64,000 bases of DNA from NCBI RefSeq assembly GCF_001194135.2, contig NC_068982.1:164922225-164986224 (forward strand), given 5' to 3'. This document shows positions 1-64,000 of this stretch, one piece after another. Source of the DNA: Octopus bimaculoides (taxonomy: Eukaryota). The position numbers were made by a program, and so were the translations under genes. Every line of letters begins with the position of its first letter. Within the stretch, counting starts at the first letter, position 1. The notes beneath the pieces were generated by a model. That model searched no databases. It saw nothing but the letters and a program-made list of their open reading frames with translations, and had not been told where the DNA came from.

Positions 1-36
1 ATATACACATACACATACATATGAATACATGCATCC

Positions 37-68
<32 letters not shown>

Positions 69-262
69 TTATATCACATTCGTTTTCTCTTTCTCTCACT
101 CTTTCGCACACGCGCTTTTCCTCTTCGCGTAGAAATACATAGACATGCGTATATATATATATATATATATATGTATATAAATATACATACATAATACATA
201 CATACATACATACATACATACATACACACATACATACACATACACATATATCTGTAGATATG
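1..262. repeat. Compound (TA)n/(CATA)n/(CA)n microsatellite tract
   Basis: Direct reading of di- and tetranucleotide repeats; explains ORF 96..326. Confidence 0.9.
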
Positions 263-2497
263 TGACCATGCCTCTGTGGAAAACCCTTGATCTCCAAAAC
301 CCTTGTAATGTTGTTAAATTAGTCAATGGTTACAATTCGGTTTGAGATCTAAGTAATACATCTCCGTTGTTATAGCCATCAAAATACACATAAACCCTAT
401 TTCTCGCTTTTGTTATTGCTCTTCTCTTATATATAGCAATGTTTTGTGGTTACTACTTGCGCAGACATCAAAACATAATCCTTTCTATTAAAACCAATGA
501 TATTTCATTTGTGGCATATCACATTCTTGGAAGTTTAAAATGGTAATATATCAAACTGTGTGTTATTCAGAAACATATTTATTTCATTTTCCTTCAGTTG
601 TATATTGCAGAAGTCGGAAAAACAATTTTTTCATAATACTTAGGAACACTGTTTGAATTTAATATTTGATATTAGGCTTTAAAGCATTCTCCTGATCTAT
701 GTCAGCTACTTGTAATCCTTTTGTTAGACTAGGCTATTTTAGGGGCAATTTATGCAAATATATGCGAAATATTACAAAGGAATGTATCGTAAGACTTGCG
801 TGAAATAGGAAGCGAGAAGGCAATAAATTCTAGGGATATACACAACACTTTCAGAAGGGGGTGGGGAACAGCAGTTATTTGACATGCCCCAAAAATATTG
901 CAATGATGGGGGACATGAAATGTATGCATAAATATAATATACGAAAACAACTTCATAATGTTTAGAAAGACACATGAAATAAATATGTGTTTGAAAACTC
1001 AGGGTTGACTATTGTGCAAAATTTTACAGTCGTGTAATATACATTTATGGCTCTATTGAAGTTTAGAGGTAACCTTTCCGATAAAAGTTACCAATATTTA
1101 CAACTAACGGAATTCAATATAAGCACCTTAGGCTATTTTAGTTAATTATAGCTTTATGCATTTTGGAAATTAGTATTATTACTATTCTAAAGAAATATAT
1201 AGGGAAAGAGTTCTTCAGATTTTTCATTTCGGATAGTCTTAAATCTTCTTTCCGTTTATAAATTGTTCTTGCACACTCCTTATTCAACTGAGCTGTACCC
1301 TGTCGTATATAAAATAGCACGATCTTTTACGTAATTTTCTTAAACGTATAGAAATTCACCATGCACGCCTACTGATCAGTCGTCAATTCCTCTCTTGACC
1401 GTACTTGAAGCAGTGAAATATATCGCTTACAGTGCATATATAGACACTATTGTTGAAAATTAATGGTCTTGATCACATACAGTGTTGTTATGAACTTTCT
1501 ACTTTCCCATCGGTTGTTAGAAATATTTATGAATACTCATATGCACCAGCAATTTAACACTTATGAAAGAAATGATTTCGTTCAGATGACGTTATTGTTC
1601 AATTTTAAGTTAGAAGTAGTTCTAATAATGTAAACATTATCGATGTTAGATGCTTAATGTGCGTGTTTTGTTTAAACGCTTTCAGGCTACGATATTTCGT
1701 CCTAGGAGAATCCTTTTAATACGTAGATCGTTAATAAAAAATAACACCGACTAACTCAAAACCAGACGATAAAAAATAGCCTCGTTTTGAGGTATTCAGT
1801 GTTTGATAACAAACAATATCTTAAAGGGAGTTTCTCTAGGCAACATGCCGAGGCCTAATAACACATATTTAATTTAAGACATATTTAATTTATCCTTTAT
1901 AGTTACTGAAGAGGTGAAAATAGCAAATGTTCAAGAAGTTTGATGACAAGCGCTACAACTTTTGTGTCAGAAGTTGGAAACCTACTAGGAATGGATTATC
2001 CACTACACGTGAAAAAACTTGTAAATATTTTGATCAGACTGCCCTACATTGCTCGATAAATTTTGAAATCGGTTGAATCGAGGCCACTATGTGTAAGTAA
2101 TGATTTTATATGCACTACTTACATGTTTACTACTTCTTTGATTTTTCCGGAAGAAGAGATGAATTGCTTAAGAGACTGGATATTATTTAAATTTGTATTA
2201 ACGAATCTGAAAATACCAAACTACAGAACGCGTTCTTTGCCAAGAATATTGATTTGGCTTTCATTAGCTAACCAAGGTTTCTTTGTGGCGAACTAATGCG
2301 TTTGCCTTAGTTGCATTGTTGAAAAAATAAAAATAGACGTCGGTAATTCAGTTGAAAGAAGACTGTGATCAAAGGGAAATATTTATGTTCTACTAAATTT
2401 CAAGCGTATTTTAAAATTCAATGATTACAATTCTATGAAATGTACCTTCTCTCTTTCTCTGTGACTCTCTTTCAGTCTGCCTTTCTGCCCCTGTCAG

Positions 2498-2580
<83 letters not shown>
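2498..2580. repeat. (TATC)n microsatellite
   Basis: About 20 consecutive TATC units. Confidence 0.97.
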
Positions 2581-3404
2581 GTGTGTGTGTCTGTGCATGT
2601 GTGTGCGACCGCCCGATGGTATGTGAGTGTGTGCGTCTGGTTGTGTGAGCGTTCGTGTATTTGTGTGTGTCGATTGTGCATATCTTTACCGACAGAAATC
2701 TGCGAAGAAAACAAACGAGTCGAAAATTAAGTTTTACGAACGAAACCCATTGATATCCTTGTGTATAGAGTCAGGTGCTCCCTAGCACTCAGAAGCGTAG
2801 TTAGCCAGTGACTGATGCGCTGTAAGTTTATGTTGAACAGTAATTTTGTCAACGGATTCAAATACAAAGCATATTTTAAGAAATATATTTTGTTTCTACA
2901 TGTGCACTGTGAACATTTTTATCATATATTGCTTTCATTCTGAAAGAGGACAATGACGGCAGCATAAAAAGTTACAGGAAATTACTAACATTATCCTTTC
3001 ACAAAAGTCTTCGTATACCTTCAAAAATGTCATTACGAATGGACTGTCTTCCTATTGGGAATTGAAACAAGATTGCAGTTGCGTTTAAACACTTTATAAT
3101 ATTGGTAGAAATATTCGACAATGACGAGAATAAAGGCATTCAGTGCTGCATATTACTGTGACTACTGACTCTTCAATATCAAAGGAGTCTATAGTCACTC
3201 TTCCAAACTAAGTTAACATTTTAATGTTTTATAAATAGAAAACTATTTCGCACCTAGTGTATACAGTTAATTGCCACATTTTGTTTGGCATGTTGTCCAA
3301 AATGAAATACAGAATTATATTTCTTTATTTAACTTTGATATAATAACTGTTTGTTTGCTTTCCATTACAAATAGAAAATGGCGAGTATCCTTTGTACACT
3401 TTGT

Positions 3405-3445
<41 letters not shown>

Positions 3446-4149
3446 CGCATGCCGATATAACGTTACTAATACGAACAGCGAATTTCGAAAAATATTAAAT
3501 GCTTTTATATGTTCAATTCAAATCCATAGACCTGTTAAAAATAAACACCATTAAAGTACTAGGTCAAATATGAATATCCATTCTCCTATCGTCTATAGTT
3601 TTGCGTAGATGTGAAATATAATCATGACTTAATAAATAATTTTATTTAAATGTAGAAGAATATCTACGAGATTTTCGTCTCTCATAATATATAACAATAT
3701 TATATATTTGACATTCTTTGAAATGTATTTCAAAAGGTTTTCGTGTTTAAAGGGAGGCGCGTAAGTATAAAATGTGGGGTAAAATTAATTTTCAATGGCT
3801 TAAATGTCATATTGATGAATAAATCAATGCAAAACAGAGTACATATTATTTAAGTAGCAATGAATATCAAGTCGATGAAACCGCAAATATAATCAACTTG
3901 TAGGAAGATATTTTCCAGAATCTCAATTCGGCACAAAAACGCAATTCAATTCTGATATGCAAATGGTCTTATCTATAGGACCATCCACAGTAAACTATTC
4001 AATTTAATGTTACGTTATTACGTGTTATTTATGCTATTGAAAGAAAAGTTTTGAAGACAGACTACTCTATGCAAGCTAGTTTCAATTTATGTTGAATTCT
4101 TTAGATGCTTCCGAACATTTATCATAATAAAAATACTCCGTATGTATAC

Positions 4150-4303
4150 ACATCGACCTTAGTGTTCAACTGCTACTTATGTTATCGACCCCAATAAGAT
4201 GAAAGTCAAAGTCAGTCTCGGTGGAATTTAAACTCAGATTGTAATCCCGGACGAAAGGTCGCTAAGCAGTGGCCCAAAATGCTAATGATTCTGCCAGTTC
4301 GCG
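4150..4303 (-). mobile_element. Diverged tRNA-derived SINE (family A, GGCGGTGAGCTGGCAGAA type), partial
   Basis: Reverse complement aligns by eye with 5559-5786 (gcgaactggcagaatcattagc ... gagtttaaattccaccgagactgactttgactttcatc ... ggggtcgataacataagtagcagttgaacactaaggtcgat). Confidence 0.8.
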
Positions 4304-4304
4304 G

Positions 4305-4346
4305 TATGTGTGTGTGTGTGTGTGCGTGTGTGTGTGTGAGTGAGTG

Positions 4347-4387
<41 letters not shown>

Positions 4388-4408
4388 GCGTGCGTGTGTG
4401 CGCGTGTT
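4305..4408. repeat. (GT)n microsatellite
   Basis: Direct reading. Confidence 0.95.
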
Positions 4409-4476
4409 TTAAATAAAATTAGACGACAAAGACAAGGGTGTGTGAAATTTTCAGGACATTTATAAAGAGAAAGTTA

Positions 4477-4524
4477 GCCTTACAGCTGTTTCTGAGATAT
4501 TAGGGACATCCCATCATCAGAGAC
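4477..4524 (-). ncRNA. Minimal type I hammerhead ribozyme candidate (Penelope-associated type)
   Basis: Minus strand: gtct-CTGATGA-tgggat-gtccctaat-atctca-GAAAC-agct-GTA-aggc. Intact core, 6-bp stem II, palindromic stem III (ACAGCTGT), GUA cleavage triplet, 4-bp stem I with one G-U. Confidence 0.7.
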
Positions 4525-4529
4525 GATGT

Positions 4530-5250
4530 GAGATGGTTAAATAGAGGGAAATATTAGAGTTCAACATGAGGAGTTATTTTGGAAAAGAGGCAAATATGGA
4601 GTATATAGGGAAATAATAAAATGAATGTAGAAGTAAAAATAAAAATGTATAAAGATGTTGTAGTTCCATTAACCAAGGAAAGTGGTGTGTAGAAGTGGTA
4701 GAAATGCTTCCTGTCCGTGGTATGTGAATTACAATAAGAGATAATATTTTGTAATCACAAATGGAAAGTGGGGAGACGTAGATTCCATGTGCTGTTCATT
4801 CAAAGGTGTCTTGTGGTGTGAATGAAAATTTGAGAATGATGTAGTGGTAGTATTAAGTGGATAGAGAAGGAAGAAGAGATGTGCATGTTAAAACGAAGAG
4901 AGAGAGAGAGATCAAAGGAAAAGGTGAGAAAAGAAGAAGAAAAATAAGAGGAAGACAAAATAAAAAGAAGAGAACATGAAAAAGTGTAAGAAAGTGAATA
5001 AAGTGAAAAAAGAAGTGTTAGTTGGTGGTTAAGATATTATGAGGAGGGTGGGAGAGCAATAGGGGAGGGATAGGAAGAGATAGGAATGTAAGTAATAAAT
5101 ATTTGTGAGATGTGTGAGGTCGTGTGATATGTTAGAATGGCATTAAGGGATGGCTACAGAAACAGGTATAGAAGGGGATTTTCTAAAGTGAGTTGTAAAT
5201 CGCAAAACGGAAGGGAGGAATACTAAGAATGGTCAAGTTTCTATAAACAG
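4530..5250 (-). repeat. Purine-rich (plus strand) repeat body upstream of the hammerhead; possible Penelope-like pLTR remnant
   Basis: Strong A/G strand skew adjoining the ribozyme motif; no recognisable ORF. Confidence 0.3.
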
Positions 5251-5558
5251 ACTTATGTGCTTATTCTATTGGCTAATGTGATAGTGTGGGTAGAGGAATC
5301 AGTAAGAAAGAAAGACAGCAGTGTATATCGATATACGCACGCACACATGTACATATATATACACATATATACATATATACTCATACGCATGCATGCACAC
5401 ACATGCAAACATACACATACATACATAAACACACACACATATATATATATATGCACACACACGCATACCCATAAATACATGCATATACGCATACACGTGC
5501 ACCCATATACATCCATACATGCGCACATAGACACATACACGTACACACAATCATACAC

Positions 5559-5786
5559 TAAGGCGGTGAGCTGGCAGAAACGTTAGCACGCCGGGCGAAA
5601 CGCTTAGCCGTATTTCGTCTGCCGCTACGTTCTGAGTTCAAATTCCGCCGAGGTCGACTTTGCCTTTCATCCTTTCGGGGTCGATTAAATAAGTACCAGT
5701 TAAGCACTGGGGTCGATATAATCGACTTAATCCGTTTGTCTGTCCTTGTTTGCCCCCTCTGTGTGTAGCCCCTTGTGGGTAGTAAA
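5559..5786 (+). mobile_element. tRNA-derived SINE (family A), full length, with 18-bp target-site duplication
   Basis: A-box/B-box-like head (ggcggtgagctggcag ... gagttcaaattcc); GTACACACAATCATACAC at 5541-5558 and 5787-5804; homologous copies at 4150 and 55559. Confidence 0.92.
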
Positions 5787-5934
5787 GTACACACAATCAT
5801 ACACACACAATCATACACACACACACACATATATATATTTATATACATATACATACGTACATACATCCGCATACGTACGCGTATGCATGTCCGTATATGC
5901 AGTATTAAACAATCAAAATAAAACTGAAGAGTTA

Positions 5935-7320
5935 CAAAATAAATGAGAAGTCAAATAGGGTTGTTGGGGAATACCTAAGTGGTGTTCGGGATATGTGCTG
6001 CGTCGTCACTTAGGTTGCATTAAGATTTGTGGTAAAATTTGAAGGTATGAAAAAAGCGGTTGTTGCATGTACCTAGAGCTTCATTATATTTATTTAGTAG
6101 TATTGAAGAGTTGTGTTTTAATATGTGGAATGCCTCTTTTAGGCATACCTTACAGGCTGAGCGTTGACTTTGGTATGGAAGCCCTAAATCTATTATGGAC
6201 CATGACAAGATGTAGGGAATATTTCAATTTTTTAGATGATGTATGTTACTGGCGAGTGTTGTGGATTTGCTGTGTTTCTCGTATGTAAAAGAATTGAAGG
6301 GCGCAGCGTACCGTTGTTTAAAATTTATAGTTGATCATATATATATATATATATAGCTGTAGAATTGTGTAACGTGTTGAGGACGGTGCATTTATAAATT
6401 ACAGTAGACCTTCTGCAATGGATTTGTAGAAGGCAGATGGTCCAAGGACGGCAGTTACATGGTAGTTCATTGTGGGGATTATTCTCAGGAATGGAGGGGG
6501 TAACACTGTCAGAGGAGAGGTTAAAGATGGTGGTAGATTGGTCGATGTTATTAACATTATTATTGCTATTATCATTACTATTTCTATCGTTGTTGTTATT
6601 CATCCTATCTGTAATAGTGGCGGAAATTGTGGTAGTAGTATTCTGGTAAGTGTTAGTGGTATTAGTAGGGTTTCTGTTGTGGTTTAAAGTATAGGGTTCG
6701 ATATTGGAGCTATGTATATGTTGGGCGCTCGCGTATTCAGAGTTGTTACAATGTAAGTTTTGATAATAGAGAAAAAGTTTTCGTTTATTAGAAGCTGTTA
6801 CGATAGACTCAAAGTTGGGCGGGGCGGAGTAGGATAGCTTTACGGTAGATTTATTAAAGATAGCGCAATATTTATGCTGACGAGGGAAGTTGGAGTACAG
6901 TATATTAAAAAAGAATATAGCTAAATTCTTAACGTTTAGTGAAAAGGGCGGTCTATACTATAGAATAGAGCGTCCAGCGCTTTTTTTGGTTGCTTAAGGA
7001 GAGTGTTATCTATACGTTTAGAAATTAAAGGGGGCTAATACTGCGCGTTATTGTTAGATGTTTTAGCTTTTGACCTAGTGATATATGTGTGTGTGTGTGT
7101 GGTGTCTAAGTTGTCTTAATCTGGGTTCTCTCGGGCTTCTAGTATAGTGTATGTGTGGTCGGTTTTGATTCTGGTGGTTGGCATGTCGTTGTGATATGAT
7201 TTGAGATATATGCTGTTTGAGCGTAGTATTAGGGATGTATTCTATCTGTTGGAAGAAGCCGCTGGCGGCGAGCGTTTGGTTGTAATATGAGGCGTGATTA
7301 TCGTATATTTCCTCACAGTG
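5935..7320 (-). mobile_element. Penelope-like retroelement 3' part (RT thumb, linker, GIY-YIG endonuclease), decayed
   Basis: Minus translations: CEEIYDNHASYYNQTLAASGF; RSIL*YRPPFSLNVKN..NFPRQHKYCAIFNKSTVKLSYSAPPNFESIV; CNCRPWTICLLQIHCRRSTVIYKCTV; NFKQRYAAPFNSFTYEKHSKSTTLAS; WSIIDLGLPYQSQRSACKVCLKEAFHILKHNSSILLNKYNE. All are typical PLE motifs. Confidence 0.9.
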
Positions 7321-7328
7321 GATGAGAA

Positions 7329-7359
<31 letters not shown>

Positions 7360-7631
7360 NNNNNNNNNNTCTTAACTAAGAATGTGTGTGTGAGAGAAAG
7401 GGAGAGAGAGAGAGAGCATCTGTTAAAATCCTGCCATACGTGCAATTTTTTTTTTTTTTTGCATAGAAAAGCTAATTTTTTGTGAAATTGATTCATGCAT
7501 TGTGTTCATATTGATTAAAATTAACATATATGTCTAACGTTGTCATCAGTTTCCCATGATTTTTTTAATCTTTCAGTTCATACTTTTTTGAATAATGCGA
7601 ATAATTTCGTACATTTTTTTTTAATGAAGTG

Positions 7632-8200
7632 CTACAAATAAAGATAAAGTCTATTAGAATTTTCAGAATTGAAGTTTTGATTTAATGATCTGTAAAGCTG
7701 TACAATAGAATTCATATCTGGAGAATCTCTCGAATAAAACAATATCTCATTTCCATAGTCTCTGCTTTTTTTGACTAATTTGGTTAAATGCATAGGAGAA
7801 CGATTACAAATTGAGCCGAATTCTTCAAAATTTGAAAGATATAACGATATACTTTTGTTAAACATTATTTCTAGTAATACTGTATAATGATCAAGAGAAT
7901 AAGTTGCCCAGCAACCAGATAAGAAAGACACTCCGAAATTATACAACAGCTTCCGAATCAAATTTGCAATTTTAAGCAATATACATTGAATTCTACAGAT
8001 GACCTTCTCGCATGTCAAACCAACAGAGTCGCAGAATATTGAGATTTTTGATTTTATGCTTTTTATCAGCATTTTTTGTTATTTACCAAATAATTGTTCC
8101 AACAACACATTCTGGATTATTAACGCAAGTATCGAATATTTTGTCAAAATACATGATTCTTTTTCAAGAATACAATATTCAATGAACAAGTGAGGGTCTG
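7632..8200 (-). other. Unidentified 146-aa ORF plus frameshifted upstream continuation (possible decayed gene or transposase)
   Basis: Longest non-repeat, non-TE ORF (7632-8072) with complex composition; family not recognised, no splice support. Confidence 0.25.
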
Positions 8201-9112
8201 ATTGTTTTTAATACTAGGTTTTCTTTGATATTCAAAAACAATTTTCTGCTTTTCCCCCTCTCCCTTTCTGAAATTGACACACCTTTCATATATTTCAAGA
8301 TACTAATCTAAGTATAATGGCTAAGGAATGAAACGTCTATTTTTATCTTATCTTTTTGACAGCTTTCTTTTGATGTTTCTGAACTGAAAAATAAATCCCA
8401 TCAAAGAAAGAGAGAAATGTTTACCTCCTTTAGTGAAAACTATCGAATTTAAAAGAGAAAAATAATACAGCGTGTAATTGAGAAAGCCGATAGAAAATAA
8501 AAAAAAATTCCCTTGAAAAAGATGTTTGTGGATAATATATTTCTCCATGCGAAATTAAGTAATAGTACTCAAGTGAGTAGTAAATACAAACGCCTAATTT
8601 TTAAGTCAACTATTCTATTTTTCACTATAGTAAAAAGCATACACATGCACATTCATTGTGGGAGCAAAGTAATAATATACTTAAAGTCACTATGTTCATT
8701 TTTGTGACCAAATTATGCACTTATCTAATACAATTCTTTACTAAATTGTTTATGATCAAGTTAACTGAAAAGGACCAATGCTCTGTTTTAAGTTGAGATA
8801 TTTTGATACAAAATCGGCCAAGTAAAAAGCGTTTCGCTAATATGTGTTAAAAATAGGAGAGTAACGCATACATGCAAAGCTTAAGCTTTGCAGTGTCTGT
8901 TATTAATCGAATTGAAGTTTTACTTGTGAAATATGAAATACTGAAAACCTCGTCAAGGTTTCACCAATAGAATAAAAAGAACTTATGAAGTAATAATTGG
9001 TTAAATCGCAATGTACATGTGTCTCTGTGTTCGCGCGCGCTTGTGTGTATATGTTTGTGCTCGTGTTTCGGTGATTGTGCGCGCGTGTTTGAGTATGTGT
9101 GTGCGCGTGTTT

Positions 9113-9153
<41 letters not shown>

Positions 9154-9274
9154 AGCGTTTGTGCGTGTTTGCGTGGTGTGTGTCTATGTTCATCTGGGGC
9201 ATATATGCAAATAGTGTGAAGTCTATTTGCTGATGTGTTGTGGCGTAGCAGATATGAAAAAAAAAAAAAAATTG

Positions 9275-9624
9275 AAATTTCGAATTAAAAGCACCTCTGA
9301 TAAAATAAGCTTTATCGGTCGCACATACACGGTGAATGTGTTTCTTGTGCAGGATAGCGTCTTGGGAAAGCTCCCTACAAAATGCCGAATGTTCAAGAAT
9401 ACTAAATAACACTGACGAGCTATCGATATATAAGATTCTTAATCACTTCGGGCGAGTTGCTTCACCTGCCTGGGACATTCAGTGATCTTTAACACTCGGC
9501 ATCGTTTAGGGAGTTTTTCCTTGATGCTATGACGCAGAAAATTGGCATATAAACAAATCATATACACTATGGATGTACGATCGACAATGCTTGCATAATC
9601 AGAGCAGTTTTTAATTCGAAATTT
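9275..9624. mobile_element. Old palindromic MITE / foldback element
   Basis: Arms of about 135 bp are reverse complements (AAATTTCGAATTAAAA at both ends; atagcgtcttgggaaagctccctacaaaatgccgaatgttcaaga matches revcomp of about 9480-9531); spacer about 70 bp. Confidence 0.8.
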
Positions 9625-9863
9625 GATAAATAAAAAAGTGAATAAATATATGTATGTATTTATGTACATATGTATGTCTGTATGTATGTATGTGTATGCC
9701 TGTATGCATGTATGTGTATATGTTTGTGTCAAAGACAAAGAAACAGTACAAGTGTTTACTTTCCTACCCATACACATACATACTGTCGCATACAGATAGA
9801 CTCAAACACAGTACATACACACACGCGCACACAGAGAAACGCACAGGCACACATCCTCTCTCT

Positions 9864-9906
<43 letters not shown>

Positions 9907-10072
9907 NNNNNNNNNNNNNNNNNNNNNNNNNNNNNNNNNNNNNNNNNNNNNNNNNNNNNNNNNNNNNNNNNNNNNNNNNNNNNNNNNNNNNNNNNNNNNN
10001 NNNNNNNNNNNNNNNNNNNNNNNNNNNNNNNNNNNNNNNNNNNNNNNNNNNNNNNNNNNNNNNNNNNNNNNN

Positions 10073-10135
<63 letters not shown>

Positions 10136-13100
10136 AGATAGATAGATAGATACATACATACATACATAGGATAATATTTTTTTCTTTCTCTGAATATGCT
10201 TTCTACGTCTGTTTGTGCTTGAAAGTATATGTATTTGTGTGCATGTAAAGAGAAACGCGTATATACTCACAATATTATATATATTATTGGTAATTCAAAA
10301 AGTTGTGGTAATAATTCCACGCTCATCAGAAGTCTACGCAATGAGTTGTCAATTTTGATATTGAAATTATACATTTATCAGTAAAGCAGAGATATATAAG
10401 AAATAATTCAAATAGCAATAATAAATGGCAAATAGAGAATATGTTGTTCTGGGCTTGACAGCTTGTCATTATAAAGATACTCTTGCAGTTGATTAATAAA
10501 CATCGATAAACAACTCGGTTGCAAAATGACAGTACTTTTACATTCATGGACTCGCTCACACACAAATATATATTATAAGCAAGTGCACGCACATGCATAT
10601 ATAATTATGTTTGCGCGTGTTAGTGTGTATATACACACATACACACACACAAACACACACACAGAGAAACACACATATACATACATGTGTGTGTGTATGT
10701 TTGTGTGTTTGTGCGTGTGTATGTGTGTGTGTATGTGCAGTTGTTTATAATTATCTATGTGCGAGAGGGTTGACCTTGCGTGTCCATATGTGTCTGCATT
10801 CTTTATTGATTTGCTTATTGTCACGCTATATTTGAAAGAACGTGCAATTCCTTAGACACAGTCACCGATTAAATTGTGCATACACACAGTGGAATAGGTG
10901 TAATATATAGCGATAAATATTAGCATGCATATCTGCTTGCAGAAATCGCACACAGTATAGAGAGGATATCATATAAACGCATAACGTAATACTTACTGTC
11001 TGAGATATACTGGGGTAAACTTGGAAAAGTGCATTTAAGTAGATCCACTTGTGTACTCACACACACACATAATGCATACATACATACATGTGGGGTGCGC
11101 GCGCGCTGTTATGTTTATATATGTGTGTATGTAAGTGATTTGCATTCACATATCTATACACATATATTCATATGTGTGTGTATAGGTGTCGGAATTGTGA
11201 TGACTTTTGCGCATGTCCACTATATGTTTTTTCTTTATTCCGTGTATACCTTTGTCGTCATCCTGTGCTACATTAACGTGCGTGCATGCATACCTGTGTG
11301 AATTTGTATGTATTTTGGATAAATGTATTTAGTTTGGAGGTGCTTACATGTATTTCCATTTCACTATAATCGCTAAATGTAGAATTTGCCCTCTGCAGCA
11401 AAACAATAACCCATTCCCCAAATTTAACCTCTCTCTAATAATATCAATTAAAACCTGTCATTTCAACCAGAATAAAGTTCATCTCCAATAATTCCACCTT
11501 CTCCAAACTGTTTGATTTAAATCCTGAGTAACTGTCAAAAATATATTGAGTTAAAGAGTGTTTCAACCTATGTTTACACCCACCTAAAGCTTTCAGATAC
11601 CTACACCGTGACTTGGATTTTCAAAGGGGCTACTCACCCCACAACACTCACCCATCCAATCAACCTAATCCTATATAAACTAGACACATTTAATCTCCCC
11701 AACAATTGTGAAGAATCTAGCTCAGGACAAGACCTTGGGTAAATCATCAACTTTTGATATATTGAACAGATGTGCAGCGTGCATGCACACACATATACAC
11801 ACATAAACTCACATACATATATGTATAAATAACACTTTTAATTATCAAACCTGGAGTACTGACAAAATATTCCTCTTCAGAACTAACCGAAATAATAGAA
11901 TAATAGGATATAATAGTTCTCTCGATATACTGTCTTTATTCAACAGAATAATATAATTACTTATACCATTATCATAAAAGTTTACACGACGACCACATAG
12001 AAATATCTATAGCATTCATTTTCTAAATGTATGTTGTTGTATAAACCATTGATACTACAATAGTTTATTCAGGCTTCAGAAGGAAGGTCACCGGCGAATT
12101 GCTATCGAATTTTACTTAAACGTAGGATTAGCTATACACTTGGTAGCATATAATGATCTACCAAATGTTTCAAACATTATAGATACTCCCCTAGAAATTT
12201 TGCGGAACGAATATAACGAAATCAGCTGTTTTTTTTTATGTTCATAAGCAGAACAGCTTGAAGTTTCCTCTTTATGAATTCAGCCGAGTAAACTTGTTTT
12301 TAGATTTTTCTCAACTGCATTTTTCTTTCTAATATCTTTTAGTACTTTCATCTTGAAACTGAATACTCTGGAAATGTATCTGGTGATTCATCTAATATCA
12401 GCATCAACTTCTGACCACTATGGATCACATGGTGTAAAATGGAATTTTGATATAGATACCAATTACAACCAATTAGTGTGTCACTTTACAATTCGTCTGT
12501 GAGGCCTTAATGCTAATCTGATTTTAGTTCCTACTGATCATTTCTACCCAATCAAGCCTACCATATTCGTTCTTATAGTTTACCTTAAACCCGAAACATT
12601 TCAAAATCTATTATCTTATGTATTATTATGTGCGCAAAATAATCCAGCATTGCAAGTGTTTATTATTCACCACAATTAGCGACATGTATGAAACACTCAA
12701 AATTCTTGAGCCTAACTGCAAAACCTTCATTCTGATACGGTAGCTACTTTTTATACTCCACATAGAATTGTTGTTAATTTATGAAAAAATAGGATCATTA
12801 GAGTTTCTCATAGACTATGAAATATTGATAGCATTGACATTTTGCGAACAAGAATTGCTGAGTTAACTCGTAGTATGTAAATGTTCATTTTTTCGCTATT
12901 TTCAAACAACCAGTCGTTTTGTATACGTACCACAATTCGTTTATTCAAATGTTGCATAATATGGGTTCGATGTTTAGTTGGAAATTTCAATCAGATTTTT
13001 AAATTTCGGCAAAGGAATATTGCATTAAAGAAATGCAATAATCCATTTTAAAGAAATAGGAATACACCGCTTTTTATATGCAGTGTCTGTGTCATGAGAT

Positions 13101-14539
13101 GCCATACTCGTAGTATGTCCCACATGAAGTGAAAGTTAATCGCATTCGGTGTTGCATTTCCTGTTTACGCTTATTCTTTCTTTATTGCTTGTATTACGGT
13201 AGTTCATACAGATGAAATGCATGCATATTAAAATTGAAATGTTTGTATCAAAAAGGAAAACAAGAATACAATTACAAGCATACGAATATAGAATATTTAA
13301 CAGAATCTCAAGTTTGGTCCAACAGTTTATGTCAAACTTTCAATAATTACCTTTATAACAGAAAAAAAAAAGAAACAAGAAAAACGATCTATGGCGTACT
13401 GCAGCTAGTAGGAAACACAACTCACCTTCTCACATTACATTGCGCAGTGTGTAAGGGATCATTTGCAAATAATGTTGGAGACTTGCGCTCAATGAACAAC
13501 AAACACACACACATAAGAGGCTAATTTGATTCTGGGACAAGAGCGTGAGAACCGGTAATTGCTGATAACGAATAGGCCGTGCACCAGCACCGTAGAAAAA
13601 TGTAATTAATGTATTATTAAGTGACAAGCTATATAAAATAGAAACAGTGCGTTAAAATGCAATCCAATTATAATGTTGCCCAATTATTTACACTAAGTAA
13701 TAACCTATGATGGCTCTAAATGCTGTTGTGTGATAGCCCAATATTTGTATACAGTCGCTTGGTCTCGTATGCAACTAATAGGATCATAAATATTATATTT
13801 ATTGAATCTCTTGAGGAGAAGCGTCTGTTAAGGGCCTATTAAGTTTGAAAGGAAATATATCTTATAGTCTTAACCTTAATATTTCAGAGTTTTAAAATGA
13901 TGACAGCGTTGCTAGATGCTCATGTAGGAGATATATTTCCAATGGAAGCAATATACATAATAATTATTCTTGGCTGTGAAACTTTAGACTTACGCATTAT
14001 TGATGTATACTACATAGCAAAATATGCTGTAGATATAGTAAAAGTCGACATAATATGTAAACGAAAATTATATTAAGGTTTTATTTAGACTTAAAAAAAA
14101 AATACTAAAACAAATAGCTTTGGTTTAAAAGAATAACATGATCAATACATTATTTTATCGTGAAATATTAAATAACTGTGTCATTTAAATTTCTGTAATG
14201 ATCAAACAGTGTTAATATATTTACCCGTCAAGTGTGCAAACGAAAGTTTTGCAGTCTGCATAGATAGAGCGGGTAGTATTTTCAATTTCATTTGGTATGA
14301 CATAGGTAGAAATAATCTGAAGCATCTGCTCATGATAGACAGTCAAAAGCTTTCTGAAAGCCACAAACAGACGTATAATTCTTTGCTGATATGGCTTCAG
14401 TGAGTTGTTAAAAAGTCAAGATGGGTTCATGTGTGGAACGGTCTTTGCGAAGCCGTTTTGGTTTGATTTGAGTAGCTTTCTGATAGAGTCTCGAATGTTG
14501 AGCTTGAATTCCAATGGAACTTGACTGGTAATATTCGCC

Positions 14540-16180
14540 GAATTTAGAGTCGAATTACCTTATTCTCAAACAGGGTCTACGTGCAGTAAATGAAAAACTA
14601 CGTTATTGTAAAAAATTACATGAACAAAAAAACGATAAACCGAAAGTTTTCCCGAAACCTACAAGCTGTATATCGCAGTATGGAGGGCGGCACCATCAAA
14701 GCAGTAAAGTCTTCTCCCCAGGAAGACCTAGAGTCATTCTGGCGGGGAATATGGAATGTAAACAAAGCACACAACTGCGATGAAACATGGTTAAACACCC
14801 TACGAAGTGAGTAGTGTGTAAATGCCTCTTCCAAAACATACAACATCACCAGTGAAACATTCCTGACGCTTATCATGAAATTGCCGAATGGAAAATCATC
14901 TAGGGGAGACCTGATAGTCGGCTACTAGTATAAAAAGGTCACGTTCTACAGAGAAATTCTTACGAACTCGTTTAAAATAAACAATGGACGATGAGCTAAA
15001 TATACCAGACTGGCTGACGGTTGCATGGACTACTCTTGCCCCAAGAACAAAGAGATCCCTGTGGCCCAAAAATAATTAGAACTAATCACATTAGAGATAA
15101 TTAGAACTAATCACAACATTCTCACGAGTTTGGGCAAGGTAAATGCTTATACATGATAGTCAACCGAGGAATGACTGTCAGCCAGAGGAGAGAAGATGTA
15201 CATCACCAGTTTGACTATCTCCCCTATCTTATATGATGAAAGCTACAAATACCTCGGAATCGATGAGAATGTTGCATACATTTGTGATGTAACTAAGACC
15301 AGAATAACAAAAGAGTACTTTTGTAGACTCCGGAAAATATGGAACTCAGAGCTGACTACATTTAACAAAATGATATTTCACAATGCTTTTGCAGTCCCCG
15401 TGCTAGTACTAACATTTCTGATATTGAAATGGACACTCGAGGAGATACTCAGCCTGGACATGGAAACCAGAACGGTACTGACCACCACGAGCAAATTCCA
15501 CATTAAGTGTGACTCCGATTTACGTGAGACAAAATGATAGCGATAGATGCATAATGTCAGTCCAGACAGCCTTTGAATGTTTCATTGTATCACTCAGACA
15601 GCACCTGTTGAACGGTAAAGAAAGAAATGAGTACTCAAAAGTGAGAGCAACATCTACAGAGGTGGAGAAGAACTACTGTGCAGGTACTCTAAGAATATAA
15701 CTATCTTCTGCAACCCAAAGGAGGCTGTACTGGCCTACCTAAATAGAGATTTAGAGGAGAAGCAGGCTTCATGCCAACAAAAGACAATGCATGGGTACAT
15801 ATCCCGTAAGCTAGAGTAAAACGACATTCACAGGAAGACTAGCCCCTCCTGGACCTGCGATAGATACATTACATTCGACCTCGACGCATATGCCTTCCCC
15901 ATCCAGAAACATATCTATTAAATACCTGATAAACAAGAGGGACAGAGATACTACTACCTTCCGATAAAAAACGTCGGCTCTGCTATACCAGTGTGGACAA
16001 TAACACCCAAATCGACAGCAGCTTCCCCAGAATATCTACGAAATACTACCTGCCTCCTGAGGTATGATACAGTTGCAAAATCTATTTACAATGCTATTAG
16101 TGGAAGGACTGCCTTGACGGATACAGCAAAGGCATGTCAGAAACAGCAGGTATTCACGCCTTTAAAAACAAAGAATACTG
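14540..16180 (+). mobile_element. R4/Dong-clade RLE LINE remnant with RT core deleted
   Basis: INRKFSRNLQAVYRSMEG..LESFWRGIW; PKNKEIPVAQ joined directly to EFGQGKCLYM; YKYLGIDEN..RLRKIWNSEL..NAFAVPVL; decayed CCHC region near 15970-16090. Homologous to 34057-40110. Confidence 0.88.
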
Positions 16181-17324
16181 GTGGACACACTCACACACGC
16201 ACACATTTACGTGTATGTAAATAATATATCTTATAGCTTCGAATATGGTTTAGTCTCATAAGTATATACACATATGCACGCTAGTTTACATGTATATAAC
16301 AGAAAGACAAATAGAGTTATCTTTTATATCCCTTCTCCCTTCATTTTTATCTCCCAATTACCTATGGTTGTATCACAATCATAAATCTATAGGTTCTGTT
16401 TTTGATTTGGTACTGTTGGTAGTAGAGGATGTGGAACAATAACATAACCCAGAGAAAACTGGCAAAGCATATTAAAAAAAAATTATTAGTGGTTTTATTA
16501 AATTTATTAACGAACATAATCTTATTTAAATTTCATACTATGTGAAACAGATTTGAAGTACTAACTTCCACCCATCTTCTTTCACTCAGTCTCTCAAGCC
16601 ACTTTCTCTTCATCTCTCATTCGCTCACCCGCTCAGGCTCTGTGTTTTCATTTTCATTTTCATTCATCCTCTCTTCTACTTTTTATCTATTATACTGTCT
16701 TGGCAGCAGATTAAAGAGCGGAATCTAAATTTCAACAGATAATAACTATTGTTAAATATAAGACTTGCTTTGCTCTATTTATCATATATATATATATATA
16801 TATATATANNNNNNNNNNNNNNNNNNNNNNNNNNNNNNNNNNNNNNNNNNNNNNNNNNNNNNNNNNNNNNNNNNNNNNNNNNNNNNNNNNNNNNNNNNNN
16901 NNNNNNNNNNNNNNNNNNNNNNNNNNNNNNNNNNNNNNNNNNNNNNNNNNNNNNNNNNNNNNNNNNNNNNNNNNNNNNNNNNNNNNNNNNNNNNNNNNNN
17001 NNNNNNNNNNNNNNNNNNNNNNNNNNNNNNNNNNNNNNNNNNNNNNNNNNNNNNNNNNNNNNNNNNNNNNNNNNNNNNNNNNNNNNNNNNNNNNNNNNNN
17101 NATACATACATATACATATATATACACACACATATATGTGTATGTGTGGTGTGTGTGTGTGTGTGATATTGTATACATATAGCATAATATCTCTTTAGAC
17201 ATCTACATTTCTGTTTGTCTTACTAACTATTTGTTTATCTATCTATTTATCTGGCATTCTTCCTGCCCGAGTGTATATATTTCAACAATGTATCTAACTT
17301 TCCCTTACTCAGTGTATGTATGCA

Positions 17325-17490
17325 TGTACAGGCGTTGATGGGCGGTATGGATCTTACTTCACATTCCCAACTTTGTGGTCTTGGGTTCAGTCCCAAGCGA
17401 ATCCCTTTGGGCAAGTATCTTCCAAAATAACTTCGGAGAGACCAAGGCTTTGAGTAGAGTCGGTGGTTAAAATGTGAAAGAAGCTCGTCG
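17325..17490 (+). mobile_element. tRNA-derived SINE family B, diverged 5' half
   Basis: gggttcagtccca..ctttgggcaagtatcttc..gaccaaggctttgagt..gaaagaagctcgtcgtat matches the head of family B. Confidence 0.7.
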
Positions 17491-17494
17491 TATG

Positions 17495-17578
<84 letters not shown>

Positions 17579-17620
17579 TACTGCTACTACTACTACTACT
17601 AATAATAATAATAATGATGT
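17495..17620. repeat. Compound (CA)n-(TA)n-(CTA)n-(TAA)n microsatellite
   Basis: Direct reading. Confidence 0.95.
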
Positions 17621-17890
17621 AGTGAAAGCGGTAATCCCCTACTTACGTGACAAAGTAGTAGAGTCATTGTACGACTTGTCAGTTGGAGTCAGTAATTTTT
17701 ATGTGTTATATGCTAGTTCGAGTTACCCTCAAGGTAGACATTTCATAGTCATTCTCTTGCGGAGTCATCAGGGATAGCACAATAGACGAGTCAAAGATAA
17801 GACTCGGAATACCGACACAACATAATAGTGCCGACAGTAACATACAAGTGGACGAGGATCCACATTAGAGCAAATAATAATAATAATAAT

Positions 17891-18346
17891 CTTTTTACTC
17901 TTTTACTCTTTTACATGTTTCAGTCATTTGACTGCGGCCATGCTGGAGCACCGCCTTTAGTCGAGCAAATCGACCCTAGGACTTATTCTTTGTAAGCCTA
18001 GTACTTATTCTATCGGTTTCTTTTGCCGAACGGCTAAGTTACGGGGACGTAAACACACCAGCATTGGTTGTCAAGCGATGTTGGGGGGACAAACACAGAC
18101 ACACAAGCATATACACACACATAATATATATATATGCGGCGGGCTTCTTTCAGTTTCCGTCTACCAAATCCACTCACAAGGCTTTGGTCGGCTCGAGGCC
18201 ATAGTAGAAGANNNNNNNNNNCACAAGGCTTTGGTCGGCTCGAGGCCATAGTAGAAGACACTTGCCCAAGGTGCCACGCAGTGGGACTGAAACCGGAACC
18301 ATACGGTTGGTAAGCAAGCTACTTACCACACTGCTACTCCTGCGCC
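17891..18346 (-). mobile_element. tRNA-derived SINE family B (GGCGCAGGAGTGGCTGTGTGGTAAG type), full length, inserted in a (TAA)n array
   Basis: Minus strand: tRNA-like head, GGCACCTTGGGCAAGTGTCTTC core, internal microsatellite, AGTAAAAG-repeat tail; TAA repeats on both sides. Confidence 0.92.

Positions 18347-18405
<59 letters not shown>
18347..18405. repeat. (TAA)n microsatellite
   Basis: About 19 units. Confidence 0.97.
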
Positions 18406-18406
<1 letters not shown>

Positions 18407-18930
18407 TTACCTTTGGAAACATGGGTGTTTTGCACAACATCCTTAAACAAACCTTATTCAGGGACCTTCTGAGCTGGATGGGCTACTCGACCTGAAGAAA
18501 ACTCTAACTGTGCCCCACCTGCGAGGTCATGCGCCGTTTATCTTCATATGAGATCACCATGTCGCACACATATGGTTGTGATGCATGTGCCTGGTGTACC
18601 CTTATCAGACGGGTAGTCATGATGGGTATAACGGGCTTCGTATATTTTATCCCAGCGTCACTTTGATGGCATGCACTGCTCTCTCACTCAATAATAATGA
18701 TGATGATGATGATGAAGTATCAGACAGTGACTTTCATGACTTCTAATCTTAACTGACTGGAAGTCTTATCATGTACATTACTTTGTCTTAGTATAAAAGA
18801 AAGGCTACAGCAAATATTCTCCTGAATACCACAGATTTGCTTGTCAGTTATTTAACCTTAAACAGTTGAACATGTCCTTTAGTGGCTGACGATATGTGCA
18901 TCTCTGATCACGAGCAGAAGTAGTGTGAAA
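18406..18930 (+). mobile_element. Retroposon 3'-end-like interspersed repeat fragments with (AAT)/(GAT) tail
   Basis: 18406-18692 starts right after (TAA)n and ends ctctctcactc-AATAATAAT-(GAT)n; 18715-18930 looks like a second repeat fragment. No ORF; family assignment from memory only. Confidence 0.45.
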
Positions 18931-18934
18931 TTTC

Positions 18935-19198
18935 ATACGTAGCTAGTCAATTTTTGCATTTCTTTTATTGCTTGGCCGAAAAGAAGGAAGGTAGTTTGCA
19001 TAACGTCTCGAAGCCGCGCCCACATAACCCGATGCAAATCTTCTTTTCAATTGATTTATCTTGAAGCGTAGCTGTAACTTCAGCCTCGTATATGACAGAG
19101 TTTATCATACACGCCTGGTCAAGTGGGCAAGCTGCAGGGTCTCGACAGTTACAACTTGGAGTGTTCTCTTTGTGGTTTTCACAAGTTATAGTGTTCTT
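18935..19198 (-). mobile_element. Penelope-like GIY-YIG endonuclease fragment
   Basis: Minus translation NHKENTPSCNCRDPAACPLDQACMINSVIYEAEVTATLQDKSIEKKICIGLCG, then frameshifted ..RYANYLPSFRPSNKRNA; runs into an N gap. Confidence 0.88.
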
Positions 19199-20374
19199 NN
19201 NNNNNNNNNNNNNNNNNNNNNNNNNNNNNNNNNNNNNNNNNNNNNNNNNNNNNNNNNNNNNNNNNNNNNNNNNNNNNNNNNNNNNNNNNNNNNNNNNNNN
19301 NNNNNNNNNNNNNNNNNNNNNNNNNNNNNNNNNNNNNNNNNNNNNNNNNNNTATGGAGAAAAGAAGTGTATCTCCACACAGGAAGGAAAATATGAGAGTT
19401 TGTTTTGGGGTTGAAAATGCATTGAGTATTAAATCATTTGGTCGTTTTTGAATTGTGTAATAGTGTTATAAAAATACCTGTTTCGGCAATTTTTTTGTTT
19501 ATCAATGGTAAATAAGAAATTAAATAAGTTTTTTAAGAGAGGTTAACGTTAGAAGGGAAATAACGCAAAAAAAAAAATTGCTTAAAAGATCAAATGTTCA
19601 TAAAAAATCCAATAATCAATGAGTTTCACAGATATAGGCGATAACGCAAGTTCAAATGTTCAATGAATTTCATAACATTGATGCATGATGGAAAACTCAG
19701 TAATATTGAGTTATATCAACAATTAGATACGATGAAGTTTTTAAAAGAGTTAGAAGAAAAGGAAGATAAAAAAAAAAAAAATTACGATTTCTGTCATAGT
19801 GCATGAAGAAGGATTCCTCGTCGCTGGTTTTTGCTTGTGAGAATTTGAACTGCTTTAAGTTAAAATTGCTTTGTATATATCGGCTTTTACGGCAAAGAGT
19901 AAAGTTCAGATCGGTTATAAATTTAAGGACGTCACTTTATTTTGTCCGTCTGTAGTCAAGTGCTTTGAATGGCGCTTTTACGGATATTTTCGTAAAATAT
20001 TTTTGTTTGGCCCAGCGTTCTTGCTGGTTGACTTCCCGGTGAGGTCTTATTTGTCGACTGTCTTGAACCCTTGCATTTGACCAGTAGAGATCCAGTGCTG
20101 TGTTTGGTTGGTATTCTGCTTAATGAGTAGAAGCATTTATTCTGCTGTTAGCTAAATGGAAAATTTTGTACAAAACAGAAATTCGACACAGTAACACACC
20201 TGAATGCTTTAAACCACTACCCTTTAAACTTATCTCAGGTCGGTGTCTTACTGTAAGAGTAATAACATTCCCTATATATATATATATATATATATAAACA
20301 ATATATGAGTATATGCATATATATGTACATGTATGTATATACGTTCATCTACATGTACATATAGATACATAACT

Positions 20375-20495
20375 AGGTACATGACGTGGCAAAAGAACAA
20401 GGACAAAATGGTAAACAAGGTGCAACAAACAAGCAGGCCACATAGAAACATCCCCTTCATCAGCTGCCACCATTAAAACTCCGGCGTTTCGAAGA
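20375..20495. repeat. Short TA-flanked module related to 58375-58750 and 61745-62125
   Basis: Shares the A-rich arm, CCCTTCATCAG and GTTTCG layout; abuts (TA)n. Confidence 0.5.
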
Positions 20496-21067
20496 ATATA
20501 TATATATATAAGNNNNNNNNNNNNNNNNNNNNNNNNNNNNNNNNNNNNNNNNNNNNNNNNNNNNNNNNNNNNNNNNNNNNNNNNNNNNNNNNNNNNNNNN
20601 NNNNNNNNNNNNNNNNNNNNNNNNNNNNNNNNNNNNNNNNNNNNNNNNNNNNNNNNNNNNNNNNNNNNNNNNNNNNNNNNNNNNNNNNNNNNNNNNNNNN
20701 NNNNNNNNNNNNNNNNNNNNNNNNNNNNNNNNNNNNNNNNNNNNNNNNNNNNNNNNNNNNNNNNNNNNNNNNNNNNNNNNNNNNNNNNNNNNNNNNNNNN
20801 NNNNNNNNNNNNNNNNNNNNNNNNNNNNNNNNNNNNNNNNNNNNNNNNNNNNNNNNNNNNNNNNNNNNNNNNNNNNNNNNNNNNNNNNNNNNNNNNNNNN
20901 NNNNNNNNNNNNNNNNNNNNNNNNNNNNNNNNNNNNNNNNNNNNNNNNNNNNNNNNNNNNNNNNNNNNNNNNNNNNNNNNNNNNNNNNNNNNNNNNNNNN
21001 NNNNNNNNNNNNNNNNNNNNNNNNNNNNNNNNNNNNNNNNNNNNNNNNNNNNNNNNNNNNNNNNNNN

Positions 21068-21105
<38 letters not shown>

Positions 21106-23329
21106 TGTGTGTGTGTGTGTGTGTATAGGTATATATGTGCATAGATGTATGTACATGTATATATGTATATATATGAATATAAATAAAACATAAAAAACAG
21201 AGTTGGAACTCTTTTAAATAATATATTCCGCTATACACGATCATACAAAACCCCTTTTTTTATATCTTTTTATTTTTATTTTTATTCACATATATATGTA
21301 TATACATATGTACGTATACATAGAATATATTATATATGCAAATACTCACATACACACACATACACACATATATCATACTTATATATCTAAACTTATATGC
21401 ATATAAATGTATGTGTCAGTGTGCGTGTATGTGCACGCGCGTGTGTGTATGTGTGTGTGTGCGCGCGCGCTAAGTAAATAAAACTACGTGTTTTTGGATA
21501 CGGTTTCGTTGATGTAGACTTGCAAACATTTCTACTGAACATCAATTAGAAATGTTACAATAAATAAATAAATAAATAACAACCTATGACACTGAGTTCG
21601 ACCATGTGACACCTAGAGTGTTCAAACTGAAACTCCCCTCCCAGACTGAGAATTGTTGAGTCAACAGACAACTGACAATAGCGATTCATGTCAGTCTTGT
21701 AGATATCATGATTTCCCATCACTCACTGTCAACTGTCAAACATTAACTGACTTCATACTTACTGTGACCTAATTTCTGGATCACTGGTTCGAACATTTTA
21801 CTATTCTTTCCCAATTAATTTCCTTATAATTTGTTGGTGAGCTATTATCTACCATCTAGTTTATTTAGTTTGTTTTTAAATTTTGTCCGCATCCGTAAAG
21901 CAATCTTTTATGGTTAAAATAGCATTTCATCTGGTTATGATTAATTCGAACATTGGGTTTTTAAACAACAGAAAATAACTTAATAGAATTGTATGCACTC
22001 CTGCCTGCCTGCACACGAGTGTGTGTGTGTGTGTGTGCATGTATGTGTGTGTGTGTGCTTATGTGTGTGTGTATTTGTGTGTAATGCTGATATTTAAGGC
22101 TTTGTTCTATACCTTTGCCAATTATTATAAACGCGTGATTGAATATATTTAAGCATGTATTTGATGTGTGTGTGCGTTTATACACACACACACACAGACT
22201 TATATGTACGTATGTATGTTACATATCTTCATATATGTGTACATATATGTATGTATATAGCGGTATTTATGTTAAACATTTTCACATTGCATAAAACTCT
22301 GTATGTATTCCCTTCTCTCTCTCTCTCTCCCTCTCTCTCTCTCCCCCCCTCTCTCTCTCTCTCTCTTCGTGTTTCTGTATGATTATGTTATTTTTCATTT
22401 ATCTGAAATCATGAAAGTATCAGGCTGCATATGTATATGCTCTCTCAAGCTAGCTTCAATGTATCTCTACATATGATCATGTGTGTGAATCGGCATGACG
22501 GATTGGATGAATGAACAAAGAATGTGCCTAGAACACAATGATGATAGTTGCACTGAATTGCGATTATATAGTAGTCATGCTTGTTCTTTGAAACACCCAT
22601 GTTTTTATGAATAGAAGACATAACAATAAAAGAGAGAAACGTTCTTTGTAGAAATATTGGTTGCGAATACACTGATCTATTTTGTTGATGATTTAGTCCC
22701 TGCTTCTTTGGTTGCGCAGCTTTATGTAGTCGAGACATCTTCAATGGAGACGACAAAGCTTAACAATAAATGCGTGAATTCCTGAGGTGAAAGAAGATCG
22801 AAGTCAAATAGATGAAGATGTGTACATGCACGCATACGTACGCCCAAACACCCTAAAAAATACAAAAATATATGCGTTCGCGCGCAGACATATATGTATA
22901 CTCGTGCTTGTGAATGATTGTGTTCGTGCTTGTCATGCTGTTTCTAAATACTTTGTTGAACACTTCAATGCTACAGCTTTTAACCCTTTAGAGTGATATG
23001 TAGGTGAGTAATGTATGTACAAATTGTGACCAATCAATGAAGGTTTTTCAGATGCATTGAATATTATTACAACGTGAATGAATAAAAAGTTAAACATTTG
23101 GTTAAATTTCATTTTATTACAGTCTAACATAACTATCTTAATTTATTCAGTGCGTTGATTACATTAAACAAAATAAAGTGTGTTAAAACATTGTACTCGT
23201 TAGTTCTTTTGTTAAATAAAAAAATTTAAAAAATATATACAGATTTCTAATTGTGCATTTCGAGATCATTTCCATTTTCCAATAAAGTATATTTGTGTTA
23301 TTTGATAAAGATAGGAGTGCTTTCATTAA

Positions 23330-23760
23330 AGAACCCTGACCCAAGTTCAAACCATATTTGCTGAATTATTGTTTGAAGGCTGCGGAGAGTTTTCCTCTCT
23401 GATTTCTTTCGTGGGTTCGTTAAATAAAATTTGGACCAGCTGAAGTACAAGGTTGTGGATGCTTGTTATATGAAATGGATTCGATTTTGTACGCACATAG
23501 GCTTAGCCTTGTGTAATTTACGATACCAACTTTAATACGGTAATGTTAATAGAATATTTTCCGTATTGTACATATGATATAACGCTGGCAACGGTGTTAT
23601 AGAAAATAGATTTTGTTCCCTTCCTATATTGTGCTCTTGTTTCGACAGAGATGTCTTGTTTCTTGGTTGCGAGAAGAAACCAGCAAGCATTACTGTAACA
23701 AGCGAGAATGAAAAATCGTGGTCGATTTTGTCAGTTAGAATAGTGAGTGGGTTCAGCAAT
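23330..23760 (-). mobile_element. CR1/L2-like LINE 3' fragment, highly decayed
   Basis: Minus translation ..RCQRYIICTIRKIFY..CTSAGPNFI..AAFKQ resembles 55850-56215. Confidence 0.55.
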
Positions 23761-23895
23761 CTTTAATTTCTTCGATGGGATCGAAGGGTAGTAGTATTGA
23801 AATTGTGAACGTTATGATACTTGCTAGTGGTGTGTTTCGTATATATATTTGTAATTTCTTGGAGGTATGTGAAGACACAGTCACGTTGGAAATAT

Positions 23896-23897
<2 letters not shown>

Positions 23898-23928
<31 letters not shown>
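23898..23928. repeat. (TC)n microsatellite at the 5' junction of the CRE element
   Basis: Direct reading. Confidence 0.95.
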
Positions 23929-23933
<5 letters not shown>

Positions 23934-23939
23934 CCTCGT

Positions 23940-25450
23940 GGGGAATATTAGTAGAACCTCTGGTACATGGACGGGGCGACGTTAGGTCGGCCAGTAAAGA
24001 GTGCCTGCCACGATCTGAGATTAGTGTTCCCGCTCTAGAAAAGATCGGCCGCATGATAAACTCATCCAGGTCGGAGGTTGTGAACGTAAACTACGACGCA
24101 GTTGACTTTAAGGCCTCCGTCTCAGACGTACATTCACTACTTCATCAGGTACAGGTGACCTCAAAAGAGGACTTCTTATCCTCGATTCTCCGATTTTTCC
24201 GTCTGCTCAGTCGATCCACCCCCAGGTCTAAGCTTCGCCTTCTTGGAAGATTGACGAATAGACTAAATATGATCAACACCCTCCCAGTGCTGTTCTTTTT
24301 AAGGAACTGCTTCGCCATGCCGTAGGGTCCCTTCTTGCAACCACGTGTCATTCGTCACGGATCTCGACGCCTGTATTCAACGAATACCAAAGAGATATGA
24401 AACGTTCATTTCGGTGACACTGGATGGTGACCTTATCCGTCAAATATGGTGGTCTCACCCTTCGATATCCGGTCTCGACCTCCAATCTGCGGTCTCATCT
24501 ACCCTGCCGGCTTTTTTCTTATCGGCAACCTCTTGCTGTGTCCTCAGTAACAGGGTTCTCTACAATACAACTGGACCATCTATAATTGGGCAACTCGAGG
24601 TGAACTATGCATCATGGAGCCAGCTCGGAATGCGCCTTCTTGACATCATCCCCCTATCACCTCTGTGGACGTCAGGTCCTCCGAAAAGAAATGGGACGCC
24701 ATCTAATGTTGCCTGATCTCAGACGAGTTAGTGCGCCGACTTGACCAGCATGTCCTAACTTGTTTCAGCTCAGCCTCCGAGCCAATCAACGGAGCTTCAC
24801 TCAATGCGGTTCCATCACTCGTGACTGGCACTCATCTTGATAGCGAATGTCTGCGCATCAGCGTTCCTTTGAGATTTGGCCTTCAATTGTATGAGCCTCA
24901 AGAATGTCGCTGTGGGTTCACTGTGAATTCTTTTGGTCCCCACTCATTGTCATGCCATCATTGTACTGGCCACCTTCCACGCCATGCCACACGTACAAAA
25001 TCATAAAACATGGCCTGGACGTCGCAGGTTTTTCTTCTCAGATTGAGCCAGCGGAGCTAGACCAAGGAGAAGATAAAATCCTGACGGTGTGATAATTTTC
25101 CCATTCTGTGGTGGTAGGCCCCTCATTGGAAATTCACATGCTGCGGCACTTTCTCCAGTAGCAACTTAGTGTATTCATTTACCAGCCCAAGTACCGCTTA
25201 TCATCAGACTGTACTAAGCAAACTCTCAAGGTATCGAATATTCTCTGACAGTGGAAACCTCCGACGTACTCCACTCCCGACCGTATCCTTGTTCCCCGCT
25301 ATCGGAGCGGAAGTTGCTATATCAGCGCATTTTCTTCGCCATCCTCCGGTGCAATACCTTTTCCATTTTGTCTGCTGGGGCTATGAAGCGCTCTGAATTA
25401 TAGGAAATTGTACGCTCCAGTCCTAATGTAAAGTTATTCCATATGTATCG
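23940..25450 (+). mobile_element. CRE-clade RLE LINE, 5'-truncated and decayed (RT C-half, CCHC finger, PD-(D/E)XK nuclease)
   Basis: WYMDGATLGRP (YxDD region); VLFFLRNCFAMP; NGASLNAVPSLVTGTHLDSECLRISVPLRFGLQLYEPQECRCGFTVNSFGPHSLSC..PRH; AGFSSQIEPAELDQG..PDGVIIFPF. GC-richer than flanks. Confidence 0.88.
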
Positions 25451-25703
25451 ATGATGATGGTATATACGGCCGACTTTTGGATTCCGTTTTGACCATGTGA
25501 AATGTGAAGCAATTGCTTCTACTTGATTCATTTGGGCCGTGTGGTCTTGCGGGTGAGAGGACTGCCGGTTGGTTTTGATGTCATAATTTCTGCGTTAGTT
25601 GAAATTAGTGTGGCTGTTAAGGATGCATATCGATAGAATGCGATGTTTTTTTTCTTGTTGTTTTCAAACAATTAGAAATAGCTGTAACAACTGAGGCAAC
25701 ACC

Positions 25704-25704
25704 C

Positions 25705-25756
<52 letters not shown>

Positions 25757-25769
25757 TAGTAGTAGTAGT

Positions 25770-25820
<51 letters not shown>

Positions 25821-25840
25821 GGTAGTAGTAGTAGTAGATG
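25704..25840. repeat. Compound (GTA)n-(GCA)n-(GTA)n trinucleotide repeat
   Basis: Direct reading; source of the poly-T/poly-A ORF 25617..26036. Confidence 0.95.
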
Positions 25841-25977
25841 ATGGTGAGTTGATACCGGTTATAAGTTCGGTTGCCATAGTGATAAATGGGGGTGACTGAG
25901 GAGGGGGAAACATATGCCGTACCAATAACAGAGAGGTCGCTACGTTCAGTGCTAAGCAGAAGGTGATTTTTATTGGT

Positions 25978-26028
<51 letters not shown>

Positions 26029-26311
26029 TTCTTCATTTTGTTGTTGTTGTTGTTAGTGTAGTGGAGCAGAACACAATGTTAAATGGAGTGTGTCCACGTG
26101 CTTTTTTTTATTTAAGAAGATATTAACTGCTTTCAAAATTCGTTTTAGTCAGAATATTTAGGTGACTGACTATTAAGAAGTGGATCATTTACTGAAAAGT
26201 AATACATAACTGAAACATGGTATGAGGAAATCCCAGCCTAAATATCAATTTCGTTTTGTCTACTTATATCAATTACAGATATGAAATCTTTTCTATTTGG
26301 AAATTTTAAAG

Positions 26312-26499
26312 TTTACTCTTTTACTTGTTTCAGCCATATGACTGCGGCCATGCTGGAGCACCGCCTTTAGTCGAGCAAATCGACCGCAGGACTTATTCTT
26401 TGGAAGCGTAGTACTTATTCTATCGGCCCTTTTGCCGAACCGCTAAGTTACGGGGACGTAAACACACCAGCGTCGGTTGTCAAGCAATGATGGGGGACA

Positions 26500-26566
<67 letters not shown>

Positions 26567-26732
26567 TCACACACATATATATACGACGGGCTTCTTTCAG
26601 TTTCCGTCTACCAAATCCACTCTCAAGGCTTTGGTCGGTACGAGGCTATAGTAGAAGATACTTGCCCAAGGTGTCACGCAGTGGGACTGAACCCGGAACC
26701 ATGTGGTTGGTATGGAAGCTACTTACCACACA
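26312..26732 (-). mobile_element. tRNA-derived SINE family B with internal (AC)n
   Basis: Colinear with 17891-18346; (CA)n at about 26500-26565. Confidence 0.92.
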
Positions 26733-26824
26733 GAGTGAAAATTTTAAAAGTTAGTTTAATGATTCAATTTTCTACGCTGAATCTCGGAGGCTAATTCAGC
26801 CAAACACAAAATATCCTCCACTTT

Positions 26825-27067
26825 TTATACTCTCCTTCTTGTTTCAGTCATTTGACTGCGGCCATGCTGGAGCATCACCTTCAAGGGTTTTTTAATCGAA
26901 GAAATCTACTCCAGGACTTATTCTTTGTAAGCCTAGTACATATTCTATCGACATCTGTTGCCGAACCGCTATGTCACGGGAACATAAACACACCAACATC
27001 GGTTGTTAAGCGACGGTAAGAGGAGGCAAGCACAGATACAGAAATACATACATACACACACACACAC

Positions 27068-27163
<96 letters not shown>

Positions 27164-27329
27164 GGATAGATTTACAACGAGCTTCTTTCAGTTTCTTTCT
27201 ACCAAATCCACTCACAACGCTTTGGTCTGCCCGAGATTATAGTAGAAGAAACCGACCCAAGGTGTCACGCAGTGGGACTGAAACCGGAGCCATGCGGTTA
27301 GAAAGCAAGCTTGCCACACAGCCACGCCT
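26825..27329 (-). mobile_element. tRNA-derived SINE family B with internal (GATA)n
   Basis: Colinear with 17891-18346; (GATA)n at about 27067-27170. Confidence 0.9.
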
Positions 27330-28139
27330 GAAATATTTTTGTTTTTTTACGTTACCGAGATTTAAAATTTGATAATTTTTACCTAGTCAGAAAACGCTAT
27401 TTGGAAGCTGTCATTTTGTGCTTGACTGTACGTGTTGTCAACCGTAAATAAATGAAATACTGCCGGAATTTTTCTTTACACCTGACATATAACTCCTCAT
27501 AACTGTTTTATTTATCGGAATTTTTAGAAACTTTTTGCAAATCTGTATTCTACATATAGGAATCCATACAATTATGCAAAAACCAAGAAAAGTTTTTAAA
27601 TTTGGTGCGTGATTTAAGGCCTATTTAGCTGTTAGCACATCTCAAAACCACCTCATACCTCGTATTTTAAGAATTTAATAAGCAAGAAATGACCACATGG
27701 CTTGACATGACCACAACAAAGGAATAAGCAGCTCAACAGCTTGGGTTGTTACTATGGAAACAAGCACTCATATGTATGTAGCTTTCGATTGACTAAAATT
27801 AATCAAAATTTGAAAACTTTAAAAGCTATTAACTCTTTATTTATTGAGTTATGGTGAAAATTAATTTACTGTCAATGATTACCTTAAAAAACTACACCAA
27901 ATGTGAAATCAGTTGGATTCAAATTGAAGAAATTGAAATTGGCAGCCAAACGGGAAAAAAATCCCATTTACGGGATTTATTCATTTTGACGAGGGATTCG
28001 TAAATTACATCTCTTTTATATGTAAATTACATATCTTTTATTTGCTTTTGACATTGGACTGCGTCCGTATTATAGCGCTCCCACGAAAGGTTTTAGCTGA
28101 GCAAAGCAACCCTAGTCGATTTCATTAATTCTTTAGCAT

Positions 28140-28660
28140 TAATAACCGCAAGACCTCACTCAACATCCCAGAGATACCTAATGCCACAACCCTAGCGAAG
28201 CACGTCTGGACTTCGAAAGAAAGCGCCACGGAGTACAGCATAAAGTGAAAGATTCCAGAAAGATGCAAACCGTACTTCAATAGCAAGAAGTGCAGATTAT
28301 GCCTGGCTGAGAAGAGAGCAATTTTAAAGTGTACCCAACACCTGGATGTTTACTTAATAACAGGAGTGAGGTGTTTAATCCTTGTCACGCATGAAAGGAA
28401 TTGCATTCTATCATACCTGCGTGCCCCACCATGACTGCAACTACAGATCCTCTGCCTCGATCTTCCACAAACGACCTTCCACGAATGCCTTTGGGCCCGA
28501 AAAAAGAGTTTTACCAAAACACACACCAAGGCGCCCTTGAACACACGCGCACACACCCCTATGAGGCGGACACCCCACAAAATAAATTGTCTCTCCCACA
28601 CCATCGCCCCCCCCCAACAATACCCTTTCACACAGTTATATAAAGTTATATAATCGGTTT
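28140..28660 (+). mobile_element. Penelope-like GIY-YIG C-terminus and 3' pLTR fragment
   Basis: NATTLAKHVWTSKESATEYSIK*KIPERCKPYFNSKKCRLCLAEKRAILK / GCLLNNRSEVFNPC / HERNCILSYL. Confidence 0.88.
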
Positions 28661-30016
28661 GTTACCTAANNNNNNNNNNNNNNNNNNNNNNNNNNNNNNN
28701 NNNNNNNNNNNNNNNNNNNNNNNNNNATATATATATATATATATATAATTCAAATATGAGTTATTAGTATATGTTTAATTTATCATTAGATATTTATATT
28801 ACAAACACGTTTGCAGTGTAACAGCTTTTGCGTGGTGGGATTAAGGATCTTTTCTGTTTGGCAGGCACTTTTCAACTTAGTGTTGTTCCAATTGATTTTA
28901 AATTTGTTGTAATGATGTTTGTTTTGCATGGTAACTATTGACATCAAATTCATTTTTGCAATAAATCAATGAATAAAGACTTCATAGCTGTTTGCAACTT
29001 TTGCTTAATTTTAGCCAATCGAAAGCTACAAACATATAGATGCCTGTTTCCATGGTAACAGTCAAGCATTGGCACTCTCCGCTATAAAATATGTGTTTAC
29101 GAAAAATTTCTGTAGAAGAAATATTTAATTCGTTCACGGCTTGTTTTCTCTGCTCTTAAAACTACAAAATGTGCCGTTTACTCGTTTCTTTTCGCCATTT
29201 TCGCTCATTAAACACTTAAAACACGAGCTATCGTCGCAATGTTTTGTCGTCTTACGATTGCAGTCACGCACAAATTGACAGCTTCCAAAACCTGTTTCAT
29301 GATGGTAAAAATGATCAAATTTGAAATCTCTGTAGCATTTTAAAACATATTTTTCTGGTACTAGTAAATTAAGCTCTGAGGTTCAGCGTGAAAAATGATA
29401 TCAATACATCGAATTTGAAAATATTCACTTAATTTTAAAATTTAAAAAAGTACAACTAAAGAGAAAAGAACCAGGATTAATTCTATTCGTGTGTCTGTGT
29501 CTGTCCCCCCATCTTTGCATGACTGTATGCGTGTGTGTGTGTTCGCGTGTGTGCGTACATGTGTGTGTATACATACATACATACATACATACACATACTT
29601 AACTTTTTGGTTAACAAGCCCACCGTTGGTTTCATGCCTAGCGTTTTCAGCAATGATCCAGCCAGCCACATGGGACGTTGGAACTCGTTTTCATCTTAGT
29701 TGAGAATATAACGATGCTAGACGAGACTGAGCATGGTTTTGGAATGAACATAGAAATATATTGCTCAGGAAAAAAGTCTTTTAATTGTTATCTCTCTTGC
29801 ATTAATGCTAGCCACTTTATAAATATAAATATGAATACACACGTATATGCTCAAGTAAACCTATGCATAATATGCATGCAAAGTATATGCATATATACAC
29901 ATGCAACAACACACACACACACCCACTCGCTCCTGCATTGTATATTTAGTTCGTGTTTGGGTGTTTGCACTTAATTATTCGTATTCATTCGTATTTGCAC
30001 ATATGCACACGTAATT

Positions 30017-30186
30017 TTCCGATTGAAAATTTCATTGTCATTTGTTTCTTACTGTAGACTCTAGATTCATCGGAAGAGCTTTATATCCATATACACATTG
30101 AAAAGAGAGATAAACACTTACATCGCATTACATTGTAACTAACATCAGTGTCTTTCACATATAGATTGATTGCATGCATCACGAAT
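30017..30186 (-). repeat. 170-bp repeat, inverted partner of 33022-33187
   Basis: Revcomp attcgtgatgcatgcaatcaatctatatgtgaaagacactgatgttag.. matches 33022 onward at high identity by eye. Confidence 0.88.
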
Positions 30187-31725
30187 GTGGGTATTCACGC
30201 ACTCTGTCTTAGTAAATGAGGATCGCTTTCGGACTCTGGTTTAGTCTGTTTTTACAAATAGCTTCTCTAAGCTTCTAGGTGTTTCTGTTCCAGCCAAGCA
30301 CCAGGAAATCAAGGTGAATTACACCATTATCGATCAAAAGATAGTCACGATGAATTTTAATTCGCATCGCTGTCTTTTGAACCTCTTTTGTGTAAACCCT
30401 TTCCATTCACTGGAGCCATCGTTTCTATATCATGAAGATACATCAATATTTCATATCCCGTTACGGGATCGAGAAAAATGTACTTGCGTTAGAATGAAAC
30501 GCTTGCAGCCGGTGAGATAGACTTTGTAGCATGCTCTCCTTCCAACTGAATGTCAACTGCCGACGGCTGAATCGCTGCACTCGCTTTGTATCTGAAAAAC
30601 AGAGGACATCACATAATCGCAGGAATCATAATTGAAAGCGGCGTTGTCCAATTCTCTCTCCCCCCAAAAATAATAAACGTCGCAGTGAGTGAAGTATGGG
30701 GGAAAGGAAATGAACAAATAAATCTACTAATAGCGGTGCCCAAACATTACCTCGGAGTAAGAGAAGTAAAAGCATGTATGTATGTATATATATATATATA
30801 TATATATATNNNNNNNNNNNNNNNNNNNNNNNNNNNNNNNNNNNNNNNNNNNNNNNNNNNNNNNNNNNNNNNNNNNNNNNNNNNNNNNNNNNNNNNNNNN
30901 NNNNNNNNNNNNNNNNNNNNNNNNNNNNNNNNNNNNNNNNNNNNNNNNNNNNNNNNNNNNNNNNNNNNNNNNNNNNNNNNNNNNNNNNNNNNNNNNNNNN
31001 NNNNNNNNNNNNNNNNNNNNNNNNNNNNNNNNNNNNNNNNNNNNNNNNNNNNNNNNNNNNNNNNNNNNNNNNNNNNNNNNNNNNNNNNNNNNNNNNNNNN
31101 NNNNNNNNNNNNNNNNNNNNNNNNNNNNNNNNNNNNNNNNNNNNNNNNNNNNNNNNNNNNNNNNNNNNNNNNNNNNNNNNNNNNNNNNNNNNNNNNNNNN
31201 NNNNNNNNNNNNNNNNNNNNNNNNNNNNNNNNNNNNNNNNNNNNNNNNNNNNNNNNNNNNNNNNNNNNNNNNNNNNNNNNNNNNNNNNNNNNNNNNNNNN
31301 NNNNNNNNNNNNNNNNNNNNNNNNNNNNNNNNNNNNNNNNNNNNNNNNNNNNNNNNNNNNNNNNNNNNNNNNNNNNNNNNNNNNNNNNNNNNNNNNNNNN
31401 NNNNNNNNNNNNNNNNNNNNNNNNNNNNNNNNNNNNNNNNNNNNNNNNNNNNNNNNNNNNNNNNNNNNNNNNNNNNNNNNNNNNNNNNNNNNNNNNNNNN
31501 NNNNNNNNNNNNNNNNNNNNNNNNNNNNNNNNNNNNNNNNNNNNNNNNNNNNNNNNNNNNNNNNNNNNNNNNNNNNNNNNNNNNNNNNNNNNNNNNNNNN
31601 NNTATATATTCAATAATAGGATAAAAATCTATTACAAGAATTTTATCAGGAAGCTAGTGTGTAAAAAAATTCTTAAGGGAAATTTCTATTCCCCAAAATA
31701 TAATTATTCGTTTATATTTATATAA

Positions 31726-32066
31726 GGGCATTACTACAGAATAATGGCACACACTATACTTCACAAATAAGCACATTTTAGTACCGAATGCGAGGAATAG
31801 CAACTATGAAAAAAAAAAAAACTTTTCTAAAAAAAACAACTCAACTATGTATCGACCGATTTCACGATTACCAGAATGAAATCTAGTTTTCGCTCGGCAG
31901 CATAGTACAGCACAGATATATACAAATAAACAAAATCCTCACCTTAAAACGAACACCTTATGTATCCGACAAAGTAAACGGAATAATGTTTATCCCTATA
32001 CATCTCTGCAAAAAAATGCTTTCATTTGTGAAGTCTAGTGTGTGGCATTATTCTGTTGTAATGCCC
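31726..32066. mobile_element. MITE with about 55-bp TIRs (Kolobok-like GG..CC ends, TTAA-like flanks)
   Basis: GGGCATTACTACAGAATAATGGCACACACTATACTTCACAAAT versus revcomp GGGCATTACAACAGAATAATGCCACACACTAGACTTCACAAAT; flanks ATAA and TTAT. Confidence 0.82.
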
Positions 32067-33021
32067 TTATTAAATAAATATTTTATAGGACGCTACACTT
32101 GTTTGGTAATTACATGTTACGATTCCGTTTTGCTACTGTTTATATCTCGCTCAGAGATATAATATAGCTTATTTCTCCTTTTTCGGGATCAGCGACTGTT
32201 TGTCGCTGGAAAAAGCATATAGAATTTTGCGAGTGGAATGTGTTTCCATCACTAGCTGGTGATTAACACACGCTGTGGACAGGTAACCACTCAGAAACTC
32301 GAGACCGTGTGTATCGCGTAAGGCTAGAGATGAGAGCGATGACCTCTCCTTGCAAATACTAATCGGACGCAGAATGTGTGAAGTGAATCAGCTGGAAGAG
32401 ATGTCTTCCTGGGGCTATAAACGTCAGTAGCACAGTCCTTTATAAGACGCCACACTTGGTTGGCAATTATATGTTAAATATATTTTATAGTATATCTTAC
32501 TCTATGACAGGTATAAAATGTACCACTAGGATTTGGAACATAAAACTATTCTGAAATTTGAGTAAAATGAGTTAACAAAGAAATATATTAAGAGACGAAA
32601 GATAAAACAGTTTATTTATAGTTTCCAATATATTAAATCTATATTCCTTTAATGACATTTTGTTTAAAAATAACATTTTATGAAAACATTTAATTTAATT
32701 TCTCATTTCCTCTGGCATAAACCTTGGTACACCTCATATTTAAAGGACAAAATAATGTTTTCCATAAAATTTCTCAGTTTTAGTAATCTAACATATGTGA
32801 AAGGTTATGTCAAATTTTAAAAATGTTCCAATAAAATGAAAATGCACAAATACACATAATGAATAATAGTGTAAGTATTAAGATCTTAAATGTTATTTTT
32901 ATCGATTTCCATCATTAAAATGAAGAAAGACTTGCAATAAATTAATTGTTTATCCTAACAATAAAATACATACGCAAATATTATGTAGACATGATAATCT
33001 GTCAATCTTGAACTTCATGGT

Positions 33022-33187
33022 ATTCGTGATGCATGCAATGAATCTAGATGTGAAAGACACTTATGTTAGAATGTAATGCGATACAGGTGTTTATCTCTTT
33101 GTTTAATGTGTATATGGATATTAACTTCTTCCAATGAGTCTTGAGTCTACACTAAGAAACGAATTATAATGAAATTTTCAAGTGGAA
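33022..33187 (+). repeat. 170-bp repeat, inverted partner of 30017-30186
   Basis: See 30017-30186. Confidence 0.88.
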
Positions 33188-34056
33188 ATACAAACTATTG
33201 TAGTTTGTTATAGCTGTGATGTCCTTGCAGCATACTTTTCAGGTAAAAAAAAAAAAAACAACTCCCAAGGTTATGATAGTATTTAGACACACAAAGATTG
33301 GTGGAGTGAGGGGGGTGGGGCAGCTAGCTTATTTGGTATTTTATAAGATTTACTACTGGTCGCTTTTAACTATGAATGACGACATAATATAAGAAATAAA
33401 CATTATCTTTACTACCGCTATAACAGCAACATGTCACTAAAATATGAACACAGTTACTCATCCATATTTATATAGAGAGATATATATTTATATATATGCA
33501 TGTATATATATGTTGGTTTTTGTGTAAATTGAGAGAACAAGAGAGGGAAATTTGTGTAAAGGGAGAGCGAGACAAGCAGATAAAGACACAAGAATAATGC
33601 ATATGATGCATTAATAAGTGGCAATTTCAAATTTGTTTCACCAATTAAAAATAAATAATTAGAAAGAATTTTCTTCATAACCAAATCCCTTTTACTTTAT
33701 AAAGAGATGCTGAGTTCTAATTCTTTTCGAAGAGAGGAATTATTGGTGAATTGTAAGGTTTTCATATATTTCTCGAATAAAACTAATTGATTTGCATCTA
33801 CTAAGACCCATGCAGCTTGGGATCAGTTTCACTAAGGGTATGCCGACAAGAACGTAAGAAGTGGGAGTAGATACTGCAAGTCATTTTTTCTACCCATCTA
33901 AAAATTCTACCAATCGATCAGTTAGTACTGCTACTTCATTTATAAACGTCTAAATTATGGAAAGCTAAAATGACGTTTTCCAGATTTGAAATTAGAGACC
34001 AGAGTGCCTGATCGTATACAACTATTCCGACTTATAAATATACATGACATACATAC

Positions 34057-37000
34057 GCGTCGAATTATGGCGTCGAAGTTAGTTACGTCGACATATGGCG
34101 TCGAAGTCAGTTACGTCGTACATTCATCTATCTGTAATGAATACAATCCCGAGAACTTACATGCAGAGAAAAATACTGAAAACAAATTGGTCATCTTCTT
34201 TGGGAAAATGTGACGAAGCACTTTTTTATGGAAGATTATAGCGGAGAAAACTAAATGAAACTCAACAGCTAACTTTACTACTTCTTACACCATCGCAGTA
34301 TAGAAGACGGGTCAGCTATCAAAGGTTGGGGGACTATCGATAGAAATTTGATCTTTGAATTGAACGATATTGAGCCAAATCGATAGAAAACTGGCCGATT
34401 TGATGTTATTCGCGATGAGCCAAAAAGATAAATAAATAAATTAGTAGCAGAGATGGAAAATCTCAAGTTTGGGACATTGACTCTACTGCTATATTATGCT
34501 GTGGTTACAATGCAGCCACAGCAGGAATACAGGGATTGATCACAGGTGAAAGAAAGGAACGAAATGGGTTATCTCCCTCTAGATATATATTGACAGACTC
34601 AGGAAAACTACTGGGCAGCTAGACGCAATTTTTAAGTGAAAAGTGAATAATAAATTCACGATTCAATCACTGCAGCTGTATGATAGGTTACCTGGAGTAT
34701 TTAAGAATTGTTGACAAAAAACTCCAACGGGCAAGTGTGTTGCCCTTAAATACAAATTGCGAAAGTTAAGGGAATTATTTTGTTATGAGAAAAAAGAAAA
34801 AACAACTTCGAGAACCAAAATAATCAAGCACAAACTTGCAATAAATTAACAAGCAGTGTATCCCAGTATGAAAGGCGATTACACCAAGTAATCTAGAATT
34901 ATTGCGAAGAGAAATGTGGAATGTAAATGAACAGCACAATTGAGAGTCAATTTGAGTAAAAGTACTGCGAAAATTTCTGTCTGAAAATTTATAAAATAAA
35001 CAGTAAAATTCTGACTTTTGCTGCAAAAAAGTGTCGAGTGGAAAATCACCTAGGAGAGGCCTGATTGTTGATTATTGGTACAGAAAGTTCACATTACACA
35101 GGACAGCTCCCATTAACCAGTTCAAAAGAACAATGAACAAAGCGATTGACGATGTAGCTGGTTGGTTGACAGTTGCCCGTACAATACTAAAAGTTTAAAT
35201 CAAGCCAAAACCTATGGCCAAAACAGAGAGGCCGATAGCATGCTTGAACGGGAAGCATAAATTATAAACATGTTACTTGAATGCATTCATTCAGCATCAC
35301 TGCGAAATACACAATGCTGTAACTGAAAAGTAGGTAGGGAAATAGAAATATGTATGGAGGTGTATTGAATAGATTCTCATCAACAAAAATGTTCCTAAGA
35401 AAGCTAAGACGTACTGCAGAAAACCGCTGACACCCTGATCCTCCCTCATGGATTATAGAGCCACTACACCTTGTTAAGTTTGCAATTGCTAAAGTTAATA
35501 TCATTGAGTTCCCGGCAACAGCATGATCCTCATAGTTAGCACTAAGTACTGAAGCTACCACTATTGTTAGTAACAGATTTAAGCTACCAACAGAATATTT
35601 CAGAGTGATAGCTTAATTGTGATGATTTTATTTTGCTTAAGCAACAAACCATTAATCAACCCTGTTACGAAAATACATGACAGAGGATGAATTTCACTGA
35701 CACCGTTTTTGTTGATGACCGTAAGTTATTCTCGAGTAATATTCATAAAACCAAGAAACAGAAATGGTGAGAGCATTCTCCAGGTATATAGGAATGGAGT
35801 TTGCTGAGGACAATGGCCTATATATGGTTGTCAAACAAGGAAAGATTGTCAACTAAGAAAGGAATGTAGATATCAATAGCCTTTCTGTCTCCCTTATTAC
35901 CTATGATGAACTTTTACCTTGGAATTGAATATGATATTGCATATGTTGGTGCTGTGAATAAAGCTAGAGTATCAAAATGATATTTCAGAACAAATTTCGG
36001 AATATATGGAATTCAGAGATGTCTGTATTCAATAAATGTGTGCCCTATAGTGCTTTCACAGTGCCATTGCTGGTACCAAAATTTGGGATTTTATACCGAG
36101 CCCTTGATGCAAATCACAATTTAGACATGAAGAAGAAAAAAGATACAAAAACTGGTAATTCTACAACAATGACTCCATCAGGATTTATGTTAAATGGAAG
36201 GATGAAATTATAATCATAAGATAAGTTAAGAGTGCATTTCGGTGCTGTTTTGTGCAACTTCGATTACAACTATTAAAAAGTAAACAGCAAAATAAGTACA
36301 TCAGTAAAGGTAATGTCATCATGATATTAAGCTTAGAACTTCTGATCAAGTATTCCGAGTTTACAACTGATCCGTGTCAATGAAGAGCAGTTGGACTGAC
36401 CTATTTAAACAGAGATATGGAAGAGAAATACTCATCATACAAGGAGGAAGTTATACTTGAGTATTTATCCTACAAGCAAGAGAATATCAGCAACATTGAC
36501 AGGAAGAGTAGCCTCCCCTTGACCTGTGGTAAGTACATTACATCTTACAGGATAGGCTATGCCTTTGCTAGCCAAGAACAAAAGACAGCTGCAATAAACA
36601 TGATCATCAAAAAGATAAGGATGCCTCTAAACATGCACACCGTGATGGAAAGTGTCGATTGTACCATGCCAGGGTGGAGGATGCCATCCAAATCACCCGT
36701 TGCTGTTAAAATACGTTCAGAAGATATTACTTTACCTTGTGACTTGACATTGTTGCTAAGATGCAGTAGATGCATGAAGGTTGTCCTGAAAGTCATACAG
36801 TAGAACCAGGAAAATATCTACGCACTTAAAAACAACACTAATGGAGCAGAGTACTCGCATTCTCTAGATAGCATCGGTCAGAGGAGGACTGGAAATTTGT
36901 AAAACATCTGAAGGTTTCTGTATTTGAAGATTCTCGGTACACACAAGCACACATATTTATGGAATACATATATGTGCACACACGTAAACAGCAATGAAAC

Positions 37001-37752
37001 ATACACTTGTGTTCTGCAATGGAACGCAAACCCAGACGAGTGAAAGTTTATCTACTCATACGCATTACATGCAAGCATCGACTAGTTCAGGTAAATTAAA
37101 ATACACCAAGTGCTCTCTTCACTTAAAGAAAAGCGCCTTCCGACTTTGTTAGTGACCGGCCTGAATTATGCAAAGAGAAAAAAAGCTTAAAATTATGACC
37201 AAAACACATATACTTACCTGCGCACATACATTCATGCAAAATGTGTGCATGATATTACCTACACTTGAGACATTACAAAGTTGCGAAAAATATTTACAAT
37301 ACAGGAAGGTTATTCCTGATGGATGCATCAAAGATATGTCAGAAACAAAATGTCTTTACATCTTCAACATAAAGAGTACCGGTAGAATATACCAGTAAAA
37401 ACAGGAATCCAATGCAAATGCAACCGACCTTATGTTGTTCTGAGAGGCAAAGGACAAAATTTATGCAACACAGAAGAGTTGGCTAGAGATGTTAACGTGC
37501 CATGAAATGTTCAAGACAAGAAGAGCACATACGATGAAAAAATAATCTCGCCATAAATTTTCATTTGTACCTCTTACCACAGGTGCAATAGGGTATGTAA
37601 CAACTTAGAAATCTTTTTATGAAGAGGAATAGAATCTGACGTGCACCCTCCACACCCAATTTATTAGGGTCACAGTGAAAATTTGCAAGGCATATAAAAT
37701 ATTCTCCAGTGGAGATTCCTTAAATTAATACATGCACACACTTGAAAAACTT
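34057..37752 (+). mobile_element. R4-clade RLE LINE copy A, near full length but heavily decayed, with a 525-bp insertion
   Basis: GKSPRRGLIVDYWYRKFT..RPIACLN; PPSWIIEPLHLVK; FVDD region at about 35712; RNIWNSEMSVFNK..AFTVPLLVP; CCHC region 36650-36780; nuclease resumes at about 37365 (NIPVKTGIQCKCNRP); ends in (ACAT)6. The 5' limit (34057-34300) is inferred. Confidence 0.85.
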
Positions 37753-37777
37753 ACATACATACATACATACATACATA

Positions 37778-40110
37778 GAAGGGACCTAAAATTTCGATAT
37801 TGATACAAGAGGCTGATATTTTTATAGAAACCAATTGATATGTATGTTCAAGAGGACTATGGAAGGTCAGACTGATATACCAAATTGGCTTGCTACAACA
37901 AGGACAAATCTTGTTGCCAAAAATGAAATCACTGAGATGGCAGAAAACTACAGGCTCATTGTTTGCCTAAACATTATGTACAAACTGTACGCCGTTGCCT
38001 CAACCAATTCCTCCAGGATCATTATGAGTCAAACAGCATTGTGACTGATGAATAGGCTGATGGAAAGAAGGGAGTGTAGGAACATGCCGAACAACCATTA
38101 ATTAACAAAGCTTTATTGTTTGAAGTAAGAAATCAACGCAGAAACCTTGTGACAGTATTGCTTGGCTATAGAAAAGCTTTTGAATCTATCCGTCATTCAT
38201 GACTGTTGAAGTGCTTACATCTGGTAAAGGTACCTACTATCTTAATTGCTGCTATAAAGAGAATCACAAAGGCACGAAGAACTACTCTTACCCTTACAAC
38301 AGAGAACAGCATAATTGTTTCTAATAGTATAGGCATTACAAAGGGAAAATTTCAAGGAGATAGTTTTTCTATACTTCTTTTCATTTTTGCACTGAATCCA
38401 TTATCGTTTCTATTGCAGAAAACAAATGGTTACATGCCAGGATCTTCAACTGCTAGAAATATCAATGTTATTCATAATTTCATTCTAAACGATTTGATGC
38501 TAAAAAAACAACTGGAATTGATAACATTTTCAGCTGATATAGGCATGGAATTTGGCCAAAAGAAATGTTCATATTTGGTTATAGAACGAGGTAAGTCAGT
38601 CCCCCAAACCCAAATTCAACGGTCTCTCTTTCTCCCCATTCCACACAAAGAATGTTACAAGTACCTAGGCATAGACGAAAATATATCATATGAAGGCTCT
38701 ATGAATACAGATAGAGTGACCCGAGAATATTACACCAGACTTAGGAAAATATGGCAGTCGGAACTCTACTCTTACAACAAAACAATATTTCACAATGCAT
38801 TTGCAGTACAAGTGCTGATCCCAACGTTTGGGATACTTGTTTGGTCTGTCGAGGAAATCCACTCCATAGATATCAAAGCCTGCAAAATCCTGACAAAAAC
38901 TGGGAACTTCCACAGAAACAATGACGTTGACAGGCTCTACCTGAGAAGAAACAAAGGTGGTAGAGGCCTGTAATCAGTGCAGATGGCCTTCGAATACCGT
39001 ATGATATCATCCAGGCAGCACCTGCTGAATAGCAGCAGTAAAAATTAATATATGAATGCAGTCCTGAAAAGTGAAGTGAGCAACATTGTACGAGTTGTCA
39101 GTGAACACCTCAAGAAACACTTTTTTTCCTGATGATCTCCTATGCAGCCCCAAAACAGGTGTGCGCTCTTACCTCAAAGAAGACCTGGATGGAAAGCACA
39201 CAACATACAAAAAAATAAAGACCATGCATGTGTATGTTGCCCGAAAGCTTGAAGAGGACATTAGAATTGACACGAAGCGCAGCCTCTCTTGGACACAAGA
39301 CTACTACATCACATCACACTTTGAAAGCTGTGTTTGCAATCCAGGAACAGGAAATTGTCACAAAGTACCTGGTGAACAAGAGAGACAGTGACACTCTTGT
39401 AATACCAAAGCGCAACCGCATGTGTAGGATATGTCATGTTTCTGTGGAAGCCTTTACCATGTGATTAGTAGCTGTCCTAAATTGTCGTCGCGGTACTACC
39501 TCCATATTCAACACGATGTTGTTGCTAAAACAATTTACAATGCCATCTGTAAAAGAAACTGTTCTGAAATTAACTTAGAAATCCCTCTCCTCTCTTATGG
39601 AATACATTCATAAATACCAACTCACAAATTACTGGTTGAATATTCCCATCAAAACTTCTGACAAATGTAAGCATAACAGGCCGGATATTGTTGTTTATGA
39701 CTGAGGGGCAAAGGTATGTACCATCATGGAGGTTAGCTGCCCTGTAGATACAAATAACTCTTTGGAAATCAAGGAAAAAGAGGGTAGTTATGGACAACTA
39801 CTTCGAAATCGCCAGCTTCTATATCCAGACTATGAATTCATATTCATACGAATAATAATTGGAGCACTAGGTTTTGTTAGTAAATGCTTAAAGGAAAATT
39901 TGAATAAACTTGAATTTTCAGGAAGAGAAAGTGGCCAGTTGATTCGTACATTACAAGTCAAATCTGTGAGTGGAACAATAAAAATATGCAAGAGTTTTCT
40001 CAAGTTCCAAATGTGAAGTTGTCTATGTTAATTACATCCCAAAGATGGAGCCTTGTATCTTTGTTGGAAACCGCGCAGTGAAAGATTTATAATAATCAAA
40101 AATAGAAGAG
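37778..40110 (+). mobile_element. R4-clade RLE LINE copy B, 5'-truncated (RT, CCHC zinc finger, PD-(D/E)XK endonuclease, 3' UTR)
   Basis: ORF 38206-38973 (GKFQGDSFSILLFIFALNPLS, YKYLGIDE, VDRLYLRRNKGGRGL); CRICHVS..HVISSCPKLSSRYYL..HDVVAK; KHNRPDIVVYD; MEVSCPVD..EIKEKEGSYGQL; stop at 40016. Catalytic DD is degraded to ND. Confidence 0.95.
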
Positions 40111-40135
40111 ACATGTATGCATACATACATACATA

Positions 40136-40785
40136 CAAGAGTTGGACAAAATAATGGAAACATTAAAATTTCAAACAAATTCATTTTAATATGGAGTAGG
40201 ACCGCTTTTGGCAGTAATTACAGCTTGAATTCTTCGAGGTATGGACTCGTACAAAGTTTGAGATGTTTCCAAATGAATTTTTGTCCATTCTTCAGCTAAA
40301 ACATTCTCCAGTTCTTGTATTGATGATGGTGGAGGATATCGACTCCTTACTTCTTTTTTCTAAAATGCAACACACATGTTCAATGATATTGTGATCTGAG
40401 GACAGTAATGTCCAGATAAGATGTTCAACTTCACTAGAATGTTCCTCGTGTCATGCAGAAACTTTAACTGTGTGAATTGGTGCATTATCAACCTGAAAGA
40501 TTGCGTTTCTCTCCGGAAACAGTTCCGCAACCATAGGATGAATTTGATTAGATATAATGCTTAAATAGTCTTCACTATTAATTCTGCCATTAAGGGAAAC
40601 CATTGGGCCGGCGGATTTCCAAGATATAGCACCCCAGATCATGACAGATCCTCTTCCATGTTTAACAGTTGGAAGAAGGCAGTAAAGGATGACTCGTCCG
40701 AGAAAATAACATTCTTTCACTGCTCTAGGGACGAATTCTGTAAGATTTTACACCAGTCTAATTCCTCATCTCTTCAATATAGAAC
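40136..40785 (-). mobile_element. Tc1-family DNA transposon 3' half with one TIR
   Basis: Minus ORF LLPTVKHGRGSVMIWGAISW..FQVDNAPIH; IFSDES upstream; TIR TA|CAAGAGTTGGACAAAATAATGGAAAC inserted at a TA within the (CATA)n array. Confidence 0.92.
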
Positions 40786-40786
40786 T

Positions 40787-40798
40787 GTGTTGTTGTTG

Positions 40799-40860
<62 letters not shown>
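40787..40860. repeat. (TTG)n-(TTA)n microsatellite (tail of adjacent SINE)
   Basis: Direct reading. Confidence 0.95.
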
Positions 40861-40864
<4 letters not shown>

Positions 40865-40978
40865 TCACTGCCTGGAATCGAACTCGGAATCTTGGGGTTA
40901 GTAGCGCGCGCTCTTAACCACTGCACCATATGCCCGTGGCACAGTGGTAAACAGCGCTGGCTACTAACCCCCAGATTC
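40857..40978 (-). mobile_element. Short tRNA-derived SINE with (AAT)n tail fused head-to-head with an inverted second head
   Basis: Minus: gggcatatggtgcagtggttaagagcgcgcgctactaaccccaagattccgagttcgattccaggcagtgacctg-AATAAT (A box, B box); 40936-40978 is an inverted head copy. Confidence 0.8.
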
Positions 40979-41024
40979 TGTCTGTCTCTCTATCTGTCTC
41001 TTTCTCCCCTTCTCTCTCTGTAAG

Positions 41025-41071
<47 letters not shown>

Positions 41072-44000
41072 GTGTGCATGTGTATGTACGTGTGTGTGTT
41101 TGTATGTGTGTGTATTATGCGCTTGTTCTAACAACCAGAAGACATGGTAAAAACATGTGAAAATAATTGAGAATGGCTTCTACATCAATGTATAGAGTTC
41201 CAGAATATTTACTTATTCACATTTTTCATATATGCGTGTCTATATGTATTCCTCTATGACTAAACACCTTTTTCAGCACAGATATTCTTATGAATTGATA
41301 GATTTAAGTAAAGTTCGCGTGTTCCGTTACATAAATTGGAATGTCAACGATTATTTGAAAAGAAACTTGCTCTTAGCTTTTCCGTTATGTTTTTCTTCTT
41401 AAATCATATTTTGACACATAATTATTAAAGTGTTGACACTTTCGTTTGTCATATTCAATGAATTTATAAGCAAAGCAACGCTATTTTAATGAATATGAAA
41501 TTTTTATGTGAAAATAACTGTTTGTGTAGTTGCTAATATTTATCCATCATATTTTTAACAGTTATGTACCCAATCGAAAACAGTACTATAGATGCGAAAC
41601 AAATGGAAAATATATCTCCATCATCATAAACGCCATGATAATGACCATCATCAGCACCACTATATTTTATCGAAGCGCCATATTTCGTCGTCGTCGTTGT
41701 CATCATCATCATTTTCATCATCATCATTGCCATATTAAGATAACAATTCACAATAATAATGATTATTTTCAATATTTATCTACGTCTGTTTTACTCAGAA
41801 ACAAATTAGATTTGTTTAAATACTGACAGTATTATATATTATTGCGATATTTTGTTGGTATTTTTATTTGCTATAATTTTTTCATTGAAAATGTCTTTTT
41901 AAAGAGAACGCTTTTATCTCCATTCAACTTTTCCAACTTCTTCAAAAGTAAACTTAATACTATTTATCAATACATATTTGGGATTTCCTTGTGAATATAT
42001 CTGAATAAGTTGTTACAGGAAGAGCAATTGCGCACGTTGCATATTGGCTCAGTCGTTTTCGTGTAAAGTTAACTTATTAGGTATTATACATTTTATGATC
42101 TGGCTCGTTTGGCGTACGAAAAAATTCTGTTTCTGACATTTTCTTTACAAAAACATTTACTTATATATCTGTTTCACTTTCGGAGATTTTTTAATTATGT
42201 TTTTTTTCTTGTTTTTTTTTTCTTTTTCAGGAAATCGCAGTAAGCTGGTTTGTGGCATGTATTTTGGTTGATTATACTCCTCTACGTTAATATTTATGTT
42301 ATTACTGACGCTTAACATTCTAGTTTCTAGCTCTCTCCATTTGAATCTTGTAAATTTTGCCATGCAATACAAGAATATCTTGATGTCTTATAATAAGCTA
42401 TTGCCTGCAAAGTCTCTTAGCTTCATTTTGTATCTCTAAAGCAGCGTATATTGTTTATATTTGATACTGAGAGTGTTAATATATTTGAAGACTGATTCGT
42501 TATACTTGGCTAAACTATAAAACTGTTGTTTAGCGTTGTAGTATTTTGTTAACTCAAAGTTGAAGTCTTTCATGGAACTACCTGCTAACCAGGCTGGTGC
42601 ATATCTATGTTTCTGAGGTGTCTTTTTGATTGAAAGTAGAACACCTCCCTGCACTGGGTGCTAGTCAGCTGAAAGTCTAAATGCAGCTACTACAGGTACT
42701 AACTTTAACTGAGAAGACGAGAAAAACATAAATCGAACCACCTTGCTCAAAAACGACTGCTCCATATAATCAAATTAATTTAAAATCGTGAGATTAACTC
42801 TGTAACCGAGAGGCAATGTGTCTTCACCTATATTACCTGTTATCTTTTATATTTTTTCGTCAGATCCAATTCTGTCCTTTCTGCAATTCTGCTCATGAAA
42901 AGGTAATCCATTCACTGCGAAAGAAACAATTAAATCGGATCATAATATATTCAATAATCTGTGCCGCATAGCTTCACTAGTTCATTGATAGACCTAATAT
43001 AGATTTATTACAGCATTTCTTATTTAAACAATTTTATCATTAGATATTCTCAGACAATCTTGCAATAGTCATGCCATAAATTATAATTATCTCCGTGAGT
43101 CCTTATTCCTCTTATTGTTTCTTTTGCCTATAATAGCTTAGCCAAACAGTAAATCTAAAATCCAAATATGGCGATTTGTTTGCATACTACATATTAAAAT
43201 GTATGCATGACATGGCATCAGGGGTACTTCCATTACTTATGAATGGTATCGATTTTGTTAGAGACAAAATACGCACGTCTTCGATAACAAACAATTCAGA
43301 AAGTACTTTCTCTGCGTCGTGGAATATATTTATCGTTTTCACTTGATATTTATATTTCATGGGTTGAATTAATTTGTACAAAACTTCCACCTGGATTGTT
43401 ATCAATGTATTATTCGTAGTGTATATATTTTCTATAGCAAAATTAACTTGAAAATAATATCCTAAATATCACGTCAGTATGATAGCAAATATATCATGGG
43501 GAATCTTAAAACTGAATATGTATATTTATAACTTGTTTCTGATGGTTTTGAAATGATTACAATTCCTGAAAGTACAGTTAAAGCTGTGTTACAAGAAGGC
43601 AATTTTAGTGAAATTAGTTAAAGTATATGATATTCTTAAAACGATGTAGGTAATATAATTTACCTGTGTATGATGTAGGTAAAGAACCAAATGAAGACAA
43701 TCATACACTTGATGATTATGCTATTAACAGTAACTATTTATGACTTCGGTATTCTTGATGTGCACCGCATTTTAGTGGTGCAGGCTGTTAATATACTTCA
43801 GCAGTTCCCCAATGATATGAGAGTTCTCTTGATTTAGTGATATTTTAATGTATTGTCTATCATGTAGTCTATGCGATTTATGTGACTTATGTTATTTTGT
43901 TGGGTATTGTTTCTTAAATGCTGTTCTATTGGTTTTTATGTAAATTACATGTATATTACATGTGTGCATGATTTGCGTAATATTGATGAGTTCTAGTCTT

Positions 44001-44212
44001 TGTTGTATATGATGATAATTGTGTGAGTCGATATCACGCTGTCGGATATTGGTGAAGAGGAGTGCAAGTTGTGTTATTTGATAGTTGACCGCGGACCAGT
44101 AGCGAACCATGTATCCTTTTGATAGTAAGCTGCACAGACAGACGAGTAGCCAGCAGGATGTTTTTGCATTATACATGTATGCATTATACACGAAAGAATT
44201 AAATTTTGTATT

Positions 44213-44590
44213 TTGCACCTATTTGTGTTTTGTTATGCACATGATCACACAGTGTTAATTGAGAAAGAAAGCAAACAGTGCTGGATCATAGATATAGCAT
44301 GCCCAGCTGACAACCAGGTATGCGATAAGGAAGAAAGATATGACAGGTTAGCTTGGGAGTTTAAGCAGTTATGGTCGATGAAAAATGTGTTAGTAATGCC
44401 AGTGATTGTCGGAGCCCTGAGAACAGTGAGTAAAAGATCTTGAGAAGTACATAGAACAAATAGGTGCTGCGATAAGGGTGGAGCACTTGCTTGGAACCGC
44501 TCGAATACTCAGGATGGCACTCGAAAAATATGGGGTGTTACTTTAGCTCACCGGTAGTAAAAAGCTGGCACTATAATATATCTCCAGCGT
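44213..44590 (+). mobile_element. Dong-type (R4 clade) LINE 3' end (RLE C-terminus and 3' UTR) followed by (AAT)/(GAT) array
   Basis: CWIIDIACPADNQVCDKEERYDRLAWEFKQLWSMKNVLVMPVIVGALRTVSK..EKYIEQIGAAIRVEHL..GTARILRMALEK; tail caacaacaataaacaataataat. Confidence 0.92.
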
Positions 44591-44666
44591 TAGAAGCTGT
44601 GCAACAACAATAAACAATAATAATAATAAGGATTATGATGATGATGATGATGATGATGATGATAAC

Positions 44667-44715
<49 letters not shown>

Positions 44716-44730
44716 GCAATAATAATAATA
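44590..44730. repeat. (AAT)n/(GAT)n compound microsatellite
   Basis: Direct reading. Confidence 0.96.
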
Positions 44731-44854
44731 CGAAAACTTCAAACCTGTGAGTAAAATTTTAACTGTTAAATACTAGGATTGTTTTCTTTCCAAACAGTCT
44801 AACCTGTTGTATATATATGAATATAACAACAACAAAAACAATAATAATAATAAT

Positions 44855-45820
44855 AAGATTGGTACTGCACACGAAATTGACCGGATAGAAGACCACGATT
44901 GATGCTGCGCACAAAATTGACCGGATGAAAGACTAAGATTATTGCTCCGCTCAAAAGTGACCGGATGGCTGACCAAGATTGGTCCTGCTCCTAAAATTGA
45001 CTGGATGGAATAAAATCCAAGCAGATAATGCACGGGCGATAGCATCACCGGTATAGAGCTGGAATTATAAAATGGCAAAGGAAAGAGTTGATGAAAATGG
45101 ATGCAAAAACAAGAAAAATTTTGACAATACACAGAGCCTTCCACCATAAGTGTGACACCGATATGCTGTACTTGTCCAGAAGAAAGGGTGGGAGAGCTTT
45201 AATCAGTTGCCGGAATTGTATCGAAACAGAGGAAAACAGCTTAGCTTGGTATGTAAAAAAAGGCCGGCGTCATTAAAACTGAGAATTGTGTAATGAAAGA
45301 AAAATTTAAAGAGGAAAAGAACACAAAAAGGAAACAATGTCGAAGTAAAGAAATAAGCGTACAGTTTGCAAGAGATACTAACACCAAGACAGATACAGAA
45401 GACCGGTAGCTCTTGATGAGGAAGAGTGACATGAAGATAGAGACAGATGCACTTATATGCGCAGCTCAAGTACAAGCGTTAAGGACCAACATGTGAAGTG
45501 TAGAATAGACAACACTACCGACAGCAGCAAATGCGGAATATCTGGTGAAACGATATAGCACATTATTAGCGAATGTCCGAAATTGGCACAAAGCAACTAC
45601 AAAAGACGGCATGACAATGTGGCAAGAATGATCCATTGGTGGTCTCTGTGGAGATCACGGCCTACAAACATCAAATACGTGGTATGAGCAAACCCCAGAA
45701 GGAATCACTGAGAATGAGAACTGCAAAATCCTATGGAATGCAATGATTCAGTACGATCACCTAACCAGACATCGGAAACCGGACATTGTTGTGGTGAATA
45801 AAAAAGAAAGAACAACATGA
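44855..45820 (+). mobile_element. Dong-type (R4 clade) LINE internal fragment starting immediately after (AAT)n
   Basis: KMDAKTRKILTIHRAFHHKCDTDMLYLSRRKGGRALISC; ALRTN..SSKCGISGET..IISECPKLAQSNYKRRHDNVARMIHW; WYEQTPEGITENENCKILWNAMIQYDHLTRHRKPDIVVVNKKE. Confidence 0.92.
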
Positions 45821-46031
45821 CTAGAATGAAATCTATACGGAAACCTATTTCCTGCGCAGGCAACAAACTTATATATTGCTTAATCAAGGGGGCTGAGAAC
45901 GTATAAACTTAACAAGTGGGGTGGGTGTGTTTGAGGGCCTGGCTTATGAGCTTACAGTGTTATTTTTGAGTACTTCTTGTGCAAAAGTGAATTACCAAAA
46001 TAGGAAGAAAGAGGGTAGCGGATAACATTTA

Positions 46032-46235
46032 CGAGGGGGTTACTGAAAAGTTCCTGGCTTTGGGTAAAAGATAATAAAGGAGGATCAGTTAATTATTATT
46101 TTATTCACCATATTCTCCTCTCAGATTCATACACTTATAGCAGTGGTCCTTCCGTTTTTCTTAACCGTGTAAAAGAACCCGGAGGGTGAGCTTCCAGCCA
46201 GTCCTCCTTTCACGACACCCCTAAGACCAGAAACA
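46032..46235 (+). mobile_element. Mariner-like element terminal fragment
   Basis: TA|CGAGGGGGTTACTGAAAAGTTCCTGGCTT mariner-type TIR; no transposase follows. Confidence 0.65.
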
Positions 46236-48458
46236 TTCAGGTGCTGTTCTCCGAGTACCACCAGATTAGTGGTAGATCTGGAAATGGTAAATTTGAAAGT
46301 AATTACAAAGCATCGTAATAATATGAAGCCAGCTCCTGTGAACGACGAGGACCCAGAAATCTCCTCCACCAATAGAAAATCATCTAACGGCTACAAGCAT
46401 GAGAATCACGACATTGGCTTGTGGAGATAAAATGTTGGATGGAGACTTGATAAGAGCGAGAAGCTATTAAGAAAGAGATGTCCACCTCGATAGAACATGT
46501 TGGTTTAACAATTGTCCGAGTTGGCATTCTGGACCTAATAGAGAATCTGAATGGGCTCATGAAAATCACGGGAATTCTTTATTGAGTGAAGTGGTGAAGA
46601 TGAGATAACAGATTATATTAAACATAAAATGACAAACCCTTAACAAAATAGTAAAACACTACTTTTTTAATATTCGTCTAGTAAGGCACTTCTCATAGAA
46701 TGTGAGAAGTATTGCAATTTAAAGAAACTCGAAGATGGTCAGTGCTAATCCAGATGATGTAGTTTATAGAAACATTTTGAGGAAGAACTTTGAAAAAATA
46801 CATTAGAAAATTGTTATGATTATTATTATGATGATAATCGCGATGAGGTAATTAAGAACAATTATAAGAAAACTGATGATGATATAAAGGAGGGAAGAGG
46901 TTAAGGAGAGGGAGGAATAAATGTATGATGGTAATGAAATTCTCATCCATAATTTAGTATTTCTTTTTCTCTAGTCACTTTTTCTATTCATACTAAGATG
47001 CTGCTATATCATATTATTTTCCTTCGATAAAAGTTTTACTGCTCTTTTTCATCATAACCTTTTCACTTATATTTATTCTATTTATTTAATGATGTGAAAT
47101 GGATTTTATATTAAAAAGGCGTGCACATTATGCTTCAAATATAACTCCCCTAATATAGCTATAAAGCCTGGCTTGCGTGTCTGGGAGACATTCTGTGTCA
47201 TTACGTTTATAGCTCCAGATCAGGCACGAAACGAATTAATGCATTTAATTGCTGTAAACATTTTGGCAGTTTCCATTTGAAAATTACTAACTTTTGTGTA
47301 TAATTTTGTTTTTCATTTTAGCAGACAAAATGGTTCCGAATTGTCTAAAATTTCTGCTTCCATAAAATGAATGGATTACAACTATTAACGATTGAAAATT
47401 CCTTATTGATATTTATGTGTTAGTTATTCGAAATGTCATGCTAATAAGATACTTGAGCTCAATCAATCGTATAGACAGTTATTACACATGGTATTCGAGT
47501 AATATTGTTTCCTTCTGTTCAACCCTTAATTCGCTTCTTTAGTCGAAGAAACAAATGAAATTTGGTGGTGCTTATGATTTTTCAAGTGAGTTAGAAGCGC
47601 AACTATAAAATTACTTATTAACAAGAAGGAATGTGTGTATGAAATAACCACTCGGTATAAATGGATTTGGTTTTCGTGTTCTTAGTTCGAATACCAACGT
47701 AATTGACCTTCTGTGCTTTTTCCTGTTGACTCCACTTGAAGAATATTGAATATTGTTTTGTGGTAATTCCCTAAAATATTTTTCATTACATATTTGCGGC
47801 TCCATACCAAAGCATGGTGTTAATTATTTTGAAATTTACGGTTTGTGGCTAGATAATAGCTGCTTGACAGTTTCAAAACTCATAGAAACATTTCACTGTC
47901 GAAATAGGTAAAGTTAGCTAGATAATTACCAGTCATATTGTAATAATCTAACAATAACTTAGTATTGTTTCTGCCATAGTCAAAAGGAAGCAATATAAAC
48001 TGTTTTAGATTTCTACATTTGTGTGACGGTTCGCTTACTTCCGAATCCATACAGGTGATAGATAAGCTTTTGTAAATAAACACCCTGCTAATTATAGAGC
48101 ACCAGTTTAATTAGAAGGAAATGATAGGAAAAACTACACAAGATCTCACAAATCATCTATGTATACTTATGAATATACCATATATAACTAGCACGGCATC
48201 ACACACATGCACACATACACACATATACACACACATACACACACACAAACACACACACCACAACACACGTGCTCGCACACGCACACACACTCGTAAACTT
48301 ATGTATGCATAAACAGATATATGAAAGCATTTTTATATGCGTGTATGTTTGTATATATGTATACACGCATTTATATAACTCTCTGTATTTACACATATGC
48401 ATACATATGTCTGTGTGTGTGTGTTTGTGTGTGTGTGCGTATCTGTATATTTGACGAC

Positions 48459-48495
<37 letters not shown>

Positions 48496-50076
48496 TATNN
48501 NNNNNNNNNNNNNNNNNNNNNNNNNNNNNNNNNNNNNNNNNNNNNNNNNNNNNNNNNNNNNNNNNNNNNNNNNNNNNNNNNNNNNNNNNNNNNNNNNNNN
48601 NNNNNNNNNNNNNNNNNNNNNNNNNNNNNNNNNNNNNNNNNNNNNNNNNNNNNNNNNNNNNNNNNNNNNNNNNNNNNNNNNNNNNNNNNNNNNNNNNNNN
48701 NNNNNNNNNNNNNNNNNNNNNNNNNNNNNNNNNNNNNNNNNNNNNNNNNNNNNNNNNNNNNNNNNNNNNNNNNNNNNNNNNNNNNNNNNNNNNNNNNNNN
48801 NNNNNNNNNNNNNNNNNNNNNNNNNNNNNNNNNNNNNNNNNNNNNNNNNNNNNNNNNNNNNNNNNNNNNNNNNNNNNNNNNNNNNNNNNNNNNNNNNNNN
48901 NNNNNNNNNNNNNNNNNNNNNNNNNNNNNNNNNNNNNNNNNNNNNNNNNNNNNNNNNNNNNNNNNNNNNNNNNNNNNNNNNNNNNNNNNNNNNNNNNNNN
49001 NNNNNNNNNNNNNNNNNNNNNNNNNNNNNNNNNNNNNNNNNNNNNNNNNNNNNNNNNNNNNNNNNNNNNNNNNNNNNNNNNNNNNNNNNNNNNNNNNNNN
49101 NNNNNNNNNNNNNNNNNNNNNNNNNNNNNNNNNNNNNNNNNNNNNNNNNNNNNNNNNNNNNNNNNNNNNNNNNNNNNNNNNNNNNNNNNNNNNNNNNNNN
49201 NNNNNNNNNNNNNNNNNNNNNNNNNNNNNNNNNNNNNNNNNNNNNNNNNNNNNNNNNNNNNNNNNNNNNNNNNNNNNNNNNNNNNNNNNNNNNNNNNNNN
49301 NNNNNNNNNNNNNNNNNNNNNNNNNNNNNNNNNNNNNNNNNNNNNNNNNNNNNNNNNNNNNNNNNNNNNNNNNNNNNNNNNNNNNNNNNNNNNNNNNNNN
49401 NNNNNNNNNNNNNNNNNNNNNNNNNNNNNNNNNNNNNNNNNNNNNNNNNNNNNNNNNNNNNNNNNNNTATATATATATATATGTAATATTAATGGTTTCT
49501 TGTTATGAAACCAATAGATTTTATACACGGCTGCAAGGAGAAGTGCGCTCAGAAAAATTGAGACAAGAGTAAAATATTAGTTATAGAATAAAAACGCTGG
49601 TTTAACGACTCAACATATCACACCCGCTCAATGAACCTATATAAGATATACAACATAATCCGTCAAACATAAGGAATTAGAAGATATATTTTATTTTATT
49701 TTAGTTTTTATATCGACCTGTATTATATTATATATTGGAAATTTTTAATCGTATTTATTTTAACTTCTCTGAAATGAAATATATGTGTATTGTGTTATAC
49801 CTTTAAACTATTTGTATGTTATCGGTTGGTATAATATATTCGTGTATAAAATTTTATACTATATGTTCTATTTCTTGCATCTTACTTCTTATATATTTCT
49901 TATTCTTTTATTTATTATTTCTTCTTACGTTATTTTTCTTATGTTATATCTTCCTATTCCTTATATTTGACGGATTATGTTGTATTTCTTATATATGTTC
50001 ATTGAGAGGGTGTGATATGTTGAGTCGTTAACCCAGAGTTTTTATTCTATAACTAATATATATCTATATATCTATA

Positions 50077-50109
<33 letters not shown>

Positions 50110-50973
50110 NNNNNNNNNNNNNNNNNNNNNNNNNNNNNNNNNNNNNNNNNNNNNNNNNNNNNNNNNNNNNNNNNNNNNNNNNNNNNNNNNNNNNNNNNNN
50201 NNNNNNNNNNNNNNNNNNNNNNNNNNNNNNNNNNNNNNNNNNNNNNNNNNNNNNNNNNNNNNNNNNNNNNNNNNNNNNNNNNNNNNNNNNNNNNNNNNNN
50301 NNNNNNNNNNNNNNNNNNNNNNNNNNNNNNNNNNNNNNNNNNNNNNNNNNNNNNNNNNNNNNNNNNNNNNNNNNNNNNNNNNNNNNNNNNNNNNNNNNNN
50401 NNNNNNNNNNNNNNNNNNNNNNNNNNNNNNNNNNNNNNNNNNNNNNNNNNNNNNNNNNNNNNNNNNNNNNNNNNNNNNNNNNNNNNNNNNNNNNNNNNNN
50501 NNNNNNNNNNNNNNNNNNNNNNNNNNNNNNNNNNNNNNNNNNNNNNNNNNNNNNNNNNNNNNNNNNNNNNNNNNNNNNNNNNNNNNNNNNNNNNNNNNNN
50601 NNNNNNNNNNNNNNNNNNNNNNNNNNNNNNNNNNNNNNNNNNNNNNNNNNNNNNNNNNNNNNNNNNNNNNNNNNNNNNNNNNNNNNNNNNNNNNNNNNNN
50701 NNNNNNNNNNNNNNNNNNNNNNNNNNNNNNNNNNNNNNNNNNNNNNNNNNNNNNNNNNNNNNNNNNNNNNNNNNNNNNNNNNNNNNNNNNNNNNNNNNNN
50801 NNNNNNNNNNNNNNNNNNNNNNNNNNNNNNNNNNNNNNNNNNNNNNNNNNNNNNNNNNNNNNNNNNNNNNNNNNNNNNNNNNNNNNNNNNNNNNNNNNNN
50901 NNNNNNNNNNNNNNNNNNNNNNNNNNNNNNNNNNNNNNNNNNNNNNNNNNNNNNNNNNNNNNNNNNNNNNNNN

Positions 50974-51049
<76 letters not shown>

Positions 51050-52410
51050 ACACACACATACATGCACACAAGTATGATTCTGTCTGTATATATTTGCATT
51101 CACGTATGGACACACATATATAATGTGATACAACATATTAAATACATATATTTTAAATAGTTTGAAGTATATCTGATATATAATTCAATCTGCTGAGTGG
51201 AACATATAGATGTGGTAGAGAGTCATCTCAGCGTTTCGCCAATGGTTGAACCGATCAGCACAGTTCGAGGTGAAACGCAGAGAAGAAGTGGAATGTTGAT
51301 TTAATAAGCATATATATGTGTATATAAGGATCCATCGATGTATGTACGTATATATGTATGTACATACAGATATACGGAAATAAATAAATAAATAAATACA
51401 CATACATATACATATACAGAGATACACACACACATATACATACATTCATACATATACCACCCATTACACTATCGCACATAAGCTCCATCGAAATAAGCTC
51501 TAAGATTATTATTATTATTACTACTACGGTAGTAATTTACCCACACGCAGCATTTTCAGAGCTTTGTAGCTAATTCAATTCTTAAGCGAATTGAAAACTG
51601 TTACCAGTTTTGAAAAGGACTGGTGCTTAGATACATTTTGGCATAAGGAATTGATATTTGGTCCAGTAGAAAAAAAAAAGTTTACATCGAAATTTGTAGC
51701 AACGTTATAGGAGAGTAAGTAACACCTCCTATTAAGTTTTTTATTTAAACTTTTTTATTTTAAACTTTAACTTTTTTATTTTAAAAGCAAAATATATTTA
51801 TCTTAGCTTCAATGATAGAAGAAAGCATGAGTAAATTTTTAGTTTTGATCCCATGCAACAAAAGCTTGTATAAAAAAAGTTGTGAGGTAAAATATCAGGA
51901 AAAATATATATGGCAAAAAATTGGATTTAAGTATAATTACCTTTTTTTTATTTTAAAAATAAGTTATATTTTAAGTAAGGTTAATTGATAGAGCTCAATT
52001 CGAGGAATGTGATGGTATTAATCTCATGCAATGAAGTTTTAAAAAATAAAAGTTATGAGTATTTGTTTCTAAAATTTGAGGGTGATAATATTGTTCTAAC
52101 CTTTTTTATGACTATAGTTCTATATCGGGACTTTTAATAAATGTCACTGGCATCATTGAGATAAGGAAAAGATTATCAACGACACCGCTAGTTTGCAATT
52201 AGTTTAACTAATCTAATTTTTATTCTTTTAGATTAAAACTTTTTGTTTTAATTCAATAATAATAATTCAATCACAAAAATGAAAAAATTAAAAATATTAT
52301 TTAGAAATTTATTAAATTTATTATTCAATTTTCAATAAGGTAACATCTTAAATTATTAATTGACACATTTCTAATTAGCATAATAGCATATCCTGGAAAA
52401 ATATGGATTA

Positions 52411-53226
52411 CATGGAAAAATGCGAGCAAGAGAAATAATATTCTTAAGAATATAAATCTGGAAACGTTCAGGACAAGTTCTTACATCTGGTAAAATACAG
52501 AACAAGTAAAGTTTTACTTAAAATATTGCTAAGCATAAAATTTGAATATCAAAGATTATTGGATTTTAATTTACGAAGTAACATTTTAATTTAAAAAGTT
52601 ACCATCATTTTGTTAAAATACTGACACACTAGAATACTTAAAAAATGAGAACCAGAAGTACCAATATAGCTAAACTTCTATGCAAAGTAGAATAGTATAT
52701 ATGGTAGGCAAATTTATTATGTAAAAAATAAGTATTTGGTCAAGACTAAAAATGTGAAGACTTGGTAATAACATAGGAAATAACGCAAGCAATTTTTACT
52801 GTGAATTTGTCATAGGTAGACTTTATATACTAATATTTGTATTATTCAATTTATTGTACTAATTATGTACTACTATTACTTTTTCTAACCTATTTTCAAA
52901 TTTCTAATTACTAGTTAATAATTCAAAAAATGAATTTGCTTTAAAGGGAAAAAATTATTTTGAGCTATTTTTATTTTTAATAGAAGTAACAGTAATAACT
53001 TGTAATAAATATTTTAGTTTTAATAAAAGCTAATATTTTCTAAATCTAAATATTTTATTTGAAACATTATCCTTAGCTGCAATATTTTAAGTAAAACTTT
53101 TATTCTTCTGTACTTTACCAGATGTAATAACTTGTCCTGGACGTTTCTAAGTGTAATAACTTGTCCTGTACTTAACCATGTTTCTAATCTTAAGAATGTT
53201 ATTTCTCTTGCTCGCATTTTCCTATG
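52411..53226. mobile_element. Non-autonomous DNA transposon with about 170-200-bp TIRs and TA target duplication
   Basis: TA|CATGGAAAAATGCGAGCAAGAGAAATAATATTCTTAAGA versus revcomp TA|CATAGGAAAAATGCGAGCAAGAGAAATAACATTCTTAAGA; match continues through aggacaagtt..acatctggtaaa..aagttttacttaaaatattgc. Confidence 0.88.
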
Positions 53227-53894
53227 TAATGTAAGTATTCATTGACTAAAGATCATGCATAAAGTTTTCTGACGTTACCCATTGAATGAAAATGACGGGT
53301 GATTGCATTATGAAATCACTCCATCGCCCGAGGCAATTTCCAAGTCGATCAGCTCGGATCTTTGTGGATGAGTGCGTTTATTCGACTCTCTTTGAACTCT
53401 GAGCCTGAACGCGGAGTGACAACGAGATTAAATTTCCTCTCCCTGAAGCATGAAAACAATTTTTGTGCAATCTTCCATCAATAGGGCCTTCACCTTGCAT
53501 AGCACAAATGTTTCGATTGGGTTTGTCAGCTTTGGAACTTTGATTGAAAGCGGAGAAAGGCATGTGTTGAAAATGCTCATTTTTCTCTACTGTGCCGTTT
53601 ATCGGCATGTCTACAAAGATTTAAAATGTATTCAAGTTTCAAATACGATAAGCAAAAGTTGTGGAAGGAGCTACTTAAAAAATATAAAAATAATCAAAAT
53701 CATAAAAAAGCTATTTTCCCTGTTAATTCAAGTAACAATGGAAACAAACGAACGAATTTATCTGACAACTTATTTATAAAGAATGAAAACTGCATTAATC
53801 TTGTCAATCTAGAAGTGGTGCATATAGCCGTGCGCGCTTTCTTCGTACTAGATATTAATATAGTTAGTCAGACTGTAGGCAATTTAGTTAGTTA

Positions 53895-53896
53895 GT

Positions 53897-53945
<49 letters not shown>
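53895..53945. repeat. (TAGA)n microsatellite
   Basis: Direct reading. Confidence 0.95.
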
Positions 53946-55558
53946 GGCTAGCTAGCTAGACAGGGAGAGAGAAAGAGAGAAAGAGAGAGAGAGAGAGATT
54001 GGGACACATTAAAATTGTCTGTTAACTGCGATCCAGAAATATGTGTTTCTGAATGTAATGAATAAAGAAGAAACAAAGTAAATGACATAGAAGAACTAAA
54101 AACAAATAAACTACAGACAGAATATAAAAGTAAATTCATAGTTTTATTATGAAGAATAAACAAAAGAAAACTTTTTTTCAAATATACAATTATGCAGAAT
54201 ATTGAAAGAATCTCTTTAGCTGAAAACTAAATCTGAAGAAAATCAAAATATTTTAGATGTAGAGAAATACTAAAAAGATATGTGATTGGAGAGGGGGAAT
54301 CGAATAGAAGGAGAAAGATGGAACGTTGAGTAGAAGAATAAGAAAAGGCAAAAGTAAAATCTGGTAATAGTAAAAGAAGTAAAAGATAACTGGAATTGTT
54401 GGAAATGGTAAAGATTAAATATCATTAGTCTATGAGAAATGATTATATATGGGTTGATTGTTTGCACAGATATAACGCTGTTGGTATATGGGAATTGATA
54501 ATATGGGAATATCGCAGGAAAGTGTGATGAGATTTGTGATAGATGTAAATAGGAAGTTAGGAAATGAAAGAAAGATTGGAGAGAGAAGGGAAGTAGAACG
54601 AATGAAGCATAATAGAAAGAAAATGGGCTGGGAGAGAAGAGAAGATAACATTAGAAGTGAAGTGAGAGAAACAGAATCAAGAGTTTAATGAATGCAGGGT
54701 AAGAGGAATGAAGAAAACGGAGAATAAAATGAAACAGAGAGAAAAAGAGAGTAAAAGTAGAGAGTAAAAGTAGAGAGTGGGAGACAGAGTGAGATTGGTA
54801 GAACGAAACAGATAAAAGGAGAAAAGTAACGAGTGAGGAAGAAATGAGAGAGGAAATATGTACAATATCTGATAGAAAACATAATTTTGAAAATAGAAAG
54901 AGAAAGGAAATACAAAAGTAAGATACCATGAAAAATAAAAGTATACTTGAGTGAGATCATGAGAAAAGAGAGATAGAAAGAGACAGCTGGATAAAAGAAA
55001 TAAACAATTATGTGAAAAAGACAGGCGGTGAGCAGTGTGTTGGAATAACAGAATTGAAGTAGGTGTTTAATGAACAACATACAAGTAAAATAGCTATAAA
55101 CTTGAAAGGAAGTTTTGAGACAAGATATAACTTGTCAAGAGATAAATAATTAATTTCTATTATAAGAGCAACACATATTTACAGAGAATTTATTATCGAG
55201 TTTTCTTGACTAGATTTGATGTCTTTGTTGTTGACGATTAGACGCATAGTGGTGATAAATTTAACTTTAAAGCGATAAGCATGTGTTAGGAAATGTGCAA
55301 AGCAAATATTCAACAAAATATATTTGAAAATTTAATGATAAAAACATCTCATATGCATACTACATTTGAAATTTCCAAGTGGAATCAAATACCGTCAATT
55401 ATTGTTTTATGAAGCGATAAAAAGTGCTTTTTATTCGTACAATATTAATTTCTTGTGGTAGATACATGAGATGAGAAGAATCGAACTCAGTAAATTAGTG
55501 CTTATGTCAAGAAAAATTAATAGTGTTGTGAATCGATTCATGAATATCTTTGGGGGCT

Positions 55559-55842
55559 AAGGCGGTGAGCTGGCAGAAACGTTAGCACACCTGGTAAAAT
55601 GCTTAGCGCGTCTGCCGCTACGTTCTGAGTTCAAATTCCGCCGAGGTCGACTTTGCCTTTCATCATTTCGGGGTCGATGAATTAAGTATCAGTTATGCAC
55701 TGGGGTCGATGTAATCGACTTAATCCCTTTTTCTGTCCTTGTTTGTTCCCTCTATGTTTAGCCCCTTATGGGCAATAACGAAATAAGAAACGCTAGCACG
55801 CCGGGCAAAATGCTTAGCGGTATTTCGTCTGTCTTTACGTTC
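55559..55842 (+). mobile_element. tRNA-derived SINE family A followed by a partial second head
   Basis: Colinear with 5559-5786; 55787-55842 repeats agaaacgctagcacgccgggcaaaatgcttagcggtatttcgtct. Confidence 0.9.
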
Positions 55843-55849
55843 CAGGCTT

Positions 55850-56215
55850 ATCTGATATCCCTTGAAGAATTTTTTTCAGAATCTATTTAAAGGTGATGGA
55901 ATCCTTTTCCCCTTTGATTTGTTTTAGGACAATGTTAAATAGGGTGTTGTGATACTGAATTGGGTAGGGATCATATGGCATGTGGTCCAAGCCTTGGATG
56001 AATTCTGAAATTAAGGCTAAGGTCGTTTGTGGTATATTCTCCACGTTGTGCAAATGATTTGTCGCTCGCGGCGGCACTGCAGAGAATACAGTTTCAATTC
56101 TTTAAGGCGGTCCCAGTAATCGAGATCTGTCATACCCTTTATTCTTTTAGTAAATGCCCTCTGGAATGATTCGATTCTTGAAATGTTACGGCTTTTGTAG
56201 GGTGACATTATTCTA
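55850..56215 (-). mobile_element. CR1/L2-like LINE 3' fragment
   Basis: SPYKSRNISRIESFQRAFTKRIKGMTDLDYWDRLKELKLYSLQCRRER..; TLFNIVLKQIKGEKDSITFK. Confidence 0.88.
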
Positions 56216-57069
56216 GGTGAAGCAGTAGAAAGGAGTAAAAAAAAGGAAGGAATAAATATTTTTTAAAAGTCCATTTATTTTAGTACATTATATTTCAACG
56301 TCGTATTATATATTTTTTGTTTACATCATTGATATAAAGGGTTAAGCATAACTATGAATATTGTGAAATATAAATGAAATAATTTTGAAATCTTGGACTG
56401 TGAGTATGTGTGTATGCATGTGTTTGTGTGTGCGGTTTTTACTGGGAAACAGTTATGGTTTGAACAATATAAACCTGGTCATTGAATAAGTACTACTAAT
56501 ATATATATAATATAAACAGACTTCCTTCTTCTCCGTATATCTTTAGAAATGTTCTATATTCTAAATGAAGTCAAATTATTTGTAACACTGGAGAACACTT
56601 TAATGTATTGTCCGCTCAACTCCAAAAGGATTTCATGCCATAATCTAGTTTGTAGTTGTAAATTTATTTTTCATTTTCTCTCTTACAATTAATAAATATG
56701 ATATGCAAACACTCTTGAACTGAACCCTCCTTAAGCACGAACAACACATAGCTAAGTTCCTCCATAAACACTTGACTTCAAAATCACTGATAACCTTTTC
56801 TCATGTCAATCTCTCATTCATATATATNNNNNNNNNNNNNNNNNNNNNNNNNNNNNNNNNNNNNNNNNNNNNNNNNNNNNNNNNNNNNNNNNNNNNNNNN
56901 NNNNNNNNNNNNNNNNNNNNNNNNNNNNNNNNNNNNNNNNNNNNNNNNNNNNNNNNNNNNNNNNNNNNNNTGTCTGTACATATATATGTATGTATGTGTG
57001 TGTGTGTCTGTGTCTGTGTCTGTGTATGTATGTATGAATGTATGTATGTATGTATGTATGTATGTATGT

Positions 57070-58250
57070 TTGGCTGTGTGATAAAAAGTTTGCTCACAAT
57101 CACATGGTTCCAGGTTCAGTCCTACTGCGTGGCACCTTGATCGAGTCCTATATTATAGCCTTAGGCCGACCAAAGCCTTGTGCGTCGATTTGGAGGACAG
57201 AAACTGAAAAAAGCCCATTGTATATATATATATATACGAAGAGGTACCAAAACGTAAATAGAAACGGTCGCTAGTTCAGGCTTTCGTCGCTAGAAGCTAC
57301 TTTATGCGACCCTCAGGCATCAGTCTGCCTACTGGTTTCATTGTCTGTAGTAGTATTGCCACGTGGTGCGTTTTTGCATTGCAGTGCTTCCTAAAACTGG
57401 CTAAAACTGCTGCCACAAGCAAAGCACAAGTTTACGAGAAGTTTTCCCGCTTTAGGAATGGTCACTTGTCGCTTGAAGAACAATCTTGTACAGGGCGACC
57501 GTAGGCCATCCGAAAGAATGAAAGCATCGCGAAAATTCATGACCTAGTCTTGAAGGAACTTCGCCCAACAATTGACAAACTTGTTAATGAGGTTGGTGTG
57601 TCCTGGAGCACCTTCTACCGAATTTTGAGCGAGGAAGTGCGAATGAAAAGTGTTGCAGGGCAATTTGTGCCTCGCTTGCTCACGGAAGATCAAAAGCAGT
57701 CACGATTGAATGCGTGTCGTGAACTGAAACACTTTTGGAATTGACGTGAACCCTTTTTCAAAGCTCATCACTAGTGACGAAAGCTGATGCTACGGAATTT
57801 GCAAATATGGAAGAGGTCGAGAAAAAAACGACAGAGGCGTTTAAAGGCATTACTTCTTATGAATTACAGGGTTGCTTCGAACAGTGGAAAACTCGTCTAG
57901 ACAGATGCAGGGTTCGAATAGAGAATACTTTGAAGGCGATAAAAGTGTAAACATGTAAAAGTAAGTGAATAAAATAACGTTGCAAAATTACAGTTTCTTT
58001 TGGGTACCCCCTTCTATATATGTATATATTTGCGCGTTTGTATCTGTGTTTGTCGCACTCACCATCACTTGACAACTGATTTGGTGTGTTTATGTACCCG
58101 TAACTTAGCGGTTTGACAAAACGGACCGATAGAATAAGTACTAGGCTTAAAAGGAATAAGTCCTGGGGCGATTTGGTCGACTAAAACCCCTTACGTTGGT
58201 ACTCCAGCATGCATGTTGTTAAGTGACTGAAACTTGTAAAAGAAGAAAAG
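57070..58250 (+). mobile_element. SINE family B split by a mariner insertion
   Basis: 5' half 57070-57236 and 3' half 58017-58250 are colinear with family B; the interruption lies in the internal (TA)n. Confidence 0.88.
57237..58016 (+). mobile_element. Internally deleted mariner transposon with both TIRs
   Basis: TIRs CGAAGAGGTACCAAAA / TTTTGGGTACCCCCTTC, TA flanks; FSRFRNGHLSLEEQSCTGRP..EVGVSWSTFYRILSEEVRMKSVAGQFVPRLLTEDQKQSRL; jumps from the GDE region to the C-terminal CFEQWKTRLDRC..EYFEGD. Confidence 0.92.
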
Positions 58251-58257
58251 AATGAAA

Positions 58258-58328
<71 letters not shown>

Positions 58329-58374
58329 TATATATTTGTATATGTACACACATACACATATATATATATATATG

Positions 58375-58750
58375 CATACATGGGTAGGAAATACGAAAAC
58401 AAAAGAGTTGAATATATAAACAACGAGAGAAACAAAGGGAAAACAGGACAAGTGACATGAAGAACGACCCTTCATCAGTTGTCGGCTGTCCATCTACCCC
58501 TCGTTTCGAGCAATGAACGATAATATGAGTCTCCGAAGGGCAGTTGCACCCGCAAGCCAAATTTGGGATTTGCGGAGAGTCAAAGTTGGTAGCAAAAACA
58601 GGACAGTGGATACATACAAGGAAAACGAGCGAAAACAAACATAGAGAGTCGTTAGATCAAGCGAAGGTAAAATAGCGAACGCTGGACAAAAATTGTCTTA
58701 GACAAGAGGAAAGATAGAAGAGAGAGACAGATGGGATACGTGCAGTTTCT
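58375..58750 (+). mobile_element. TA-flanked interspersed repeat (possibly a non-autonomous PLE/pLTR module)
   Basis: Colinear over about 370 bp with revcomp of 61745-62125; embedded between (TA)n tracts. Confidence 0.75.
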
Positions 58751-58755
58751 ACTGG

Positions 58756-58890
<135 letters not shown>

Positions 58891-59649
58891 GTAAAAAGAA
58901 GAGAAATTAAAAAGAAATTAGCGACGAAAAGAAAGAAGAAGGTATAAAAAACAAATTGTTCTGTTTGGGTAGGCGGCATTAGCTGCCTTCAAGTTAGATA
59001 ATACCTGCTTAAACTGGTTATATTTGGCGCAGGAAATAAAGGGTTAGTTTTATATTATAGTCTGCATTCGTTCAATTATGTACGGAAATACATGAGTGAA
59101 AATGTGAGATTTGTACGAGTGCAGTTTTATGGACTTCGTTGCGATGTCCTTTTCATGCATATGTTTGAATGAGTATTACTTTTCTCCACTGAATATTATA
59201 AATTTAAACGGATCTTGCCTACCTAACACGCACAAAGCTAATGCGACTTGCAGTCAGAAAAATGTCTGCATTCTCTTTCCATCAACACTACCATGTATGC
59301 ATTCAGTGTCTTTTCCTTCTTCCTTTTTTCTGCTTCCTTGTTCTTTATTCAACAAATTTATTCCACAAATTCTTAACTCTTTCCACACAGTTAACTTATA
59401 AATATATTTTTCTCTTTGCCTCACTATCAAACTAGCTCTACCTTGCAAACGCTATGCCTTACATGCGAGATAAAGAATATAATTCTAAAACGCTTGGAAA
59501 ATCCCAGAACATCAATCTGACGAAAGTAAATGAGCCGACAATTTGAAATAACTAGCAAACGTTCTTATAAAAAAAAACATAATAGGCACGCACACACACG
59601 CACACACACGCACACACACACGCCCCCCCCCACTCACACACACACGTGG

Positions 59650-59900
59650 ACCGAAAAGTGACTGGTGACGCGAAATGGGTTCTCTATAAAAATATCAAGC
59701 GCCGAAGACAGTGGGCAGGGAAAGGAGAAATACCTGCACCACAGGCTAAAGGAGGCCTTCACTCATGTAAGGCAGTGTTATCTGTTTGGTACGATATGGA
59801 GTTTTAAATCCAAACCAAACTTTAACAAAAGAGATCTACTGTGAGCAGCTTCAGTCAGCGCTAGGAGAAAATCGACCATCTTTGGTTTCAAGACCTTAGA
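59650..59900 (+). mobile_element. Mariner transposase catalytic-domain fragment
   Basis: VTGDAKWVLYKNIKRRRQWAGKGEIPAPQAKGGLHSCKAVLSVWYDM (first D of the DDD triad region). Confidence 0.88.
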
Positions 59901-59994
59901 TTAAAAAAGAACTTTGTTTATCTTACTTTTGAAAAATAAAAGAAGTATACAAAAAAACCGTTATTCAAGTGATGACCCAATATAGTATTATATT

Positions 59995-60315
59995 CTTTTA
60001 CTTGTTTCAGTCATTTTGACTGCAGCCATGCTGGAGCACCAACTTAGATGGCTTTAGTCGAACAAATTGACCCCAGGATTTATGCTTTGTGAGCCTGGTA
60101 CTTATTCTATTGTATCGTTATACCGAAACGCTAAGTTACGGGTACATAAACACACCAGCATCGGTTGTCAAGCGATGGCGGAAGGACAAACACAAACACA
60201 CACACACTTAAACACACAAACATACATATAGTAGAAGACATTTGCCCAAGGTATCACGCAGTGAGACTGATCACAGAATCATGCGGTTGGGAAGCAAGCT
60301 TCTTACCACACAGCT
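59995..60315 (-). mobile_element. SINE family B with internal deletion
   Basis: Tail, body and head colinear with 17891-18346; segment after the core is missing. Confidence 0.85.
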
Positions 60316-60415
60316 TGTAGTATATATATATGTAGTATATATACATATATATNNNNNNNNNNNNNNNNNNNNNNNNNNNNNNNNNNNNNNNNNNNNNNNN
60401 NNNNNNNNNNNNNNN

Positions 60416-60454
<39 letters not shown>

Positions 60455-60479
60455 ATATATACTACATATATATATACTA

Positions 60480-60630
60480 CAAGCTTCTTTCAGTTTCCGT
60501 CTGCGAAATCTCCTCGAAAGGCTTATGTCCCGAGGTTATAATAGAAGACACGTTCCCAAAGTGCCACGCAGTGGGATTGAACCCAGGATCATGTGGTTAG
60601 GAATCAAATTTATCACCGCACAGCCATGCA
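60480..60630 (-). mobile_element. SINE family B 5' half
   Basis: cttctttcagtttccgtct..gtgccacgcagtgggattgaacccaggatcatgtggtt..caccgcacagccatgc. Confidence 0.85.
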
Positions 60631-61430
60631 GCTATGCTTGCGCTTTTATACATATTTATGTGCGTGTGTGTGTGTGTCTGTCTGTCTGTGTATGCGCGCG
60701 CGTGCCTGTGTATCTGTGTGTTTGTGTGTGTTTCTGTTTGTGCCTAAGCAGACAGTAAGTTACAGAGTTGTTTATTAACGAAAGTTAATAAAGAATAATA
60801 AAGTTAGAAATCTAGTAGCAGGCGTAAGCTTGTGAGTATCACATTAAACCACAGACCAGAAAAGAATTTAGGTAAAATCTTCTCTCTATAAGACGGAACA
60901 TTGTCGAAAGGATTCATATGTACATGCAAGAATTGCTTGTCAAAGACATTGCACAAGCAGAATTATATTTCTTGAAGAATGACTCGAACTTGATTTTAAA
61001 TGTTTATTACAAATAAGAATATTTCTGGAATCAGTTTCACAGACAATTCCTAAAATTAAGAATTAAATCCTATGAAGATTAAAGAAATTTCCCTTTAATA
61101 CAAAACCTAATTTCGAACGAAATACCTAGTTAGGTGGTTAAACTAATAATCCCACACAGCGACTTACTGCAGCAAATAGAAGTACCTTTATTATATGACC
61201 CGACTCGTACAATGTATCGAAGCTTACTAGGAAACAATAACTTTTCAAACCAATGATTGTAAATAACAGTCAGCTTAGCAATTTGACAACTGGATTTCGT
61301 TCCAAGAAGTTTGAGAAATGGCTGCTTAAGTTCTCAACGCCTTAACTTAAATTACAAAATTATCAGCATGATATACTGAGTGCGCATTCTTTCGTTTGTA
61401 CTCACATGCATCTAATCTAGCTACCAAACT

Positions 61431-61525
61431 TCTCTCTCTCTTTCTCTCTCTTTCTCTCTCTTTCTCTCTCTTTCTCTCTCTTTCTCTCTCTCTCTCTCAC
61501 TCTCTCTCTCTCCCTCTCTCTCCAT
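61431..61525. repeat. Pyrimidine tract with 10-bp period (TTTCTCTCTC)n
   Basis: About five consecutive units. Confidence 0.9.
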
Positions 61526-61639
61526 ATATATATANNNNNNNNNNNNNNNNNNNNNNNNNNNNNNNNNNNNNNNNNNNNNNNNNNNNNNNNNNNNNNNNNN
61601 NNNNNATAATAATAAATAATATATATGCATATGTGTGCA

Positions 61640-62123
61640 TAGGACGTCACCAACAGTGTAAACAACATGAAATGCGTAGACAAACGAGTTAAATACGTAA
61701 ACAGCGAGAAAAATAGACAACAGGACAAGTAAATACAGAGAACGACTGGACGTCTTTTTTCTCTCTCTTCTATCTGTCCTCTTTTCAAAGAAGATATTTC
61801 CCTCACCGTTCACTATTTTCCTCTCGTTCTGGTCTAACGACCCTCCATGTTTGTTTTCGTCCGGTTTCCTTGTGTGTCTCCACTGTCCTGTTTTTGTTCC
61901 CAACTTTGATCCTCCACAAATCCGAGATTTTATTTTAGAATTTATGGGAGCAACGGTTTTTGAAGACTGATATTGTCGTTGAATACTCGAAATGAGGAGT
62001 AGATAGACAGCCGACAACTGATAAAGGGTCATTTCTCTGTGTTTTCCATTTTTTGCTCTCGTTGCGTACGTATTTAACTCGTTTGTCTACGTATTTCATG
62101 TTATTTACACAGTTGGTGACGTC

Positions 62124-62125
<2 letters not shown>
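61640..62125 (-). mobile_element. Second copy of the TA-flanked module, with an inverted duplication of its end
   Basis: 61640-61705 (aggacgtcaccaacagtgtaaacaacatgaaatgcgtagacaaacgagttaaatacgta) is the revcomp of about 62065-62125; body matches 58375-58750. Confidence 0.8.
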
Positions 62126-62171
<46 letters not shown>

Positions 62172-62500
62172 GGTCTGCCTGTATGTATGTATGTATGTAT
62201 GTATGTATGTATGTATGTATGTATATCGGTGACTGTTTTTTTCTAATTTTCTTCTAAATATCTTTCTATCTATATACAAACACACACATACACACACATA
62301 TTTATATGGAAGCAAAGAGATGTATGCAAACTCAATCACACCATGCAGTCATTTTTATGTGCTTGCGTGAGAGCGAGAGCGTGTATGTAATATACACATA
62401 AATATCTACGTATTGATATATTCACTAATATCCGAAATTTTGAGAATATCATATTGCATTTGTTGCTTATGTGTATGCATGTGTGTGCGTGCGCCCGTCC

Positions 62501-62551
<51 letters not shown>

Positions 62552-63862
62552 CGTGTGTGCGTGTGTGTGTGTATGTGTGTGTGTTTGTGTGTATAGATAT
62601 ATAAGTGTCTTATCTTCAAGATCAAATGGAATAAAATTTGATGTTTACTTTTATTATTTTAAAATAATTTAAGCATCTAATTCGAAATGGATTTCATTTT
62701 TTATTGTATTTCTTCTTATCAGATTTTATTATAAATAAATCAAGAACTATAAAAGAATAATGACTCTTCCATATATTACATAGATATTTGACCCTGCGTT
62801 CATTGTGTGCATAATTACGATAATTATTAAAAAAAGTCAGTTCAGGCACTTTCTCAACATTGTTATCTGCTTGATTTAATTCACACAAGGAGCGAGATAT
62901 TATGCTGCATAAATAAATATATATTTGAGGCTGCACGTGAGCACATATAGGTATGGGTATGTTTATATGCACTTTCATATAGCCATGTATGCTCACATAT
63001 TTTTGCAGTTTATNNNNNNNNNNNNNNNNNNNNNNNNNNNNNNNNNNNNNNNNNNNNNNNNNNNNNNNNNNNNNNNNNNNNNNNNNNNNNNNNNNNNNNN
63101 NNNNNNNNNNNNNNNNNNNNNNNNNNNNNNNNNNNNNNNNNNNNNNNNNNNNNNNNNNNNNNNNNNNNNNNNNNNNNNNNNNNNNNNNNNNNNNNNNNNN
63201 NNNNNNNNNNNNNNNNNNNNNNNNNNNNNNNNNNNNNNNNNNNNNNNNNNNNNNNNNNNNNNNNNNNNNNNNNNNNNNNNNNNNNNNNNNNNNNNNNNNN
63301 NNNNNNNNNNNNNNNNNNNNNNNNNNNNNNNNNNNNNNNNNNNNNNNNNNNNNNNNNNNNNNNNNNNNNNNNNNNNNNNNNNNNNNNNNNNNNNNNNNNN
63401 NNNNNNNNNNNNNNNNNNNNNNNNNNNNNNNNNNNNNNNNNNNNNNNNNNNNNNNNNNNNNNNNNNNNNNNNNNNNNNNNNNNNNNNNNNNNNNNNNNNN
63501 NNNNNNNNNNNNNNNNNNNNNNNNNNNNNNNNNNNNNNNNNNNNNNNNNNNNNNNNNNNNNNNNNNNNNNNNNNNNNNNNNNNNNNNNNNNNNNNNNNNN
63601 NNNNNNNNNNNNNNNNNNNNNNNNNNNNNNNNNNNNNNNNNNNNNNNNNNNNNNNNNNNNNNNNNNNNNNNNNNNNNNNNNNNNNNNNNNNNNNNNNNNN
63701 NNNNNNNNNNNNNNNNNNNNNNNNNNNNNNNNNNNNNNNNNNNNNNNNNNNNNNNNNNNNNNNNNNNNNNNNNNNNNNNNNNNNNNNNNNNNNNNNNNNN
63801 NNNNNNNNNNNNNNNNNNNNNNNNNNNNNNNNNNNNNNNNNNNNNNNNNNNNNNNNNNNNNN

Positions 63863-63894
<32 letters not shown>

Positions 63895-64000
63895 GGCTGG
63901 AACGAGTAAAAGCGTAAAAGAGTATATAACTAAATATACACGCGCGCACACACACAGGACTTGAGATGTTTGCCTTGACTTAAAGTTTGTTGTTCTCTTT

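Follow-up and report, generated by a model that had tools for sequence, protein, structure and literature searches.

The window, i.e. the 64,000 nucleotides of Octopus bimaculoides DNA analysed here (NC_068982.1), contains two LINE copies, A and B, in tandem on the forward strand, and the Dong-type (R4-group) lineage to which both belong probably inserts, in a single orientation, into (ACAT)n microsatellites. As judged from sequence, specific insertion into ACAT, and not TAA, is the most likely explanation since intact relatives have this repeat on either side; what the families of A and B contribute themselves is one clean 5' junction, that of B, to which the relatives are added. To our knowledge (TAA)n is the only microsatellite for which specific insertion by Dong is known, and the searchable literature gave no account of R4/Dong elements that target ACAT or ACTT. 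Copies A and B themselves are dead relics without function.

Copies A and B and their flanking arrays

Copy A (34057-37751, + strand, the 5' end being putative) is a heavily degraded LINE that tblastn and the tree assign to the ACAT-flanked clade. Its homology to aa 235-1112 of intact relatives covers 34565-37599 and comes in 9 tblastn HSP pieces with 27 in-frame stops; the pieces lie in alternating reading frames, which means that several frameshifts have occurred. A CpG-rich tandem repeat (28 bp x2.3, 34058-34123, TRF) and a segment of ~480 bp without homology (36761-37237) are found inside the element. A by-eye N-terminal match at 34137 (MNTIPRTY...) was rejected as evidence, since an HMM search for the N-terminal domain of the relatives gave no significant match in the six-frame translated window.

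The original prediction noted a short ACAT run just before copy A. The run, ACATGACATACATAC, is real (34042-34056, + strand, imperfect, with a perfect stretch at 34047-34056) and may be what is left of the target array on the 5' side of A, but the 5' junction of A is unproven: the upstream limit of homology is near 34460-34565, and the chance of a perfect ACAT run of at least 10 nt in any 400-nt interval here is about 10%. When the 5' UTRs of 11 elements were aligned, global conservation was absent and nothing supported this 5' end. The conservation seen was confined to subgroup motifs, e.g. GCGCAG..GGACGTGTGGATT in L086/L091 and ACGTCTTTTACCTCA in L003e2/L088e2/L089e3.

Copy B (37778-40119, + strand; translations, tblastn) is a 5'-truncated element that spans aa ~407-1157 of the intact, ~1150-aa relatives. 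It includes the RT (37820-39117), a frameshift-split CCHC finger (CRIC...H...C, ~39420-39480), the RLE motif RPD...D...EVSCP...K (RPDIVV..D..EVSCP..K, ~39676-39810), a stop codon (40014-40016) and a 3' UTR of ~100 nt to 40119, all on the + strand, the finger and the RLE motif being read from the translation. It is also degraded (10 in-frame stops, 4 tblastn HSP pieces in alternating frames), its YxDD box reads FILND, and the read-through protein scores 23.2 bits against Pfam RVT_1 (E 6e-5), where the curated cut-off is 29.6.

Both LINEs had been described as followed by ACAT arrays, and TRF finds these with 100% match after the 3' UTR of each degraded element, the ends being refined to 37752-37777, (TACA)6.5, and 40120-40137, (CATA)4.5, both on the + strand. 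The first array adjoins A on its 3' side and, at the same time, B on its 5' side. In other words, the truncation point of B, at aa ~407, lies directly on the terminal array of A, with the junction at 37778 as predicted. The chance of a junction within 3 nt of an ACAT run of at least 10 nt, as for B, is about 0.1%. The + strand of the window has 16 such runs and the - strand 14, and the remaining ACAT arrays do not adjoin a LINE 3' end. In general, arrays of ACAT, CA and TA are plentiful in the window. A Tc1/mariner-like remnant on the - strand, seen in the translation, comes next after the 40120-40137 array.

Relation of the two copies and other fragments in the window

The original prediction treated A and B as two copies of one element. 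This does not hold: there is no nucleotide similarity outside the microsatellite and the collinear protein identity is about 35-45%, so they represent two families of one clade. A protein database search with B returned 108 homologues, none above 45% identity to the A and B families.

The only further member of the clade in the window is copy C (14611-16200, + strand, tblastn), which corresponds to aa ~309-1046, less an internally deleted part; having lost its 3' end, it is uninformative on junctions. A TAA-targeting relative had also been proposed at 44-46 kb. Two fragments are found there on the + strand, D1 (44252-44730), a C-terminal RLE fragment with its 3' UTR, the last part of which (44603-44730) is an (ATG)n/(AAT)38 array, and D2 (44840-45830), which comprises (AAT)5.7, a 40-bp x3.9 tandem repeat and a Dong fragment truncated at both the 5' and the 3' side (aa ~770-1046). 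The best tblastx matches of both are TAA-flanked loci, and the proposal is borne out in that these TAA-associated fragments are closest to the TAA-flanked group.

Protein architecture and phylogeny

Copy B and the intact relatives share the order RT, CCHC zinc knuckle and PD-(D/E)xK restriction-like endonuclease, which in the relatives is encoded by a single ORF; an APE domain is absent from the A/B-type elements, which have the C-terminal RLE instead. The intact relatives score 81-94 bits against RVT_1, well over the cut-off of 29.6, and about 13-22 bits against zf-RVT, i.e. under the cut-off of 27.5. They also match R2 cryo-EM proteins from the RT through the zinc knuckle (aa 345-1019 of P0003).

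The relatives have in addition an N-terminal domain of ~80 aa that is homologous between the ACAT/ACTT and the TAA groups. AlphaFold models it as a confident three-helix bundle (pLDDT 81). Pfam gave no match to this domain in the intact relatives, and even the best PDB matches lacked significance (E = 3.4 for a SANT domain). A diverged N-terminal Myb/SANT-like domain without zinc fingers is characteristic of the R4/Dong clade (PMC7998251).

An HDV-like self-cleaving ribozyme would be expected at the exact 5' end of a Dong/R4 element (PMC3774820). Rfam detected none in five full-length relatives, nor between 33 and 47 kb of the window. The Rfam matches seen at 5' ends were miRNA models on repeats and were considered spurious. 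A custom double-pseudoknot descriptor gave no convincing candidate and was dropped as too unspecific, since it also matched 18% of shuffled sequences.

In its RT an R4/Dong element would be expected to group with R4 (U29445), Dong (L08889) and Rex6, and not with R2, NeSL, CRE or HERO. The phylogenetic tree covered window copies A and B, the ACAT/ACTT relatives and the TAA-flanked group. All ACAT/ACTT elements fall into one clade with A and B at 100% bootstrap. Within this clade the ACAT elements form a basal grade and the ACTT elements are nested inside. The sister of the clade is a large (TAA)n-flanked group, at an identity of about 27-30%. The flanking motif (ACAT, ACTT or TAA) follows the phylogeny and not the host locus.

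The assignment of the two LINEs to RLE elements of the Dong/R4 kind agrees with this picture, i.e. with RT, CCHC and RLE and with the TAA-flanked sister group. Together with the shared N-terminal domain, that sister group would favour R4/Dong over HERO. In octopus, the overwhelming majority of RLE LINEs are annotated as Dong-R4 (PMC13282606). The view of ACAT targeting as a cephalopod innovation is not supported: ACAT-flanked elements are present in at least 7 other assemblies, and they make up the basal grade of a clade to which the ACTT offshoot also belongs.

Junctions of related elements

The junctions were surveyed in 18 related elements, all from assemblies other than the source genome, and no repeats in common between these relatives and the window were found. 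All 5' junctions seen but one adjoin the tetranucleotide array that is also present at the 3' end, the exception being L088 e1, which has no cognate array at its 5' junction. The 5' motif equals the 3' motif in 13 of the 13 elements with both junctions clearly seen. The distance between array and element is 0-3 nt, and the motif is in the sense orientation at both ends.

ACAT stands directly at both ends of five full-length relatives (L001, L004, L085, L086 and L091). In four of these (L004, L085, L086 and L091) the contig starts and finishes in ACAT, with an intact ORF of 1083-1158 aa in between. We note that short-read contigs which start and finish in a repeat are collapsed consensus sequences and not single loci; L005, with its cognate 5' array, is likewise a collapsed multi-copy contig. 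In L001 the arrays measure 66 units on the 5' side and 34.5 units on the 3' side. An ACAT array is seen at the 3' end of L087, and L090 e1 is a shortened copy that begins right after (ACAT)6; as the arrays of L090 are short and degenerate, it was included in the count with caution only. ACTT is found at both ends of L002 (21.5 units on the 5' side), L003e2, L005, L088e2, L089e2 (5'-truncated) and L089e3. L003 element 3 was not accepted as a separate insertion, since it belongs to a segmental duplication (99% identical) into which the flank extends. The distant relatives, an outgroup with 30-37% identity, have (TAA)n on both sides, and (AAT)n occurs downstream and directly upstream of 5'-truncated copies, as published for Dong (PMC3812793, PMC7998251). 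ACAT and ACTT types are found together in sample ERZ25878469, each with families of its own.

As to what reads the target, a possible, though doubtful, explanation is that an ACAU tail of the element RNA anneals to nicked (ACAT)n while the nicking itself is loosely specific, so that a change of the tail would switch the target. This would fit a difference between ACAT and ACTT of one base per unit, the nesting of the ACTT families in the ACAT grade, the presence of both types in the one sample, and the N-terminal domain of L001, an ACAT element that is very close to ACTT-type elements in this region. It would also fit the 3' junction phase, which differs among the ACAT elements. The 5' junction phase, however, is identical in 3 of the 3 ACTT elements examined (...CTTACTTA|), which suggests a defined cleavage position, and R2-group proteins bind their targets through N-terminal domains (PMC7998251; also established for R2).

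Many LINE clades carry simple-repeat tails of their own making. An account in which the RT makes (ACAT)n at its own 3' end, the sites are otherwise unspecific and the run before A is due to chance is nevertheless unlikely. It draws on the fact that the 5' array of B is in fact the 3' array of A, and that the run before A is short, with its chance of about 10%. It leaves the 5' arrays of the relatives unexplained and is disfavoured on this ground. Long cognate arrays lie upstream of the full-length L001 and L002, and no LINE 3' end is found upstream of them, so they are not tails of upstream copies. Cognate arrays also occur at the 5' ends of the collapsed multi-copy contigs L004, L085, L086, L091 and L005, and 5'-truncated copies begin on the array (window B, L089e2, L090e1 and many TAA-type loci), for B with the chance of about 0.1% given above. 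The original prediction that the array is a target rather than merely a tail is supported by the five full-length relatives with (ACAT)n at both ends and by the 5' end of B on the array.

Finally, under a passive association the elements would insert anywhere and survive or accumulate in microsatellite-rich, low-recombination DNA, or the arrays would have grown later from short ACAT-like end motifs. For Drosophila Waldo-A/B a passive build-up next to CA repeats has been proposed (PMC3812793), and a passive association would suit the array-rich window, but we consider it highly improbable given the exact junctions (0-3 nt), the same sense-orientation motif at both ends, a motif that follows phylogeny and not host locus, and one sample in which two motif types have separate families.

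Proposed mechanism of insertion

Under specific insertion into ACAT, a pre-existing array in the window would have been struck at least twice, or B would have inserted into the array that remained on the 3' side of A. The insertions would have split the array into the remnants at 37752-37777, 40120-40137 and, uncertainly, 34042-34056. If Dong and R2 are a guide, the protein of the single ORF (DNA-binding-like domain of three helices at the N-terminus, then RT, CCHC and RLE) would nick the repeat and reverse transcription of the element RNA would start from the nick (TPRT). The RNA presumably ends in ACAU repeats able to pair with the target, and incomplete reverse transcription could yield 5'-truncated copies such as B. 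Besides the endonuclease, which the original prediction named as what was retargeted, the N-terminal three-helix domain and the annealing of the RNA tail are candidate readers of the target on an equal footing. Counting against specific insertion are the frequency of ACAT runs in the source genome, the L088 e1 junction and the 5' HDV-like ribozyme that was not found.

A wider scenario, which we regard as evenly balanced, is a widespread and still-active Dong-type sublineage that moved from (TAA)n to tetranucleotides, with ACAT ancestral, one or two switches to ACTT, and both types coexisting in one genome. The step from ACAT to ACTT is a single-base change per repeat unit.

In that scenario the ACAT/ACTT clade would be a natural series for the study of what sets target choice in RLE LINEs, be it the three-helix domain at the N-terminus, the endonuclease or the tail of the RNA. 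As a sister clade with two tetranucleotide targets one base apart, it would provide matched intact pairs for mapping target-recognition determinants in R2-group retrotransposons. This question is now of practical weight because R2-type elements are under development for site-specific DNA insertion (PMC13586686, PMC13580325). Such a clade would also explain in part the association of LINEs with ACAT arrays in repeat-rich genomes such as that of octopus, in which Dong-R4 families are abundant and have been active recently (PMC13282606).

Comparison with known systems

A close parallel is Dong (R4 clade, RLE), which in Bombyx mori, Anopheles, Biomphalaria and others is specific for (TAA)n and, as a consequence of insertion into the microsatellite, is flanked by the repeat on both sides (PMC3812793, PMC7998251). 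The A/B clade resembles it in the single ORF, the RT, the C-terminal CCHC, the RLE, the small N-terminal domain, predicted to be helical, and the lack of N-terminal zinc fingers, as well as in probable orientation-specific microsatellite insertion and in 5'-truncated and tandem copies. It differs in being flanked by ACAT, or ACTT in the nested sublineage, in forming a separate clade (100% bootstrap, about 27-30% identical to the TAA-flanked group), and in the 5' HDV-like ribozyme, which was not detected in five full-length relatives or at 33-47 kb.

R2 provides the closest solved structures (9nl3, 9dou, 8gh6) and the same layout of RT, thumb/linker, CCHC and RLE, with TPRT presumed. However, R2 has N-terminal zinc-finger and Myb domains and a single rDNA site, whereas the A/B clade is without zinc fingers and its probable target is a microsatellite. 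Togen (NeSL group, (TG)n) and some HERO families are, as the A/B clade would be, RLE LINEs that target simple repeats (PMC4640811), but they belong to other clades and use other repeats.

Waldo (R1 clade) is specific for (ACAY)n in Anopheles and Forficula (PMC3812793); with its targeting thus documented, the parallel drawn in the original prediction is a fair one. The class of target repeat is the same as in the A/B clade, but Waldo has an APE endonuclease in place of the RLE and belongs to a different LINE group. The resemblance is convergent and not by descent, i.e. if specific insertion is true, an RLE LINE and an APE LINE have converged on ACAY-type repeats.

Elements and arrays in the window

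The related elements in other public assemblies, together with the junctions of element B, give good support to a Dong-type lineage that would be specific for ACAT repeats, as the original prediction held. The trait is not confined to the window's organism; relatives in other public assemblies show it as well. For the families of the two window elements themselves, i.e. A (ending at 37751) and B (37778-40119), both on the forward strand, the in-window basis for ACAT specificity is thin.

The arrays match their earlier description. Tandem Repeats Finder reports two perfect arrays, (TACA)6.5 at 37752-37777 and (CATA)4.5 at 40120-40137, and the string ACATGACATACATAC is found at 34042-34056. Since N runs (assembly gaps) adjoin microsatellites at 10070-10150, 16810-17100, 30650-30780, 56960-56970 and elsewhere in the window, the array lengths are lower bounds.

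The conceptual translation of B runs from a reverse transcriptase through a frameshift-split CCHC finger (CRIC...H...SSC) to RPDIVV..D..EVSCP..K, the motif of a restriction-like endonuclease (RLE). Translation stops at 40014-40016, and about 100 nt of 3' UTR separate this codon from the array. B spans residues ~407-1157 of intact relatives and is therefore 5'-truncated. It is also dead, with 10 stops over 4 HSP pieces in alternating reading frames and a YxDD box that reads FILND; the RVT_1 match of its degraded read-through protein is under the Pfam cut-off. The probability that a junction lies by chance within 3 nt of a perfect ACAT run of at least 10 nt, as the 5' end of B does, is about 0.1%. 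Directly 3' of the terminal (CATA)4.5 there is a degraded Tc1/mariner-like transposase on the reverse strand (~40150-41000; motifs HGRGSVMIWG, FQVDNAPIH and LYESIPRRIQAV), which probably bounds or truncates this array.

Element A is likewise dead (27 in-frame stops over 9 HSP pieces, the reading frames alternating). It spans residues 235-1112 of intact relatives at 34565-37599, with a homology-free stretch of ~480 bp inside it (36761-37237). The 5' end placed at 34057 is not established: homology to the relatives is detectable only from ~34460-34565, and a profile search of the whole window with their conserved N-terminal domain gave no significant match. Perfect ACAT runs of at least 10 nt occur 16 times on the forward and 14 times on the reverse strand of this window, and any 400-nt interval has a ~10% chance of containing one. 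At the putative 5' end of A we note a CpG-rich 28-bp tandem repeat (2.3 units of CGTCGACATATGGCGTCGAAGTCAGTTA, 34058-34123) that may serve the 5' UTR as a promoter or in processing; CpG-rich ACGTCG/GCGCAG motifs also stand right after the microsatellite at the start of several full-length relatives.

The blastn match between A and B consists of the microsatellite only, and tblastx gives collinear similarity of ~35-45%. The two are thus not copies of one element, as had been thought, but two families of one clade, arranged head to tail. The first observation stands, corrected on two points: the identity of the two elements, and the 5' end of A, which is not established.

Fragment C (14611-16200, forward strand) is a further member of the ACAT/ACTT clade; short stretches of its nucleotide sequence match A and B at ~80% identity. 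It breaks off at ~16185, ahead of an assembly gap, without its 3' end, and a search within the window found no other copy informative on junctions. On its 5' side, C borders a fragment resembling an RT (..GFQKAFDCL.., ~14300-14560) that lies on the reverse strand. No LINE end adjoins the ACAT arrays of the window other than those at A and B. The TAA-targeting relative predicted at 44-46 kb corresponds to two forward-strand Dong-type fragments (44252-44730 and 44840-45830) that adjoin (AAT)n arrays and have their best matches in the TAA group, so the ACAT and TAA types coexist in this genome too. A 40-bp tandem repeat (3.9 units, 44855-45010) separates an (AAT)5.7 array from the second, truncated fragment.

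The window also holds five copies of a SINE-like family of ~150 nt (57070-57225 on the reverse strand, 26579-26709, 27170-27294, 18141-18331 and 60483-60626), in which ARAGORN found no tRNA head. One copy has an (ACAT)n tail (57023-57069), one an (ATA)19.7 tail (18348-18406) and the others no simple-repeat tail; (TA)n, (GATA)n or (CA)n stands just 5' of most copies. The family may be a non-autonomous partner of the ACAT- and TAA-type Dong LINEs.

Protein organization

The protein layout is R2-like; among solved structures, the R2 proteins 9nl3 and 9dou come closest, in alignments that cover residues 345-1019. N-terminal zinc fingers are absent. Instead, there is a conserved N-terminal domain of ~80 residues, whose ACAT/ACTT-group and TAA-group versions are homologous and which is predicted with good confidence (pLDDT 81) to be a three-helix bundle. 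Its best structural matches, a SANT domain among them, are not significant; the prediction is compatible with the Myb/SANT-like assignment that HHpred gave in PMC7998251, but falls short of confirming it.

Repeats at the junctions of the relatives

The relatives were drawn, with their genomic flanks, from 91 loci obtained by 11 exact-protein look-ups and one metagenome scan. The intact relatives (1083-1158 aa) are at most 45% identical. Among the intact proteins are P0003, P0005 and P0009 of the ACAT type and, in an ACTT-type cluster, P0132 (1149 aa); the call P0004 spans just the C-terminal 680 aa of its element. In the full-length element of L001, (ACAT)66 ends exactly at the 5' end and (ACAT)34.5 begins at the 3' end. 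In four loci with an intact ORF of 1083-1158 aa (L004, L085, L086 and L091) the contig both begins and ends in (ACAT)n; the L087 contig, which begins within the 5' UTR, carries the 3' array, and a shortened copy (L090 e1) begins right after (ACAT)6. The same arrangement is seen with ACTT (= CTTA) flanks in L002, L003 e2, L005, L088 e2, L089 e3 and the 5'-truncated L089 e2. No LINE end lies upstream of the 5' arrays of L001 and L002, meaning that no upstream copy left them behind as its tail. In 13 of the 13 elements with both junctions clearly seen, the 5' motif is that of the 3' end, which favours reading the ACAT array as target rather than tail.

The sole 5' junction without the cognate repeat is that of a 5'-truncated ACTT-type element (L088 e1, 2350-2700 of its locus), fused at its 5' end to a co-oriented fragment of an unrelated LINE reverse transcriptase, possibly as a chimera made by template switching. 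L003 e3 was left out as an independent insertion, being a segmental duplication. In L001 a single unique sequence of ~60 nt, with (GATA)n before it, occurs twice, ahead of the 5' ACAT array and beyond the 3' one (4445-4505 and 8807-8870), so this element is part of a larger unit that is repeated or satellite-like.

By analogy with the family, insertion would start with a nick in the repeat, followed by target-primed reverse transcription. In the original prediction, a retargeted endonuclease would account for the choice of ACAT. That the terminal repeats of the element RNA pair with the target repeat and thereby set target choice is a live alternative, since one base per unit separates ACAT from ACTT and the N-terminal domain of L001 (ACAT) is very close to those of ACTT-type elements. 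Against it, the 5' junctions share a single phase (...CTTACTTA|) in all three ACTT elements examined, a hint that cleavage occurs at a defined position. As to the repeat being the target, each short-read contig is the collapsed consensus of a family with many copies (8-12 members per cluster), so the repeat at their 5' ends is present in most copies. A tail-only model, in which the element makes the array itself, is disfavoured because it predicts neither the 5' arrays, nor the motif agreement, nor these contig ends.

Phylogeny and probable target order

The more distant relatives from the metagenome scan (30-37% identity) are followed by (AAT)n, i.e. (TAA)n. Many of the 5'-truncated copies (L041, L042, L046, L055, L056, L060, L073 and L080) and the tandem L029 also have a TAA repeat directly upstream.

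Neighbour-joining trees were built from residues 200-1150, projected onto the intact ACAT-type protein P0003, and rooted on the TAA group. All ACAT- and ACTT-flanked elements, A and B included, group together in a single clade (100% bootstrap) that is separate from the TAA-flanked group. The ACAT elements make up a basal grade (L090 e1/L006; L091/L086, 98%; L087; L085/L004; A/B; L090 e2/L001), and the ACTT elements two nested subclades (80% and 85%); deeper branching within the clade has weak support. On these sequences the most parsimonious order of targets would be TAA, then ACAT, then ACTT, the last step taken once or twice. One sample, ERZ25878469, has families of both kinds, ACAT (L001) and ACTT (L089).

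Comparison with known systems

In octopus, Dong-R4 LINEs are known to be numerous and to have been active recently (PMC13282606, PMC8967140); these papers do not mention ACAT or ACTT targeting, nor did a search of full-text papers return any mention of it for RLE LINEs. Dong and R4 carry an HDV-like 5' ribozyme (PMC3774820); Rfam detected none in five full-length relatives or at 33-47 kb of the window, and a custom descriptor was too unspecific to be used. Microsatellite targets are known in some HERO families (PMC4640811), and flanking by a TAA repeat is the published behaviour of Dong (PMC3812793, PMC7998251). By architecture and behaviour the elements probably belong to R4/Dong, HERO being a less likely alternative. 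In both respects they are like Dong, but the target of Dong itself is TAA, which the ACAT and ACTT elements do not share.
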